DNA of 53,184 nt, from positions 1 through 53,184 of the forward strand of contig JBBTWV010000012.1 of assembly GCA_038062615.1 (NCBI GenBank), given 5' to 3'. Within the stretch, counting starts at the first letter, position 1; each line of letters opens with the position of its first letter. Positions 1 to 53,184 of this stretch are shown here, piece by piece. The notes below the pieces were generated by a model. The model did no database searches, had not been told where the DNA came from, and worked only from the letters and a program-made list of their open reading frames with translations. The DNA comes from Patescibacteria group bacterium (GTDB lineage Bacteria > Patescibacteriota > Gracilibacteria > UBA1369 > UM-FILTER-53-11). The position numbers were made by a program, and so were the translations under genes.

Positions 1-220
1 CTGCGGGAGGAGCAGTAATGAGTGCGACACAAGGTCTTCAAAATGTGGGTGATGCCGTCATGATGAAATATGACGAACGAAAAGGTGGTGATGGCGGAGA
101 TAAAAGCGGCGGAGACGCGCCAAGCAGTGCAGGAAATGGCAATCATAAGGATTAGGGTTGCGCTCTTCGAGCGCAGGTTATTTCTTAGGCCGCCCCCGCT
201 TTGGGACGTCATCGAACCTT

Positions 221-386
221 ATGGACATGCTGAAAAACAGATTATTGAAGCGAGCTTTTTGTATTTTGAGCGAAAACGCCGAAGCGCGAAAAAGGCGTAT
301 CAGGTTAGATACGACTTTGAGCGATGAGACGTTTGTAGCCAAAATACAAAAAGCGTAGCTTGTAAGATGTTTTTCAGCATGTCCAT
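221..386. repeat. Long-hairpin (LH) element, copy 1 of 4
   Basis: 19-bp perfect outer arms 221-239/368-386 (ATGGACATGCTGAAAAACA). 14-bp inner arms 255-268/340-353. Apex CGTATC(296-301)..GATACG(308-313). Shares CTGAAAAACAGATT, AGCGAAAA and the CGTATC-N-GATACG apex with 21551-21722 and 28857-29010. Confidence 0.8.
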
Positions 387-412
387 AGCCTGACCTCGCT
401 GAGGCTCGGCCT
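387..412 (+). repeat. GC-rich core repeat (GCR element), short copy
   Basis: AGCCTGACCTCGCTGAGGCTCGGCCT is a variant of the AGCCTCG-N-GCTCGGCCT core seen at 8 other sites. It contains the small hairpin CCTC-GCT-GAGG. Confidence 0.7.
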
Positions 413-416
413 GAGG

Positions 417-422
417 TATAAT
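417..422 (+). promoter_or_regulatory. -10 box (TATAAT) for gshA
   Basis: TATAAT lies 11 nt upstream of the ATG at 434. There is no purine-rich SD between them. Confidence 0.45.
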
Positions 423-433
423 GTTGGGGCTTT

Positions 434-1804
434 ATGCTCCAATACCTGGTTGAGAAATTTACCACCCATCAAAAGAAAATTGATGAGTGGTTCAGCAATA
501 TGGAAGAAAAAATCGGTGGGGATCCGGTGTACGCTTCCGTAGATTTACGTAACGCGGGTTACAAAATTGCGCCGGTGGATACGAATATTTTTCCTGGCGG
601 ATTTAATAATCTATGTCCAAGCTCACAGCGTGAAGCGGGAAAACTTTTCCGCGAATATATTCAAAAATACTATGCGGAGGCAAGGCGCATAGCCATCCTG
701 GCAGAAGAACACACCCGTAATTTGTACTATTTTGAAAATCTTTATCATCTCTCTTCGCTCATCAAAGCGGAAGGATTCGAGGTGGAAATTGCCAGCCTCT
801 CAGCAGATCTTCCGCAGGATAAAAATGAATTTGCGACTGCAGAAAAAAATACCATCACGATATGGAAGGCCAGCGTGCTGAATAATATTTTTAAAATATC
901 TCCATTCTCGCCCGATCTCATCCTCGTAAATAATGATTTTTCTGGTGGTGTTCCAGATGCGATCAAAAATATGGTTGCCCCGACGTCAGGTCGGGGCAGT
1001 AATAGCTTAGCCTCGCCACGGCTCGGCCTTATTGTTCAACCTATGGTGCCAACGCCACTTATAGGCTGGCACGCCAGACGGAAGAGTGACCACTTTAGCT
1101 GTTATCAGAGCCTTTCGCATGAGTTCGCGAAGCTGATTGATATTGATCCGTGGATTATTTTTGCGCCGTTTAGTGGAGTGGATGAAATTGACTTTGGCGA
1201 CTCCCAAAGTATGGAAAAACTCGCCGCTAAAGTGGATGAGGTTATAAAAGAAATTCAGCCTAAATATAAAGAGTACAAAATTCCACATGAACCTTTTGTG
1301 TTTGTAAAAAATGATGCGGGAACTTACGGCATGGCGGTTATGACGGCAAAATCAGGAGATGAACTTTTACATCTCAATAAAAAAGCGCGAAACGAAATGA
1401 AAGTTGGAAAAGGTAAACGGCTCGTCACGGAAGTAATTATTCAAGAAGGCATCCCTACCATTGACCGTTTTAAAGGGCTTACTGCCGAGCCCGTCATTTA
1501 CCTGGTGAACAACCAGGTCTCTGGAGCTTTTTTTAGGCTCAACGAAAACGCTGATGACCGCAGCAACCTCAACCAGCCGGGAATGAAATTTGCAAAATTA
1601 TGTTTCCACGAGATGATGGGCTACTCCAGCGAATATAATGGCGAGTGCGACCTAGAATGTTTAGGTATGGTATACAAGAACATAGCTCGAATTGCTTCCT
1701 TGGCAGCGGGATGCGAAATTCGTCAGCTGGAAAAGGTTGCGCCATCCGGGCGCATTATTGCTCTTAGCCTCGCTGAGGCTCGGCCTGAAAGCCAAAAAAC
1801 TTAA
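434..1804 (+). CDS. gshA: Glutamate-cysteine ligase (Acidithiobacillus-type GshA family)
   Basis: 456-aa ORF. The block VYASVDLRNAGYKIAPVDTNIFPGGFNNL matches my recollection of the TIGR02049-type GCL family. It is directly followed by gshB. It carries GCR element insertions at 978-1029 and 1766-1786. Confidence 0.7.
   Translation: MLQYLVEKFTTHQKKIDEWFSNMEEKIGGDPVYASVDLRNAGYKIAPVDTNIFPGGFNNLCPSSQREAGKLFREYIQKYYAEARRIAILAEEHTRNLYYFENLYHLSSLIKAEGFEVEIASLSADLPQDKNEFATAEKNTITIWKASVLNNIFKISPFSPDLILVNNDFSGGVPDAIKNMVAPTSGRGSNSLASPRLGLIVQPMVPTPLIGWHARRKSDHFSCYQSLSHEFAKLIDIDPWIIFAPFSGVDEIDFGDSQSMEKLAAKVDEVIKEIQPKYKEYKIPHEPFVFVKNDAGTYGMAVMTAKSGDELLHLNKKARNEMKVGKGKRLVTEVIIQEGIPTIDRFKGLTAEPVIYLVNNQVSGAFFRLNENADDRSNLNQPGMKFAKLCFHEMMGYSSEYNGECDLECLGMVYKNIARIASLAAGCEIRQLEKVAPSGRIIALSLAEARPESQKT
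978..1029 (+). repeat. GCR element, full-length copy inserted in frame in gshA
   Basis: Hairpin CCCCGAC-GTCAG-GTCGGGG, then spacer CAGTAATAGCTT, then core AGCCTCGCCACGGCTCGGCCT. Translated as PTSGRGSNSLASPRLGL. About 47/52 identical to 1959-2009. Confidence 0.85.
1766..1786 (+). repeat. GCR core copy forming the gshA C-terminal codons
   Basis: AGCCTCGCTGAGGCTCGGCCT is translated as (L)SLAEARP, 6 codons before the stop. Confidence 0.75.
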
Positions 1805-1815
1805 TCGCCAAAGAT

Positions 1816-2808
1816 ATGTACGCCAACCTTCTTTTCATTATTGACCCCCTGGAAACGCTCCATTTGGAGACCGACACCACATTTGCCATTATGGCCGAAG
1901 CGCATAAGCGGGGCCACCATGTGTGGACGGCAACGTCGGATGAGTTGTATATGGATGACCCGACCTCACGGCGTGGCAGTAATGGCTTAGCCTCGCCACG
2001 GCTCGGCCTGATCAGTGCTCAAGTTCCATGCGGACATGTGACGCAGATTTTTATTAAAAATAGGTCCTGGAAAAATGGAAATCAAAAAGATGCGCCGCTG
2101 GAGTCCTTCCCTGTCATCATGATGCGTAAAGATCCGCCTTTTTCCGGCGATTACATTTTGGCTACTTCCCTGCTCTCACTCGTGGATCCTCAAAAAACAT
2201 TTATCATAAATAATCCTGCCGCACTGCGAAACTTCAATGAAAAACTAGGGATTTTCCAGTTTCCGCAATTTATTCCAGAAACCATTGTCAGCAAGAAGAA
2301 TGCAGACTTTAATAGATTTTTGAAGAAACACAAAAAGATCGTCCTCAAGCCGCTTGAAGGTTTTGCAGGGCATGAAATTATTATACTGAGCGCCAATGAC
2401 AAAAATAAGAACTCACTTTTTGAGATGCTCACCAAACACGAAAAACGTTATTTGATGGCGCAAAAATATCTACCTGCCGTAGAAAAAGGCGATAAGCGCA
2501 TTCTCATTTTGGATGGTGAGATACTGGGTCAGCAAAATCGTATAGCTGCAAAAGATGATCACCGCAGCAATATTTCCGCTGGAGGGTCTTCACACCGAAC
2601 CCAGCTGAGTGCACACGAACGAGAAGTTGCCCAAACCGTTGGCCAAGCCCTAAAAGATCAAGGCATCTACTTTGCCGGTTTGGATTTAATTGGTGGATGC
2701 ATTACGGAAATTAATGTTACCAGCCCCACCGGCTTAGTAAAAATAAACGAGCATGAGGGTGCCCATTTAGAGAAGAAAGTGGTAGACTTCCTAGAAAAAT
2801 ATCTATGA
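1816..2808 (+). CDS. gshB: Glutathione synthetase (ATP-grasp)
   Basis: MRKDPPF, LKPLEGFAGHEI, GDKRILILDGE, NISAGGS and GGCITEINVTSPTG are collinear with prokaryotic GshB. It carries the in-frame GCR insertion at 1959-2009. Confidence 0.9.
   Translation: MYANLLFIIDPLETLHLETDTTFAIMAEAHKRGHHVWTATSDELYMDDPTSRRGSNGLASPRLGLISAQVPCGHVTQIFIKNRSWKNGNQKDAPLESFPVIMMRKDPPFSGDYILATSLLSLVDPQKTFIINNPAALRNFNEKLGIFQFPQFIPETIVSKKNADFNRFLKKHKKIVLKPLEGFAGHEIIILSANDKNKNSLFEMLTKHEKRYLMAQKYLPAVEKGDKRILILDGEILGQQNRIAAKDDHRSNISAGGSSHRTQLSAHEREVAQTVGQALKDQGIYFAGLDLIGGCITEINVTSPTGLVKINEHEGAHLEKKVVDFLEKYL
1959..2009 (+). repeat. GCR element, full-length copy inserted in frame in gshB
   Basis: CCCGACCTCACGGCGTGGCAGTAATGGCTTAGCCTCGCCACGGCTCGGCCT is translated as PTSRRGSNGLASPRLGL. 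It interrupts the region aligned to E. coli GshB DLYLINGE. Confidence 0.85.
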
Positions 2809-3596
2809 ACAAGTACCTCTCTATTCTTCGCTTGGGCTGGCTGGACGCAATGGAGTTCCGCACCGAATTTTTTGTAAGCATCGCGGGATGGAGCATCCGG
2901 CTCTTCATTGCCGTTTTTTTGTGGCTTGCGGTAGCCTCTGCACGCGGTGGCACCATCGGTAGCTATTCCTTCAACTCAATTCTCGTTTATTTTTTCATCG
3001 TCCAGACGATTTCAAGTTTCATTTTTTCACGCGTGGGGTTTGAAATGGCCTACGATATTTATCGCGGGGATTTTGCCAACTACATGCTCAAACCGCTCAA
3101 CTACATTGCCTTTCGGCTCATTTACGAGATGAGCAAAAATGCCCTGCGTACCACCATTTCCGCCGCTATATTCGGGGTTATCCTCTTTGCCGCATTTGGA
3201 GGCATCAGCTTGCCGCTTTGGAAAATTCCGCTGGGACTCCTCGCCATGCTGGGAGCCTACGGCGTTAATTCTTGCCTGATCATTATCATTGCCCTCAGCG
3301 CTTTTTGGATCACCAATGCCACACGGCTCACTTTTATTTATTTTGGCATTCTCACCACATTCTCTGGCATGCTCTTCCCCATTGATCTTTTCCCGCCAAA
3401 ATATGCAGCAATTTTTGAGTGGCTACCATTCCCCTATATTTTTTACTTCCCGGCAAAGATCATACAAGCATCGGCATTAACACCGGAGCTTTTGCGCGGA
3501 TTTATTTTTCAGTGGGGATACACATTGGTGCTTGGACTCATTGTAACTCTCATATACTACCGCGGCATAAAGAGGTTTGAAGCCATCGGACGATAA
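2805..3596 (+). CDS. ABC-2 family transporter permease (ABC2_membrane_6-like)
   Basis: 263 aa with about 6 hydrophobic spans. The start overlaps the gshB stop (ATGA). It is followed by a paralogous permease and an ABC ATPase. Confidence 0.7.
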   Translation: MNKYLSILRLGWLDAMEFRTEFFVSIAGWSIRLFIAVFLWLAVASARGGTIGSYSFNSILVYFFIVQTISSFIFSRVGFEMAYDIYRGDFANYMLKPLNYIAFRLIYEMSKNALRTTISAAIFGVILFAAFGGISLPLWKIPLGLLAMLGAYGVNSCLIIIIALSAFWITNATRLTFIYFGILTTFSGMLFPIDLFPPKYAAIFEWLPFPYIFYFPAKIIQASALTPELLRGFIFQWGYTLVLGLIVTLIYYRGIKRFEAIGR

Positions 3597-3605
3597 TATT
3601 TATCA

Positions 3606-4388
3606 ATGAAAACTCTCAAAATTTTTCTTAAACTGTGCGAACTCAATCTCAAAAAACTCCTCATTTATAGGGCGAGTTTTTTTATCTCACTCGCGCTTAT
3701 GGGTATGTGGGTAATGGCCTATGTGATTCTCATTGAGGTTATTTTTTATCACACCTCTACGCTGGCGGGGTGGAATAAAGGAAGCGTGCTTTTGGTGATG
3801 AGTTTCTATTATTTTGTACAGAATTTAAGCGACATATTTTTCAAAGAAAATTTTGAGCAATTTGGGGATAACCTGCGCCGCGGAGAACTGGATTTTAATA
3901 TTGTAAAACCAGCTCCTCTCCGGCTTTTAACCTTCTTTCGCGAAATTCGATTTGATCATGCGGCAGGTCTCCTCATTACGAGCGGCCTCTTTACTTACGC
4001 ATTTAAGAACCTTCCTGCGCCTATTTCGGTAAACCACCTTCTGCTCGGTTTCATCTTTGCGCTGGTATCCGTGGTTCTCTACTTCAGCATGCTTTCTATT
4101 ATTAGTACCATCACTTTCTGGATTCAAAAAAATGACACGTTTAGTGCGCTTATTTTTAATGTGACGCAGCTCTCAAGGTATCCGCGTCAAATTTATCGCC
4201 AAATCGTAGGGAAAATTCTTACTTTTGCCCTTCCGTTAGCCCTTTTAGGCTCACTCCCCGCAGAAGTTGCCGTGCAGTTTGAAAACGGCAGCTTGCCCAT
4301 CATCTTCATTGGGATTACGATTGGCTTCTACTTCCTGGGTCGGATTTTTTGGGAATATGGCCTCACCAAATACACTTCCGCTAACTAA
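3606..4388 (+). CDS. ABC-2 family transporter permease, second subunit
   Basis: 260 aa, polytopic. Same operon, lying between the first permease and the ATPase. Confidence 0.7.
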   Translation: MKTLKIFLKLCELNLKKLLIYRASFFISLALMGMWVMAYVILIEVIFYHTSTLAGWNKGSVLLVMSFYYFVQNLSDIFFKENFEQFGDNLRRGELDFNIVKPAPLRLLTFFREIRFDHAAGLLITSGLFTYAFKNLPAPISVNHLLLGFIFALVSVVLYFSMLSIISTITFWIQKNDTFSALIFNVTQLSRYPRQIYRQIVGKILTFALPLALLGSLPAEVAVQFENGSLPIIFIGITIGFYFLGRIFWEYGLTKYTSAN

Positions 4389-4403
4389 TCCAACAACTCC
4401 TAC

Positions 4404-5390
4404 ATGCCTTCATTCATCAGCGTTTCTCATCTCAAAAAAGTATTTAAACAGGACAAGCGGCAAGCGGGTTTAATTGGAGCAGTAAAAAGCCTTTTCCATC
4501 GTGAAAGCGTGGAAAAAGCCGCAGTGAAAGGCATTTCTTTTGATATTGAAGAAGGTGAATTCGTGGGATTTGTAGGCCCGAACGGCGCCGGCAAGACCAC
4601 CACTCTCAAAATGCTTTCGGGTATTTTGCATCCCACTTCAGGAGAAGTGAGCGTTATGGGATTCACTCCATGGAAGCGCCAGAGTGAGTTTCAAAAACAG
4701 TTTTCGCTGGTTATGGGGCAAAAAAATCAGATGTGGTTTGACTTGCCAGTGGAGGAAAGTTTTGAGTTCAACAGAGCGGTTTATGAAATTCCAAAAGACA
4801 TTTTTGAAAAACAAAAAAACATTTTGGTGGAACTTTTGGATATCGGCTCGCTTTTAAATACTCAAGTTCGCAAGCTTTCCCTGGGTGAGCGCATGAAGTG
4901 CGAACTGGCCACGGCGCTCTTACACAAGCCGCGCGTACTATTCCTGGACGAGCCGACGATTGGCCTGGATGTTATCTCTCAAAAAAATATTCGCGACTTT
5001 TTGAGTGAGTATAATCGCACCGAAAAAGCCACCATCATTTTGACTTCCCATTATATGGAAGATATTCGCCGCCTGTGCGAACGGGTGATGATCATTCATC
5101 ATGGGGAACTTATTTATAACGGCAGCTATCAGCAGCTCCGCGAAAAATACGCCGATACCAAAACCATCGAGTTGGTGTTAAGCGAGCGCGTGACGCAGGA
5201 TTCACTTTCCAAGTTGGGAACCGTTTCCGATTTTAGAGGGACAATGGCGCGGCTTACGGTACCGCGCGAGCGAGTCACCGAAGTCACCACCGAACTCCTT
5301 AAAAACTTCCCCGTAGATGACATTTCTATTCATGAAGAAAGTATGGAAGAAATTGTAAGTGAGATTTTTCAAGAGGCCACGACAAAATAA
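4404..5390 (+). CDS. ABC transporter ATP-binding protein
   Basis: Walker A GPNGAGKTT, signature LSLGERMK, Walker B VLFLDEPT, H-loop TSHYM. Confidence 0.9.
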   Translation: MPSFISVSHLKKVFKQDKRQAGLIGAVKSLFHRESVEKAAVKGISFDIEEGEFVGFVGPNGAGKTTTLKMLSGILHPTSGEVSVMGFTPWKRQSEFQKQFSLVMGQKNQMWFDLPVEESFEFNRAVYEIPKDIFEKQKNILVELLDIGSLLNTQVRKLSLGERMKCELATALLHKPRVLFLDEPTIGLDVISQKNIRDFLSEYNRTEKATIILTSHYMEDIRRLCERVMIIHHGELIYNGSYQQLREKYADTKTIELVLSERVTQDSLSKLGTVSDFRGTMARLTVPRERVTEVTTELLKNFPVDDISIHEESMEEIVSEIFQEATTK

Positions 5391-5436
5391 TTTCGCATGA
5401 ACATAGAACTTATCCATAAATAATCTTTCTACTGCA

Positions 5437-6669
5437 ATGCACAAAATCTTATTTATGGACAAGTTCAACTTCCAAATTTTCAAAAATGATTCAAGCTGCG
5501 CAGCACGTACTGGCCGTTTTGAAACGCCTCACGGCTCTTTTGAAACTCCCTGCTTCATGCCCTGCGGCACCAAAGGCGCCGTAAAAACGCTCACGCCCGA
5601 CGAGCTCAAATCACTCGGCTGTGAAATTATTTTAGGCAACACGTTTCATCTCATGCTGCGGCCCGGCGGTGAACTCGTCCAAAAAATGGGAGGGCTCCAA
5701 CATTGGACGAAGTGGAACGGCCCCATGCTTACAGACTCCGGCGGCTTCCAAGTTTTTTCATTATTGCATACGCTCGAACCTCACTCAGTCGCCAATCGCG
5801 GGGACGCTCTGGCTCCTTCATTCGGTTCTCGCGCTCGCGCTTTGCGCTCGCATGGACTTATAGAAAACATTAACGATGATGGGGTCACTTTTCGATCTCC
5901 GATTGACGGCAGCACCCACTACCTTACGCCAGAAAAGGCGATAGAGATTCAAGAACAGCTGGGTGCCGATATTATTATGGCATTTGACCACTGCCCGCCC
6001 GGTGATGCCAATTTTGAAGATGCCAAGCGGGCCATGAAACGCACTCACGAGTGGGCAAAGCGCTGTATGAAAGCCAAAACGAGAAGCGACCAAGCGCTCT
6101 TTCCTATTATTCAAGGTGGCATTCATACTGAGCTGCGCACCGAATCTGCAAAATTTATGGCGGCGCTGGATAGCCCAGGGATTGCGATTGGTGGCGTGGC
6201 CGTTGGCGAACCAAAGCCCTACATGCAAGCCGTTGTGGAGTGCGTCATGCCGCTATTACCAACAAATAAACCGCGGTACCTCATGGGAATTGGCGAACCA
6301 CTCGACATTCTTGAAAACATTGCACGCGGCGTAGACATGTTTGATTGTGTGGCACCTACGCGTCTGGCGCGCCACGGCAATTTTTGGACTCAATGTGGCC
6401 GGCGAAGCATTATGCTCAGTGAATTTACTCAGAGTGAAAAACCCATGGACGAGACTTGCCAGTGTTACACCTGCCAAAGATTCAGCCTCAGCTATTTGCG
6501 GCATCTCACTCAAGAAAAAGAAATGCTCTCTTCAAGGCTCCTTACTATTCACAATCTTCATTTCCTGTTAGATTTGATTCGCCAGGCAAGAAGCCATATT
6601 CATGGCAGCACCCTCAACCGTTTTATAAAAGAATTTTCCCGAAAATTTCATGAAGAAAAAATCTCCTAA
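5437..6669 (+). CDS. tgt: tRNA-guanine transglycosylase (queuine tRNA-ribosyltransferase) with a ~30-aa insertion
   Basis: TDSGGFQVFSL, GGVAVGE, PRYLMGIGEP, MFDCVAPTR and the Zn motif CQCYTCQ..H. Extra segment LHTLEPHSVANRGDALAPSFGSRARALRSHGL (5764-5859) follows FSL. Confidence 0.9.
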   Translation: MHKILFMDKFNFQIFKNDSSCAARTGRFETPHGSFETPCFMPCGTKGAVKTLTPDELKSLGCEIILGNTFHLMLRPGGELVQKMGGLQHWTKWNGPMLTDSGGFQVFSLLHTLEPHSVANRGDALAPSFGSRARALRSHGLIENINDDGVTFRSPIDGSTHYLTPEKAIEIQEQLGADIIMAFDHCPPGDANFEDAKRAMKRTHEWAKRCMKAKTRSDQALFPIIQGGIHTELRTESAKFMAALDSPGIAIGGVAVGEPKPYMQAVVECVMPLLPTNKPRYLMGIGEPLDILENIARGVDMFDCVAPTRLARHGNFWTQCGRRSIMLSEFTQSEKPMDETCQCYTCQRFSLSYLRHLTQEKEMLSSRLLTIHNLHFLLDLIRQARSHIHGSTLNRFIKEFSRKFHEEKIS

Positions 6670-7228
6670 GCCACTGACGAACTTCTTTTTTGAACTTGGT
6701 ATGCTCAAAAAGATTGAGCACTGTGGAAGCAAGTTTGCCGGCGTCAAACATCCCGACTCCCTTGGCGAGCACACTTGCCGCGCGGCACAAATAGGCTATG
6801 CCCTGGCCATTGAAGAAGGTGGCGATCCAGAAAAAGTGGCGGCCATGTGCCTCATGCACGACATGGGAGAAATTCGCGTCGGTGATTCTCATCGCATTGC
6901 CGACCGATATTTTGATGTAAAGCCGGCGGAAAAAGAAGCGGTTTTAGAACAAACGCAGCCCCTTCCAACTCATTTACGCGGAGACATTCGCAACATGTGG
7001 AAGGAGTTTCATGATCAAAAAACTCGTAACTCACAAATTGCCCGCGATGCCGATTTACTAGAAACCATGTTCCAGGCAAAAGAATATGTGGATACCGGTT
7101 ACAAGTCCGCAGCAAGATGGCTTGAGAATGGATCAAAATATCTCAAAACGGAGTCCGCCAAGAAGATCTTTAAAGAAATTACCAAAACTGCTTTTAGCGA
7201 CTGGTGGGACGACCTTAATAAGGTATAA
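6650..7228 (+). CDS. HD-domain phosphohydrolase (YfbR/COG1896-like)
   Basis: H..HD..E..GD pattern: GEHTCRAA ... CLMHDMGEIRVGD. Confidence 0.65.
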   Translation: MKKKSPKPLTNFFFELGMLKKIEHCGSKFAGVKHPDSLGEHTCRAAQIGYALAIEEGGDPEKVAAMCLMHDMGEIRVGDSHRIADRYFDVKPAEKEAVLEQTQPLPTHLRGDIRNMWKEFHDQKTRNSQIARDADLLETMFQAKEYVDTGYKSAARWLENGSKYLKTESAKKIFKEITKTAFSDWWDDLNKV

Positions 7229-7229
7229 T
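7224..7229 (+). promoter_or_regulatory. -10 box, 6 nt before the ruvA ATG (leaderless configuration)
   Basis: GGTATAAT-CACGCC-ATG. Confidence 0.45.
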
Positions 7230-7235
7230 CACGCC

Positions 7236-7799
7236 ATGATTGCCTTTCTTTCTGGCACCGTCCTCAGCAAACAAGACCGAACCCTCGTCCTCAACGTCAA
7301 CGGCGTGGGATATTTGGTTTTTGCCACCAAAGGACTTTTAGAAAAAACACCAATTGGGCAAGAACTCGCATTACATATTCATACCAACGTGCGAGAGGAC
7401 GACCTTTCCCTCTATGGATTTTTCACGCATGAGGAATGGCAGTTTTTCCGCTTACTGCTGACGGTTTCTGGCATTGGACCAAAATCTGCACTGGAAATTT
7501 TAAACGCGCCGCTCAAAGAAGTCCGCCAGGCTATTGCCAAAAAAGATGAGGTCTTCCTCACCCGGATTCCTGGAATTGGACGCAAGACAGCACAGCGCAT
7601 GATCGTAGACCTTCAAGGAAAAATTAAAGAAGAAATTTTGGAGGAAAGCACTCAGCCGGGAAGCCATAACGATGACATTGTACAAGCGCTTATCGCACTC
7701 GGGTATCATCGTCAGCATGTTCTCCAGGGTCTTAAAAAAATTCCCGCAGAGATCAACAACGAAGAAGCCATCATCAAGTATTTTTTGCAGAACATCTAA
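7236..7799 (+). CDS. ruvA: Holliday junction branch migration protein RuvA
   Basis: MIAFLSGTV..VNGVGYLV, VREDDLSLYGF, LLTVSGIGPKSALEIL. I trimmed the longer ORF (7086) to the conserved N-terminus. Confidence 0.9.
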   Translation: MIAFLSGTVLSKQDRTLVLNVNGVGYLVFATKGLLEKTPIGQELALHIHTNVREDDLSLYGFFTHEEWQFFRLLLTVSGIGPKSALEILNAPLKEVRQAIAKKDEVFLTRIPGIGRKTAQRMIVDLQGKIKEEILEESTQPGSHNDDIVQALIALGYHRQHVLQGLKKIPAEINNEEAIIKYFLQNI

Positions 7800-8926
7800 T
7801 GCAGATATCGTACTCACCTCACCCAGCATCATTCAAAGCAGGACTCAAAAAGTTACTGCAGGATTTTCCCAAGCACCGCGCCAGGATAATGGAACGGCCA
7901 TTCGCACAACTTCCATGGAAAAATTTGGAACCGCTCAAACATCTTAAGGCCAAGCCGACTTTTAAACACATCGCCGTGGTGGGTATGGGAGGCTCCAGCC
8001 TTGGCACCAAAGCCCTTGCACAAGCCCTTCAAGGCGAGTCCTTGGTTTTCCTGGATAATATTCATCCCGATTTTATTTCGCAAAAATTAGCACAACTGGA
8101 TCTCAAAAAAACGCTCTTTTTGCTTATGAGCAAATCAGGCGAAACCATCGAAGTGCTTTCTTTAGCCAAAGTTTTGCTCTCAAAAATTTCCTCCTCAAAA
8201 AATTTCTTAGCCATCACCGATAATAAAGGAAGTTCCCTTGGAAAATTGGCTCAACAAAAAAAAATTCCTATTTTCCAGTCAGACGCCGATATTCCCGGAA
8301 GATTTTCTGTTCTTTCTCTTGTAGGTCTTTTGCCAGCCGCGCTTGCCGGCTTGCCGTTCCAAGAAATTCTTAATGGCGCACAAAAAGCATCCTGGACTAA
8401 AGCGTACCTGTTGGCATGCCACCAGTACCTGCATTTCATGAATCACAAAAATATTTCGGTTATTTTTCCTTATCATGAATTTCTTTCTGATGCCGCCGAC
8501 TGGTACATTCAGTTACTTGCCGAAAGCATTGGAAAGTCAAAAAAGATCGGAGTCACCCCCACCAAAGCGCTGGGGGTTAAAGATCAGCACTCACAACTCC
8601 AACTTTTTTTGGATGGTCCTGAGGATAAATTTTTTATTTTTGTAAGACCTCAAAATGGACATTCTGATCATAAAATTCCAGGTAAAAAATATAGTTTAGG
8701 AAAACTCTTCAATGCGGAATACCTAGGGGTTAAACAGGCCTTCCTTAAGCGGAAAAAACCATTTTGCGAGCTCAATCTAGAGGCTCTCTCACCCGCCGCC
8801 GTAGGGGAAATGCTCTTCTTTTTAGAGCTGGAAGTCGGATTTTTGGGTCAGATGTTCGGCGTAAATTTTGAAAATCAACCGGCGGTGGAACTGAGCAAAA
8901 AAATAACAAAAACATTACTCTCATAG
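7799..8926 (+). CDS. pgi: Glucose-6-phosphate isomerase (short SIS-type)
   Basis: VVGMGGSSLGTKAL, LMSKSGETIE, KDQHSQLQL. The start overlaps the ruvA stop (TAATG). Confidence 0.75.
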   Translation: MQISYSPHPASFKAGLKKLLQDFPKHRARIMERPFAQLPWKNLEPLKHLKAKPTFKHIAVVGMGGSSLGTKALAQALQGESLVFLDNIHPDFISQKLAQLDLKKTLFLLMSKSGETIEVLSLAKVLLSKISSSKNFLAITDNKGSSLGKLAQQKKIPIFQSDADIPGRFSVLSLVGLLPAALAGLPFQEILNGAQKASWTKAYLLACHQYLHFMNHKNISVIFPYHEFLSDAADWYIQLLAESIGKSKKIGVTPTKALGVKDQHSQLQLFLDGPEDKFFIFVRPQNGHSDHKIPGKKYSLGKLFNAEYLGVKQAFLKRKKPFCELNLEALSPAAVGEMLFFLELEVGFLGQMFGVNFENQPAVELSKKITKTLLS

Positions 8927-9053
8927 AGCTCTACCATGGGTTTGTAGAAAAGCAAAATGCTGTTGTTAGTTTTAAACAACAGCTGACACTAGTGACACAT
9001 TTACCCTTTTATGAAGCCAAAATATTACCCATCTTGAAAACGAAGACACGAAT

Positions 9054-9081
9054 TTGACTACGGCACAACAGCTGGTATGAT
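9054..9081 (+). promoter_or_regulatory. Sigma-70-type promoter (TTGACT-16-TGgTATGAT)
   Basis: -35 at 9054-9059. Extended -10 at 9073-9081. It lies 27 nt upstream of the ATG at 9109. Confidence 0.5.
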
Positions 9082-9108
9082 GAAAAAAATATTTAATGAC
9101 AAAAATTT

Positions 9109-10167
9109 ATGACGCAAGATGGAACACAAATCGTCGGGACACTTCCCGAAATGAAGGACCTGGTGAATAATTTACTTATACTTCTCTCCCCCAAAGAAAA
9201 ACATATTATTGAAAATCGCTATAGTCTCAATGAGCGCCCGCACGCCACCCTGGAAAAAATCGGCCGGGAATTTGGCGTAACTCGCGAGCGTATTCGTCAG
9301 ATTGAAAAAAATGCCCTCAAGAAGCTTTCACGCAACATCGTAAACACTCGCCTCCACAATTTTAACCAGTTTGCCAGCACAATCATCCAAAAATACGAGG
9401 GCGTGGTCTTGGAGGATAAAATCGTAAGTGAAATTTTAGCTCTTGTAAGCGATCCTAAAACAGTAGACGCATCTGCCATCAAGCTTTCTATTGAGCTCGA
9501 TGCCAATCTTGAGCGAGTTCCCAACACCATTCACTATCAGCCTTATTTCAAGCTCAAGACCATGGAGCGCAAAGAGATCATGAATCTTTGCGACAAAACG
9601 ATTCGTTATCTTGCTGATAAAAACGAAGTAAAAGATGTGGATGAGGTTATTGCCGCCCTGGAAAAAGATACGGGTAAGAAATGGAGTCGCGCTTTTGTGC
9701 TTTCTTGCTTAGAGCTGGATCGTCGCTTAAAAGTAGTCAAAAAAGGTATTGGACTGGCCACTTGGCGGCACATTAACCCCCGCACGTTGCGAGACAAAAT
9801 TCTCTACATTCTCAATGAGATCCAAAAACCGCTGCACTATGTAGAAATTGCTAACCGCATCGCGCAGGCCAATTTTGATAGAAAAGTTATTAATGTTCAG
9901 GCCGTTCATAACGAACTCATAAGAGATAATTCTTTTGTGCTCATTGGACGTGGTATCTACGCGCTTCGCAAATGGGGCTACAACGATGGAACCGTAGCCG
10001 AGGTCATTGGATCTATTTTGCGCGAAAAAGGTCCACTTAACCGCGAAGACATCATTACCGAGGTCATGAAAAAACGCCAAGTAAAACGCATCACCATCCT
10101 CCTCAACCTCAAAAACAAGCCGATGTTTGAGAGAGTGGGACGTGATACGTATGCGGTAAAGGCGTAG
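9109..10167 (+). CDS. Sigma-70 region-4-like HTH plus C-terminal HARE-HTH protein
   Basis: N-terminal TLEKIGREFGVTRERIRQIEKNALKKL is a region 4.2-like HTH. C-terminal PLHYVEIANRI...FVLIGRGIYALRKWGY is HARE-HTH-like, as in RpoE-delta N-termini. Confidence 0.6.
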   Translation: MTQDGTQIVGTLPEMKDLVNNLLILLSPKEKHIIENRYSLNERPHATLEKIGREFGVTRERIRQIEKNALKKLSRNIVNTRLHNFNQFASTIIQKYEGVVLEDKIVSEILALVSDPKTVDASAIKLSIELDANLERVPNTIHYQPYFKLKTMERKEIMNLCDKTIRYLADKNEVKDVDEVIAALEKDTGKKWSRAFVLSCLELDRRLKVVKKGIGLATWRHINPRTLRDKILYILNEIQKPLHYVEIANRIAQANFDRKVINVQAVHNELIRDNSFVLIGRGIYALRKWGYNDGTVAEVIGSILREKGPLNREDIITEVMKKRQVKRITILLNLKNKPMFERVGRDTYAVKA

Positions 10168-10169
10168 AT

Positions 10170-10200
10170 CTTACAAGGATTTTAATCGTGTAGGTTTTTT
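10170..10200 (+). terminator. Rho-independent terminator-like hairpin plus T6
   Basis: CTTACA..(13 nt)..TGTAGG (one G-U pair) followed by TTTTTT, 3 nt after the stop. Confidence 0.45.
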
Positions 10201-10212
10201 AGTTATGTTCGC

Positions 10213-10218
10213 TATAAT
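10213..10218 (+). promoter_or_regulatory. -10 box (TATAAT) ahead of the tRNA-Val region
   Basis: GCTATAAT lies about 10 nt upstream of the tRNA-like fragment at 10228. Confidence 0.4.
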
Positions 10219-10227
10219 AGCCACCAT

Positions 10228-10274
10228 GGGCGCTTACTCAGCTGGGGCGCCTGCGGCTCTACAAAAGCGCGTCG
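10228..10274 (+). other. Degenerate duplicate of the 5' half of tRNA-Val
   Basis: GGGCGCTTACTCAGCTGG matches tRNA-Val positions 1-19 apart from one missing G. AAGCGCGTCG (10265-10274) matches the D-arm/anticodon-stem junction. No 3' acceptor complement follows. Confidence 0.5.
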
Positions 10275-10324
10275 CGAGATGCGAGATGGTAAAACAACAG
10301 GTTATACCAGGATATTAAATTTTC

Positions 10325-10401
10325 GGGCGCTTAGCTCAGCTGGTTAGAGCGCGTCGTTTACACCGACGAGGCCGGGGGTTCGAACCCCTCAGCGCCCACC
10401 A
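10325..10401 (+). tRNA. tRNA-Val (anticodon TAC), CCA encoded
   Basis: Cloverleaf by hand: acceptor GGGCGCT/AGCGCCC, D arm GCTC/GAGC, anticodon stem CGTCG/CGACG with loop TTTACAC, T loop TTCGAAC, 3' ACCA. Confidence 0.9.
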
Positions 10402-10411
10402 AAATATATCT

Positions 10412-10966
10412 ATGGCACTTACCTACTCTCAAAATATTCCTTTTGGGCAAAAAGCACCGGATTTTTCACTGCCTGGTATTGATGGCAAAACATACACGCT
10501 TGCTCATTTTAAAAACAAAAAAGCGCTGGTTATTATTTTTATGTGTAATCACTGCCCGTATGTTCAGGCTTGCTGGACTCGCCTCATCACAATTCAAAAA
10601 GAATTTGGACCAAAAGGAGTCCAGCTCGTCGGAATCAATTCTAATGATGAAACTGCCTACCCCGATGACAGCTTTGAAAAAATGAAGGAGTTTGCCAAAC
10701 AAAAAGGCCAAAACTTCCCTTACTTGAGGGATGCATCGCAGGAAGTGGCAAAAAAATATAGCGCCGTCTGCACTCCAGATATTTTTGTATACGATGAAAA
10801 CCTTGGGCTCGCTTATCACGGCCGCCTGGATGACAACTGGCAGGATGAGGCAAAAGTTACCAAGCATGAACTGGCCGAAGCCCTAGAAGCCCTTGCACAA
10901 GGCAAAAAACCATCACCGAATCAAAATCCATCCATGGGATGTTCCATTAAATGGATTCATTCGTAA
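10412..10966 (+). CDS. Thioredoxin-fold protein (AhpC/TSA-like, CxxC)
   Basis: PDFSLPGIDGKTYTL, VIIFMCNHCPYV. Confidence 0.7.
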   Translation: MALTYSQNIPFGQKAPDFSLPGIDGKTYTLAHFKNKKALVIIFMCNHCPYVQACWTRLITIQKEFGPKGVQLVGINSNDETAYPDDSFEKMKEFAKQKGQNFPYLRDASQEVAKKYSAVCTPDIFVYDENLGLAYHGRLDDNWQDEAKVTKHELAEALEALAQGKKPSPNQNPSMGCSIKWIHS

Positions 10967-11051
10967 GTTTTTGGCAGTAGATCCATAGTTTCCAACGCCT
11001 CCATCACTTTAGCGTGAATATTTAAGTTAAAACGGCTTCGGGAAGTTTAGC

Positions 11052-11747
11052 CTAAAGCTGGCCCAAGAGATCGCGAGCCTGTAATAAAAGCTCGTTGTAG
11101 CGTATTTGTTCGCCCGCCAAACGATGAGTAATAGGGCCCTCCGTATCCGCAACCCACGGCGGCAAGTTCGCTATGTGCTCCAAAAGTGCTTTGTCTTTTT
11201 TAACCGTCTCATTCACTAAAAGATTCCCAAGAAGCTCTGTACTCATATAACGTTTTGGAGAAGCCATCCACCATAACGCCTCATTGGAAGCATCGGGGTC
11301 TTTTGCCAAAATATTCTGGAATGGACTCACCGTGTAATAAGAATGCTTGCCCCTCTTTTCCAGCTTTTTAAAAAACACGCTGCTCATAATATATTCATCA
11401 GAACTGTCAAAATCATAGACACCAAGCTTGGTAATTTGCTCATGGCTCAGTTGCCCTCCATCAAAATCAATCCAGCCTATTTTTCCTTTATGCTCAATTC
11501 CCAATGCTTGGTTATACATACAACCCTCTTCGCAATCTTCAGGCTTGCCAAAACGGACTTGGAATATTTTTACTTTCTCTTTCTGGCCAATAAATTTAAA
11601 TCTTATTCTCTTGCTCAGTAAAGGCAAATTGGCCGATTTTATAAAAGAGCGGATATTATTTGGTGCAGAGGTAGAAGCATGTACATCAAACTGGAAAACC
11701 AACAAACAGAGAAAGGCCGCATGAATGAGTATAATTTTTTTCAGCAT
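11052..11747 (-). CDS. Secreted hypothetical protein
   Basis: Start moved to MLKKIILIHAAFLCLLVFQFDVHAS (signal-peptide-like), because the longer ORF runs through tRNA-Leu. The ATG is 5 nt after the tRNA 3' end. Confidence 0.6.
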   Translation of the reverse strand: MLKKIILIHAAFLCLLVFQFDVHASTSAPNNIRSFIKSANLPLLSKRIRFKFIGQKEKVKIFQVRFGKPEDCEEGCMYNQALGIEHKGKIGWIDFDGGQLSHEQITKLGVYDFDSSDEYIMSSVFFKKLEKRGKHSYYTVSPFQNILAKDPDASNEALWWMASPKRYMSTELLGNLLVNETVKKDKALLEHIANLPPWVADTEGPITHRLAGEQIRYNELLLQARDLLGQL

Positions 11748-11752
11748 ATATA

Positions 11753-11837
11753 TGGTGCCCTGGGGGAGACTCGAACTCCCAAGCCTTTCGGCATACGCTC
11801 CTGAAGCGTACGCGTATACCAATTCCGCCACCAGGGC
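11753..11837 (-). tRNA. tRNA-Leu (anticodon CAG), long variable arm, CCA encoded
   Basis: Acceptor GCCCTGG/CCAGGGC, anticodon stem TACGC/GCGTA with loop TTCAGGA, variable arm GCC-GAAA-GGC, T arm GGGAG-TTCGAGT-CTCCC. Confidence 0.9.
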
Positions 11838-11885
11838 ACGCTGAAAGCATAAAGAAGCACTCTCCAAGAAGCAAGCAACTGCTTG

Positions 11886-12719
11886 TTACGGTAAAAATCG
11901 TAAATTATCAATGTCCGTCACCGCACCATACCCCCTCAACATTCCTTCCATTCGCGATCGATACACTCCATTGAGTACAGCTTCTTCACGTTTTCCTGCA
12001 GCAACATTAGTATCCGTATCATAGAGAGGAAGATACTTGAGTCTTATCTCCTGCGCCTTATCCTCATAAAAAACAAAAAGTTCATCAATATTTTTGGTAA
12101 GTTCGGCCATTTTATAAGGTTCGACCCCGGTAATAACAACATTGCGAACTTCGCCATCTCGATAGGCTCGCAACTGCACGCGAACCGTTCCTGCATTGGT
12201 ATCAGCAAACACGAGTGCGCTCACGATAGAAGCTCCTCCGGAAATATGCAGACAAAGCTTTTGCTCAACGACTCCCCACTCGGCGCCATAAGCCTTAGCC
12301 TGCATGAATTGTTCAAATTTACTCGGTTTAAGCAGATCTCTTTTTACGCCTTTTTGCTCGTCTTGGTTCCTTTTCTGCACCTCTCTCTCTAACTCTCGGA
12401 AATAAGATTGACGAAATCCTGGGATCTGAGTTTTTAAACATTTAAAAACATCATTGAGTAAGGCTCGCTCTGCTTCTAAAGGAGTAATATGATCCGGTCC
12501 AGATGCTTGCCAACGCTCCAAAGCATCTCTCAAGGATTTTTGAGCCTGAGCTCTTGTTCCATCTACTTCAGTATGAGAGTCAGGAGTCGGAGACAAAACT
12601 GGTTTGTCTTCTGCATCGTCAACACAAGAGTCAAGACAGCGTGGATATAGAGCGGCCGCTCCAAGCGCTAAAACCACTACAGCAGCCAATCGAGAATTTC
12701 TTGATGGAGATTCCGACAT
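11886..12719 (-). CDS. Membrane-anchored hypothetical protein, paralog A
   Basis: N-terminal anchor RLAAVVVLALGAAALY. Shares GTVRV(Q/K)...VEPY(K/R)(M/I)AEL with 12782-13600. Confidence 0.6.
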   Translation of the reverse strand: MSESPSRNSRLAAVVVLALGAAALYPRCLDSCVDDAEDKPVLSPTPDSHTEVDGTRAQAQKSLRDALERWQASGPDHITPLEAERALLNDVFKCLKTQIPGFRQSYFRELEREVQKRNQDEQKGVKRDLLKPSKFEQFMQAKAYGAEWGVVEQKLCLHISGGASIVSALVFADTNAGTVRVQLRAYRDGEVRNVVITGVEPYKMAELTKNIDELFVFYEDKAQEIRLKYLPLYDTDTNVAAGKREEAVLNGVYRSRMEGMLRGYGAVTDIDNLRFLP

Positions 12720-12726
12720 AGAGCTT

Positions 12727-12755
12727 TATCTACGCCTTTTTGGCATTTTTGTCAA
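12727..12755 (-). promoter_or_regulatory. Promoter TTGACA-17-TAGATA, 7 nt before the ATG (leaderless configuration)
   Basis: Minus strand: TTGACA (12755-12750), 17-nt spacer, TAGATA (12732-12727), AAGCTCT, ATG (12719). Confidence 0.55.
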
Positions 12756-12781
12756 TTTCTGACCTGTCAAAATTTGCCAAA

Positions 12782-13600
12782 TTATGGAAAATCTATAGTC
12801 TTAAGCCTCCTTCCTGTATCACGTATCGTTCCGTATTTCCCTAACTGTGCGGCTCTTTGATCTTTTTGGCGTTCGGTTAATTGGCGTCTTTCATCAAGCA
12901 TTCGCTCATCATCGTCTTCATAACGATCAGGACGATATTTACGCTCAAGTTCCGAATTTTCCCAATCAAACTGGGCCTCAAGAGTTTCATTCTCCTGGAT
13001 TAATTCAGCAATGCGATAAGGTTCCACATGAGAAACTTCCAAATTATCTGAGACTTTGACCCGAACGGTCCCATGAGAAATTTCCGGATGTATATTCGCC
13101 CGCCATTTCCCACCGCGCTCCACATTAATACACCAATCAGGATTTTTCTTTCCCTTAGAATGTGGCGGAAGAATCCTGGCTGCGTACATATTCATCTCTT
13201 TCTCCTTTTTTTGTGCTTCTCTATATTCTGGACTATCAAAGCTGTCGCCCATTTTTGACCACACCGCCTCAACAAGTTCATGATAGGACTCATCATAATC
13301 TGGCAGTTCTTTTTTAATAATTTCTAAAGCATCTTTGAGCAACGATTGTTTTGCTTCCTCGTCAGTGTTTTCTTTGCCACCAGAGCCAGCTGGCGCAGCG
13401 GCAGCCGGAGCCGGAGAAACTATTCCCGGAACAACTTCAGTCACCTCCTTGCGAGCCTTATCTTTTGTGGCAGCAACTTTTGCAGCGACCTCAGGCAAGT
13501 CAGCCCCACTTTCTGAAGAGTGAAGTGCAGCACTCGCTAACCCCAAAGCAGCAGCTACCGCCACTAATGCCGCTACCCTTCTTTTTGGTGTTTCGCCCAT
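12782..13600 (-). CDS. Membrane-anchored hypothetical protein, paralog B
   Basis: Anchor VAALVAVAAALGLASAAL, an Ala/Pro-rich linker, and a C-terminal block HGTVRVKVSDNLEVSHVEPYRIAEL similar to paralog A. Confidence 0.6.
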   Translation of the reverse strand: MGETPKRRVAALVAVAAALGLASAALHSSESGADLPEVAAKVAATKDKARKEVTEVVPGIVSPAPAAAAPAGSGGKENTDEEAKQSLLKDALEIIKKELPDYDESYHELVEAVWSKMGDSFDSPEYREAQKKEKEMNMYAARILPPHSKGKKNPDWCINVERGGKWRANIHPEISHGTVRVKVSDNLEVSHVEPYRIAELIQENETLEAQFDWENSELERKYRPDRYEDDDERMLDERRQLTERQKDQRAAQLGKYGTIRDTGRRLKTIDFP

Positions 13601-13612
13601 ATAATTACTATT

Positions 13613-15973
13613 TTACATCCACTTCCACGCATCAATCTCATCCATGTCTCGTCCATATTTTAGAATGAATTTTTGATGCTGGGTAAGTTTTCGCTCAAAT
13701 TTCGCCAACAATTTTGGCGCTAATTTTGCAACTTTCTCATTAACCTTGGCGCCTTTGATAAGAGCATCCATCACCAAATGAAAGCGGCTTGTTTCATTGC
13801 GCACATGCATATCAAACGGAGTCGTGGTCGTCCCCTCTTCTTTGTAACCATGAAGAGAAAAACGCTGTGCAGCAGGATGACCAAAAACGAGTTTTTTTAT
13901 GACGTCTGGATATCCATGGAAGTTAAAGATAATCGGTTTGTCGCTGGTGAAAAATTTCTCAAACTGCTTGCTACTCAAACGCAACGGATGCCTTTCATCA
14001 CCAATTCCCAAACTGGTTAATTCGGAAACATTTACATAGCGCACATTCAGTTCCGGAACTTCTTCTTTCAAAATTGATATCGCGGCCATCGCCTCCACGG
14101 TCATGTGATCGCCGGCGCTGGCAATAACCACATCAGGATTTTGGCTTCCAGGATGCGCCCAGTCCCAAACGCCAACTCCCAACTTGAGTTGTTTTTTAGC
14201 TTCATCCAAGGTGAGCCACTGCGGCATTGGGTTTTTGCCGACGACCATGACATTGATGCTATTTTTGCGATTGAAACAGTCTTGGAGGGTGACCAAAAAA
14301 CTATTGGCATCCGGCGGAAAGTACACACTGCAGAACTCACCATGCTTCTCCAAAACATTACTTACAAAACTTGGATTTTGATGCGAGAAGCCGTTATGTT
14401 CTTGCCTCCAACCAAGACTCGTAAGCAAATAGTTGAGCGACGAGATTGGTTTTCTCCAAGCCACTTTTAATGACTGCTTCACAAACTTGGCGAACTGGTC
14501 CACCATGCTGGCAACAATCATGGCAAAAGCCTCGTATGTGGCAAACATTCCATGACGGCCAGTGAGCAAGTATCCCTGCAGCCAGCCTTGAAGGTTGTGT
14601 TCGCTGAGGACTTCCATCACGCGTCCATCGGCCGCCATATTTTCGTCATAATCCTTAAGCGGCCACATAAAAGCTCGTCCCGTAACCTCAAAAAGCGACT
14701 GCATTTTATTTGATTCTGTTTCATCAGGACAAAAGAATCGGAAATTTTTGGCGTCAGCATTTTCTTTAAAAATATCGCGAATAAACTGCGCACCAACTTC
14801 GGTATTTGATTTCTGTTCGCTGCCACGTTTTTTAATGGCCACTTCATATTTATGGAGATTCGGCAGAGTGAGTTTTTTACGCATATTGCCGCCGATGGCA
14901 TGTTTGTTGTGTCCCATGCGCAGTGATCCTTGCGGCACAAACTCCAAAACTTCCGGCAACGGCCGCCCTTTGAAATCAACAAGCTCTTCCACATGATAAT
15001 GACTCAACCACTCTTCCAAAAGTGCAAACGTTTTTGGGTTGGTTTTAGGGTCCGTCAGCGGAATTCCATGAGAGCGGAAGTTGCCTTCCACCTTATGTCC
15101 ATAAGCTTCTTTTACGCCCGTCCAGCCTTTTAAACTGCGCAAAACAATCATCGGCCACTTGGGTGCTAAAACTTTTTTACCGCTACGTGCACGCTTTTGT
15201 ATCCCAACAATGGTGTCATACGCCCAGCTCATAGCCTCTGCCATTTTTTGATGAAGGTGAGCGCCAGAAACAATATGCGGCTCATATCCAAATCCCTTAA
15301 AAAGATTCATGAGTTCTTCATCGCGCATGGCGCCATACATTGTTGGGCCAGAAATTTTATAACCGTTGTCATGCAAAATGGGCAACACCGCACCCGACTC
15401 TGCAGGATTTAAAAACTTATTGCTCTGCCAAGAAGCCGCCAAAGGACCAGTCTCAGCTTCACCATCGCCCACCACGCAAACCGCAAGCAGATCAGGGTTA
15501 TCCATCACCGCACCGTAAGCCGTAGAGAGGCTATACCCCAGTTCGCCACCTTCTAAAATAGTTCCCGGCGTTCCTGGATTTAAGTGGCTGGGCAAGCCAC
15601 CCGGCCAGCTAAAATTTTTGATGAGTGCGCCACTGCCTTTGGCATCGCGCGAGTACTGCTCATAAAAATCGCCCATGGTTCCTTCAGCAAATAAATTGGA
15701 GAGAACTCCCGGCGCACCATGTCCAGGACCAGAAATAAAAAGAGCACTCACGCCGCGCCTACAAATAAGGTAATTGGCATGCGCATAAATAAAATTTTGC
15801 CCGGGAACCGTCCCCCAGTGCCCCAAAATTCGATCTTTAATATCTTCTTTTTTAAGAGGACGCTTCAGCAAAAAATTATCTTTCAAATAAAGCTGAGCGG
15901 CGCTCAAATAATCAGTATAGCGGAGATATTTTTCAAACCAAGAAAGTTCCTGTTTGGTGAGAATGGTTTTCAT
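13613..15973 (-). CDS. xfp: Xylulose-5-phosphate/fructose-6-phosphate phosphoketolase
   Basis: 786 aa. ILGHWGTVPGQNFIYAHANYLI, EGGELGYSLSTAYGA, GDGEAETGP. Confidence 0.9.
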   Translation of the reverse strand: MKTILTKQELSWFEKYLRYTDYLSAAQLYLKDNFLLKRPLKKEDIKDRILGHWGTVPGQNFIYAHANYLICRRGVSALFISGPGHGAPGVLSNLFAEGTMGDFYEQYSRDAKGSGALIKNFSWPGGLPSHLNPGTPGTILEGGELGYSLSTAYGAVMDNPDLLAVCVVGDGEAETGPLAASWQSNKFLNPAESGAVLPILHDNGYKISGPTMYGAMRDEELMNLFKGFGYEPHIVSGAHLHQKMAEAMSWAYDTIVGIQKRARSGKKVLAPKWPMIVLRSLKGWTGVKEAYGHKVEGNFRSHGIPLTDPKTNPKTFALLEEWLSHYHVEELVDFKGRPLPEVLEFVPQGSLRMGHNKHAIGGNMRKKLTLPNLHKYEVAIKKRGSEQKSNTEVGAQFIRDIFKENADAKNFRFFCPDETESNKMQSLFEVTGRAFMWPLKDYDENMAADGRVMEVLSEHNLQGWLQGYLLTGRHGMFATYEAFAMIVASMVDQFAKFVKQSLKVAWRKPISSLNYLLTSLGWRQEHNGFSHQNPSFVSNVLEKHGEFCSVYFPPDANSFLVTLQDCFNRKNSINVMVVGKNPMPQWLTLDEAKKQLKLGVGVWDWAHPGSQNPDVVIASAGDHMTVEAMAAISILKEEVPELNVRYVNVSELTSLGIGDERHPLRLSSKQFEKFFTSDKPIIFNFHGYPDVIKKLVFGHPAAQRFSLHGYKEEGTTTTPFDMHVRNETSRFHLVMDALIKGAKVNEKVAKLAPKLLAKFERKLTQHQKFILKYGRDMDEIDAWKWM

Positions 15974-16632
15974 TCAGTGAGTTGGGGAGGAAGTTCAAAA
16001 TAATTTTTTACGACGAGCGAGGCACCGGCTTTTAAAAGTTCTTCCCGCGGCGTACTTGTTTCAAAAGCGATGCAACGAATGCCTGCCGCTTTGGCTGCCG
16101 TAACGCCATTAATGGCATCCTCCAAAACAAAACACTCGTCATGATGACACCCAATGCGCCGAGCCGCTTCAATAAAAACATCCGGGAAAGGCTTTCCGCG
16201 AGCTACCTCGCTAATAGAAAGAATTTCTGGAAAATACGATTCCAACCCTGCTTTTTGGAGCATCATTCGTACCGCTGGAAGATTGCTATTCCCCGTAGCA
16301 ATAATTTTTTTGAGTCCTAATTCATGAACTTTTTTTATAAATTCCAAAGCACCCGGAACGATCTCAATTTTGGAATCTTGAACAATTTTTGTATACAACT
16401 CATGCTTTCGGGCCACACACTGGTCTAACTCTTGAGGAGAAATCGTTTTACCATGCTCTGCAAAAACTGCCGAAAAAATGGTCTTAGACCCTGAACCCGC
16501 ATATTTTTTCATCTGTTCCTCATACGAATATGAGAGACCATACGGCTTCAGCACTTTCTGATAAGCATCATAGTGCAACCTCTCGGTAAGAGTAATCGTC
16601 CCGTCCATGTCGAAGATGATTCCTTTGAGCAT
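15970..16632 (-). CDS. HAD-superfamily hydrolase (beta-phosphoglucomutase-like)
   Basis: Motif I IFDMDGTI. C-terminal EDAINGVTAAKAAG. The stop overlaps the xfp start (4 nt). Confidence 0.75.
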   Translation of the reverse strand: MLKGIIFDMDGTITLTERLHYDAYQKVLKPYGLSYSYEEQMKKYAGSGSKTIFSAVFAEHGKTISPQELDQCVARKHELYTKIVQDSKIEIVPGALEFIKKVHELGLKKIIATGNSNLPAVRMMLQKAGLESYFPEILSISEVARGKPFPDVFIEAARRIGCHHDECFVLEDAINGVTAAKAAGIRCIAFETSTPREELLKAGASLVVKNYFELPPQLTE

Positions 16633-16687
16633 AATATATTGAGATTCGGCCTGGTGTTTTGAATTGTTAAATTATACCATATAATTG

Positions 16688-17976
16688 ATGAATTCGCAAA
16701 AGTTCCAGCAGATCAAAGTCGTGATTTTAGGAGGAGGATTTGCCGGCATTGCCGCCACTCTTTCTCTGTACAAAGAGCTCCAATGCCGCAAAGACGTCTC
16801 AATACAGCTTATTGATGAGCGAAATGTGCACATTTACACGCCGGACCTTTATGAAATTTCGACGACTTTCAATGAAAAAATCACCGCGGAATGTCTCACG
16901 CAGTTGAAAGACACGGTCGCCATCCCCTTCTCTAAAATTATCCGCGATCGCCAGATTGATTTTCTCCGCGATCGTGTCATCAGAATAAATCCCAAAAATA
17001 AAACGGTAGAGCTCAAAAATGCCGGCAGTATTCCTTTTGATTATTTGATTATTACACTGGGAAGTGTGGTGAATTATTATGATATTCCCGGCCTGCGCGA
17101 GAGATCATATCCGCTTAAAACGCTTACCGACGCGCTTGCCATCAACTGTCACTTGGATGTTTTTTTTCAATCTCAATGGAGAAAGAAGGAACAAAAGCCG
17201 GTGTCAATTCTTGTTGGAGGTGGCGGAGCGACGGGAACAGAATTTGCCTGTGAACTGAGCGGAGATATAAACCAACTCTGCAAAAAATACCATTACCCAC
17301 GCAATCTCGTTGGAATTACCATAATCGAAGCGGAAAAACGACTTGCGGGACAAGATGAAAAAACTACGGGTATTGTTCTCAAGAGGTTAATGCAGCGCGG
17401 AATTCAGACGCATTTAGAGACCTTTATTCGGGAAGTTACAGAGAAAAACGTAATAACAGAGACGACGAGGGGGAAAAAAGGATCCATGCCCATGGACATT
17501 CTCATTTGGACGGGTGGCGTACAGCCAAGTCCCATTATAAAAGAAAGTTTCATTCAAGTTACCAAAAATGGCGCTTTACCGGTAAATAATTTTCTGCAGT
17601 ACCGCGACTATCCTTCTATTTTTGCGGCCGGAGATAACGCTACTTTTATTGACAGCGTAAGCCAAAAAGCAGCCCCCATGCTGGCGCAAGTAGCGGCGGC
17701 GCAAGGAAAAGTGTTAGGGGAAATGTGGCGGCAGAGATTCAAAAAAAAGCAAAAAAAGAATACGAGCTCAAACTCAAAGGCATTATTATTCCACTCGGGG
17801 GCAAGTACGCGATTTTAAAAATTGGACAGGGCAAAAATGGACTGGTTCTTAAAGGTTTTCTGATGTGGGTTCTACGACGATTTGTAGACTTAGGATATGC
17901 ACTGAGCATTCTCCCTTTTCGTTATGCTCTCAAGAAATGGATTCATGATACGCATATTTTTGTACGCAATGATTAA
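16688..17976 (+). pseudogene. ndh: Type II NADH dehydrogenase-like FAD oxidoreductase with its frame broken (-1) near 17720
   Basis: GGGFAG and GGGATG dinucleotide folds, and AAGDNA. Frame 1 stays family-like up to AQVAAAQGKVLGE. The conserved C-terminus (NVAAEI...IIPLGGKYAILKIG...LMWVLRRFVDLGY) continues in ORF 17725-17976. Confidence 0.65.
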
Positions 17977-18826
17977 GTCTCTTCCCAAAATAGGTGGACA
18001 CGTTTCTGCAGCAGGAGGCTTGGTGAATGCCATAAAAAATGCCCAGCGAATTGGCGCGCTGTGCATACAAATTTTTGGCGCCTCACCACGGCAGTGGTTG
18101 GCAAAAATGCCCCTTGAGGCAGATATTGCTACCTACCAAAAAGCGCTTCACGAAAGCAAAATCGGCCCGGTATTTTTACACGCCGCGTACTTGGTAAATC
18201 TTGGAAGTCCCTCTCCTGATCAACAAAAAAAGGCGATTCAGTCCCTTACGGAGCATTTGCAAATTGTAGAAAAAATCGGGGCGCAAGGACTCATTTTTCA
18301 TCTTGGTTCTTATAATGGAACGACCCGGGAGCTGGCTCTTGAACAAACAGTCATGGGCATGCAACAAGTTCTAAAAAATGTACCAGGCGTAGCGCAACTC
18401 GTCATGGAAAATTCCGCAGGAGGAGGACAAAAATTAGGCTATGAAGCCAAAGAAGTCGGTGAACTTTTTGAACGAGTAAAATCTCCTCGTGTGAAGGTAT
18501 GCATTGATACCGCGCACGCTTTTGAAGCCGGAATTATTGAGTCGTATACGGCTGCCAATATCCAAAAGTTTGTGGATGAGTGGGACGCGGCGGTGGGAAT
18601 AAAAAATGTTGTGGCGCTCCATGTGAATGACTCCAAATCAGGACCAAGCTCGCATCATGATAGGCATGAGAACTTGGGAGAAGGATATATTGGCCTCTCG
18701 GGTTTTAGGCATCTAGCAGGGGAAAAACGACTCCACGACAAAGCTTGGATTTTGGAGGTTCCCGGCTTTGACGAAAACGGACCGGACGCGCGAAATATAG
18801 AAATTTTAAAATCGTGTTTTGAGTAG
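17969..18826 (+). CDS. nfo: Endonuclease IV (AP endonuclease family 2)
   Basis: KIGGHVSAAGG, IFHLGSY, ALHVNDSK, HDRHENLGEGYIG. Confidence 0.85.
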   Translation: MIKSLPKIGGHVSAAGGLVNAIKNAQRIGALCIQIFGASPRQWLAKMPLEADIATYQKALHESKIGPVFLHAAYLVNLGSPSPDQQKKAIQSLTEHLQIVEKIGAQGLIFHLGSYNGTTRELALEQTVMGMQQVLKNVPGVAQLVMENSAGGGQKLGYEAKEVGELFERVKSPRVKVCIDTAHAFEAGIIESYTAANIQKFVDEWDAAVGIKNVVALHVNDSKSGPSSHHDRHENLGEGYIGLSGFRHLAGEKRLHDKAWILEVPGFDENGPDARNIEILKSCFE

Positions 18827-18845
18827 AATTTTGGGTTTCTTACGC

Positions 18846-18851
18846 TATAAT
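18846..18851 (+). promoter_or_regulatory. -10 box (TATAAT) for tRNA-Leu(GAG)
   Basis: GCTATAAT lies 13 nt upstream of the tRNA 5' end. Confidence 0.45.
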
Positions 18852-18864
18852 GGGCAGGCTACGA

Positions 18865-18951
18865 GCGCGGGTGGCGAAACTGGCAGACGCACTACCTTGA
18901 GGTGGTAGCGCCCGCAAGGGCATGGAGGTTCAAATCCTCTCCCGCGCACCA
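18865..18951 (+). tRNA. tRNA-Leu (anticodon GAG), long variable arm, CCA encoded
   Basis: Acceptor GCGCGGG/CCCGCGC, anticodon stem CTACC/GGTAG with loop TTGAGGT, variable arm GCCC-GCAA-GGGC, T loop TTCAAAT. Confidence 0.9.
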
Positions 18952-19001
18952 TAGAAAACGAACGAGTCCTGAGGCAAGCGATAAGCGCAATGTTATTCGT
19001 T

Positions 19002-19018
19002 TAAGTGTTGAACACTTA
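19002..19018. promoter_or_regulatory. Perfect 8-1-8 palindrome TAAGTGTTgAACACTTA (possible operator)
   Basis: Read directly from the sequence. It lies about 55 nt upstream of the -10 box of the LamG-like gene. Confidence 0.3.
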
Positions 19019-19072
19019 CAGCGAATGCCTTATTTTAGGCCGCTTCTCGGGTTTGCGGTAAATAGCTAAATA

Positions 19073-19081
19073 TGTTACAAT
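19073..19081 (+). promoter_or_regulatory. Extended -10 (TGtTACAAT), 6 nt before the ATG (leaderless configuration)
   Basis: TGTTACAAT-ATACAA-ATG(19088). Confidence 0.5.
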
Positions 19082-19087
19082 ATACAA

Positions 19088-20269
19088 ATGAACAAAAAAA
19101 TAATCATATCGCTCGGCCTCATCATCATTCTTTTTGGAGCTGCTTGGTTTGCCGACCCGCAATTTCTTGAAGGTTCACTCAAAAAAATGACAAACACAAA
19201 AAACAAAACAGAAAAAATTAAAAGGACAAATCAAATCGGAACTTCTACCGCAACAGCCAAACTCACTCCAACCGCCACCAAAAATAACGGGATCGGAAAA
19301 GCAGCCTTGCCAGTAAGCGCTTCATCTACAGGAACACAAGTAATTACGGATGATTCGCAAAGCACGCCAAACAGACTATTGGCAATTGAAGAAGAATTAA
19401 AAAAAGTCTCAATCAAGCTGGATGACGCTCTCCTTGCCATAAAAAATATTCCGGCACCAGTAACTCAGTATATTTATCACGAAATTCCAGTTCCCTCTGC
19501 AAATCCACCGCCGCCGCTGTCAGAAGTGAATACCCCAGAAAACCTTCCTGCAGTTCAGCCGGCGGTTACGCCAGAAACAGTACAAAATACTCCAGCAGGG
19601 CAGACTATTAAACCCAACGCTCATTGGAATTTTGAGGAGGACCAGTGGGAAATAGCTCCCGATGTATCGGGAAATGGAAACTCAGCAAGAATTTTTGGTG
19701 AACCCGCCATAACGGCAGGCGGCAAAATAGGCAAAACCATAACATTGGATGGTGATAATGATTACCTTGAGATACCGCTCACCGATACATTTTCCTTCAA
19801 TGAAAACGCCTACACTTTTGAGGCATGGATCAACACTCAAGAAAAAGCACAAAACCAGTGTCTCTTTTCTATTGGCCCATCTCTCATAAGCCCCGAAAAT
19901 GCAGACACTCTTTCTATCTGCATACGAGAGAATGCCAATCTTCTCATGACCATGATAGGAAATGCAGATCCATTCTTTCTTTTCACCAATAACATCGGAA
20001 ACATAACCGGTTCATGGCATCATCTCGCCGTGGTGTATGATTCTCAAAAAGTGTTGGTGTATTTGGACGGCACACCCGTCATTGCCAAACCTGCTACAGG
20101 CAATATGACCGTTGATCCCATGAACATGATGCTACGAATCGGGAATAGTAAAACGACAGGAGCTTCCATGCTATCGTCCTATTTCAAGGGCACGGTGGAT
20201 GAAGTAAAAGTTTTTAACAAAGCCCTTTCTCCCACCGAAATAATTCAAGAATATAACACCGCTACGTAA
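19088..20269 (+). CDS. Secreted LamG/concanavalin-A-like lectin domain protein
   Basis: N-terminal anchor IIISLGLIIILFGAAWF. C-terminal LDGDNDYLEIP, FTFEAWIN, GSWHHLAVVYD, VYLDG and FKGTVDEVKVFNKALS are typical of Laminin_G_3. Confidence 0.6.
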   Translation: MNKKIIISLGLIIILFGAAWFADPQFLEGSLKKMTNTKNKTEKIKRTNQIGTSTATAKLTPTATKNNGIGKAALPVSASSTGTQVITDDSQSTPNRLLAIEEELKKVSIKLDDALLAIKNIPAPVTQYIYHEIPVPSANPPPPLSEVNTPENLPAVQPAVTPETVQNTPAGQTIKPNAHWNFEEDQWEIAPDVSGNGNSARIFGEPAITAGGKIGKTITLDGDNDYLEIPLTDTFSFNENAYTFEAWINTQEKAQNQCLFSIGPSLISPENADTLSICIRENANLLMTMIGNADPFFLFTNNIGNITGSWHHLAVVYDSQKVLVYLDGTPVIAKPATGNMTVDPMNMMLRIGNSKTTGASMLSSYFKGTVDEVKVFNKALSPTEIIQEYNTAT

Positions 20270-20276
20270 GAGAAAA

Positions 20277-21530
20277 TCAAATCCCCGGCACCGGAAACTT
20301 CAGGCAGAAATTTTTAACCTCTTCATGTAACGTCGCGCGCAAGGCTGCGTCCTTTGGATTTTTCAAAACCTGAATCATCCAATCTGCCACCTGCTCCATT
20401 TCTTTCTCCTTCATACCGCGCGTAGTGGCGGATGGGGACCCCAAGCGAATACCGCTTGGCCGTAGCGGTGGATTGGGATCATCCGGGATCACCTGCTTGT
20501 TTACATTAATCTCAATTTCATCCAAAAGTTTTTCCGCTTCCTTGCCATCCAAACCAAAACTCGAAATCGTGTTACCCACAGACATGTGGTTAGAAGTCCC
20601 ACCAGTGATGAGTTGCATGCCGCCCTTCATAAGTCGCTCCGCTAATGCAGAAGAATTCTTCAAAACCTGTTTGGCATACTCCTTAAACTCAGGACGCAAC
20701 GCTTCCCCAAGCGCCACGGCAATTCCCGCGATGGTGTTCATGTGAGGTCCGCCCTGCAAACCAGGAAAAACCGATTTATCAATCGCCTCCGCAAACTTTT
20801 TGGTGCAGAGAATAAGCCCACCGCGCGGCCCACGCAGAGTTTTATGCGTGGTGGTCGTCACAATATCAAACCCATGATCAAAAGGATTGGCCATTACACC
20901 GCCGGCAATAAGCCCGCCAATATGCGAGACATCAGCCATCGTGATGGCACCTACTTCATCGGCGATCTTTTTAAAATCATCATAATTATAATCGCGCGGG
21001 TAGCTGGTATAGCCGCAAAGAACAATTTTTGGCTTACACTCAAGCGCCATTCTTCTCACCTCTGCAAAATCAATAGCGCCGCCGCGGGTGGGGTCCGTTT
21101 TGTATCGCACAAAGTTAAAAATCTTCCCCATGTGTGAAACCGGATGCCCATGAGTGAGATGCCCACCATGGCTCAAGTCCATGGCCAAAACCGTATCGCC
21201 AGGTTTTAAGAATGCAAAATAAACTGCCTGGTTCATGGGTGAGCCCGAAAGCGCCTGCACATTGGCATGCTCCGCCTTGAACAACTTTTTTGCACGCTCT
21301 ATGGCAACCGTCTCTACCTGATCAGTAAAAGTCTGTCCACCATAATAGCGTTTTCCCGGGTATCCTTCTGAATATTTATTCGTAAAAACCGACCCCATCG
21401 CCTCTAAAACGGGTGCACTTACATAATTTTCCGACGGAATGAGTTCAAGACCTTCGCACTGGCGTTTTTTTTCGCCTTCAATCATTTTAAAAACTTCCGG
21501 GTCACCATGCATAAGAGCAGAATGCGACAT
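20277..21530 (-). CDS. glyA: Serine hydroxymethyltransferase
   Basis: SENYVS, GYPGKRYYGG, HLTHGH, TTTTHKTLRGPRGG. Confidence 0.95.
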   Translation of the reverse strand: MSHSALMHGDPEVFKMIEGEKKRQCEGLELIPSENYVSAPVLEAMGSVFTNKYSEGYPGKRYYGGQTFTDQVETVAIERAKKLFKAEHANVQALSGSPMNQAVYFAFLKPGDTVLAMDLSHGGHLTHGHPVSHMGKIFNFVRYKTDPTRGGAIDFAEVRRMALECKPKIVLCGYTSYPRDYNYDDFKKIADEVGAITMADVSHIGGLIAGGVMANPFDHGFDIVTTTTHKTLRGPRGGLILCTKKFAEAIDKSVFPGLQGGPHMNTIAGIAVALGEALRPEFKEYAKQVLKNSSALAERLMKGGMQLITGGTSNHMSVGNTISSFGLDGKEAEKLLDEIEINVNKQVIPDDPNPPLRPSGIRLGSPSATTRGMKEKEMEQVADWMIQVLKNPKDAALRATLHEEVKNFCLKFPVPGI

Positions 21531-21550
21531 AACGAAATGAGGGTGAGGAA

Positions 21551-21722
21551 TTAAGAACTTATCCGCAAATAGGGTTTCGCGACGAAAATTGCAAAATTCG
21601 AGCGAAAAGCATGAACGACCGACGCAGCCGTATCAGGTACCGATACGGCAAGGAGGTCTGAATGCTTTGGAGCCGAATTTTGCAATTTGCAGTAGAAAGC
21701 ATATTTGCGGATAAGTTCTAAA
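21551..21722. repeat. Long-hairpin (LH) element, copy 2
   Basis: Outer arms AGAACTTATCCGCAAATA (21554-21571) and its reverse complement (21702-21719). A 15-bp inner pair AAATTGCAAAATTCG. Apex CCGTATC-AGGTACC-GATACGG. It fills the MTHFS-glyA intergenic gap. Confidence 0.8.
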
Positions 21723-22320
21723 GTTTTCCGCCTGGAGCTAAGGTTTTTGACGATGTTGGTGAATGAAATTCTCGGCATGAGATGAGTCGCTTTTCGGTGA
21801 CGATAAAATCAACGGGCACATCATAAGAGTGCGTTGGCACTTTATCAATCATTTGAAGTTCATACGCCAGGCCGATCGTGGTGCAATGCAACTTCTTTAA
21901 AAAACGATCAAAATAGCCGCCGCCAAAGCCAATCCGGTGACCGGTTTCATCAAAAGCCACTCCAGGAATAATGGCCACATCAATGGAATCCCACTCAGAT
22001 TTTGGCAGACAGTGAACCGGTTCACGAATACCATAAATACCACTTGCCAACTCTTGCGCCGAAGTCAGTTGATACAAACAAATCGCTTCCGATTCAATTT
22101 TTGGCACCACGACGACTTTTTTTCCTAAAAATTGTGCCAACAACAAGTCTGTAGAAACCTCACCTTTGTGCGATAGATAAGTAAAAAACTCACGCGCCCC
22201 CTCAAACGCCGGCATCACCGCAAGCCGCTCAAAAATAGCCTGATCCTTCTGCTTTTTTTCTTCTGGAGTTTGGCCTTCGCGCAAAGCCAACACCGTGCGG
22301 CGAATATCTTCTTTTGTCAC
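21718..22320 (-). CDS. 5-formyltetrahydrofolate cyclo-ligase
   Basis: About 200 aa. KEDIRR..L....EEK....I..RL, VVVPKI, IPGVAFDETGHRIGFGGGYFDRFL. GTG start. The stop lies inside the LH arm. Confidence 0.8.
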   Translation of the reverse strand: MTKEDIRRTVLALREGQTPEEKKQKDQAIFERLAVMPAFEGAREFFTYLSHKGEVSTDLLLAQFLGKKVVVVPKIESEAICLYQLTSAQELASGIYGIREPVHCLPKSEWDSIDVAIIPGVAFDETGHRIGFGGGYFDRFLKKLHCTTIGLAYELQMIDKVPTHSYDVPVDFIVTEKRLISCREFHSPTSSKTLAPGGKL

Positions 22321-22326
22321 GACAAA

Positions 22327-22332
22327 ATTGTA
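22327..22332 (-). promoter_or_regulatory. Extended -10 (TGcTACAAT), 6 nt before the GTG start of the cyclo-ligase gene
   Basis: Minus strand: TGCTACAAT-TTTGTC-GTG. Confidence 0.4.
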
Positions 22333-22336
22333 GCAC

Positions 22337-22420
22337 AGGCCGAGCTAAGGCGAGATGCCGCTGTGAAGCACGCGCGGCCCGAGCCGTGGCGAGGCTAATA
22401 AATAAGTTGTCCGAAGGACA
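22337..22420 (-). repeat. GCR element(s), reverse orientation, intergenic
   Basis: The minus strand reads TGTCC-TTCG-GGACA hairpin, then ACTTATTTATT spacer, then AGCCTCGCCACGGCTCGGGCC, then a second partial core CGCCTTAGCTCGGCCT. Confidence 0.7.
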
Positions 22421-22508
22421 CATTATGAAAAGGCCTGTCCTTAGACTTGAAAATTCTCATTACTGGGGTAAAATAAGCAACGCCTTATTTTGTTAACCAG
22501 CCATCTTT

Positions 22509-23801
22509 ATGCAGGAAAAAGAATCGCTTAATATAAAGGTTATTGTTCCCATTGCCTTGATTTCACTTTTGGCCGGAGCCCTTGGCGGAGCCGCCACCGT
22601 AAAATTCCAAAAAAATGGAAATGATATTTTAGGGAACAACCCAACGCAAATTGTTGAAGAGCGCCATTACGTTGAGGAATCAGAAACCATCAATGCCATA
22701 CAAAAAGTAGCACCGACAGTAATAAGCATTGTGGCCACCAAAGATTTGCAGACCTTCCGCCAGCAGCCTTTTAATCCTTTTTTGAATGATCCTTTCTTCC
22801 GTGATTTTTTGATGCCGATGCCTCAGCCAAAACAAGAGCAAGAGCAGCAAGCACCACCAACCCAGCGTCAAAAAGTGGCTGGCGGAACCGGATTTTTAGT
22901 GAAATCCGACGGCCTCGCCGTAACCAATAAGCATGTGGTGGCGGATACCGATGCCGATTACACCGCTGTTACCAAAGAAGGTAAAGAGTATGATGTTGAG
23001 ATCATAAGCCGTGACCCGGTGAACGATTTGGCAGTAGTTCAACTGCACGAAAAAGTAGAAGAAAAAGCCGGACGTAAAACGGGTGAGAAAAAAGATTTTG
23101 GCCCAAAGCTCAAAGATATGCCGGTGGTTGAACTTGGTGACTCTACAAAACTCCAAGTGGGACAAAAAGTTTTTGCGATTGGGAACGCCCGCGGCGAGTA
23201 CGAAAACAGCGTAACGGCAGGAATTATTTCCGCCATTGGTCGAGAAATTCACGCTTCAGATCAAGGCGGCACATCAGCCGAAACCCTCTCAGGCCTTATA
23301 CAAACAGACGCGGCTATTAACTTTGGAAACTCCGGCGGTCCGCTTATCAATCTTGGTGGCGAAGTTATTGGAATCAATACGGCAATAGACACCGAGGCAA
23401 CCGGCATTGGTTTTGCCATTCCAGCAAATCAAATGAAACCGGCGCTTGCGAGTGTGGAAAAATTTGGACGCATTGTGCGACCAGTTTTGGGCGTAACCCA
23501 TACCATTCTTAATAAAGATAAGGCGCAGGAGCTGAAATTGGATAGCCTGGAATACGGCGCCCTCATTACCGGCGACCGCGCCAAAAAAGAATTTGGCGTC
23601 TTGCCAGGTAGCCCGGCCGAAAAAGCCGGTCTCAAACTGGATGATGTGATTTTGGAGGTGGACGGAGAAAAGGTTACCGAAAAGAATACCTTGCAAAGCA
23701 TGATCCAAAAGCATGCTCCAGGCGATAAGCTCAAGTTAAAAGTCTGGCGCGCGGGAACCACTTTTGAAGTTACGGTGACGCTGGATGAGAAAAAGGAATA
23801 G
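22509..23801 (+). CDS. htrA: HtrA/DegP-family serine protease with PDZ domain
   Basis: N-terminal anchor, TNKHVV, NDLAVV, GNSGGPLINLGGEVIGINTA, PDZ LPGSPAEKAGLKLDDVILEVDGEKV. Confidence 0.85.
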   Translation: MQEKESLNIKVIVPIALISLLAGALGGAATVKFQKNGNDILGNNPTQIVEERHYVEESETINAIQKVAPTVISIVATKDLQTFRQQPFNPFLNDPFFRDFLMPMPQPKQEQEQQAPPTQRQKVAGGTGFLVKSDGLAVTNKHVVADTDADYTAVTKEGKEYDVEIISRDPVNDLAVVQLHEKVEEKAGRKTGEKKDFGPKLKDMPVVELGDSTKLQVGQKVFAIGNARGEYENSVTAGIISAIGREIHASDQGGTSAETLSGLIQTDAAINFGNSGGPLINLGGEVIGINTAIDTEATGIGFAIPANQMKPALASVEKFGRIVRPVLGVTHTILNKDKAQELKLDSLEYGALITGDRAKKEFGVLPGSPAEKAGLKLDDVILEVDGEKVTEKNTLQSMIQKHAPGDKLKLKVWRAGTTFEVTVTLDEKKE

Positions 23802-23804
23802 GAC

Positions 23805-23880
23805 TGTCATTGCGAGCAAAAGCGAGGCAATCTACAAGATTGGGGCTAGATTGCTTCGGCCTTATGGCCTCGCAATGACA
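23805..23880. repeat. Inverted pair of LAMT hairpin elements (copies A and B)
   Basis: TGTCATTGCGAG..GAGGCAATCT (23805-23833) faces AGATTGCTTCGG..CTCGCAATGACA (23848-23880). The outer arms are 12 bp. It starts 4 nt after the htrA stop. Confidence 0.8.
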
Positions 23881-23938
23881 TACAGCTTGACTAATTTACA
23901 TTTTTCGGTTAAATTGCTTCCCTTTAATGTGTTAACAG

Positions 23939-25609
23939 ATGGGAAGACTTCTTGATAACCTAGGAAGAATTTCGGCTCCAAAACGCAATAATAATGGTTG
24001 GGTGGGCCGCCACCAACCAGAAACTGGCTGGATTGCCCAAGCTGTAGCAGGTGCAGTTGCCTTAGTAGGAGGAAGCGGAGCTTTTTTAGCAGGAGAGAGC
24101 AGCGCTGATGCTTCAGCGGCTTACGCGAAAGCGGAAGCCGCTGAAACGACCACACTAGAAGCCTTAGACCTCACCGTTAAAGCAAAAGTAGAAGGCGGCG
24201 TTTTGGTTGTTTTGATTGATTATGGCGGATTTATGGGCGGAACCAAAATGAGAAAAACCATTCCGCTCAATGGAATTCCTCAAGAAGTAGTGGCGCAACT
24301 GGAAAATAATGGCGAATTTAAACTGCGAGTCGTAGGAGAAAATCATGACGGAGTTTTTAAAGGAAGAGTAGAAACAGATGCGTCAGCTGAATTTGAGGTT
24401 TCAGGAGACATTCTCGCTTTGTTAAAAGCACAGTTATCGTCTTGGCGCATAGAAGGTGGAGCGTTACGCCCACTGGTAAGAGATGCGGTTAAAGTTTCAC
24501 CGGCAACCGCCGCTGCTCCACCACCTCCGCCACCAGGCCCGCCAGAAGGCCTGGTAAAACCATACGACCCAAGAACATTTTTTGTAAGTCCAGAAACCGA
24601 AAGCGCTTCCATGGGGCCAGATCAGCCCAGAGGCTTTGATATTGAACAAGAGAAACCTTTTTCGTTCTATGTAACCGGCGACCCCAACCACAAGACAGAG
24701 ATCAATTTTGAGCTTTACCCTTGGGTACCGGTGAAAGCCAGCGAACGCGCCAAGTATGGTCCTTTAGAAGTTCAAGTTTTTATTGACGGTGTTCATCAAG
24801 AACTTCCGCCGCAAGATCTTCCAAAAGGAAAAATCCTGAAAAGTTCGCGATATGAAGATATGGCTCTTTGGGATGAGCCTATCCTTATTCCCGCTATGAC
24901 GTTTGGCCCAGGAACTCATGAAGTAACATTTTTAATAAAACCTTTTTCGGTTCGCGCCGTCTTACGAGGTGCGACGCCAACAAGCACTCCCAAGTCTCTG
25001 CCGGCACTTGAGATTCCCTTTGAAGATGATTCAAATTTTCCGCCAGAATTTAGTTTCCACGGGGAAATCACAGGGCTTGGCACCGGCGATTATAAACTCA
25101 AGGCGATAACCGGAAGTCCGGTACTGCTCAATTTGGGAGCGGAAACCAAGGGTATGAAAGTTGAAGTTCTCCGAATCCCAGAAGATTCGCGAGTAAGGAT
25201 CAAGCTGACAAAAGGAACCTCAGGAAGTTCTGACTATTTTGAGTATGAGAGCGACCCCATTGAACCAGGGACGGCTTACGATATTGCTTTTAGACGCATG
25301 AGCCCACCGGCAAGATCCACGGATAGGAGCGGGCCTGATGCCATGCCGATTTATTTTAATGTTACAGGTGATAATACCACAGGCTATAATGCCACCATTG
25401 ATGACGACGTCCATGGCCTTAGAACTCCGCCGGACTTGAACTGCGAAGTCACCAATGTCAAAAATCCTCGCAACAATAAAGTCGTACGAGCGTTGGCTTG
25501 GTGTTGGGAAAAAACCGCCAATGGCGTGCGCGCATTACGAACAACCTTGGATGCCGGACGGCCAGCAGGTGTCCCAAAGCGATCACGCCACCGGCTTGAG
25601 GAATATTAG
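23939..25609 (+). CDS. Membrane-anchored hypothetical protein (556 aa) with poly-Pro linker
   Basis: Anchor IAQAVAGAVALVGGSGAFLAG. Linker AAAPPPPPPGPPEG. I recognise no motif. Confidence 0.55.
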   Translation: MGRLLDNLGRISAPKRNNNGWVGRHQPETGWIAQAVAGAVALVGGSGAFLAGESSADASAAYAKAEAAETTTLEALDLTVKAKVEGGVLVVLIDYGGFMGGTKMRKTIPLNGIPQEVVAQLENNGEFKLRVVGENHDGVFKGRVETDASAEFEVSGDILALLKAQLSSWRIEGGALRPLVRDAVKVSPATAAAPPPPPPGPPEGLVKPYDPRTFFVSPETESASMGPDQPRGFDIEQEKPFSFYVTGDPNHKTEINFELYPWVPVKASERAKYGPLEVQVFIDGVHQELPPQDLPKGKILKSSRYEDMALWDEPILIPAMTFGPGTHEVTFLIKPFSVRAVLRGATPTSTPKSLPALEIPFEDDSNFPPEFSFHGEITGLGTGDYKLKAITGSPVLLNLGAETKGMKVEVLRIPEDSRVRIKLTKGTSGSSDYFEYESDPIEPGTAYDIAFRRMSPPARSTDRSGPDAMPIYFNVTGDNTTGYNATIDDDVHGLRTPPDLNCEVTNVKNPRNNKVVRALAWCWEKTANGVRALRTTLDAGRPAGVPKRSRHRLEEY

Positions 25610-25617
25610 AAACAGGG

Positions 25618-27186
25618 CTAGCTGGTTTTTCGCAGTACCACCAACGTAATGTCATCCATTTGTGGAGCGGCTCCCATAAACTGCTTCACATCGGCTATCA
25701 GCGCATTTTTGATGGCCACAGCACTGCCAAGCTCACCATTATCGCTCAAGGCACGTTTGAATCTTTGCATGCCATACTGTTCGCCGCGCTCAGAAACCGC
25801 TTCAGGAATACCATCGCTATAGAGGACGATGCAATCGCCGTTGCTAAAAGTGAGTGAGTTTTCTGTAACCATGCGAGAGATATCCGGAACCATTCCCAGC
25901 GCAATTCCTCCACCCTTTTCCATGAGAACCTTGTTGTCCTCAGCGTAGTAGTGGAGCATTTCTGGATGTCCCGCGCTCACATAATCCAACTTGCCTTCAC
26001 GATAGCGGAGCATCAAAAGCGTCATGAACATGTTCTGCGTCGTTTTTTCTTTAAGAACCCGATTGGTGCTTATAAGAATATCGCGCAAGCTTGGCGAGTT
26101 GGCGTAGCTGTAAATAATCGCATTCGCAATAGAGACCACAATGCCCGAAGGAATTCCATGACCCGTAACATCACTAATATAAAAAAGATGCGTCTTAGGG
26201 TCCACCTCAATAAAATCATAACAGTCGCCGCCAATTTCTGTGGCAGGAATAACCACCGCGGAAAGATCCAGGCCCGGAATATCCGGAAGTTTTTTTGGCA
26301 AAATTTCGCGCTGGATGCGCGCGGCAACTTCTAACTCCTTACCCAGTTTTTCTTTTTCGATCATAGCCTTGGTAGAAATCTCCAGCTCCTGCGCCATGGT
26401 ATTGAAAGTATCGGCCAAAACACCAACCTCATCGCGTGCTTTTACCATTACCCGAGCCTTAAAATCACCCTTCGCAAGAACCAGTGCGCCTGCGGTAAGT
26501 TGCTCAATGGGAGTCGTGATACGCTGTGAAAAGTACCAACCAAAACCAAGTCCCAAGAGCACACCGAAGATTAACAAAAAGACGATGCGCTGGGTGGTGT
26601 GAATCACACGCGCTCGCAGATTGTCATACGTCATAGAAAAAATAACGGCGTATTTTGAGCCCAAAGGATAAACGATATTTTGGATCTCATCCGTGTCAGA
26701 AATAGACGCCGTATCTTTTTCGTTTTCGTTCACGCTGGCGTAATTTCCTTCGCTATCCTTTTTGAGATAAACCGTGCGGCCGCTTTTAAGCAAATAGCTT
26801 GGCAAGTTGGCACGGATTCGCGCCGTAAGATCGCCGTCTTCAACTCGGCGTATTGGGCCTTCATAAGCCCTTTCCCGCTCCCCGAGCGAGTTATACAAAA
26901 CGTCTCCGGAAAATGAGGTCATTTTAATTTCAGCGACGTCTTCATTTTTTTGGAACACATCTTTCATTTCACGATTAAAGAGCACAAAACTTTTTTCTGC
27001 CAAAAGAGATTCATAAAGATCCACCACTTTGGGGCTCACCAGCTCGCTGGTGGCGCGTGCCTTGGTATAAATATCAGCGCGAAGTTCCCGCTCTTTTTCT
27101 CCAACCAGCAAAAGCGCGGTAATAGAAAAAAGGAAAATAAGCAGGAGGCTCACCGAGAGAATGAGTTTTGTTTTTATGGAATGCAT
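25618..27186 (-). CDS. Membrane sensor PP2C phosphatase (extracytoplasmic domain-HAMP-SpoIIE)
   Basis: Two TM spans flank a ~170-aa domain. HAMP TTPIEQLTAGALVLAKGDF..DEVGVLADTFNTMAQEL. SpoIIE/PP2C GGDCYDF, DVTGHGIPSG, DDITLVVL. Confidence 0.85.
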   Translation of the reverse strand: MHSIKTKLILSVSLLLIFLFSITALLLVGEKERELRADIYTKARATSELVSPKVVDLYESLLAEKSFVLFNREMKDVFQKNEDVAEIKMTSFSGDVLYNSLGERERAYEGPIRRVEDGDLTARIRANLPSYLLKSGRTVYLKKDSEGNYASVNENEKDTASISDTDEIQNIVYPLGSKYAVIFSMTYDNLRARVIHTTQRIVFLLIFGVLLGLGFGWYFSQRITTPIEQLTAGALVLAKGDFKARVMVKARDEVGVLADTFNTMAQELEISTKAMIEKEKLGKELEVAARIQREILPKKLPDIPGLDLSAVVIPATEIGGDCYDFIEVDPKTHLFYISDVTGHGIPSGIVVSIANAIIYSYANSPSLRDILISTNRVLKEKTTQNMFMTLLMLRYREGKLDYVSAGHPEMLHYYAEDNKVLMEKGGGIALGMVPDISRMVTENSLTFSNGDCIVLYSDGIPEAVSERGEQYGMQRFKRALSDNGELGSAVAIKNALIADVKQFMGAAPQMDDITLVVLRKTS

Positions 27187-27209
27187 GATTTTTTATTCCT
27201 ACTATTTTA

Positions 27210-28757
27210 TCACAATTTGGCTTCCTGAGCCAGTACATAACCATCTACCCGCGGTTTCCAGTTGAGATCAGTGGAAACGCCATAAAGCAGTTCGGGTGCA
27301 AAAAGCGGCACGCCAATAACATCATCCACGGTGATTTTATGCATGGCCTGGCGAAGTTTTTCTAAACGGCGATTTTGCTCGGTGGTGGTTTGGCTGATTT
27401 CTATGAGGCGATCCACTTCCGCATTGCGATAATTCCCGCCATTAAATTGTCCAAAATTTTGCCCTGGACTGTGTGCCACGGCAGTGAGGAAATCACCGCT
27501 ATCACCCAAATCCGTCCGCCATCCAAAAAAGTAAAATTCCGACTGACGCTTGGTGATTTTTTGGCTTAAGGCAGAAGCATCCAAAAACTGAAGCGTTACA
27601 TCAATGCCTACTTTCTGGAGTTGATTTTTGACACTCGCGCCAAAAACCTCAAGACCCTTTGGTAGATCCAGCGTGGTGGAAATTCGTGAAAAATTTTCCA
27701 CTTCTTTTACTAACGTCTGTGCCGCTACAATGTCCGGCGAGATGGTAGAAATAGAAGGGTCAAAGCCAAAAATTCCGCTTCCCACAAACTGATTCACCGG
27801 CACCGCAAATCCTTGCGTAAGCTTAGAAAGCTCCGCCGCATTAAGCGCTAAGGCCACCGCACGTCGTAATGATTTGGACTTAAAAGTTTTATCAAAATGA
27901 AACATCAAAAAATTCACCTCCAAACTTGGGAGCGCCTTTAAATCAAAATCAGCAAAATGAAAATTCTTAGCGGTATCCGGCGGAACATTGACGAGAATAT
28001 CAACGCTCTTATTTTGAAGCGCGGCGATTTTTTCTTCTTTTGACCGGAACGTTTGAATGGTCACGTTTTGAAATGCGGGTGCAGATCCCCAATAGCCTTC
28101 AAATCGTTTGAGGGAGAGGAAATTTTTATCTTCATTCTGCTTTATATAAGGGCCGGTTCCGAGAGGCTCGTTTGATTGCTTATCCTCGCTGAGGCTCGGC
28201 CTACTCTTAAAAACCAAAATCGAAGAAAGTTTTTGAAGCAACAGCGGATCAGGTGCACTCGTAATCACATGAAAAATCTGCTCATCTATTTTTTGGACGC
28301 CTTCAATATTTTGCACAAGATCTTTTACACTCGACGCGGGATTTTCTTTTGCCTGTTGTAAGGAAGAAAGCACATCATCCACGGCAAGCGTGGTTCCATC
28401 ATGAAAGCGCACCGCCGGACGCAGACGAAATTCCCAAGTGAAGTCATCTAAAGAACCATAAGAAACTGCCAGCGCCGGCTCAATTTGCAAATTGGCATTC
28501 ACCCGCACAAGCGGCTCGTACATATGCAAAAGTCGTGCGCGAGAATCAATATCATTGGCAAGCGGACTCAAACTTATACCAGGGCCCGATAAGCCAATAA
28601 CGAGTGTTTGTTGCGAAGTCTGGTGGAATTTTTGAAATATCCAAGAAGCAGCACCATCAAATGATTTTTCAAAAAAAAGCTTGCCCGAAACCGCCAGCAA
28701 AATTAAAAAATACAAGCTGAATAGTACAATTTTAGTGAAACGGTGCAAGGCAATCAT
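27210..28757 (-). CDS. ABC transporter substrate-binding protein, family 5 (peptide/nickel type)
   Basis: Start set at MIALHRFTKIVLFSLYFLILLAV. The upstream part of the ORF translates repeat DNA (DCFALLAMT). It is SBP_bac_5-like along its length and carries a GCR core at 28182-28202. Confidence 0.65.
   Translation of the reverse strand: MIALHRFTKIVLFSLYFLILLAVSGKLFFEKSFDGAASWIFQKFHQTSQQTLVIGLSGPGISLSPLANDIDSRARLLHMYEPLVRVNANLQIEPALAVSYGSLDDFTWEFRLRPAVRFHDGTTLAVDDVLSSLQQAKENPASSVKDLVQNIEGVQKIDEQIFHVITSAPDPLLLQKLSSILVFKSRPSLSEDKQSNEPLGTGPYIKQNEDKNFLSLKRFEGYWGSAPAFQNVTIQTFRSKEEKIAALQNKSVDILVNVPPDTAKNFHFADFDLKALPSLEVNFLMFHFDKTFKSKSLRRAVALALNAAELSKLTQGFAVPVNQFVGSGIFGFDPSISTISPDIVAAQTLVKEVENFSRISTTLDLPKGLEVFGASVKNQLQKVGIDVTLQFLDASALSQKITKRQSEFYFFGWRTDLGDSGDFLTAVAHSPGQNFGQFNGGNYRNAEVDRLIEISQTTTEQNRRLEKLRQAMHKITVDDVIGVPLFAPELLYGVSTDLNWKPRVDGYVLAQEAKL
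28182..28202 (-). repeat. GCR core copy in frame inside the SBP gene
   Basis: The plus strand reads ATCCTCGCTGAGGCTCGGCCT. The gene translates it as SRPSLSED. Confidence 0.75.
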
Positions 28758-28808
28758 TCGTTTAAGTATATCACTTAACGGACTCATTGAACAGATATGC
28801 ACACCCAA

Positions 28809-28835
28809 CGTCATTGCGAGCAAAGCGAAGCAATC
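28809..28835 (-). repeat. LAMT hairpin element, copy C
   Basis: GTCATTGCGAGCAAAGCGAAGCAATCT is the left arm of the composite palindrome 28809-29050. Confidence 0.8.
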
Positions 28836-28856
28836 TGCAGACCTGGAACTAGGGAA

Positions 28857-29010
28857 CCTCTGAAAAACATCTTTCCTGCTGCACTTTACAAATTTCTGCT
28901 GCAAATTTTTCACAGCTCGTCACCGTATCTTATCTGATACGGTTTCCTCGCTGTCCAAAATTTTCGCTATAAATTTGTAAAGTTCGCTACGAAAATCTGT
29001 TTTTCAGAGG
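28857..29010. repeat. Long-hairpin (LH) element, copy 3 (reverse relative to copy 1)
   Basis: Outer arms CCTCTGAAAAACA/TGTTTTTCAGAGG. Inner arms CTTTACAAATTT/AAATTTGTAAAG. Apex CCGTATC-TTATCT-GATACGG. The reverse complement shares CTGAAAAACAGATT, AGCGAAAA and CGTATCAG with copy 1. Confidence 0.8.
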
Positions 29011-29016
29011 TTCCCT

Positions 29017-29050
29017 AGATTGCTTCGGTCCTTTGGGCCTCGCAATGACA
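29017..29050 (+). repeat. LAMT hairpin element, copy D
   Basis: AGATTGCTTCGGTCCTTTGGGCCTCGCAATGACA is the right arm of the composite palindrome. Confidence 0.8.
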
Positions 29051-29398
29051 AATTCAAACCTGCCTTTCTTTGGCGTATTTTGCGGCACTAAGGCCGCTGA
29101 AAAATGCCAGAAGGCAGTCACTGTCAACAGCTCGAGGTAGAATTCCAGCCCGAGCAGGAGTCCCAGCCGTAGACAAACGGCCACAACAATTAGGAAAACA
29201 GAGTCAAAAATTTGGACAATGTAAGAGGGAGCCTACCGTACGGAAGCAGACAATTTCTGTCGGACGGCTATGGCTCCCTCTTCTTCAAATGGGTGTTCTG
29301 GGCCCGCAAATGGAGATCACAATGGCGATTTCATTTGAAGCCAAATGGGCGGCACGGCCTTTTACCCAGCCGCAAAATTTCTATGCACCATTTTATTC
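29051..29398. other. Helix-rich non-coding stretch (candidate structured RNA or stack of palindromic elements)
   Basis: Perfect local helices: GCGGC/GCCGC (29082-29097), TGCC/GGCA, GCTCG/CGAGC (29130-29155), GCCGT/ACGGC (29166-29181), 10-bp AGAGGGAGCC/GGCTCCCTCT (29224-29281), 9-bp CTTCAAATG/CATTTGAAG (29283-29339). No convincing ORF. Confidence 0.35.
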
Positions 29399-30424
29399 TT
29401 ATGGCGGCGCAAAACTGCGGTACTTACTGACAAGCCTATCAATTACATAGGTCGCTGCATTCTCATCCGCCTTCTGCCTAATACTCCACTCGCTCGCTGG
29501 CAAATTTTCATTCTCAATAAGCCCTAAATGAGCAAGGCGTTCGTGGCTTTTGCAAAGGGGTTCAAGACGATTTGGATCGTGGATTTTTTCAAGTGCAAAG
29601 CGCTGGGTATGATGAAGGATTTGGTATGGTTTTTTACAGCCGGGGAAAGCGCAAGTGCCATTTGTTTTTGCCAAAACATGACGTTGAATTTCTATGGGAA
29701 TATGACGCGCTGAGGTTTGTACGGGCTCCGGTTTTTGTGCTTGAAGTTGGGCTGAGCGAATTTTTAAAAGTTCCTGCATAAGTTCGTTCCAATCTCCGCT
29801 ACCTTTTAATTTTTGAAGCTGGTTGGCAATCTGTGGATCAAGTTGCATGATGAGGGTGATTTTTTGGGGAAAAAGAAGCTGACTCGCGGCGAGGGAATCA
29901 AAATCGTGGATGGCTTGCTGATGCGTATTTTTGGCATTATTTCCCGTACTAGTACGGGAAACCTCCTGCGGCCACGCTTCACTTGTCCTGGCTTCAGCAT
30001 TGTTTGTGTTTTCGATATTGGGAAGCTCATGCGAAGAAATTTCAAATTTTCGTAACTCCTTCACATAAACTTCAAGCGTATTTTTGCTCATTTCCATAGC
30101 TTTCTCTGCCCAAAATTTGGCCGTCTCGCTTGTGGCAATGGAAGCAACCGGACGAACGGCATTGATGCCCTTCGTCTCAACCACTTTTTGAAGTTCAAGC
30201 TTGTCTTCAATTTTTCTTAAAATTCTCAGTGCATCATCAACCGTATTCCGGCTCATGCCAGCCAATTTTGCCGCGTACTCATAAATACTTCCAAAGCCTT
30301 TTTGCTTCCAAATGCGACAGTGCTCAATCTTTGGCAAAAGGAGGACGCATTTTCGCATCCATTCTTTGGCATTTTGGCCGTAATGGCGGAATTTTTGGTG
30401 AAGAATTTTGTGCTCAGGTTTCAT
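29399..30424 (-). CDS. HNH endonuclease domain protein with N-terminal HTH-like region
   Basis: C-terminal CAFPGCKKPYQILHHTQRFALEKIHDPNRLEPLCKSHERLAH is an HNH with Cys/His ligands. The start is either at 30424 (MKPEHK) or at 30493. Confidence 0.75.
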   Translation of the reverse strand: MKPEHKILHQKFRHYGQNAKEWMRKCVLLLPKIEHCRIWKQKGFGSIYEYAAKLAGMSRNTVDDALRILRKIEDKLELQKVVETKGINAVRPVASIATSETAKFWAEKAMEMSKNTLEVYVKELRKFEISSHELPNIENTNNAEARTSEAWPQEVSRTSTGNNAKNTHQQAIHDFDSLAASQLLFPQKITLIMQLDPQIANQLQKLKGSGDWNELMQELLKIRSAQLQAQKPEPVQTSARHIPIEIQRHVLAKTNGTCAFPGCKKPYQILHHTQRFALEKIHDPNRLEPLCKSHERLAHLGLIENENLPASEWSIRQKADENAATYVIDRLVSKYRSFAPP

Positions 30425-30517
30425 AATTTTGATAATTTTTAAACGTAAATAATATTGGAATTCTGGCCCAAAACTTTTCAAAAATCTAACCAAAATTACA
30501 AAAATAACATGACAAAT

Positions 30518-30545
30518 TGTTATATGGGTATACGCTCATATAACA
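30518..30545. promoter_or_regulatory. 9-bp inverted repeat TGTTATATG-N10-CATATAACA upstream of the HNH gene
   Basis: Read directly from the sequence. It sits in the AT-rich divergent intergenic region. Confidence 0.3.
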
Positions 30546-30876
30546 TAACTGAATACAATGCGCCTAAGCACTTTGGTATTAAGGATTATGCGAAATTAAA
30601 GAGCGCGGACGTGCGAGGTCATGATGGAATGATTGGGGAGTTTGTTTGTTTTTTATGGCAAAAAGAGGATGCGGCTCAAAGCAAAAAAGCGACACGGAAT
30701 TCGGTTTGAAAATGTACGAGGCAAAAGCTACAATGTTTGCAAAATTAGATTTACTACCACGAAAAATACTCACTACTTAATTCTCATTTCAGGGGACATT
30801 TTGGGATTGAAAAATACTGCCGACAGCACCTCTGCTTTGTCAACAATATGGTTATTATACGTTTTTTGATATTAAC

Positions 30877-30904
30877 TTGACAGACGCGCTAAAAAGCGTA
30901 TAGT
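30877..30904 (+). promoter_or_regulatory. Promoter TTGACA-16-TATAGT
   Basis: -35 at 30877-30882. -10 at 30899-30904. It lies 30 nt upstream of the ATG at 30935. Confidence 0.5.
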
Positions 30905-30934
30905 ACGAACTTAAATTATTATCCATTTTATTTT

Positions 30935-32644
30935 ATGACATCACATGCAGATACTGGGAAAAAAGCCCCCCCGGAAGTGACGGTGGCACCGAGAGTAACT
31001 CCAGCGGTTAGGCAGGCAGCTATAGAGGTGCTTTCATTAACTAAAAAAGAATTAGCGAAACCTGGTGTTTTAGAGCATGAAAAAAGCGTATTAAACGAAA
31101 ATGTGGCACAAACTGTGGCCTTAATAGAAAGACTCATGGCTGCAGCAGGAGTTAGGGTAACCTTCCGTCAAGGAGAAGATCCAAGTGCAGTTGTTGTAAA
31201 TGTAGGCCTCGCCGGCAAGGAGCCCGCAATTGCTGGTACCGTTGCCGAGCCAGCCGCTACCGTGCCAGCCGCGACAGCACCCGCCGTGCCATCAGCCGCA
31301 ACCGCCGCGGCCGTGCCAGCCGTGGTAACATTGCCCGACCCTTCACCTGTACTGAGATCAGAAGAACCTACAGTCCCAACGGTGTCCCCCAAACAACCGG
31401 CCGTGCCGGCGATCACGCACACCACCCCGGCCCCGGAGGCAGTCCTGCCCGATAACGCCGCTCCGACGTCGTACTTGGCGCCGGGAGGTAACATGGGGGA
31501 GCTCTCGTGGGATGCCCTCGTGAGGGGATCTGAAAGGCCGCCCGAAATGGCGGCGGTATTGAGGGCCGCCGGGGTATCCGGTTTCGACATCTCAAGCGTG
31601 GAGTTGCCAGTCGTCGAGGACGAGCCCATGGCTACGGAGGTCGCCGCCGCTCAGTTCCCGCTCACCTCTGCCGTCGTAACCCCGCCAACCGTCGCCACGA
31701 CACCGTTCACCTCCCCCGCCGCACCGGTCGCGACCCAACAAGTTGCCCCAACACCCGCGTGGTTGCTCGATACGAGTTATCCAGATGATTTATTAACAAA
31801 TACACCACCTATTGCCGCGCCGGTGAGCGCGACCCACACACCACCCGTCGCCGTCCCCGCGGTGCCATTCCCACTCCAAGCCGCACTGGCGAACGTAAGC
31901 GCGACTGCGAACATCCCGCAAGCCCCACCGGCCCCGGAGCTGGATGATGAGCCTGAGGCGCTTGCAAAACCCCTGGCCCCGATCGCAGAGCCCGCCGCCA
32001 CCCAGCCGACGGCGTTCGCCCAACCCCCGTCGTTCCAATCGGCGGCATTTCCAGTCACAGCCGCTCCGGTGAGCGCGGCCCAAACCCCTCGCTTCCCTAC
32101 ACCGTCTGCCCCGCCAACGGCGTTCGCCCCGCCGCCCCGCAATGTAACGCCATCCACCGCGCCAGTAGCAACAGAAGAAAATGCTGAGGAAGATGATCTT
32201 CGTGGCTTAAGAGGCACATCATTTTTGACGGGAAGAAGAATACTCGGAATCGCGGCGCTTATTGGAGGCTTAGCTTTGGCAGCAGTCGCGCTACGCCACT
32301 ATACGGATGATGAGACGAAGGCGGAGAATAGCACAACAACTCCAGCGGACACCCAGCCGCAACAAGCGCAAGGCGCCGGGCAGAACGCTGCCGCGCCAGC
32401 GGCCCCCAAGCTACAGCAGTCCGACAGCATCATAGGCACCGGCTGCAAGCAGTCGGAGGCCTCCTCGGAGATCTGGACAGTCTGGTGTGACAGCGTAAGT
32501 GTCGCCGTCCGGGAAATCCTGGCGGATCGGACGGGTAGGCTGGAAGTGACGCAAGGCGGCGTCACCTATAAGGCAGAAGTTAAGTTGCCTGGAGAGCTCG
32601 CGCCCATCGGCGACAATGGCAAGATCGTCTTCAAGAAGGAGTAG
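30935..32644 (+). CDS. Pro/Ala-rich single-pass membrane protein (569 aa)
   Basis: About 370 aa of low-complexity P/A/T/V sequence, then one TM span (ILGIAALIGGLALAAVAL), then a ~100-aa C-terminal domain. The GC-rich core contrasts with AT-rich flanks. Confidence 0.6.
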   Translation: MTSHADTGKKAPPEVTVAPRVTPAVRQAAIEVLSLTKKELAKPGVLEHEKSVLNENVAQTVALIERLMAAAGVRVTFRQGEDPSAVVVNVGLAGKEPAIAGTVAEPAATVPAATAPAVPSAATAAAVPAVVTLPDPSPVLRSEEPTVPTVSPKQPAVPAITHTTPAPEAVLPDNAAPTSYLAPGGNMGELSWDALVRGSERPPEMAAVLRAAGVSGFDISSVELPVVEDEPMATEVAAAQFPLTSAVVTPPTVATTPFTSPAAPVATQQVAPTPAWLLDTSYPDDLLTNTPPIAAPVSATHTPPVAVPAVPFPLQAALANVSATANIPQAPPAPELDDEPEALAKPLAPIAEPAATQPTAFAQPPSFQSAAFPVTAAPVSAAQTPRFPTPSAPPTAFAPPPRNVTPSTAPVATEENAEEDDLRGLRGTSFLTGRRILGIAALIGGLALAAVALRHYTDDETKAENSTTTPADTQPQQAQGAGQNAAAPAAPKLQQSDSIIGTGCKQSEASSEIWTVWCDSVSVAVREILADRTGRLEVTQGGVTYKAEVKLPGELAPIGDNGKIVFKKE

Positions 32645-32672
32645 CAAAGTGGATGCTTGTTGCATCAAGTGT

Positions 32673-32705
32673 AGAGGAGGTCTAAAAAAGCTTATGACCT
32701 CCTCT
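32673..32705 (+). terminator. Terminator-like 10-bp hairpin
   Basis: AGAGGAGGTC-N13-GACCTCCTCT. A T8 run follows, but only 12 nt downstream (32718-32725), so it is not canonical. Confidence 0.35.
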
Positions 32706-32724
32706 TCCCCTTATCTGTTTTTTT

Positions 32725-32733
32725 TGGTATAAT
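32725..32733 (+). promoter_or_regulatory. Extended -10 (TGgTATAAT) for the 961-aa gene
   Basis: The implied ~90-nt leader contains LAMT copy E. Confidence 0.45.
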
Positions 32734-32764
32734 TTAACGATAATCTTGCCGAATAAAATGAGCT

Positions 32765-32808
32765 AGATTGCTTCGTCGCCCTACTCTGCCGGGCTTCTCG
32801 CAATGACA
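32765..32808 (+). repeat. LAMT hairpin element, copy E
   Basis: AGATTGCTTCGTCGCCCTACTCTGCCGGGCTTCTCGCAATGACA. Confidence 0.8.
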
Positions 32809-32828
32809 TAACAAAAAAACAAAATTTT

Positions 32829-35714
32829 ATGGCATCCGGATCAGCCTCACCACCCAGCGGCCCAAGTTGGCCAAATGAAGTCGGAACTTGGAAAGCTCCC
32901 GAATCAAAAAGAAACGAGTATTACCAAAAATTTGCCGAACACAAATTACAAGTGGGTGCTTCGCTCAATCAAGTTTTGCAAGACCCTCACGCCTATCAAC
33001 TTACCAATTACGACGATATTAAAACCAAGTCATTGGGCACCAATCAAATCAATGCAGGGAAAGCTTCTTTTTCCCAAGGAAAAGGTTGGTCCCTCCACGA
33101 AATTCTCAGCGACTATTTTAAAAACCAAGTAGGGATTACCAATAGCGCAAGACTCGCTAAAGAAGTTGCCCTAACACTCTATCACCTCACTCAACAAAAA
33201 AATGAAGATGGGGAATCCATAAATGTTGATGATGTAAAAGCAGGATGCAACGTTGGCATTGATAATGGCCGACTATACATTACGGGTGAAGATAGAACGC
33301 CAATTGTAGTGGGCGCTTATTTGAGGCCGACAGGTGCTGCTCGTCCTCCAGCTCCAGTAACCACACCACAAGGCCCAGGTGCTCGTCCTCCACAAGCCGC
33401 AGAAACCCCAACTGATAAAATAAATAATTTCAAAAACGCAACTGATGCCTATATTAATAATCCTGCTGATGCTAATGCTCGGAGTGAATTCATCATAGCC
33501 TATCAAAATTCAGATTATCAAAACAATCCAAGTCCTATTCTTGTAATTCTCAGAGATGCTCAGTCAAAACTTCCAAATGAATCTGACATCATCTACCTCA
33601 TCGGCAGTGTTTATTACCATACGAATCAAAAAACAGAAGCACTTACAGCATATAAATTATTCATTGAAAAAATGAATTCCACAGGAGTTGGAAGCGCGGA
33701 CTTCAAAAGAGTAGCAATTTCACGCATTCAAGAATTAGAACCCGCACCTCCGGCTCAGCCAAGTACCCAGCAAGGCCCAGGTGCTCGTCCTCCACAAGCA
33801 GAAACCGCGCCATCCGACCCAGCAACCCAGCTCACACAATTCAAAGACGCCTACATCGCCAATCCGGAAGATGACGCCGCCAAAGAAAATTTTGTTGCAG
33901 CCATAGAAGCTTGGGATTTTAAGGCAAATCCTGAGCCTGCACTTGGCTTCCTAAGAGAAGTAAGTGATGGCCATCCGCAAGATTACTACCTGCTTTTCCG
34001 CCTAGCAGAAGCGGAATATATGAGTGGTAATAAGGAAAATGCCCTAGAAGCTTACCAAAAATGGGTAGCATGGGCCAATACGACACCTCATCTCCCATTT
34101 GCGAAGAAAAATCTTCCAGCCATAAATAGCCGCATCAATGAATTGGAAGCCGCACTGCAAACGGAAGCAAAGGAGGCACCACGAATGGAACTTAAAAAAA
34201 TTGCCGCTGAGTTTTGGAGTAATCCCGGCGACACAGCAACGAAAGTAAAATTCCTCAATGCTATTCAAAGTATTGACTGGATAGCCAATCAAGATGCTCT
34301 TCTTAGTGCTGTACTGCATCCGCTAGGAACACCCAACGTACCGGTGATGAAGCGCATACGAGCCGACATTCTCTATGTCAACGGAAAAGAGAAGCTGGCA
34401 TATAATGTTTACAAATCATTAATTCCAGAACTACGACAGTTGCCACAGGGAGAAAGAGAGCATGTCGAAATACGTTTTATGGAGCTTGCCGAAAAATTAA
34501 ACGTAACCCGAATAAGCGGCGTTTCGGCTCATGACAATGTTCTCGCCATTGGCATTAAAGGGTTAGAACGGGGGGGTGAATCACACTGGGGATGGGAAAG
34601 AGAAGGTACTAAATTTATTTTTATCCTACATGATGCCGCCTGCACCGAACAGCCTCCCACTCCACTCAAAGGCACCAATTATCGGTACAGTATCCATATG
34701 GATGGCGAAAATGCGCGCGTAACGGTGCAATTGGACGAGATCATGATAAAAAATGAGAGTACCTTTGAGAGTACGATTGGTGAAGTGAAATTTAATTTCT
34801 TTGTAAGCAAAGCAAATCAGCCGGATGTAGAAAGTCTGACAGTCCCGGCCTCGCTTATGGCACAGGCACCTGAGGCTAGACCAGAGCCACAGCAAGGACT
34901 TGGAGCCGCTCCGCCACCCAGTGCTTCCACTATTCAAGGAGCGGGTACACAGCCCTACCGATCGGTTCCTTCACAGGGGAAAGGGTCAACACCACCCCTT
35001 GAGCAAAGCGACTCTCAGTCTCCAGAACAAGGCAAAGGAGTACGTCCTCCAGCCCCCGAAGCCGCTGCCACTACCATTGTAGAACTCACAGCATTAAAAG
35101 ATGCCTACCTCGCAAATTTTAGGGATAATATCGCCCGCAACAATTTTGCCCGCGCCATTGAAAATATGGATTTCAAAACAGATGCCGACCAGGCCTTGAC
35201 GCTACTGCAAGAAGTTCTTTCAAAGCACCCTGAAGATCGTTACCTCATATATCTTTCTGCAGTGGCGCAGTATAAGGCTAACAAAAAAATTGATGCCTAT
35301 CTCAGTTATAAAAAATGGTTAGGGATGGCGTCTACGGGAGGTATGGATACCCCAGGCATGATATTAGCCAAAAACCGCATTGAAGAACTCGAATCGTCAC
35401 TCAGAGTTGTTGATAAGATTGAGTATAAAGCGGATTCACTCATTATTAGTACGCGCGGGGGCAAAGGGGCCATTGTACAAAAAAACGTACGTGAAGAAGA
35501 TGCCTCCATTGATATCTTTATTATCCCCGGCGTGCGGCAAAATCGTAGGCCAGCATTAATTCCAGGCACCACATATATGGCAAACTTTGAACAAACTCCC
35601 GCCGGTTTGAAAATTACCATCCGACTCGGTGCTATGAGATCATGGCTTACGAGAATGGGAGACCCTCAAGTAAAAGAAGACGGCATACACTTCCCGATTG
35701 CTCCCGCGCAGTAA
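32829..35714 (+). CDS. Large modular repeat protein (961 aa): four helical ~110-aa modules, two beta-rich modules, G-(A/V)-RPP linkers
   Basis: Modules begin at about aa 195, 325, 455 and 745 (for example FKDAYIANPEDDAAKENFVAAIEAWDFKANPEPAL versus LKDAYLANFRDNIARNNFARAIENMDFKTDADQAL). An exact 29-nt direct repeat occurs at 33369-33397 and 33771-33799 (QGPGARPPQA). Confidence 0.6.
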   Translation: MASGSASPPSGPSWPNEVGTWKAPESKRNEYYQKFAEHKLQVGASLNQVLQDPHAYQLTNYDDIKTKSLGTNQINAGKASFSQGKGWSLHEILSDYFKNQVGITNSARLAKEVALTLYHLTQQKNEDGESINVDDVKAGCNVGIDNGRLYITGEDRTPIVVGAYLRPTGAARPPAPVTTPQGPGARPPQAAETPTDKINNFKNATDAYINNPADANARSEFIIAYQNSDYQNNPSPILVILRDAQSKLPNESDIIYLIGSVYYHTNQKTEALTAYKLFIEKMNSTGVGSADFKRVAISRIQELEPAPPAQPSTQQGPGARPPQAETAPSDPATQLTQFKDAYIANPEDDAAKENFVAAIEAWDFKANPEPALGFLREVSDGHPQDYYLLFRLAEAEYMSGNKENALEAYQKWVAWANTTPHLPFAKKNLPAINSRINELEAALQTEAKEAPRMELKKIAAEFWSNPGDTATKVKFLNAIQSIDWIANQDALLSAVLHPLGTPNVPVMKRIRADILYVNGKEKLAYNVYKSLIPELRQLPQGEREHVEIRFMELAEKLNVTRISGVSAHDNVLAIGIKGLERGGESHWGWEREGTKFIFILHDAACTEQPPTPLKGTNYRYSIHMDGENARVTVQLDEIMIKNESTFESTIGEVKFNFFVSKANQPDVESLTVPASLMAQAPEARPEPQQGLGAAPPPSASTIQGAGTQPYRSVPSQGKGSTPPLEQSDSQSPEQGKGVRPPAPEAAATTIVELTALKDAYLANFRDNIARNNFARAIENMDFKTDADQALTLLQEVLSKHPEDRYLIYLSAVAQYKANKKIDAYLSYKKWLGMASTGGMDTPGMILAKNRIEELESSLRVVDKIEYKADSLIISTRGGKGAIVQKNVREEDASIDIFIIPGVRQNRRPALIPGTTYMANFEQTPAGLKITIRLGAMRSWLTRMGDPQVKEDGIHFPIAPAQ

Positions 35715-35724
35715 TGAGTGGCAA

Positions 35725-36459
35725 TCATTCAAGTCTCCTTATTTCGTCTTGCAAAAACATCAGTACTTCTTGCTTGAGGATTTTTCTTATTTTGCCAAAA
35801 GTTTCTGCCGGTAAAAGGACGTTTAAATCTTGGTCTAAAATAGTTTGAGTAATGTGTTTTTGAATAAAGGTGATGAGGCTTTTAAGGAACGGACGGACTT
35901 TTTTACCGGTTCGCTCCTCAATAACTGCAACAAGATAAGGGTCTCCTCGCAGAAAAAACGCATGGATATCGTAAATGTCTCTGCCGGCAATGGAGCGATG
36001 CTTTTTAAAACGATCCATAACCGCCACAAGCTTATTGGCAAACATCGTAGGAACCGTATGGCAGTGCAAAATGCGATCAATTTCAGCAAAACGCACCGGC
36101 TCATATTCATTCCTTTGCGGCGCCGGAAAGCTGGCATCAAACTCGATGGTGCTCCGCTCACCCGGCCGATTTTCATACTTGAGAAAATACTGCGGCGCTT
36201 TTTTGCTTTGCTGTGAAATTTTAAGACCGAGTTTTTGAAATATTTTTTCTAGGTTCTGCCGCGCTTTTGGCATCTGCTCCGGCGCCAAAAAATCAAAATC
36301 AAGATCAATGGAAAAACGATCAATGAGCCCGCGCATGGCGGCACAGGTGCCACCCTTAAATCGCAAATTGGCTGTTAAAAATGCATCATCCGCGACTGCC
36401 TGCAGAATGCGATACAACCAGGCTTTGTGAATGGCATCAGTGGGTTTTGGCAGAATCAT
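35725..36459 (-). CDS. abiEii: AbiEii/AbiGii-family nucleotidyltransferase toxin
   Basis: LRFKGGTCAAMRGLIDRFSIDLDFDF is the hallmark GGT...R.S.DLDF. The start at MILPKP overlaps the upstream antitoxin gene by 23 nt. Confidence 0.8.
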   Translation of the reverse strand: MILPKPTDAIHKAWLYRILQAVADDAFLTANLRFKGGTCAAMRGLIDRFSIDLDFDFLAPEQMPKARQNLEKIFQKLGLKISQQSKKAPQYFLKYENRPGERSTIEFDASFPAPQRNEYEPVRFAEIDRILHCHTVPTMFANKLVAVMDRFKKHRSIAGRDIYDIHAFFLRGDPYLVAVIEERTGKKVRPFLKSLITFIQKHITQTILDQDLNVLLPAETFGKIRKILKQEVLMFLQDEIRRLE

Positions 36460-37048
36460 AACGTTTTGGGGTAAGAGGATATCCGACTTTTTGTTGAATA
36501 TCGCGAACTTTTTTCCAGTCCACCGGATGATCAAAATGATACGACGGATTGAAATAAAGCATATCAGCAATGGCTCTCTCGGGTGAGGCTTGGAGCAGAC
36601 CACCGCGAAGGGCAACGCCTTCTGAGTTATAGAGGTAACGATCGGCCAGCTGGCGGCTTTTAAAAAGGTAGCCGAAAAGAGTAAAAATTCTGGAACGATT
36701 CGCGATGAAAGTGTAATAATTGGTCACTGGCGAAATATAGCCTTCTTGAGAGAGAATCGTCTCGGTACTCACAAAGCAAAACCGATGGAGAGCCTTTGAG
36801 CCAAGGAAGAGCGGACTCAGGTCTTGAGGTGGTATGAGAGAGTAAAAACCACGATAGATTCCGTGGAGGAGCCCTTGTTGGACGTACCTGTTCAGCGTAA
36901 TGCGAAGGGTATTTTTATCTTGAATTTGCCACAGATTAGCCATGTCCGCGATATGAAAAATCTTTTCTCCTTTGGAAGCAAGAAGCGCAATTCTCTTGCC
37001 AGTTATGTTACCGTTTAATGTACTCATATGTACATTATAGCGTAACAT
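36437..37048 (-). CDS. abiEi: AbiEi-family antitoxin/transcriptional regulator
   Basis: About 200 aa. N-terminal winged-helix-like FHIADMANLW..LNRYVQQGLLHGIYRGFYSL. It lies immediately upstream of AbiEii. Confidence 0.65.
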   Translation of the reverse strand: MLRYNVHMSTLNGNITGKRIALLASKGEKIFHIADMANLWQIQDKNTLRITLNRYVQQGLLHGIYRGFYSLIPPQDLSPLFLGSKALHRFCFVSTETILSQEGYISPVTNYYTFIANRSRIFTLFGYLFKSRQLADRYLYNSEGVALRGGLLQASPERAIADMLYFNPSYHFDHPVDWKKVRDIQQKVGYPLTPKRYDSAKTH

Positions 37049-37058
37049 AATGACGATT

Positions 37059-38390
37059 TCAAGCTTTTCTCAGGACCTTCATCATCTCAACCCTTTTTTG
37101 GATAAGCTCCTGGGTGCCAACATCCTGCCGGTGAAAAACCGGACCTTTTACCGTAGCGCATGCAGATTCGGCAATTTTTTCGGCCTCGTCTAATGTTTTG
37201 CCAATTCCCACAAATGCCACCGCTCGCGACGAGCTCAAATAAAGCCCATCGGCTTTTTGATCCACGGAGGCATAGTACATGCGAAGGGAGTTTGTAGTTG
37301 GTAGTTTGTAGTGAGTAGTTCCCTGCTCGATAACTATTTTCCCGCCCCTCGGCTCATCCGGGTAGCCTTGCGGCACCACGTATTTGCACACCGTCGCCAT
37401 ATTTTCAAACTCGATTTTAGTGCGATGTAAGTTGCCACCCAAAATCGCCTCGCACACTTCCACCAAGTCTGTCTTCATTATAGGCAAAACGTTCATGGCT
37501 TCAGGATCACCAAAACGCGCATTGTACTCAATCAAACGCACGCCATCTTTCACGGCCATAAAACCGCCGTACATGATTCCCTTAAACAAAACGCCGGTTT
37601 CTTTAAACAGAGCGTCCGCCACTTGCTCCGTAATAGCGTGCGCCTCCTCTAAATCTTTTTTCTGCAAAAAAGGCAGAAGATGATTGGCGTCACTATACGA
37701 TCCCATGCCACCCGTATTGGGTCCTTCGTCATTCGCAAATGCCCGCTTGTGATCCTGCACCGGCACCATGTCCACCACGTTTTTACCATCCACAAAGCTC
37801 ATAAAACTAAACTCCTGGCCAATAAGTTTTTCTTCAATTACCACGCGACCGAACTTCTCAATGCATTCCCGCGCAAAATCCTCGCCATCTTCTTTATTGG
37901 CCAGATGATCGCCAGAAACGCGCACGCCCTTGCCTCCCATGAGCCCATCCGCCTTTACCACAAAATTCCCACCCAGCTCATCCAGAAAATTTTTGATGCC
38001 GGCTGGTTCGTAAAATACCTTAAAAAGCGGATTGCCTGGAATTTTATATTTCTGCACCAAATCCCTGGTAAATGATTTTGAAGACTCCAGACGCGCCACC
38101 GTTTTGAGCGGCGCCACGGAGTGAATTCCTAACTCCAACAACAAATCCGCCACACCATCGGCAATAGGGTCATCCGGACCAATAAGAGCAAACTCCGGCT
38201 TTGATTTTCGCGCAAAATCCGCAATCGCATCAAAATCCTTCAGCGAGCCTGTTTGGTACGTTTGCGTTAATTCAAAAATGCCAGGATTTTTGGCTTTAGC
38301 ATAGGTAAAAAGCTGTACTCGGCCAGATCGTGTAAGTGCCTCAGCAATCGCATGCTCGCGCGCGCCATTTCCAATCAAAAGTACTCTCAT
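37059..38390 (-). CDS. purD: Phosphoribosylamine-glycine ligase
   Basis: MRVLLIGNGAREHA, ADGLMGGKGV, PNTGGMGSYS, EYNARFGDPE. Confidence 0.95.
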   Translation of the reverse strand: MRVLLIGNGAREHAIAEALTRSGRVQLFTYAKAKNPGIFELTQTYQTGSLKDFDAIADFARKSKPEFALIGPDDPIADGVADLLLELGIHSVAPLKTVARLESSKSFTRDLVQKYKIPGNPLFKVFYEPAGIKNFLDELGGNFVVKADGLMGGKGVRVSGDHLANKEDGEDFARECIEKFGRVVIEEKLIGQEFSFMSFVDGKNVVDMVPVQDHKRAFANDEGPNTGGMGSYSDANHLLPFLQKKDLEEAHAITEQVADALFKETGVLFKGIMYGGFMAVKDGVRLIEYNARFGDPEAMNVLPIMKTDLVEVCEAILGGNLHRTKIEFENMATVCKYVVPQGYPDEPRGGKIVIEQGTTHYKLPTTNSLRMYYASVDQKADGLYLSSSRAVAFVGIGKTLDEAEKIAESACATVKGPVFHRQDVGTQELIQKRVEMMKVLRKA

Positions 38391-38395
38391 GGCTG

Positions 38396-39895
38396 CTACA
38401 ATAACACGAGTTGATCATCCACATCATTGCCGCCTTCCTCCGCCTGAATAGAGCCGCGGGACTGCTCTGCTCTTTGAAGAACTTCTTCGGTAATATCTGG
38501 CGTTGGATACTTACCAGATAAACATGCCGTGCAGAAATTTTTAACTTTGGGGTTGCCCGTTTTTACCGACTCCACTAAGTCCTTCAGCGTCTGATAAAAA
38601 ATGGCATCCGCACCAATGGCCTTGCCGACTTCTTCTATAGAAAGATTGTGCGCAATAAAATCCTTACGGCTGGGCATATCTACACCATAAACGCAGGGAT
38701 TACGAAGCGGAGGACAGCAGGATGCAAAAAATACTTTTTTTGCACCGGCATCGCGAACAATCTCAATAATTTTGCGCGAGGTATTCCCGCGCACGATGGA
38801 ATCATCCACCAAAAGTACATTTTTACCCTCAATTTCTAGCGGAATAGGATTCAACTTATATTTAATAGAGCGCTTGCGCATGGCCTGGCCGGGCATAATG
38901 AAGGTTCGACCAATGTAGCGATTTTTAATGAGCCCTTCGCGGCACGGCACACCAATCTCAGCGGCAATTTCAAATGCTGACGAGCGTGCCGTCTCTGGCA
39001 CCGGCACCACCACATCAATTTTGAGTCCATTTTTCATGGCCTTTTTGATTTGCTGCGCCAAAAACTTTCCCATACGCAGGCGAGATTTATAAACACTAAT
39101 CTCATCAATAACCGAGTCTGGCCGAGCTAAATACACATATTCGAAAATACACGGTGCCCATTTGGTAGGCACGATTTGTTTCATGGACACCTCGCGATTC
39201 AAACTAATAAAGACCGCTTCACCGGGCATCACATCCCGAATAATAGAAAAACCCAGCGTACTGAGCGTGACGCTTTCGGAAGCAAAAATATACTCCGGTC
39301 CGGTGAGCGTATCGCGCTTGCCAAAAATAAGCGGACGGATGCCATTAGGATCACGGAAAGCCAAAATACCGTGCCCGGCAATCAGACAAATAGCGGAATA
39401 GCTCCCCATAATTCGGCCATACACCTTCTTCATCGCCGAAAAAATTTGCTTGGGGGTGAGCTGCTTACTCTTCGTTTTGGCAATTTCATCGGCAACCACG
39501 TTGAGGAGCACCTCGGAATCAGAACTCGTATTCAAATATCGAGAATTTTCTTTAATAACCTGCTCTTTAAGTGCCGGGTAGTTGTTGAGATTTCCATTAT
39601 GGATAAGCGCGATACCAAATGGCGAATTTACATAAAATGGCTGCGCCTCAGCGGCGTCATAACAGCCAGCCGTAGGATACCGAACATGGCCAATACCCAC
39701 CGTCCCGCGCAAACGCACCATGTGCTTAGCCTGAAAAACATCTCTCACTAAACCGTTCCCCTTTTTAAGATGAAAACGATCTTCATACGTAATAATTCCC
39801 GCCGAATCCTGCCCGCGATGCTGAAGGACGATGAGCCCGTCATAGAGATCCTGAACAACGGGAGAAGATGCCGCAATGCCAATAATTCCACACAT
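38396..39895 (-). CDS. purF: Amidophosphoribosyltransferase
   Basis: Start set at MCGIIGI (catalytic Cys). RGQDSAGI, GIGHVRYPT, VLLVDDSIVRGNTS. Confidence 0.95.
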   Translation of the reverse strand: MCGIIGIAASSPVVQDLYDGLIVLQHRGQDSAGIITYEDRFHLKKGNGLVRDVFQAKHMVRLRGTVGIGHVRYPTAGCYDAAEAQPFYVNSPFGIALIHNGNLNNYPALKEQVIKENSRYLNTSSDSEVLLNVVADEIAKTKSKQLTPKQIFSAMKKVYGRIMGSYSAICLIAGHGILAFRDPNGIRPLIFGKRDTLTGPEYIFASESVTLSTLGFSIIRDVMPGEAVFISLNREVSMKQIVPTKWAPCIFEYVYLARPDSVIDEISVYKSRLRMGKFLAQQIKKAMKNGLKIDVVVPVPETARSSAFEIAAEIGVPCREGLIKNRYIGRTFIMPGQAMRKRSIKYKLNPIPLEIEGKNVLLVDDSIVRGNTSRKIIEIVRDAGAKKVFFASCCPPLRNPCVYGVDMPSRKDFIAHNLSIEEVGKAIGADAIFYQTLKDLVESVKTGNPKVKNFCTACLSGKYPTPDITEEVLQRAEQSRGSIQAEEGGNDVDDQLVLL

Positions 39896-39909
39896 AAGAT
39901 TATAGGTTG

Positions 39910-39956
39910 CGCCCTTCGGGCGCATTATTTGCTTAGCCTCGTGACGAGCTCGGCCT
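39910..39956 (+). repeat. GCR element, full-length copy at the folD-purF junction
   Basis: Hairpin GCGCC-CTTCG-GGCGC, then spacer ATTATTTGCTT, then core AGCCTCGTGACGAGCTCGGCCT. The core encodes the last folD codons (DFRPSSSRG-stop) on the minus strand. Confidence 0.75.
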
Positions 39957-40823
39957 AAAGTCAGAAATTCTTTTTGCGGCGCGCACCACATTTTCCATGA
40001 GGCAGGCCACCGTCATAGGGCCGACGCCACCCGGCACCGGAGTGAGCCACGAAGCTTTGCGTTTTACATTCTCAAAATCAACGTCGCCAACCAGCCTATT
40101 TTCAACTTTTGTGACGCCCACGTCAATGACGATAACTCCTTTTTTAACCATATTGGCGGTAATCATTTTGGGCTTGCCCACGGCGGCCACCAAAATATCG
40201 GCGCGTTTGGTAAAATCCGCAAGATTTTTGGTCTTAGAATTACAAATGGTGACCGTAGCATCGCGGTTAATAAGCATGACAGCCAGCGGCTTGCCAACAA
40301 TGTTGCTGCGACCAACGATGACGGCGTATTTTCCTGCTGCGGAAATTTTATAATATTCCAACATGCGGATAATGCCGCGCGGCGTACAAGGAGCCAGATT
40401 TTCAAATTCTGTGGCCAAAAACATCTTACCCAAGTTGTAGGCGCCAAAACCGTCCACGTCCTTCATGGGGTCAATAGCGCGAATAACCAGCGGCGCGTCC
40501 ATATGTGGTGGGAGTGGAAGCTGCACCAAAATGCCATGCACCATCTTATCTTTATTGAATTTTTCAATAAGAGTGATGAGTTTTTGCGTCGTCGTTTTGG
40601 AGCTGAGCCTTTCGAGCTCTTCTTGAATTCCCGTGCGCTCTGCCGCCAAACGTTTTTGGCGAATATACGAAAGACTCGCGGGATTTTCACCGACGAGAAT
40701 AATAACGAGCTTGGGCTTAATGCTTTTTTTGGCGAGTTTTTGAACCTCATGGCTTACCTCCTTGAGCAAGGAATCAGAAACAAGCCGGCCGTCGAGGAGA
40801 TGAGAATTCATGGGCAAGCCCAT
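39933..40823 (-). CDS. folD: Bifunctional methylene-THF dehydrogenase/methenyl-THF cyclohydrolase
   Basis: ILVGENPASLSYI, GILVQLPLP, GRSNIVGKPLA, PVPGGVGPMTVA. Confidence 0.95.
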   Translation of the reverse strand: MGLPMNSHLLDGRLVSDSLLKEVSHEVQKLAKKSIKPKLVIILVGENPASLSYIRQKRLAAERTGIQEELERLSSKTTTQKLITLIEKFNKDKMVHGILVQLPLPPHMDAPLVIRAIDPMKDVDGFGAYNLGKMFLATEFENLAPCTPRGIIRMLEYYKISAAGKYAVIVGRSNIVGKPLAVMLINRDATVTICNSKTKNLADFTKRADILVAAVGKPKMITANMVKKGVIVIDVGVTKVENRLVGDVDFENVKRKASWLTPVPGGVGPMTVACLMENVVRAAKRISDFRPSSSRG

Positions 40824-40837
40824 TATAACAGTGAAAT

Positions 40838-41050
40838 TTATAATCTCGAAAGTATTTTTATAAATTCATCCTTGGAAATACCAAGGACTCGCAGATTATT
40901 CATTATGATAAAAGGCGGCAATACTCGATCTCGCGGAATAACAAGGGGACGGCTTAAGCCTTTTTTGTAATAAATGCGATGATCTCCTTTTTCTCTTTTA
41001 TAAAGAAATTTCTCAAATTTTTTCCAATGCAAGGAACCAAATTGCCCCAT
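40838..41050 (-). CDS. hicA: HicA-like (YcfA family) toxin
   Basis: 70 aa. WKKFEKFL..EKGDHRIY..RPLVIPR resembles HicA GSHH..+.+P motifs. It is paired with a HicB-like ORF 1 nt upstream. Confidence 0.55.
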   Translation of the reverse strand: MGQFGSLHWKKFEKFLYKREKGDHRIYYKKGLSRPLVIPRDRVLPPFIIMNNLRVLGISKDEFIKILSRL

Positions 41051-41051
41051 A

Positions 41052-41348
41052 TTAAAGTGCTACAGGAACACGAACATCAAAAGACTTTTGAGAAATAATT
41101 TGCGGTGGCTCCCATTTCTTCTTAACTTTTATCCAACCAAGATCCTGCAATACCTCCTCCAATGTATTGTTTTCAATAAGTTCTTCAAAAAAAATATCAA
41201 CCATCTCAGCAAATCGCTTTTGGGCCTGCTTTGCATTCTTACCAGTTGTTGATAAATCAAGAGCGGGAGAATACGCAATATATACTTTTCCCTGCTTTAT
41301 AAGATCTACCTGTAATTTAACCTGAACTCCTGGCTCAGCGATGATCAT
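41052..41348 (-). CDS. hicB: HicB-like (UPF0150) antitoxin
   Basis: KVYIAYSPALDLSTTGKNAKQAQKRFAEMVDIFFEEL fits the HicB N-domain pattern. A TATAAT lies 9 nt upstream of the ATG. Confidence 0.55.
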   Translation of the reverse strand: MIIAEPGVQVKLQVDLIKQGKVYIAYSPALDLSTTGKNAKQAQKRFAEMVDIFFEELIENNTLEEVLQDLGWIKVKKKWEPPQIISQKSFDVRVPVAL

Positions 41349-41464
41349 AGTAACGGGATTATAACCCTCGGTCTTATTTTGGACAACTACCTAGGTCGCC
41401 CGCTCAGCGGATGGTGCTCAGGCACCAAACCGAGCAGGCGGCGAGGAGCGACACTGCGCCTTAG

Positions 41465-42040
41465 CTAGCGTGAAGCTTTCCAAATCCTGTCCGCCGTAAC
41501 ATTTCGATCATCCGAGACCTTAATTATTTTCCAATGATAGCGTTTTGCTAACTGGCGGAAAATTCTTTGACAGCGCGCCGCTAAAACGTCATCCGTCTCA
41601 TGGATATGGGCTTTTTCTTTTGATTTAAGGGAGCGCTGGCCATCCATAAAAATCGCAACATCCGGTTGAACTAAAAATTTGTTCATATTTTCCAGGGTAA
41701 TGCGCGAGACGTCTTTTGCCATGCCCCAAGCAATGCCAGTACCAACATAATCCTCAGCAATGACCGTAATCCCCTTCTTTAACATCGCCAAAAGTTTTGG
41801 CTCAAAATGAAAGCGATTCAAAACAAACCAAAGCTGGAGCTCCTCCTCACTCATTTTCTGCTTACCGTGGAGACGTAAAATTTTATTGAGGTACGGCCCC
41901 GTTGGCGAAAGTGAGTACACAGGATATTTAAGGTAAAACGCTTTTTTGCCAGCAGCCTTGAGCCGATCCACTAACCGCTTCGAGTGCGTGGTTTTGCCAA
42001 CGTTGTTGATTCCGTAAATAGTAATGAACCTTCCGCGCAT
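41465..42040 (-). CDS. tmk: Thymidylate kinase-like P-loop kinase
   Basis: MRGRFITIYGINNVGKTTHSKRL P-loop. About 190 aa. It follows dut. Confidence 0.6.
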   Translation of the reverse strand: MRGRFITIYGINNVGKTTHSKRLVDRLKAAGKKAFYLKYPVYSLSPTGPYLNKILRLHGKQKMSEEELQLWFVLNRFHFEPKLLAMLKKGITVIAEDYVGTGIAWGMAKDVSRITLENMNKFLVQPDVAIFMDGQRSLKSKEKAHIHETDDVLAARCQRIFRQLAKRYHWKIIKVSDDRNVTADRIWKASR

Positions 42041-42059
42041 AGTAATAGTACTGGTGAAT

Positions 42060-42491
42060 TTATTTGTCGGTTGATCCAAAACCACCGCGGCTTACCTCAC
42101 GAATCTGCTCTACTTCTTCCCATTCAAACGTATCCACTCGAACAAAAATCCCCTGGGCAATTTTTTCGCCGCGAGCAATGGTAACTGGCTGGTCCCTAAA
42201 ATTATAAACCTGAATTTTGATCTCGTCTTTGGGACCGCAATAATCTTTATCAATCACTCCGATGCCGTGGGGTATGAGCAAGCCCTTTTTACGCGGCGTA
42301 GAAGAACGCAAAGAAACCAGGAGCATAAATCCATCCGGCACTTCTACCACCACATTACCAGGCACCAACCCCACATCATGCGCCGGAACAACCGTATCCT
42401 CCCGCGCCAAAAAATCAAAACCCACCGAACCGCTGGTTTCATATTTGGGAAGCGGCAAGCTCTTATCAACTCGCTGAATGCGAACTTTCAT
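42060..42491 (-). CDS. dut: dUTP diphosphatase
   Basis: GSVGFDF, GIGVIDKDYCG, RGEKIAQ, RGGFGST. Confidence 0.8.
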   Translation of the reverse strand: MKVRIQRVDKSLPLPKYETSGSVGFDFLAREDTVVPAHDVGLVPGNVVVEVPDGFMLLVSLRSSTPRKKGLLIPHGIGVIDKDYCGPKDEIKIQVYNFRDQPVTIARGEKIAQGIFVRVDTFEWEEVEQIREVSRGGFGSTDK

Positions 42492-43291
42492 GTTGGCATC
42501 CTAGCATGACCACCCTTTACGCTCATAACCGGACGAATCCTCCCCCGACGGCTCACGAGAGGAGCATCACTTCTTTTGAGTTCAATGACCCCCGTTGTTC
42601 GAATATTGGCAAGGTGACGCCGCGTTTGCTCTGCTATGATTGCCAAATCAACTCCGCTATTCAAAACCATCAATATGTTCGACGGACTGAATCCCGGCTT
42701 CTTTCTATTATCAATCTTCACCGCGTCTTCCAGTTCTTGACCTACAAGTTCCATTCCCACAAATCTTCCTCCATCTCGTTCCCCAAAAAGAGAACTTTGA
42801 CTCATCATTTTATTGAGACGAGCAGGATCAATAAATTCATCTAAAAGAAAACGCAAACCGCCATTGGCGTTGCGGCGCGGCGGACGAAATTCAGGGATGA
42901 CAGCCTCTAATTGTTTCATAAGGAGTCCGGAATAAAGTTCTATCTCTTTTTCAACTTGAGATAAATCTATCTCTCCATCTACACGCTGAGCATGAAGATG
43001 TTGTTCCAAAGCTGCATAATAAGCGGCTACCAAAACTGCCGACGCTTCACGCACAACGTACAGAGGAACCGAAAGTCTAATACCTTCTTTAAAATCGTTG
43101 GCAGCGGACCTTCGCAATTCTGCTTTTACGGCTTCAGGAGTAGTTGTTCCATGCCGTGCCTTCCCTTCCAGAACGCCTGCCCAATGCTTAACGGAAGAGA
43201 CTGATCTTTTTTCACTCACATCAACTCCTCCGGTCTCGACGGCCGGGAGTACTTCTCCAGTAGAGACCAAGCGCATGTCTGAAAACAGCAT
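42488..43291 (-). CDS. Hypothetical protein (267 aa) translationally coupled to dut
   Basis: The ORF stop overlaps the dut ATG (ATGA). It has no TM segment and no motif that I recognise. Confidence 0.5.
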   Translation of the reverse strand: MLFSDMRLVSTGEVLPAVETGGVDVSEKRSVSSVKHWAGVLEGKARHGTTTPEAVKAELRRSAANDFKEGIRLSVPLYVVREASAVLVAAYYAALEQHLHAQRVDGEIDLSQVEKEIELYSGLLMKQLEAVIPEFRPPRRNANGGLRFLLDEFIDPARLNKMMSQSSLFGERDGGRFVGMELVGQELEDAVKIDNRKKPGFSPSNILMVLNSGVDLAIIAEQTRRHLANIRTTGVIELKRSDAPLVSRRGRIRPVMSVKGGHARMPT

Positions 43292-43467
43292 TTTCTAACG
43301 CGGCAGGTTCCTGAGGAATTTGCTCTAGCTCTCCTGTAACTTCTGCAGACATAGGGCAAGTTAAAAGGGCTCTTTTTACCTTGTTTAAGCCGTAAAGTCA
43401 ACGCGAATGACCAACGTTGTTTTGATCTTTGATATCAACTCCTTACCCTGTACCCTATAGCCTGTCT

Positions 43468-44487
43468 ATGGAACATCCCCACAAATTAGATTTAGCGATT
43501 GGCGGACAAGCCCTCATCGAGGGAGTGATGATTCGCTCGCCTTCGTGGGTAGCCATTGCGGTTCGCAAGCCGGATGGCTCTATTATCGTCAAAAAAGATC
43601 CCTTTAAATCGCTTACCACACGCGTAAAACTTTTTAAACTGCCGGTGGTGCGCGGCATTGTCACCGTTTTAGAGACGATGGTGCTAGGTATGAATGCGTT
43701 GAATTTTTCTGCAGAGCAAGCCTTGGGAGAAGACGAAAAAGACTCGAAAAAACCCAAAGAAGGAGCAATAGCCAAAGGAGCGGCACTTACTCTTGATGTC
43801 GCTGCAGATGGAGTTACCGTCTTGATGCAACCATCCAGACGTAGGTCACTGGCTAACGCGGCCTCATTCGCACTCAGCATCATTATTTCCATCGTCTTTG
43901 CCATCTTCCTCTTCAAATTCATTCCCCTCTTTTTAACAGAGCAGTTGCGCAAAATTTTCCCCGCGCTGGCCAACTCCGGCATTCTGTTTAATGTGGTGGA
44001 CGGGCTCATTCGTGTGACGATCTTTTTTCTCTATCTTTTTATTCTCTCGCTTTTCCCTTCATTTAAAAGAGTTTTTCAATATCACGGCGCCGAGCACATG
44101 TCTGTTTTTACCTATGAAAAAGGCCACGAGCTCATTCCGGCGAATGTTGAAAAAGAATCCCCGCGCCACCCGCGCTGCGGTACCAGTTTTATCATCATTA
44201 TTCTCATCGTGAGCATTTTGTTACTCATGCTGGTACCAAGGCATCCGGTTTTTTGGCTCAACTTTTTGCGGCGGCTCGCCATTGTGCCGCTGATTATGGG
44301 GACTGGCTACGAGATCCTCAAATGGACGGCCAAACACCGTTCCCACGCGCTTGTCCGGCTCCTCACCTACCCTGGCATTCTCACGCAATACATTACGACC
44401 AAAAAACCCGACTTAGGCCAAATTGAAGTCGCCCTGGCAGCTACCAAAGCGGCGGTAGAAGCTGAAGGGCAACAGAAAAATAACTAG
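43468..44487 (+). CDS. DUF1385-family membrane protein (YqhQ-like)
   Basis: GGQALIEGVMIRSP, LPVVRGIVTVLETMVLGMNAL, YHGAEHM, PRCGTSF. Start set at the ATG MEHPHK. Confidence 0.8.
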   Translation: MEHPHKLDLAIGGQALIEGVMIRSPSWVAIAVRKPDGSIIVKKDPFKSLTTRVKLFKLPVVRGIVTVLETMVLGMNALNFSAEQALGEDEKDSKKPKEGAIAKGAALTLDVAADGVTVLMQPSRRRSLANAASFALSIIISIVFAIFLFKFIPLFLTEQLRKIFPALANSGILFNVVDGLIRVTIFFLYLFILSLFPSFKRVFQYHGAEHMSVFTYEKGHELIPANVEKESPRHPRCGTSFIIIILIVSILLLMLVPRHPVFWLNFLRRLAIVPLIMGTGYEILKWTAKHRSHALVRLLTYPGILTQYITTKKPDLGQIEVALAATKAAVEAEGQQKNN

Positions 44488-44517
44488 TGCGAGCGAGTGT
44501 AGAAAAGGCAGAATCTC

Positions 44518-44526
44518 TGCTATAAT
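44518..44526 (+). promoter_or_regulatory. Extended -10 (TGcTATAAT) for the helicase fusion gene
   Basis: It lies 26 nt upstream of the ATG at 44553. Confidence 0.45.
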
Positions 44527-44552
44527 AAGGCTCTTGTTAATCAAGAAAGTCT

Positions 44553-47500
44553 ATGATTAATCGTGTGACGCAACAACTGGAGGCCGCGAGTTTTCTGAAG
44601 CATATGGAAGCGCATGCCGAAGAATATCCTCAAGATGAAACAGGTGCGTTACATGCCAGAATAGATGAGAGGCGCGGCAGAACTCGTCTTGAGTGCGCGG
44701 CGGCGTGTTTTGAAGATAATGAAACTTTTCCTGACATGAGTCGGTTGTATCTTGAGCATACCGCGACTACAAGAGAACGTATTTCAAGAGTCACGGATGC
44801 ATTGCGAGATACCGATACCGTTTCACTGCCGTCGTGGCTGACGCTTCGCCGGTCACAAACAAGATTTTTATCGAAATTGCGCGACTATTTTTCGGGCGAT
44901 GTTTTTAGAAGATCCGGCTTTGTAAAATATCCTCCGGGAATCGGTAAGACAGTATTGATCGCTCTTATGATACGTTCTCTCATTGAGCGCATTAACGGAA
45001 CCTCTCTTGTTTTGAGTCAGCGTCGAAAGATCAATGATCAAAACTACCATGAAATTTTATCTTTACAGGACGAGGGCGCGAGCGTAAAAATGGCAGCAAG
45101 CGTTTGCCCAGAGGAAACACCCGATGTTACTATCGCCGCATATACAAAGCTCATTCTGGATAAAGCTGCCAACCTGTCCAGACGCATTTTAAAGGATCAC
45201 TATGACGTGATTTTTTTGGATGAATGCCACAGATCTTTCGGCTTTGAAGCCATCAGAGTTTTACGCGAATATTATCCCGACAGTGTTCTTGTAGGTTTAT
45301 CTGCAACTCCCTATATAGGAGCATCGTTTTCAAGCCAAACACAAATGCGTTCTGCATTTCATTATATTGAAGGAGAAATAGACAACCTTCCCTTGCCGGA
45401 AGCCTGTGCAAGCGGTGAGATCGCTCCTTTGCGAACCATGACGGTTATGCTTAAGGGCACCGATGATGATTCTGAGGATTCGCCTGAGGAAGACGCTGAT
45501 GAATGTGAACCCCCGTTTTTGAGTGTTGATACTAAGACTAGAATTGCAACTGCAATTTGCAAGGATTATATCCCGGCCGGTGAGCAGGGAATTATTTTTC
45601 TTCGGAACAGGCTTGAGGCAAGTTTAGTTGCCGATGCTCTTAAAGCAGCCGGTCTTAAAGCCGAATTTATTTGTGGCGGCGCAGGGACAGCATTTTCTCA
45701 AACAACATATATGAGAAGAAAGGAAGTCGAAGACAGACTTCGTCGATTTCAAGCCGGTGATACACAATATATCACGAATGTTGAGTCTTTAATTGAAGGT
45801 GCAAACTTTGAAAATTTAAAACATGTTATTAATTTAAGTGATACCCGTTCAGTCTGGGAGTTTGAACAGATGATCGGTCGCGCAACGCGATTGGATCCAA
45901 AAGACCCCGAAAAAATCGCTACTATTTGGGATACGGTAGTGGAAGGGAGGAAAGGAGGCCGGTGTACCCTGATCGGCTTGGCGGCTTTTTATGGGCAGCA
46001 TAAAGAAGAATATCTGAACGGAGAGGTAATCTTTGGTCCGCCAGAAAGGAAACAAGTTTGCATGCCTAGCTTTGCTCCATTTTCCTTGTTCGGCATCGAT
46101 GCCGAATTATCAGAAATAATTTTAGCCGAACAGATAGATAGAATAGCGACCCCGATGGATCACGAATATTTCAAAAAAATTGATGAAAATGTGAAGCCGG
46201 ATTTGGCTGCGTTTGCACGCGCTGCCGGAGTTGGAGGCGCACGAAGCTTAACAGGCAGTCATCTTTCCTGGAGCGCAACATGCATGAACGGCGAGACTAT
46301 TACATTTGAAACCTATGTTGCGCGGTGGGCTGCAGCTATGCAAATGGCAAAAGACACTACGTCGGCTAGGGAAAACATATGTGACTTTGTATATAAACTG
46401 CTGCATTTTGCCGGATGCACCGTGAAAAAAATGGACGCACAGTATTATGAAGATACTGAAGGTAATGTAAAACCTGATATGCGCCGGTTTGCAGGGGAGG
46501 CGGGTTTGGAAAGCCCTGCAGAATTAACGACGACACATTTTTCAGAAAAGATCACGTGCGAAAGCGGAAAGTATTTGAGCTTGCAAGCCTACGTGATTAA
46601 GTGTGCGCTTAAGACGAAAAGGGCTAAAACCCATGAAGAGGCCAAAGGGAACCAGGGAAGGCTTTTGCGTGAACTTTTACAGCGTTGCGGGTACGCCGTG
46701 AAAGAAAAAGCCGAAGTCAAGATCGAAATGGATGCGGCATACTTTAAAAACATTCAAGGCAATGTAATTCCCGATATGCAAGGCTTTGCCAATGCGGCCG
46801 GTGTTAAGAGTCCGGCAGATTTAACGACAACTGATATTCAGAAAAAAAGCAGATGTCAAAACGGGGAAATTCCTAATTTAGAAACATACATTTGTCGATG
46901 GGCAGTGAGTCTTGGGCATGCAAAAAATAATGACGATGTGCACTCGAAAATTTCCAAAATGCTCGATCAGCTTTTACGATACTGCGGATATGCAATCGCC
47001 GAAAAGATTGAGTTTGAGGAAATGGATGAGGCTTATTTTAAGAACATGAAAGGTACTGTAGAGCCGGATGTCGCTGGTTTCGTGGCTGCTGCCGGAGTTT
47101 CATCTGCTGCAGATCTTGCAGGCGTACAACACCGTTCTGTAAGAAGCAGGTGTAAAAATGGAGAAAGTCCAATGTGGCAAACCTATGTTGCAAGGTGGGC
47201 AAAAGCGCTTAAGCATGTAAAAAATGCAAAGGATGCACTCAAGGAATTTGATAAAATCAGCTGTAAGTTTTTGAGATATTGCGGATATGAGGTTGAAGAA
47301 AAAGAGGAATTTTTGAAAATGGACAAAGAGTACTTCATGAAAGTGCGACAAAATCTCATGCCAGACGTTGCTGGTTTTCTGGCTGCGGCAGGTGTTATGA
47401 GCGTTGCCGATCTTAGGGGGAGAAGGCATTTTGATGTTGAAAGCAGATGTAGTAATGGCGAAATTATTTCTTTGAAAAGGTTTATCTGTCGATGGTCAGT

Positions 47501-48101
47501 AGCCACGGGAAGAGTAAAAATCCAGAAGGACGCTGAAAGATGGTGCACACGTTTGCTAAGAGAATTTGTTGAATGGTATCAATCTCTCGATCTCTCGATC
47601 CCTCCGGCGGCGAATGTCCTTTCCGATGTGGTCTGCAAAGAACTTGAACCGGTTGTTAGAAAATCTGCCGAACGTTATAGAAAATTCGTAGATGTTGGCG
47701 ATATTGTGAACGAAGTTTTTTTGAGGATCTTGGAAGTGTTGCAGCAAGATCCATCAGCCAGATTTGAAGCAGATGCTCTTGAGGAGCTTGTTGGTGAAGC
47801 CGCGGCACATTTGAGAAGAGATTCAGGAGACCACGGGGATGTGGAGTATATCGATACCTTCGCTCCACATAATCGATTTGATGGAGATTCTAAAGAAACC
47901 GCAGGTCACGTAAGTTTAATCAGCGATGTGGTAGAGAGACTTTCCGAGCCTGCAAGAACAATTATCTCAATGCAATTGGCTGGACATTCCGAGCAAGAAA
48001 TCGCAACAGCTTTAAAAATCAAAAAACCAAAAGTAGCATCGTTGATTAAAAATGCTCATGAAGATTTTCGCAGATTGTATCAAATCAAAGAAGATTCCTA
48101 A
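44553..48101 (+). CDS. SF2 helicase (ResIII/DEAH-like) fused to 5 tandem ~97-aa repeats and a sigma-70-like C-terminal module
   Basis: Motif I PPGIGKT (about 44931), II DECH (45219-45230), III SAT, VI QMIGRATR (45867-45890). Repeats span 46155-47583. The C-terminus has DIVNEVFLRILE (region-2-like) and LSEPARTIISMQLAGHSEQEIATALKIKKPKVASLIKNAHEDFRRL (region-4 HTH-like). Confidence 0.75.
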   Translation: MINRVTQQLEAASFLKHMEAHAEEYPQDETGALHARIDERRGRTRLECAAACFEDNETFPDMSRLYLEHTATTRERISRVTDALRDTDTVSLPSWLTLRRSQTRFLSKLRDYFSGDVFRRSGFVKYPPGIGKTVLIALMIRSLIERINGTSLVLSQRRKINDQNYHEILSLQDEGASVKMAASVCPEETPDVTIAAYTKLILDKAANLSRRILKDHYDVIFLDECHRSFGFEAIRVLREYYPDSVLVGLSATPYIGASFSSQTQMRSAFHYIEGEIDNLPLPEACASGEIAPLRTMTVMLKGTDDDSEDSPEEDADECEPPFLSVDTKTRIATAICKDYIPAGEQGIIFLRNRLEASLVADALKAAGLKAEFICGGAGTAFSQTTYMRRKEVEDRLRRFQAGDTQYITNVESLIEGANFENLKHVINLSDTRSVWEFEQMIGRATRLDPKDPEKIATIWDTVVEGRKGGRCTLIGLAAFYGQHKEEYLNGEVIFGPPERKQVCMPSFAPFSLFGIDAELSEIILAEQIDRIATPMDHEYFKKIDENVKPDLAAFARAAGVGGARSLTGSHLSWSATCMNGETITFETYVARWAAAMQMAKDTTSARENICDFVYKLLHFAGCTVKKMDAQYYEDTEGNVKPDMRRFAGEAGLESPAELTTTHFSEKITCESGKYLSLQAYVIKCALKTKRAKTHEEAKGNQGRLLRELLQRCGYAVKEKAEVKIEMDAAYFKNIQGNVIPDMQGFANAAGVKSPADLTTTDIQKKSRCQNGEIPNLETYICRWAVSLGHAKNNDDVHSKISKMLDQLLRYCGYAIAEKIEFEEMDEAYFKNMKGTVEPDVAGFVAAAGVSSAADLAGVQHRSVRSRCKNGESPMWQTYVARWAKALKHVKNAKDALKEFDKISCKFLRYCGYEVEEKEEFLKMDKEYFMKVRQNLMPDVAGFLAAAGVMSVADLRGRRHFDVESRCSNGEIISLKRFICRWSVATGRVKIQKDAERWCTRLLREFVEWYQSLDLSIPPAANVLSDVVCKELEPVVRKSAERYRKFVDVGDIVNEVFLRILEVLQQDPSARFEADALEELVGEAAAHLRRDSGDHGDVEYIDTFAPHNRFDGDSKETAGHVSLISDVVERLSEPARTIISMQLAGHSEQEIATALKIKKPKVASLIKNAHEDFRRLYQIKEDS
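46155..47583 (+). repeat. Five in-frame tandem coding repeats (276-297 nt each)
   Basis: Units start at 46155, 46431, 46728, 47022 and 47319. Each opens MD.(E/A/Q)Y(F/Y) and carries V.PD+..F...AGV.S.A(D/E)L, C.NGE, Y+.RWA and L(L/R).CGY. Confidence 0.85.
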
Positions 48102-48118
48102 TCTCGGGGGTAAGGACA

Positions 48119-48823
48119 CTACTTCCCTACTTCCTGCAGGGTTTTATTCACATCCAACGGGATTCCAGGACCCATCGTCGTGGTTACCGTCATGGATTGA
48201 ATAAAAATACCCTTGGCTCCCGCCGGCTTGTTTTGCAAAATACCGCGCACAAAAGCCTTTAAATTTTCTTCTAAATGAGCAGGGCTAAAGGAAACCTTCC
48301 CAAAAATATTGTGAAGGTTGGCCAACTTATCCATACGGAACTCCACCTTTCCCTTAATAATTTCACCAATCGTTTTAGAAATATCAGTAGTTACCGTTCC
48401 AGCCTTTGGATTTGGCATAAGACCTTTCTGACCCAGCGTCTTGGCAACTTTACCAAGGTTTTTCATGACGTCCGGAGTAGCCACCGCCACATCAAAATCC
48501 AACCAACCTTTGGCAATCTTCTCTACCAAATCATCAGCTCCAGCCTCAATCGCACCCGCTGCCTTAGCAGCCTTTTGATTGGCCTCCATAACGAAAGCAA
48601 TAACACGAACCGTCTTACCCGTACCATTTGGCATCACTACCGTTCCACGCAAAAGCTGATCTGCCTGTTTTGGATCCAAGCCCAGCTTCATGTGGACCTC
48701 ACAAGAAGAATCGAACTTGGTGGTAGAAGTTTTCTTAAGGAGCTCAATTGCTTCGCCCAAGGCGTAAGCCTGTTTTTCTATTAACTTTTTGACTGCTACA
48801 TATTTTTTACCGCGCTTTTTCAT
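48119..48823 (-). CDS. rplA: 50S ribosomal protein L1
   Basis: KRGKKY, GTVVMPNGTGKTVRVIAF, and a length of 234 aa. Confidence 0.95.
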   Translation of the reverse strand: MKKRGKKYVAVKKLIEKQAYALGEAIELLKKTSTTKFDSSCEVHMKLGLDPKQADQLLRGTVVMPNGTGKTVRVIAFVMEANQKAAKAAGAIEAGADDLVEKIAKGWLDFDVAVATPDVMKNLGKVAKTLGQKGLMPNPKAGTVTTDISKTIGEIIKGKVEFRMDKLANLHNIFGKVSFSPAHLEENLKAFVRGILQNKPAGAKGIFIQSMTVTTTMGPGIPLDVNKTLQEVGK

Positions 48824-48844
48824 AGTGAATGAGTTACGATTACT

Positions 48845-48878
48845 AGATTGCTTCGCCCTAGGAGGGCTCGCAATGACA
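48845..48878 (+). repeat. LAMT hairpin element, copy F (rplK-rplA spacer)
   Basis: AGATTGCTTCGCCCTAGGAGGGCTCGCAATGACA. Confidence 0.8.
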
Positions 48879-48879
48879 T

Positions 48880-49305
48880 TTATTCTTCTATGGTGACTCC
48901 CATAGAACGAGCCGTACCAGCCACAATTTTCATAGCAGCCTCAATGGTATTGGCATTAAGGTCGGGCATTTTGGTTTGGGCAATTTCTTTAAGCTGAGCC
49001 TTTTTGAGAATACCAATCTTCTCTTTATTTGGCACACCCGAGCCCTTAGTAACACCAAGCGCCTTGCAAATAAGGAACGAAGCCGGCGGCGTTTTGGTAA
49101 TAAAGCTAAACGTGCGGTCTTCGTAAATGCTGATTTCAACCGGCACTATCGTGTCACCCATTTTGTTGGTGCGGTCGTTAAACTTTTTGCAGAAATCGGC
49201 AATTTGTACGCCATGCTGACCCAATGCCGGGCCAATTGGCGGGGCTGGATTAGCTTTACCTGCTGGAATTTGAAGCTTTACGACGGTGAGAACTTTTTTG
49301 GCCAT
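48880..49305 (-). CDS. rplK: 50S ribosomal protein L11
   Basis: [33 protein letters not shown]. Confidence 0.95.
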
Positions 49306-49383
49306 CAGTGCTAGCGAAGCGAGCACCTTCTATAAAACTGTAAGGGTGCGATGCTTCGAGTTAGAGAATAGAAAGCGAGGGAA

Positions 49384-50079
49384 CTAAAGGGTTAACAGCT
49401 GAATAAACTTTTTTATCTGAGCGTGATAGGTTTTTACATAGGCAAAGCCATAAATGGTCTTCCCTATTTTGACCGTCAGGAAGGCTTCATCAGGCTTCTT
49501 GGCGTGGTTGATATAAAAGGAGCGATCTCCGTACGCGTTTGTTTCGTTGAGTGATAAATCTATATAGGGTTTTGTTTTGTTTTGCAAGAGAACATAAAGC
49601 TGAAGTGCGCGAATCTCATCTCGAAGGGATATTTCGGTGACGGCGGCAACAGGGGTGGCGCCGGGCGAAGCATCCTGTGAAACCTCAAAAAAATTGATGC
49701 CATCCACGGGAATTTGAGAAATATCGAGGAGCTGGTAAAGTTTCCCTTCAAAATGCTTCTCGGTGGGGCTTCCTGTAAAACCGGTAGCAGTGAATAATTC
49801 TGAGGTGAGTTTTGCAGAAGGGCTGGTGGTAATTGGCAATACCACGACCGGAGGCGACGGCTGAGCTGGGGGCGGAGAATCGTCCAAAGGCGCAGGAGGA
49901 GCAGATGATGCCAAGCCTGCCTCACCAGGAGAATCACTGGTTACACTTTCATCAAAAGAAACCACACTCGCGTTACCATCACCAAAATATTGACGCACCG
50001 CCAAATCAGCCATGACGGTTATAACCGAGACAACAAGAATTACGGTAAAAATAGTAAATTTATTCACAAACGTGAGCAT
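49384..50079 (-). CDS. Membrane-anchored hypothetical protein inserted between nusG and rplK
   Basis: Anchor FTIFTVILVVSVITVMA. Pro-rich linker APPAPLDDSPPPAQPSPP. No motif recognised. Confidence 0.55.
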   Translation of the reverse strand: MLTFVNKFTIFTVILVVSVITVMADLAVRQYFGDGNASVVSFDESVTSDSPGEAGLASSAPPAPLDDSPPPAQPSPPVVVLPITTSPSAKLTSELFTATGFTGSPTEKHFEGKLYQLLDISQIPVDGINFFEVSQDASPGATPVAAVTEISLRDEIRALQLYVLLQNKTKPYIDLSLNETNAYGDRSFYINHAKKPDEAFLTVKIGKTIYGFAYVKTYHAQIKKFIQLLTL

Positions 50080-50123
50080 ACAATAAATAGGGATGAGGGA
50101 ACAGGCCCAAGTCCTACGTTTGT

Positions 50124-50150
50124 AGATTGCTTCGCCTCGCTCGCAATGAA
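50124..50150 (+). repeat. LAMT hairpin element, copy G (short)
   Basis: AGATTGCTTCGCCTCGCTCGCAATGAA. Confidence 0.7.
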
Positions 50151-50155
50151 AATCC

Positions 50156-50701
50156 CTATTTTTTCCTTACCTGCGTAAAATCCAATTCCACCGGCGTCTC
50201 GCGACCAAAAATCGTAATCATCACCTTCACTTTGCCTTTTTCTTCATCCACGCTGTTTACAATACCATCGTAGTTTACAAATGGACCATCCAACACCACC
50301 ACGTTGTCCCCAATCTGGAAATCAATCTTAAATTTGGGCTCAATGGCACCCATGCGGGTCTTTACTACATTCCATTCTTCGGCAGAAACCGGCACAGGAA
50401 TGGTTCCAGATCCCACAAAGCCCGTCACGTTAGGCGTGTTGCGAACCACATACCAAGACTCATCCGTTACCAGCATATCCACAAGAACATAACCGGGAAA
50501 AAGCTTCTTTTTTTCTTCTTTGGGCTGGCCTTTTTTAATCACAATTTGGCTTTCTTTTGGCACCACCACATCAAAAATATAATCCTGCATACTGGTGGAC
50601 TCTATACGCTGGAGGAGAGCCTCGCGAACGGCGTCTTCATAACCGGAATAGGTGTGGACAACATACCAGTGGCGTCCGGTACCGGGAGCTTGCTTTGGCA
50701 T
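50156..50701 (-). CDS. nusG: Transcription termination/antitermination protein NusG
   Basis: WYVVHTYSGYE, PGYVLV, and the KOW motif GDNVVVLDGPFVNYDGIV. Confidence 0.95.
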   Translation of the reverse strand: MPKQAPGTGRHWYVVHTYSGYEDAVREALLQRIESTSMQDYIFDVVVPKESQIVIKKGQPKEEKKKLFPGYVLVDMLVTDESWYVVRNTPNVTGFVGSGTIPVPVSAEEWNVVKTRMGAIEPKFKIDFQIGDNVVVLDGPFVNYDGIVNSVDEEKGKVKVMITIFGRETPVELDFTQVRKK

Positions 50702-50713
50702 AAGAAGTGACTT

Positions 50714-50935
50714 TTAGCTCTGAGATAAAGTAAAAAGATAGCGGTACCCAAAATTGAAAATGAAATCAATACCGGCAATGGCGAGGGCAGAAATACCTAC
50801 AAATACCACAACAAGGATGCAAATATTAACCGCACGATGACGGGTTGGCCACGCCACCTTACCAAGTTCCTGAAGACTTTCTACAAAATAATTGACGAAA
50901 GGGTTTCTTTTTTTAGGTTCCGTATTTTCAGACAT
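50714..50935 (-). CDS. secE: Preprotein translocase subunit SecE
   Basis: About 73 aa. EL.KV.WP motif (ELGKVAWPTR) followed by a single TM span. It lies directly upstream of nusG. Confidence 0.8.
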   Translation of the reverse strand: MSENTEPKKRNPFVNYFVESLQELGKVAWPTRHRAVNICILVVVFVGISALAIAGIDFIFNFGYRYLFTLSQS

Positions 50936-50958
50936 AAATGTGGAGTTCACTTATTTGT

Positions 50959-51003
50959 AGCCTCGCCACGGCTCGGCCTCCTTTAAAAAGCGGCTAGGCC
51001 GAG
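50959..51003 (+). repeat. GCR core plus 8-bp hairpin
   Basis: AGCCTCGCCACGGCTCGGCCT is followed by ..AGGCCGAG, which pairs with CTCGGCCT. Confidence 0.7.
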
Positions 51004-51038
51004 AATTAAATTAACGTATATCCGTATTTTCTGCAAGA

Positions 51039-51114
51039 GGAATTTGCTCGCCGAATAGAAATTTTCCTTCGCTCCGTCACGCCTTGCGTGACTACGCTTC
51101 GGACCGCAAATTTC
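51039..51114. repeat. LH-related hairpin element, copy 4 (short, different apex)
   Basis: Arms AATTTGC..CCGAA / TTCGG..GCAAATT. Apex GTCACGC-CTT-GCGTGAC. The reverse complement, GCGAAATTTGCGGTCCGAAGCG, resembles copy 1 GCGAAAACGCCGAAGCG. Confidence 0.5.
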
Positions 51115-51138
51115 GCACTTATCCACAAGGTTATTTTC

Positions 51139-51147
51139 TGGTATAAT
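51139..51147 (+). promoter_or_regulatory. Extended -10 (TGgTATAAT), 6 nt before the ATG (leaderless configuration)
   Basis: TGGTATAAT-GGTGGG-ATG(51154). Confidence 0.5.
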
Positions 51148-51153
51148 GGTGGG

Positions 51154-52107
51154 ATGCAAAAAAAGACAAAAAACAGGCTTTTAAGAGAACTGCTGATTTT
51201 TTTGCCGGTGCTCGGCATTATTTTGGGCTTAGACTCCATCTACCTTGCGCATGCCGCGGGAGGTTTTACTCCGGTTTCTGACGGACTCTGCGGGGAAGGC
51301 GCATTCCCATGCCCCGAAGGTGAAACTGGCGTTGCCATAGCCAAAAGCTTGGGTGCCCGCATTTTTGATAATACTCGTTATATCATCGGTGCCGTATCCG
51401 TGATTCTCATCGTAGTAGCCGGAGTGAAGTTGATTACGAGCGGCGGCAATGAAGAAGTTTTTGAAAAGCAAAAAACGACGCTCATTTATTCCGTCATTGG
51501 ACTCTTTATGGTTGGCGCCGCTGGCGATCTCGCCATGATTTTTGAAGTAGACCGCGGCGGATTCCTTAAAGATCCTAACGTCTCTATTCAAAAAAGTCGG
51601 CTGTTTACGCGGACGGCAGAAGTCGTTCTCACCTTTATCAAATACATTATTGGCAGTATTTCCGTGCTTTCTATTGTGAGAAATGGCTTGCGTCTTGTGG
51701 TTTTGGGAGGCAACGAAGAAGAAGTGGGCAAGGACAAAAAGAATATTTTCTACGGCTTACTGGGTTTGGTAATTATTTTGATGGCGAACCCCATTGTGAA
51801 CAAAGTATTTTTCAAAATTGATACCACCAAATATCCAGGACTGGAGCCGGTTAGGCCGGGAATTGATACCGCGCGTTTGATTCAGGAAATTACCGGCATT
51901 ACCAATTTGATTGCGGCGATTGCCGGACCTGCCGCGCTGCTTTCATTGGTAGCTGGAGGACTCATGTATGTGCTTGCCGCAGGCGAAGAAGAAAAAACCG
52001 GCAAAGCCAAAAAACTTATGACGTGGTCACTTGTGGGACTCGTGATTATTTACGGCGCGTTTGCCATTGTGAGCACGTTTGTAGCCAGACAGTTTGAAGG
52101 GATTTAG
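51154..52107 (+). CDS. Triple TrbC/VirB2-like (T4SS-pilin-like) domain membrane protein
   Basis: Signal/anchor, then three units of TM-helix, G(G/A)(N/E)EE..K.K loop, TM-helix. Examples: IIGAVSVILIVVAGVKLITSGGNEEVFEKQKTTLIYSVIGLFMV and LLSLVAGGLMYVLAAGEEEKTGKAKKLMTWSLVGLVIIYG. Confidence 0.6.
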   Translation: MQKKTKNRLLRELLIFLPVLGIILGLDSIYLAHAAGGFTPVSDGLCGEGAFPCPEGETGVAIAKSLGARIFDNTRYIIGAVSVILIVVAGVKLITSGGNEEVFEKQKTTLIYSVIGLFMVGAAGDLAMIFEVDRGGFLKDPNVSIQKSRLFTRTAEVVLTFIKYIIGSISVLSIVRNGLRLVVLGGNEEEVGKDKKNIFYGLLGLVIILMANPIVNKVFFKIDTTKYPGLEPVRPGIDTARLIQEITGITNLIAAIAGPAALLSLVAGGLMYVLAAGEEEKTGKAKKLMTWSLVGLVIIYGAFAIVSTFVARQFEGI

Positions 52108-52117
52108 TCTTCAAAAT

Positions 52118-53113
52118 ATGAACAAAATATTTATACAATTTCTTACGTTTTTAATTGCCACGAGCCTTTTACTCGGCATCAATTCTTTTGCCATAGCCGC
52201 TGAGGAAACAAAAGGTGCCAGCACTCCGGTGACAGACTTGAATGAAGTTTTAGGCAAAACGCCGCTGAGCAATTTTGAAGGAAAAATTCATCAACTTTCC
52301 AGCGTGGATCCCGGTGCCGATGTCATTACCACCATCATTTTTACGGCAATCGATTTCATGAAATATTTGATTGGTGCCATTGCCGTAATTTTCATTACGG
52401 TCAGCGGCATCAAACTTATTACGTCTGGCAAAAAAATCGATGAAGTTTCGGAAAAAGAAAAAGAAAATCTTAAATTTATTATTTACGGACTTATTTTGAT
52501 TATTACCGCGGATGAGCTGGTGACCAAAGTATTTTTTGGCGATTACGGCGAGTGCGTTGCCAGCGCTTCCAATGCGCAAGAATGCGCCAAAGTGGGCGGC
52601 AGTTTGGTGAAAGGCGTTTATAGTTTGATTTTGGCCATGATGGCAACGGTAGGAATTTTCGTAGTAGTGCTCTCGGGTTTCCGGCTGGTTACTTCTACCG
52701 GAGATGAAGAAGTCATCAAAAAACAAAAATCACGGATGACCATGGCCGTGGTAGGACTCATCGTTGCGGCGCTTGGAGAATTTGTGGTGAAAGGAATTGT
52801 TTTTCCCGAAGCCGGAACACAAGGCATTGACGTGGAAGCCGCCAAAAAACTCGTCTACAACTTTACTAACTTTGTAGCGGCGTTTATTGGAGCATCAGCG
52901 TTTGTGATGCTCTTTTACGGCGGGTACTTGTATGTGATGTCCTTTGGCAACGAAGAGCAAACCGGCAAGGCCAAAAAAATCATCGTTGGCGCCATTGTTG
53001 GCATGCTCATCGCATTTGCGGCCTTTGGGGTGGTGGCAACAGTAACTTCACTCAACCCAGGAAGAACCAACATCAACTTGCCGCAAAATTTACCTGGACT
53101 CCCCAATAAGTAG
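52118..53113 (+). CDS. Triple TrbC/VirB2-like domain membrane protein, tandem paralog
   Basis: Same three-unit layout, for example LIGAIAVIFITVSGIKLITSG, FRLVTSTGDEEVIKKQKSRM and YLYVMSFGNEEQTGKAKKIIVGAIVGMLIAF. Confidence 0.6.
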   Translation: MNKIFIQFLTFLIATSLLLGINSFAIAAEETKGASTPVTDLNEVLGKTPLSNFEGKIHQLSSVDPGADVITTIIFTAIDFMKYLIGAIAVIFITVSGIKLITSGKKIDEVSEKEKENLKFIIYGLILIITADELVTKVFFGDYGECVASASNAQECAKVGGSLVKGVYSLILAMMATVGIFVVVLSGFRLVTSTGDEEVIKKQKSRMTMAVVGLIVAALGEFVVKGIVFPEAGTQGIDVEAAKKLVYNFTNFVAAFIGASAFVMLFYGGYLYVMSFGNEEQTGKAKKIIVGAIVGMLIAFAAFGVVATVTSLNPGRTNINLPQNLPGLPNK

Positions 53114-53184
53114 ACCCAATTCGCCTCCTGGGCGATTAGTCTCTTAAAGGTGGGGAAGGTACAGTGGTTATAACCACATAACCT

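Follow-up and report, generated by a model that had tools for sequence, protein, structure and literature searches.

A short palindromic repeat probably inserted in frame into both glutathione-synthesis genes of a Peribacteria lineage

Why should two adjacent genes for the two enzymes of a single pathway contain an almost identical stretch of DNA in the same reading frame? The question is raised by the beginning of a 53,184-nt stretch of DNA, analyzed here in full and called the window. Its gshA gene (434..1804, + strand, 456 aa) encodes a glutamate-cysteine ligase of the PF08886/TIGR02049 type (PF08886, E 1.5e-135), and gshB (1816..2808, + strand, 330 aa) encodes a glutathione synthase (PF02951 and PF02955, NF003573). 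Both proteins have full-length profile matches above the curated cutoff, which bears out the enzyme identities given in a preliminary description of this locus. That description had also reported one element in frame in both genes, and this holds: 969-1032 in gshA and 1949-2012 in gshB are alike over 64 nt (88% identity) and share codon phase, being read as MVAPTSGRGSNSLASPRLGL in ORF 434..1804 and as DDPTSRRGSNGLASPRLGLIS in ORF 1816..2808. The near-identity claimed for them stands, but the count of about 5 differences in 52 positions does not, as there are 6 mismatches among the 52 positions when 978-1029 is set against 1958-2009.

Three in-frame copies in gshA and gshB

A covariance model (CM) of the element matches three in-frame copies in the two genes. 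Copy 1 (gshA, 971..1030, + strand; CM match 969-1033, 50.6 bits, E 5.5e-14) is a 60-nt insertion that supplies codons 180-199. Its first hairpin is intact (CCCCGAC/GTCGGGG, extended to 10 bp), and its fold energy is -28.6 kcal/mol (z -3.1 versus shuffles). Copy 2 (1731..1787, + strand) is a 57-nt insertion at the 3' end of gshA, 5 codons ahead of the stop. It is the top CM match of the window (69.3 bits, E 6.6e-20), belongs to a different subtype from copy 1 (GCGCC hairpin, CTGA loop), and has its 3' half in another phase (...RQL[EKVAPSGRIIALSLAEARPE]SQKT*). Copy 3 (gshB, 1949..2015, + strand; CM match 1949-2013, 42.3 bits, E 2.2e-11) encodes DDPTSRRGSNGLASPRLGLIS, 21 aa where a relative has a single Glu, for a net gain of 20 residues; the 60 nt missing in that relative are 1956-2015. 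Its first hairpin has decayed, and it folds no better than shuffles (z -0.1). The insert follows the segment aligning with DLYLINGE of Escherichia coli GshB, the place to which it had been assigned before.

Copies 1 and 3 are each other's closest relatives, 980 nt apart, and differ by 4 synonymous substitutions and by 5 substitutions in 4 nonsynonymous codons. Probably one was copied from the other, or both came from a shared nearby source. A purely local event, in which ectopic gene conversion or duplication derived one segment from the other with no transposition, would account for several features of this pair: the two copies are co-oriented and close together, and they share the CCCGAC hairpin type, the linker GCAGTAAT, and a CCAC loop. 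The hairpin type and the linker are unique to this pair among all copies of the window and the loci; only the CCAC loop turns up again in others. However, such an event accounts for one copy only, whereas dozens of dispersed copies exist in several genomes; the flanks lack guiding homology, save ATATGG adjoining the 5' end; and a mobile element hopping locally would leave the same traces. An exclusively local origin is thus unlikely.

Insertion rather than ancestral loop

Is the segment an insertion, or could it be an ancestral loop that was lost elsewhere, or a chimeric misassembly of a repeat? Nothing beyond the mere presence of the segment favors the latter two. It is absent from all 12 GshA and all 12 GshB homologs aligned, one of the insert-free GshB homologs being 84% identical. 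The PF08886 match to the window GshA is broken into two stretches at the insert, and the closest homologs of this protein are 413-426 aa long. Of the solved structures, 3K1T has a 20-aa gap at copy 1, and 1GSA is without copy 3. At the DNA level, the related contig L001, whose flanking DNA is 84-91% identical to the window, has clean empty sites for the gshB copy (TATATGGA meeting AGCACAAG) and for the gshA 3' copy, relative to which copy 2 is a net insertion of 57 nt. In MAG JACPMA01, the 21 kb of the syntenic gshAB locus are free of copies.

Two observations speak against an assembly artifact: the independently assembled ENA contig L002, 99.8% identical, has all three gsh copies, and all three insertions keep the reading frame. 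A gshA frameshift suspected in L002 proved to be merely a run of 10 N from scaffolding. An ancestral loop or a misassembly is left with next to no probability. The segments are extra relative to the canonical enzymes, as had been proposed, and the three insertions (60, 57, and 60 nt) postdate the split from the relative with 84-91% identical flanks. A FolD pair offers a further filled and empty site, with the element present in FolD of locus L017 and missing at that place in the window.

Anatomy of the repeat

The unit is 54-60 nt long, in subtypes of 54, 57, or 60 nt. It is composed of AAGG(A/T)TG (5' end AAGGWTG), a 6- to 10-bp hairpin (hairpin 1), an 8- to 10-nt linker, and the invariant 23-mer TTAGCCTCGCTGCGGCTCGGCCT, then G; its 3' module can be written as TTAGCCTCG...GGCCT. 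The invariance of this module across genomes is partly circular, since loci were collected with a pattern that fixes 19 of its bases. The termini are weakly alike, AAGGATGCGCC and the complement of the 3' end CAGGCCGAGCC matching at 7 of 11 positions as read by eye from the consensus. Hairpin 1 varies in sequence with its pairing kept (98% paired), and compensatory changes are found at 5 of 7 pairs, in 47 cells, which 0 of 500 shuffles matched. A hand-given structure and the CM alignment were used here, RNAalifold on the raw MAFFT alignment having missed hairpin 1 with the subtypes out of register. Helix 2 is invariant and hence gives no covariation evidence. Intragenic copies are no less intact than the remaining copies, which, like the substitutions between copies 1 and 3, speaks for a peptide free of selection.

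Copies elsewhere in the window

The window holds 9 copies or fragments of the element by the CM (E from 1e-3 to 7e-20), so that it does recur outside the pair first noticed. The 22-mer core has 5 window matches at ≤3 mismatches and none in 100 dinucleotide-preserving shuffles. The preliminary description had missed the third in-frame copy (1731-1787), two copies upstream of gshA (152-205 and 391-416), and four further window copies.

The first of these upstream copies (152..205, + strand; 18.1 bits, E 1e-3) is degenerate and lies at the stop codon of a 187-aa ORF that is also present in contig L002; the 5' module and the hairpin GCGCTC/GAGCGC are retained, and the 3' module has decayed. The second (391..416, + strand; 17.8 bits, E 1.2e-3) is a half-copy with only the 3' module, TGACCTCGCTGAGGCTCGGCCTG. 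A palindromic, MITE-like element of 170 nt (220-387) immediately precedes it, and TATAAT (417-422) and the gshA start come right after it. A reading of 152-205 and 391-416 as one copy split by the 170-nt element was rejected, the junctions fitting poorly.

Two copies are intergenic between divergent ORFs. One (22372..22426, - strand; 33.3 bits, E 1.5e-8) lies between 21718..22320(-) and 22509..23801(+) and has the hairpin GTCC/GGAC; the other (50935..50983, + strand; 25 bits, E 6.6e-6) lies between 50156..50701(-) and 51088..52107(+) and combines a weak hairpin 1 with an exact 3' module (an exact 22-mer match). A partial copy of linker and 3' module (28170..28206, + strand; 30.7 bits, E 1e-7) is reversed within the SBP_bac_5 gene 27210..28913(-) (PF00496). 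Its in-frame reading, KSRPSLSEDKQSN, falls in a variable loop right ahead of the conserved GTGPY; the closest homologs have 6 aa fewer in this loop. A full copy (39901..39960, + strand; 56.7 bits, E 6.1e-16) occupies the junction of folD and purF, both of which are on the - strand. On the reverse strand, it gives folD its final 8 codons and TAA stop (...DFRPSSSRG*), and its end lies ~6 nt before the point where purF truly starts (MCGIIG, at 39895); in L017, a spacer of unrelated sequence occupies the syntenic junction. Five of the 9 copies are packed into the first 2 kb of the window, a crowding that is left unaccounted for by a repeat family.

Could such copies benefit the host in cis, as an mRNA stabilizer or terminator like REP, a nucleoid-protein site, or a promoter donor, with the coding copies a side effect or a means of tuning gshAB expression? 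The compensatory changes in hairpin 1 and the nearly invariant 3' module would agree with such a role, as would the -10-like boxes directly after two copies (TATAAT at 417-422 and TACAAT next to 22372), the stop codons that several copies adjoin, and the clustering of five copies at one operon. Yet conservation of hairpin and module is equally expected of the recognition site of a mobilizing enzyme, and in gshB the copy no longer has an intact hairpin. Moreover, close relatives manage without copies at the same loci, and positions differ between genomes. Rfam offers no matching family either: gathering thresholds over the whole window returned three tRNAs only, a permissive scan of 100-2100 returned nothing relevant, and a known RNA family was accordingly rejected as the identity of the element. 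We judge a host-beneficial cis element to be improbable.

Spread across genomes and host genes

The family totals >55 copies in four Peribacteria/Peregrinibacteria genomes. These four MAGs gave 50 loci and 61 strong CM matches, counts that rest on 8-kb pieces. The closest homologs and all but one of the carrier MAGs are named Peregrinibacteria or Peribacteria, in line with the earlier impression of a CPR-like genome. Copies land in both intergenic DNA and genes: 28 of 64 (~44%) lie within ORFs of at least 150 aa, as judged from stop-to-stop frames; 13 of the 28 run with the ORF and 15 against it. Host genes include DnaG, DHFR, ATP synthase gamma, TsaD, G6PD, FolD, UvrD, PolX, and NadB. Twelve hosts were compared with profiles and ten host proteins confirmed by Pfam; in PolX, G6PD, TsaD, DHFR, and FolD, the domain match that contains the element is over-long or split. 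Where a locus has two or three copies, they are co-oriented in 7 of 8 cases, with no inverted doublets seen, and locus L035 carries a head-to-tail tandem pair.

IMG/VR viral contigs yielded zero exact core matches, on which ground a phage vector was rejected. Literature searches on Peribacteria, CPR, and Patescibacteria turned up no previous account of an element of this kind. The idea of a mobile repeat resembling those of Rickettsia is supported by the window copies, the loci in four MAGs, and the share of copies in long ORFs. The segments in gshA and gshB are very likely copies of a short, nonautonomous palindromic repeat family that multiplied in one Peribacteria clade.

Reading frame and putatively translated loops

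In every subtype, TAG within TTAGCC and TAA within its complement shut two frames. The subtype of copies 1 and 3 has a single open frame among the three forward frames, so that the frame shared by gshA and gshB is forced. The two orientations of the element give unrelated peptides, the reverse reading being RPSRSEANT.... Intragenic copies that persist are whole numbers of codons in a stop-free frame. The inserts are presumably translated, because splicing would put no constraint on frame.

Structure models place the inserts where the fold appears to tolerate them. In AF2 models, pLDDT is <50 at residues 179-198 (copy 1) and 437-456 (copy 2) of GshA and at residues 54-66 (copy 3) of GshB, low values that partly reflect the fact that no other alignment row covers the inserts. 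All long low-confidence segments of both proteins coincide with inserts, the sole other dip being 3 residues long (GshB 251-253). The remaining folds match the solved structures, with TM 0.88/0.92 and an rmsd of 2.0 Å for GshB on E. coli GshB 1GSA and TM 0.79/0.85 for GshA on 3K1T. We infer that the inserts are tolerated as disordered surface loops or tails, with the enzyme fold intact.

An alternative, raised in part earlier, is that the shared 18- to 20-aa loop was co-opted as a docking, regulatory, or assembly motif coupling both glutathione enzymes. A near-identical peptide in one frame, in one operon, and in both enzymes of one pathway would invite this reading, and both inserts are predicted to be exposed loops that might bind a partner. 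But the same DNA also recurs between genes and within no fewer than 25 other long ORFs, with ten unrelated Pfam-confirmed hosts, and half of the intragenic copies, read in the opposite orientation, give an unrelated peptide. Within the operon itself, the third copy, in gshA, is in another phase, and the substitutions between the gshA and gshB copies show no bias toward synonymous sites. A relative with an 84% identical GshB does without the insert. A functional explanation of the shared frame is also made unnecessary by the lone open forward frame. A docking loop is hence very improbable, and the near-identical peptide in two pathway enzymes most likely has no pathway meaning, because its subtype has only one open forward frame.

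Possible mode of movement

How might a repeat of this size move? Target-site duplications of 2-5 nt, sought at all plausible boundaries, gave no signal (at best 7-8 of 40 copies versus 4-5 expected). In an all-against-all blastn of the window and 52 loci (355 kb), no larger repeat had the ends of the element; the matches were only orthologous synteny and a 170-nt MITE-like family distinct from it. Neither a transposase nor an autonomous partner of the element was found in these 355 kb. Immediately outside the unit, the flank has a weak A/T preference at position -1 (0.6 bit), with no conserved target tetranucleotide evident. By GC skew, the C-rich strand carries the top strand of the element at 14 of the 19 loci whose skew is clear and for 8 of 9 window copies, a weak bias (p about 0.04-0.06) that is confounded by gene orientation and amounts to a trend only.

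Because hairpins lie near both ends, target-site duplications are lacking, a tandem pair exists, and there is a weak strand bias, the model that fits best is one in which a hairpin-recognizing, single-strand HUH/Y1 transposase acting in trans would move the element, as in REP/RAYT or IS200/IS605-derived elements. Such a mover is speculative and rather doubtful. Every subtype (54, 57, or 60 nt) amounts to a whole number of codons, and two frames remain without stops, which suggests selection for codon neutrality. Tentatively, the repeat may be an active (current or recent) mobile element of 18-20 codons, codon-neutral by selection, moved by a CPR single-strand transposase, and an ongoing source of surface loops in essential proteins of genomes that otherwise pass for static and streamlined. 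If so, it would possibly be the smallest in-frame-inserting mobile element described.

Relation to known palindromic repeats

Rickettsia palindromic elements (RPEs), which reportedly go back to Ogata et al. 2000, are the classic case of selfish in-frame insertion into housekeeping genes. The repeat described here resembles them in being a palindromic repeat scattered both between and within the protein-coding genes of a small, reduced genome, its intragenic copies being in frame, preserving the host ORF, and missing from orthologs. Like RPEs, it enters housekeeping enzymes where the fold is predicted to tolerate insertion, can form a stem-loop, and has no known transposase. It is unlike them in its bipartite build of a covarying hairpin and an invariant 23-mer, in the equal use of both orientations, and in its host, a groundwater CPR bacterium of the Peregrinibacteria rather than an intracellular alphaproteobacterium of the Rickettsiales. 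RPE-1 to RPE-10 have been described (PMC1779305, PMC10969869) and are 100-150 bp long (PMC1779305), compared with 54-60 nt here. The intragenic share is alike, with 28 of 64 copies here and nearly half of 44 copies in Rickettsia conorii (PMC10969869). By size and taxon, the element is not a member of the RPEs, and the likeness is one of behavior.

In-frame fusions with host ORFs are also on record for ERIC, BOX, Correia, and Anabaena MITEs (reviewed in PMC10969869). Bacterial MITEs share with our element the nonautonomous, short build and the occasional in-frame fusions, whereas here there is no target-site duplication, at best an imperfect 7/11 terminal inverted match, no cognate IS found, and a much higher intragenic fraction.

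With REP, BIME, and REPIN sequences (RAYT, Y1 HUH), it has in common a short, GC-rich, imperfect palindrome in many copies, a stem conserved via compensatory change, the lack of target-site duplications and of clear terminal inverted repeats, and a possible strand bias. REPs are extragenic by definition, whereas 44% of the copies here are inside ORFs, and in place of inverted doublets, neighbors are co-oriented or in tandem; no RAYT gene came to light. With PATEs, which derive from IS200/IS605, it shares two different hairpins near the two ends, the lack of target-site duplications and of clear terminal inverted repeats, and head-to-tail tandem insertion, as at L035. Compared with them, the present element is far shorter, shows a weak A/T preference at -1 instead of a conserved target tetranucleotide, and has no TnpA found for it.

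Significance

The genomes of CPR bacteria are very small and densely packed with genes, and mobile DNA is usually described as scarce in them. In several related genomes of this group, a selfish repeat has entered core genes for replication, energy, folate, tRNA modification, and redox functions without destroying them. This would be a Rickettsia-type answer to the lack of safe insertion sites, of independent origin outside the intracellular Alphaproteobacteria and far more compact. Its bipartite build is a concrete handle on finding the mobilizing enzyme, and its presence or absence at a site can serve as a marker to follow strains. For gshB, the filled and the empty allele provide a natural test of the amount of loop insertion that an enzyme tolerates. 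For annotators and structure predictors, 18- to 20-aa loops of this kind are repeat-derived, and the element may explain part of the lineage-specific loops in CPR proteins.

Identification of an insertion in gshA and gshB

The genes gshA (ORF 434..1804, + strand; glutamate-cysteine ligase of the PF08886/TIGR02049 type) and gshB (ORF 1816..2808, + strand; bacterial glutathione synthase) share a GC-rich segment. The repeat reported in the preliminary description is real, with 6 rather than about 5 of 52 positions differing between 978-1029 (gshA) and 1958-2009 (gshB). The observation is confirmed and can be extended; the similarity spans 64 nt (969-1032 in gshA, 1949-2012 in gshB) at 88% identity. 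One common reading phase yields ...PTS(G/R)RGSN(S/G)LASPRLGL... in both genes, as had been proposed. The 22-mer core TAGCCTCGCCACGGCTCGGCCT has 5 matches in the window at ≤3 mismatches and 0 in 100 shuffles. Differences between the two copies show no enrichment for synonymous changes; the hairpin is intact in the gshA copy (-28.6 kcal/mol, z -3.1) and decayed in the gshB copy (z -0.1).

The nearest GshA and GshB homologues are all found in Candidatus Peregrinibacteria or Gracilibacteria metagenome bins. The segment is absent from 12/12 aligned GshA and 12/12 aligned GshB homologues, including P0122, an 84% identical GshB (314 aa versus 330 in the window). Experimental structures of E. coli GshB (1GSA) and of GshA (3K1T) have gaps exactly where the segments sit, and the claim that the GshB segment is extra at the E. 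coli DLYLINGE motif holds, with the gap in 1GSA coming after the residues aligned with this motif. The P0122 gene lies on the related contig L001, which matches window 1169-3862 at 84-91% identity and lacks 60 nt at window 1956-2015 in gshB, the empty site being TATATGGA joined directly to AGCACAAG. Both segments are insertions. L001 also lacks 57 nt near the gshA end, revealing a third in-frame copy that the preliminary description did not list; up to the stop codon, the GshA C terminus reads ...RQL[EKVAPSGRIIALSLAEARPE]SQKT in the window and ...RQLQSQKT in the relative. All three copies are present in L002, an ENA contig that comes from a separate assembly of this organism (99.8% identical), and the syntenic gshAB locus of MAG JACPMA01 (L053, 21 kb) contains none. 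The element is lineage-specific at each site. A suspected frameshift in the L002 gshA was rejected; a run of 10 N (L002:1983-1992) truncates the gene call, which has no Pfam match.

Anatomy of the element

The element begins with AAGG(A/T)TG, followed by hairpin 1 with a stem of 6 to 10 bp, a linker (GCACTGTA in one genome, ATTAATTGC in others), and a 3' module consisting of the 23-mer TTAGCCTCGCTGCGGCTCGGCCT and a G, with a variable central loop (CTGC, CCGC, CCAC, or CTGA). Stem variants of hairpin 1 include GCGCCC/GGGCGC, TCCCGCC/GGCGGGA, CCCAGCC/GGCTGGG, GCGTCC/GGACGC, and CCCCGAC/GTCGGGG. Its sequence varies while pairing is kept (98% of cells paired), and two-sided changes occur in 5 of 7 pairs (47 cells), a level reached in 0 of 500 shuffles, showing that the hairpin is maintained. 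The 3' module varies too little for a covariation test, and its apparent invariance across genomes is in part due to the search pattern.

At L035:1204-1318, on a contig from another assembly, two copies of different subtypes stand head to tail without a spacer (...GGCCTG directly followed by AAGGATG...), which sets the unit at 54 nt and hints that an element end is usable as an insertion site. Longer-stem subtypes measure 57 and 60 nt, so that all three lengths are whole numbers of codons. This also holds for intergenic copies, and may reflect chance or selection on the element for frame neutrality.

Distribution in the window and in other genomes

A covariance model (R1) built from 25 clean copies detects nine whole or fragmentary copies in the window, against the possibility raised earlier that the element might be absent elsewhere in the genome: 152-205, 391-416 (3' half only), 969-1033 (gshA), 1731-1790 (gshA 3' end), 1949-2013 (gshB), 22372-22426 (- strand), 28170-28206, 39901-39960, and 50935-50983. 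Five of the nine are crowded into the first 2 kb (1-2015), around and inside gshAB.

When one genome per species was scanned, covering 185,579 species, the pattern TTAGCCTCG-N4-GGCTCGGCCT matched at 50 loci, all but one in four Peribacteria/Peregrinibacteria MAGs (CAYHVY01, JACPMA01, CAYHNW01, and JACRID01). Across these loci (355 kb), R1 gives 61 strong matches, and the element is multi-copy. The sole core match outside such bins, L041:380-423 (CAZZGX010000045.1), lies in a bin labelled Candidatus Saccharibacteria; it has the window-type linker GGTAATGGC and no hairpin 1, and could stem from a mis-binned contig or a transfer. Viral contigs (IMG/VR) yielded no exact match to the core, and no Rfam family matches the element.

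Residence inside genes

Open frames of ≥150 codons that extend for ≥20 codons upstream and ≥15 codons downstream of the copy enclose 28 of the 64 copies. The coding strand carries 13 of these and the opposite strand 15; insertion occurs in both orientations. Pfam confirms ten hosts, all ordinary housekeeping proteins: a UvrD-type helicase-nuclease, PolX-PHP, L-aspartate oxidase, DnaG, G6PD, TsaD, ATP synthase gamma, DHFR, FolD, and an SBP_bac_5 binding protein. For PolX, G6PD, DHFR, and FolD, the domain match that includes the element is longer than the profile; for TsaD, it is split. FolD provides a second filled/empty pair, with a 42-nt insert in the JACPMA gene and none there in the window gene; conversely, the last eight codons and the stop codon of the window folD come from a copy absent in the JACPMA gene.

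All but 2 of the 28 intragenic copies use one of two frames, K(D/V)APxGRxxxLAS(L/P)RLGL on the top strand and RPSRSEA(N/K)TxxRPxGA(S/T) on the bottom strand. In every subtype, TAG in TTAGCC and TAA in the complement close one frame per strand. In-frame location is the rule for intragenic copies, and the element persists within genes only where it adds whole codons and the frame stays free of stops. Intragenic and other copies do not differ in closeness to the consensus (median 57.8 versus 64.2 bits, p 0.86).

The preliminary description had also considered that the shared peptide was co-opted as a docking or regulatory loop for the two enzymes. The 60-nt subtype of the window has a single open forward frame, so the frame common to gshA and gshB needs no functional explanation, and co-option is rejected in favor of an inserted element. 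Placed on predicted structures, as had been suggested, the inserts fall in low-confidence loop or tail segments. The GshB model (mean pLDDT 86.4; TM 0.88/0.92 versus 1GSA) has segments of at least three residues with pLDDT < 50 at 54-66, in the insert (47-67), and at 251-253, a three-residue dip, and the GshA model (mean pLDDT 80.2; TM 0.79/0.85 versus 3K1T) has them at 179-198, the internal insert, and 437-456, the C-terminal insert, although the lack of any other aligned sequence across the inserts by itself lowers pLDDT there. From these models, disordered surface loops or tails are the best interpretation of the inserts. They are presumably translated, and probably tolerated rather than useful.

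Neighboring repeats and features

A second palindromic, MITE-like family of ~170 nt occurs at window 220-387 and 28849-29018 and, in other assemblies, at L024:5058-5225 and L051:1-143, with terminal inverted repeats of 21-25 nt ((C)TAGGGAACCTCTGAAAAACAG...), an inner palindrome around CCGTATCAGATAAGATACGG, and 76-96% identity between copies across genomes. Less than 50 nt from its right end lies a copy of the 54-60-nt element, in both the window and L024. A third short repeat forms hairpins TGTCATTGCGAG-(loop)-(C)GAAGCAATCTAG at 28811-28854, 29015-29050, 48843-48878, and 50106-50149; the first two flank the ~170-nt element at 28849-29018, inverted relative to each other.

Sequences resembling a -10 box directly follow the 3' end of two element copies, at 417-422 (TATAAT, just 11 nt ahead of the gshA start) and ~22330-22345 on the - strand (TGCTACAAT), raising the possibility that promoters are provided by the element or its insertion sites or lie beside them. 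In MAG JACPMA01, a 167-nt GC-rich segment (L005:2206-2371 and L031:3206-3371, 83% identical) has long-range complementarity, contains AGGCCGAGCC, which resembles the complement of the element 3' end, and matches no Rfam family at E ≤ 0.01; it may represent a structured RNA not described before. ORF 44553..48101 (1182 aa) contains three tandem 297-nt units at 46846-47500 (64-72% identical), corresponding to 99-aa repeats in the protein. The adjacent, overlapping ORFs 51088..52107 and 52094..53113 (339 aa each) have repeated segments in common (families D4 and D7) and look like tandem paralogues.

Movement and relation to known elements

No target-site duplication (TSD) was found at element copies, the ends show a terminal inverted match of 7 of 11 at best, inverted doublets do not occur, and no larger element bearing these ends was found in the 355 kb of loci. 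At 7 of 8 loci with more than one copy, neighboring copies point in the same direction, and one strand of the window carries 8 of its 9 copies. The top strand of the element tends to coincide with the C-rich strand (in 14 of the 19 loci whose skew is clear), a trend with which the window agrees, its + strand skew being negative from 5 to 45 kb. The absence of TSDs and inverted doublets, the weakly matching ends, the co-orientation, and the strand trend would best fit mobilization by a hairpin-recognizing single-strand (HUH/Y1) transposase, a mechanism that we nonetheless consider rather doubtful. By structure, but not by an associated enzyme, the element resembles IS200/IS605-derived elements. 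Unlike MITEs, it lacks TSDs; unlike REPs, it is not restricted to extragenic DNA and lacks inverted doublets.

Rickettsia palindromic elements (RPEs) are 100-150 bp repeats in intergenic and coding DNA (PMC1779305), almost half of which form in-frame fusions with housekeeping ORFs (PMC10969869). Insertion, dispersed copies, and in-frame residence support the original interpretation of an RPE-like mobile element. Its behavior is like that of RPEs; it differs in being two to three times shorter, bipartite, and hosted by an unrelated phylum. Full-text searches turned up no description of comparable elements from Peribacteria, the candidate phyla radiation (CPR), or Patescibacteria, and they go unmentioned in the paper describing five complete Peribacteria genomes. 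The element is very compact selfish DNA of a known general kind, in a compact form that is new, and it is relevant to studies of mobile elements and of CPR genomes.

Follow-up and report, generated by a model that had tools for sequence, protein, structure and literature searches.

The fusion gene and its surroundings

The DNA analysed here, referred to as the window, is a stretch of 53,184 nucleotides. On its forward strand it carries an open reading frame of 1182 aa (P0001; 44553..48101, +), uninterrupted under translation table 11, which joins a helicase, a repeat array and a sigma-like tail in a single polypeptide. The DNA of this gene was also found in two further assemblies (L007, NCBI GCA_964364405.1; L008, ENA ERZ1292636) and is identical in all three, suggesting that the sequence is reliable. 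The host is a member of Candidatus Peribacteria (CPR), a groundwater "candidate phylum" bacterium, and the gene is genuine and chromosomal. Its first 96 residues (44553..44840, +) form a family-specific N-terminal region, in which MxNRVTxxLxAASFL is common to the relatives P0004 and P0005; this region gave no Pfam or NCBIfam match.

The genes downstream, rplA (48119-48823) and rplK, are encoded on the minus strand and converge on the fusion gene, leaving a gap of 17 nt. The original prediction placed the gene where rplJ and rplL normally follow rplA, and this is literally true: neither was detectable within the window with approximate E. coli queries. The flanking genes are housekeeping genes (DUF1385, dut, tmk, folD, purF, purD, rplA/K, nusG and secE), and the fusion gene has a GC content of 0.44-0.47, the same as the window on average. 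It is not flanked by any integrase, transposase or tRNA. Toxin-antitoxin genes (AbiEii) are located approximately 8 kb away.

The ATPase core

The SF2 ATPase/translocase core spans aa 97-460 (44841..45932, +) and consists of two RecA-like lobes assigned by Pfam, ResIII (aa 97-254; 64.4 bits, cutoff 22.5, E 1.6e-17) and Helicase_C (aa 342-447; 31.6 bits, cutoff 23.5, E 2.1e-7), both scoring above the curated thresholds. Reading the translation directly located motif I PPGIGKT (aa 127-133; 44931-44951), motif II DECH (aa 223-226; 45219-45230), motif III SAT (aa 250-252; 45300-45308) and motif VI QMIGRATR (aa 439-446; 45867-45890), all on the + strand. The four motifs are intact, and the family alignment showed that their residues are invariant across eight family members. 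The complete helicase motif set proposed earlier was thus confirmed by both the direct reading and the Pfam scores.

The core also matched the NCBIfam models for the EcoAI type I R subunit (E 1.5e-13) and RadD (E 1.7e-9), the PDB entries 7clg_A ('putative helicase'; E 2e-7) and 3h1t_A and, weakly, Pfam SWI2_SNF2 (E 6.4e-8). In sequence, the ATPase core is closest to the type I/IV restriction motors (HsdR/EcoAI R; PDB 3h1t and 7clg), but these matches cover the helicase lobes only, and neither a nuclease domain nor HsdM/HsdS-type partners were seen. The possibility that the protein is the motor subunit of a restriction enzyme was considered and rejected: the EcoAI R model scored 50 bits against a cutoff of 550 and the hsdR model 17.7 against 284, a nuclease domain is missing and the neighbours are housekeeping genes. 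The protein is a lineage-specific ATPase of the ResIII/type-I-restriction-motor class and most plausibly a translocase, with DNA as the presumed substrate.

The core runs into a conserved, family-specific extension (ATIWD..G..C T..GL..YG....NGE..FGP), which together with an acidic linker (pI 4.1) leads to the repeats (45915..46154, +; family alignment). The invariant columns of the extension are A456, T457, W459, D460, C471, T472, G475, L476, Y480, N489, G490 and F494.

The repeat array and the helicase-repeat family

Five repeat units of 92-99 aa follow, with pairwise identities of 30-50%: R1 (aa 535-626; 46155..46430, +), R2 (aa 627-725; 46431..46727, +), R3 (aa 726-823; 46728..47021, +), R4 (aa 824-922; 47022..47318, +) and R5 (aa 923-1016; 47319..47600, +), the last of which is without the terminal CGY motif. 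In a leave-one-out profile test the units scored 83.8, 85.6, 121.5, 108.6 and 84.6 bits, respectively (84-122 bits, compared to a maximum of 8 bits among 500 shuffles), and all five starts were found in frame as had been predicted. The repeats are undetectable at the DNA level. R3 was chosen for modelling; the AF2 model (pLDDT 94, pTM 0.84) showed five helices and a small hairpin at C-x-NGE. No relative of the unit was found in Pfam, among PDB sequences or by fold in PDB and BFVD, in agreement with the earlier statement that the fold is unrecognised. The analysis defines a new, confidently modelled all-helical repeat domain of approximately 90 aa, and the array presumably serves as a modular binding or spacer array.

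Very few proteins combine this helicase with the repeats; they make up a small family within Candidatus Peribacteria that does not extend beyond one bacterial class, and the repeat domain, present in one to six copies among the relatives, is unique to this family. The repeats are common to seven relatives, each of which ends at its last repeat; in P0002-P0007 the end of the last repeat is the C-terminus. The sigma-less relatives thus terminate exactly where the sigma module of the window protein begins, at the equivalent of the R5 end. The relatives occupy a different housekeeping neighbourhood in each genome, and one of them (P0007) adjoins a gene for an MvaI/BcnI-type endonuclease.

The original prediction had also raised the idea that the gene might belong to an inserted, possibly defence or mobile, module interrupting the rplKA-rplJL cluster. 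The similarity of the helicase core to type I and type IV restriction enzyme motors, the absence of rplJ and rplL downstream of rplA, the AbiEii genes and the endonuclease gene beside P0007 would fit such a module. However, no nuclease, methylase or specificity partner was found, base composition is uniform at the window average, the flanks are housekeeping genes free of bordering mobility genes, and the relatives, limited to one class, are surrounded by housekeeping genes that vary from case to case. A search of PADLOC-DB v2 with the fusion protein returned only generic helicase-core matches (REase_I and mREase_IV, approximately 3e-9). The suggestion was not supported, and we consider such an insertion very improbable. 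A known anti-phage defence system was likewise rejected, the PADLOC-DB v2 matches being generic to the helicase core (E 3e-9 or weaker) and the neighbouring genes giving no match.

The C-terminal tail resembles ECF-type sigma factors

The tail (aa 1017-1182, 166 aa) contains both peptides that the original prediction had likened to ECF-sigma regions 2 and 4.2. It comprises a sigma2-like domain (aa ~1030-1090; 47640..47822, +), spanned by a TIGR02937 match from aa 1030 and by hhalign alignments to the sigma factors P0014 and sigmaE; an acidic, disordered linker (aa 1091-1115; 47823..47897, +; pI 4.5, pLDDT <50); and a sigma4-like helix-turn-helix (HTH) domain (aa 1116-1182; 47898..48098, +; pLDDT 78-86) with a Pfam Sigma70_r4_2 match at aa 1123-1168. 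A sigma3 domain is absent. The TIGR02937 (sigma70-ECF) match pairs aa 1030-1170 with profile positions 9-159 of 165 (E 6e-8), although the tail alone scored 32.4 bits against a curated cutoff of 42.9; several ECF subfamily models also match collinearly. Sigma70_r4_2 gave 24.0 bits (cutoff 25.7, E 2.9e-5), and Sigma70_r2 gave no Pfam match in the tail.

An exhaustive phmmer search with the tail among 1.84e9 representatives returned only P0013 (E 8.5e-12), a 143-aa stand-alone sigma-like protein whose region 4 passes the Pfam Sigma70_r4_2 gathering score (30.9 bits), and P0014 (E 2e-4), a bona fide sigma factor. Alignment by hhalign was collinear over sigma2 and sigma4, at 95.3% against P0014 and 92.9% against sigmaE. 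In the structural model of the tail, whose input alignment included one true sigma factor and is therefore mildly biased, sigma2 was of low confidence (pLDDT 50-67) and only the sigma4 HTH was modelled confidently. Foldseek with the full-length tail model returned almost exclusively ECF sigmas as top matches, at E values of only 0.03-0.5, and superposed the sigma4 domain on that of SigL (3hug) with a TM of 0.83-0.86, an rmsd of 1.3-2.0 Å and 30% identity. The structural neighbours among sigma factors are SigL, SigH, SigK, BldN, sigmaE, AlgU and CnrH. Taken together, the phmmer, TIGR02937, hhalign and Foldseek results uphold the predicted homology to ECF-type sigma factors over sigma2 and sigma4, but every sigma-specific score of the window protein lies below its curated cutoff. 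Judged by sequence, the tail is a sigma2-sigma4 module of the ECF type, though a divergent one, and its resemblance to sigma factors is statistically real.

The tail resembles the ECF (group 4) sigma-70 factors in its sigma2-linker-sigma4 layout lacking sigma3, a region 2.1/2.2-like motif, a region 4.2-like HTH and the TIGR02937 match. It differs from them in falling below every curated cutoff, in its divergent region 2.3/2.4 and in having no adjacent anti-sigma gene. Some ECF sigmas carry fused extra domains, such as the C-terminal extensions of the ECF41/42 types; the extra part here is an N-terminal helicase and repeat region of approximately 1000 aa rather than a small regulatory extension.

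Within sigma2, the region 2.1/2.2-like stretch DVGDIVNEVFLRILE is the best conserved part, both in the window and in its ortholog at a second locus (L013, described below). In contrast, the helix of region 2.3/2.4, although there, is divergent: its usual aromatic residues are replaced, and the module may therefore have lost the ability to melt promoters or even to bind core. It is conceivable, though rather unlikely, that the module does not bind RNA polymerase at all and is a degenerate fold reused for partner or DNA binding, as in PhyR, or an HTH that targets the helicase to DNA sites. The sub-cutoff scores, the missing Sigma70_r2 match, the divergence of region 2.3/2.4, the confident model for the sigma4 HTH only and weak PhyR_sigma-like matches of the tail and P0013 (far below cutoff) are consistent with this reading. 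In PhyR, a sigma-like domain sequesters an anti-sigma factor (anti-anti-sigma), and the window protein resembles it in that a degenerate ECF-like sigma2-sigma4 module is covalently joined to an unrelated domain. However, the partner here is a helicase instead of a receiver, and neither a receiver domain nor an anti-sigma-like (NepR-like) partner gene was seen near the fusion gene. Moreover, the region 2.1/2.2-like stretch, whose counterpart in sigma factors contributes most to core binding, is the part of sigma2 conserved best in both orthologs, and the complete sigma2-linker-sigma4 layout is kept. The protein is probably an RNA-polymerase-tethered translocase, a role suggested by the identity of its domains.

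A second locus and the junction repeats

Among billions of database proteins, the helicase-repeat-sigma architecture was found in two places only, the window and L013. The three-part architecture set out in the original prediction is real and very rare. At L013, P0013 directly follows a repeat unit that also belongs to the 'RWA' subtype (E 1.7e-13), and the sigma module is split from the last repeat, as assembled, by a frameshift within a perfect 10-bp tandem repeat. When one 10-bp unit is removed, the product aligns with aa 933-1178 of the window protein in a single HSP (E 2e-28). We read the association of helicase, repeats and sigma module, as far as the sequences tell, as genuine and conserved across the two loci; the sigma module is an addition that begins precisely where the last repeat ends, in the one subclade that comprises the window and L013.

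In the window, the junction carries the tandem DNA repeat ATCTCTCG (period 8, 2.9 copies; 47582..47604, +), detected by TRF and identical in the three assemblies. When one 8-bp unit was deleted in silico, the helicase-repeat frame ran into a TGA after a further 17 codons. The GTG codon at aa 1026 (47628..47630, +), which is in frame, could then serve as the start of a stand-alone sigma-like ORF. No convincing Shine-Dalgarno sequence was found upstream of this GTG. The L013 junction consists of perfect CAAAAGAACC repeats (10 bp, 3.1 copies, array 31 bp), and one unit fewer or two more fuses the ORFs. As in phase-variable loci, a unit whose length is not a multiple of three lies inside the coding region at both loci (8 bp in the window, 10 bp at L013), and a one-unit change toggles the fused and split states in silico. 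In the DNA examined, TRF matches with such periods occur at 0.094 per kb for a score of at least 39 and at 0.015 per kb for a score of at least 60. Their presence in the same stretch of approximately 60 nt in both orthologs, with unrelated units (rough joint p 1e-5 to 4e-3), is unlikely by chance. Whether the sigma module is fused or split off may depend on slippage in the junction repeat.

These observations bear on the possibility that the locus is a two-gene system, with a small ECF-like sigma gene downstream of a helicase-repeat gene, that was fused by slipped-strand mispairing and is possibly phase-variable; the fused state of the window would then perhaps be recent or neutral and not the functional form. 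The split produced by losing one unit in the window with the GTG as a start, the split ORFs of L013 as assembled, where the sigma frame has an ATG further upstream that could yield a complete separate sigma, and the shared position of rare repeats at both junctions all agree with it. However, approximately three copies per site is far below the number in classical contingency loci, duplications in linkers are tolerated and build up in any case, the copy number in the window is constant across the three assemblies and the GTG lacks a good ribosome-binding site. At L013, sigma homology does not begin at the called ATG but reaches back to the repeat itself, and the helicase tail that is out of frame there resembles noise; a broken fusion accounts for this more readily than two genes by design. 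In addition, the copy number at L013 could reflect an assembly collapse, the array length of 31 bp being equal to the k-mer size of Logan assemblies. We therefore regard a two-gene system as a serious alternative, albeit a somewhat unlikely one. The sigma module is so far seen at just two loci, with the second out of frame as assembled, and the partners may for this reason normally be separate proteins.

A model for the fusion protein

The explanation that we favour, to which we give about an even chance, is that a lineage-specific SF2 motor, a unique repeat array and a divergent ECF-type sigma module act together, with the sigma module docking the motor onto the RNA polymerase core and the junction repeat setting the fused or split state. 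According to this model, region 2.2 of sigma2 would dock on the beta-prime clamp helices and sigma4 on the beta flap, on -35-like DNA or on both, and ATP-driven translocation would act on or beside transcription initiation complexes. The copy number of the short junction repeat, whose unit is not a multiple of three, would determine whether the sigma module is fused or split off.

The fusion would then be a sigma-tethered counterpart of RNA polymerase-associated motors such as RapA or Mfd. RapA/HepA (Swi2/Snf2) and Mfd/TRCF are likewise SF2 ATPases, which the window protein would resemble, on the proposed reading, in being targeted to RNA polymerase, and its core shows the weak SWI2_SNF2 match. 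RapA and Mfd use dedicated RNA polymerase-interaction domains, whereas the window protein has a sigma module in their place and a core closer to the type I/IV restriction motors and RadD.

A bolder version would have the ECF-like module, with its degenerate melting region 2.3/2.4, recruit RNA polymerase and -35-like DNA while the SF2 motor opens or remodels the DNA at initiation in a TFIIH/XPB-like manner, slippage switching the protein between fused and free forms. The usual view is that bacterial sigma factors need no ATP for promoter opening, sigma54 being the exception. The TFIIH translocase XPB, and sigma54 with its AAA+ activators, offer a functional analogy only, that of an ATPase working with a promoter-recognition factor at initiation; the homology of XPB to the window protein is limited to SF2 membership, and the likeness in promoter opening is an analogy. 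We consider this version improbable.

To our knowledge, the transcription machinery of the CPR is almost unstudied. With one ortholog fused and the other split, and a difference between them in junction repeats prone to frameshifts, the window and L013 form a natural comparison in which the importance of the fusion can be tested. If true, the covalent linkage of a motor ATPase to a sigma2-sigma4 module would represent a new way of delivering ATP-driven DNA work to RNA polymerase.

The window gene encodes an intact SF2 motor

The gene at 44553-48101 (+) is an unbroken ORF encoding a protein of 1182 aa (table 11). Identical gene DNA was found on an 18.5-kb contig of the NCBI MAG GCA_964364405.1 (L007) and on the 7.3-kb ENA contig 'Hain_PNK108_H32_02um' (L008; ERZ1292636), both derived from Hainich groundwater. 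Its presence in these two further public assemblies indicates that the reading frame is not a one-off assembly error. The four helicase motifs quoted in the original prediction were found at aa 127-133, 223-226, 250-252 and 439-446, and an alignment of the eight family members showed that their key residues are invariant. The Pfam search of the window protein gave ResIII at 64.4 bits and Helicase_C at 31.6 bits, both above the gathering scores. These results demonstrate that the SF2 motor of the window protein is intact. The helicase core most closely resembled RadD and the motors of restriction enzymes of types I and IV, with matches to EcoAI R (1.5e-13), to PADLOC REase_I and mREase_IV (both about 3e-9) and to PDB 7clg and 3h1t. 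The matches were confined to the two RecA lobes, and the window protein has neither a nuclease domain nor partner genes.

The repeat array is family-specific

The five repeat starts that had been proposed are all in frame. The units (R1-R5) span 92-99 aa, with pairwise identities of 30-50%. Leave-one-out profiles gave every window unit 84-122 bits, compared with at most 8 bits for 500 shuffles of each unit. The window repeats are undetectable at the DNA level and are therefore old. A profile built from the window units alone found the repeat domain in the relatives of the protein (E down to 3e-15), and the array is specific to this family.

The AlphaFold2 model of R3, based on an alignment of 31 units (A2), is very confident (pLDDT 94, pTM 0.84) and predicts five helices and, at the conserved C-x-NGE motif, a small hairpin. 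The repeats had been described as of unknown fold, and Foldseek searches with the model revealed no similar structure in either the PDB (best E 1.3, TM about 0.25) or BFVD (best E 0.65); a PDB sequence search with the array also gave no meaningful match. The modelled fold is therefore unmatched in these two databases, and it is not claimed as a new fold. A helix-hairpin-helix identity, raised by initial weak matches to DUF4332 and DUF6964, was dropped because only one of the 31 units touched these models, no Pfam family recurred across the units and the array is not basic, its charge being close to neutral.

The sigma module is added where the relatives end

Among 5.8 billion protein clusters searched, only seven relatives of the window protein were identified (P0002-P0008), with 31-36% identity and, according to an iterated profile, one to six repeat units each. 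The family matches in genome collections are assigned to the class Candidatus Peribacteria (phylum Peregrinibacteriota; CPR). The relatives are set among housekeeping genes, and their neighbours vary by genome (DnaB and LysRS; ValRS and DNA polymerase III alpha; a T2SSE ATPase; IF3 and L35; an MvaI/BcnI-type endonuclease). In P0002-P0007 the C-terminus is the end of the last repeat unit, and it is exactly where these relatives end that an ECF-like sigma2-sigma4 module has been added in the window protein. A separate sigma gene beside the sigma-less relatives was also considered and rejected, the downstream ORFs on five of their contigs (L001, L004, L005, L014 and L015) not being sigma-like.

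Several features of individual relatives were observed. The protein repeats of P0002 are visible in DNA, with a 279-bp period, 4.3 copies and a TRF score of 1036 (L001 9661-10841, equal to L009 7577-8757), which indicates that arrays in this family expand or homogenise by recent tandem duplication. P0008, the most divergent member (L015 5001-7934), has one repeat followed by ~350 residues (aa ~630-977) that gave no Pfam match; this region may be a different add-on at the place where the window protein bears its sigma module. Downstream of P0007, a member with only two repeats, lie a controller-like HTH_3 gene and a gene for an MvaI/BcnI-type restriction endonuclease (L014 7534-8469), the sole defence-like neighbours seen for the family. 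Near P0004 lie a second, unrelated 904-aa ResIII/Helicase_C gene (L004 2520-5234, minus strand) and a gene encoding a Sigma70_r4 plus HARE-HTH protein (L004 12168-13289, minus strand). The latter lies on the opposite strand, 1.2 kb downstream, and may reflect either coincidence or a looser helicase-sigma linkage.

The C-terminal tail is a divergent homolog of ECF-type sigma factors

The tail (aa 1017-1182), in which the original prediction had noted a likeness to sigma regions 2 and 4, matched the NCBIfam model TIGR02937 (sigma70-ECF) over aa 1030-1170, on profile positions 9-159 of 165 (E 6e-8), and a dozen ECF subfamily models also matched it collinearly. However, curated thresholds were not reached: the tail scored 32.4 bits on TIGR02937 (cutoff 42.9) and 24.0 bits on Pfam Sigma70_r4_2 (cutoff 25.7), and Pfam Sigma70_r2 did not match it. 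When 1.84 billion representatives were searched exhaustively with phmmer, just two other proteins emerged. One is P0013 (143 aa), which shows 34-35% identity across nearly the whole tail (E 8.5e-12) and has a region 4 above the Pfam cutoff. The other, P0014, is a genuine sigma factor, scoring 74 bits on TIGR02937 and passing both Sigma70_r2 and Sigma70_r4. With hhalign, a profile combining the tail with its homologs aligned to P0014 across sigma2 and sigma4 (95.3% probability, E 2e-8) and to a manually entered sequence of E. coli sigmaE (92.9% probability, E 3.6e-7). A PDB sequence search with the tail gave no meaningful match.

The AlphaFold model of the tail was built from a three-sequence alignment that includes P0014, which introduces a mild bias. 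Its overall pLDDT is a mediocre 62, with 78-86 in the last ~65 residues and low values in the three sigma2 helices. In Foldseek, almost all of the top 50 PDB matches to this model were ECF or related sigma factors (SigL, SigH, SigK, BldN, sigmaE, AlgU, CnrH and SigW); the alignments were full-length, although the E values were only 0.03-0.5. Sigma4 of the model superposed on that of SigL with a TM of 0.83-0.86, an rmsd of 1.3-2.0 A and 30% identity. Taken together, there is good support for the tail being a homolog of sigma-70 factors that has the ECF layout.

A region 2.1/2.2-like segment of the tail (DVGDIVNEVFLRILE) is conserved, and the region 2.3/2.4 helix is kept with its usual aromatic residues gone. 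A rather improbable alternative is that a sigma-like fold has been recruited as a decoy or as a plain HTH, as in PhyR. In the sigma4 HTH-coding sequence (KIKKPK; window 48014-48032), TRF reported a non-3n repeat, AAAAACCA x2.4 (score 31), which is probably a mere lysine-codon run.

A second locus pairs the repeat array with the sigma module

P0013 is encoded on L013, a 979-bp Logan contig from SRR22388013. Upstream of it, an ORF open at the contig edge terminates in a family repeat unit (E 1.7e-13) with the 'F.RWA' signature, found among the examined sequences otherwise only in the window repeats. Thus, the sole other known carrier of the sigma module is also joined to a repeat array. The repeat and sigma reading frames are offset within a perfect tandem repeat, CAAAAGAACC x3.1 at 263-293, the only TRF match on this contig. 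Removal of one 10-bp unit in silico, or addition of two, gave an in-frame fusion, which BLASTP aligned in one segment to window aa 933-1178 (E 2e-28); the segment takes in sigma-homologous residues upstream of the called ATG of P0013. The R5 plus tail regions of the two organisms share only ~30% identity. These results demonstrate that the association of repeat array and sigma module is conserved in two organisms. The sigma-bearing architecture was found at these two loci only, in an exhaustive search of a library representing about 15 billion proteins, and scans of JGI metagenomes with the tail and with an R5 plus tail alignment that included the L013 fusion revealed no relatives.

The boundary between R5 and the sigma module in the window gene also carries a tandem repeat, ATCTCTCG x2.9 at 47582-47604 (TRF). 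Loss of one 8-bp unit in silico made the helicase-repeat ORF stop at a TGA 17 codons further on; an in-frame GTG at 47628 is a possible start of a separate sigma ORF after such a loss, and no good ribosome-binding site was seen upstream of it. The junction repeats of both loci are frameshift-capable. Across the 138 kb of DNA analysed, non-3n tandem repeats of comparable quality were rare, with frequencies of 0.094 per kb for scores of at least 39 and 0.015 per kb for scores of at least 60. The two orthologs have such a repeat at the same short junction, with unrelated unit sequences, a coincidence unlikely by chance (roughly 1e-5 to 4e-3). As a caveat, duplications build up more readily in linkers than in ordinary coding sequence. 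In addition, the L013 array (31 bp) is as long as the k-mer used in Logan assemblies, and the copy number of the array, and with it the frame, may therefore reflect assembly collapse. A two-gene system that is fused in the window through slippage, and is possibly phase-variable, is a tentative explanation that we consider unlikely, less so than the decoy.

Genomic neighbourhood of the window gene

The minus strand carries secE, nusG, a 231-aa ORF, rplK and rplA, in a run that stops 17 nt away from the stop codon of the window gene; neither rplJ nor rplL was detectable across the whole 53-kb window. The gene had been suspected to belong to an inserted defence or mobile module. Uniform GC content, housekeeping genes on the flanks, the lack of any specific PADLOC match and borders with neither an integrase nor a tRNA all argue against such a module, which now appears very improbable.

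Other features of the window are recorded here. The 231-aa ORF (49384-50079, minus strand) separates nusG from rplK in a secE-nusG-rplK-rplA cluster that is otherwise canonical; its N-terminus is hydrophobic, it has a Pro/Ser-rich stretch and no Pfam match, and it is also called as a gene in the public assemblies. Beside this cluster, two adjacent ORFs (51088-52107 and 52094-53113, plus strand) encode paralogous membrane proteins of ~339 aa, and the 51088-52107 protein contains three T4SS_pilin-matching stretches (TrbC/VirB2-like; E 7.6e-25), an unusual triple-pilin-repeat organisation. A GC spike at 31-33 kb (0.61 and 0.545, compared with about 0.45 elsewhere in the window) overlaps a 569-aa ORF without Pfam match (30935-32644, plus strand), in which tandem repeats of 24/27 bp (TRF scores 68-71; notably at 31244-31322) are rich in GCC/GCG codons. 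About 8 kb upstream of the helicase gene are an AbiEii-type nucleotidyltransferase toxin gene (35725-36615; E 6.6e-20) and an overlapping 203-aa partner ORF (36437-37048), both on the minus strand. A pair of small ORFs (70 aa and 98 aa) at 40838-41348 is toxin-antitoxin-like by arrangement, with no Pfam match at E <=1e-3 and only a weak PADLOC match, to PDC-S01.

A possible sigma-delivered translocase

With moderate confidence, we infer that the window protein is a sigma-delivered translocase, in which the sigma module would tether the SF2 motor to the RNA polymerase core and/or to -35-like DNA, making it functionally comparable to RapA or Mfd. The decoy, two-gene and defence explanations are not mutually exclusive with such a tethered translocase. 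To our knowledge, no helicase-sigma fusion has been described. RNA polymerase-associated SF2 motors and domain-fused ECF-like sigmas are known kinds. The novelty of the window protein rests on the rarity of its architecture in databases, and the protein also carries an uncharacterised repeat domain.
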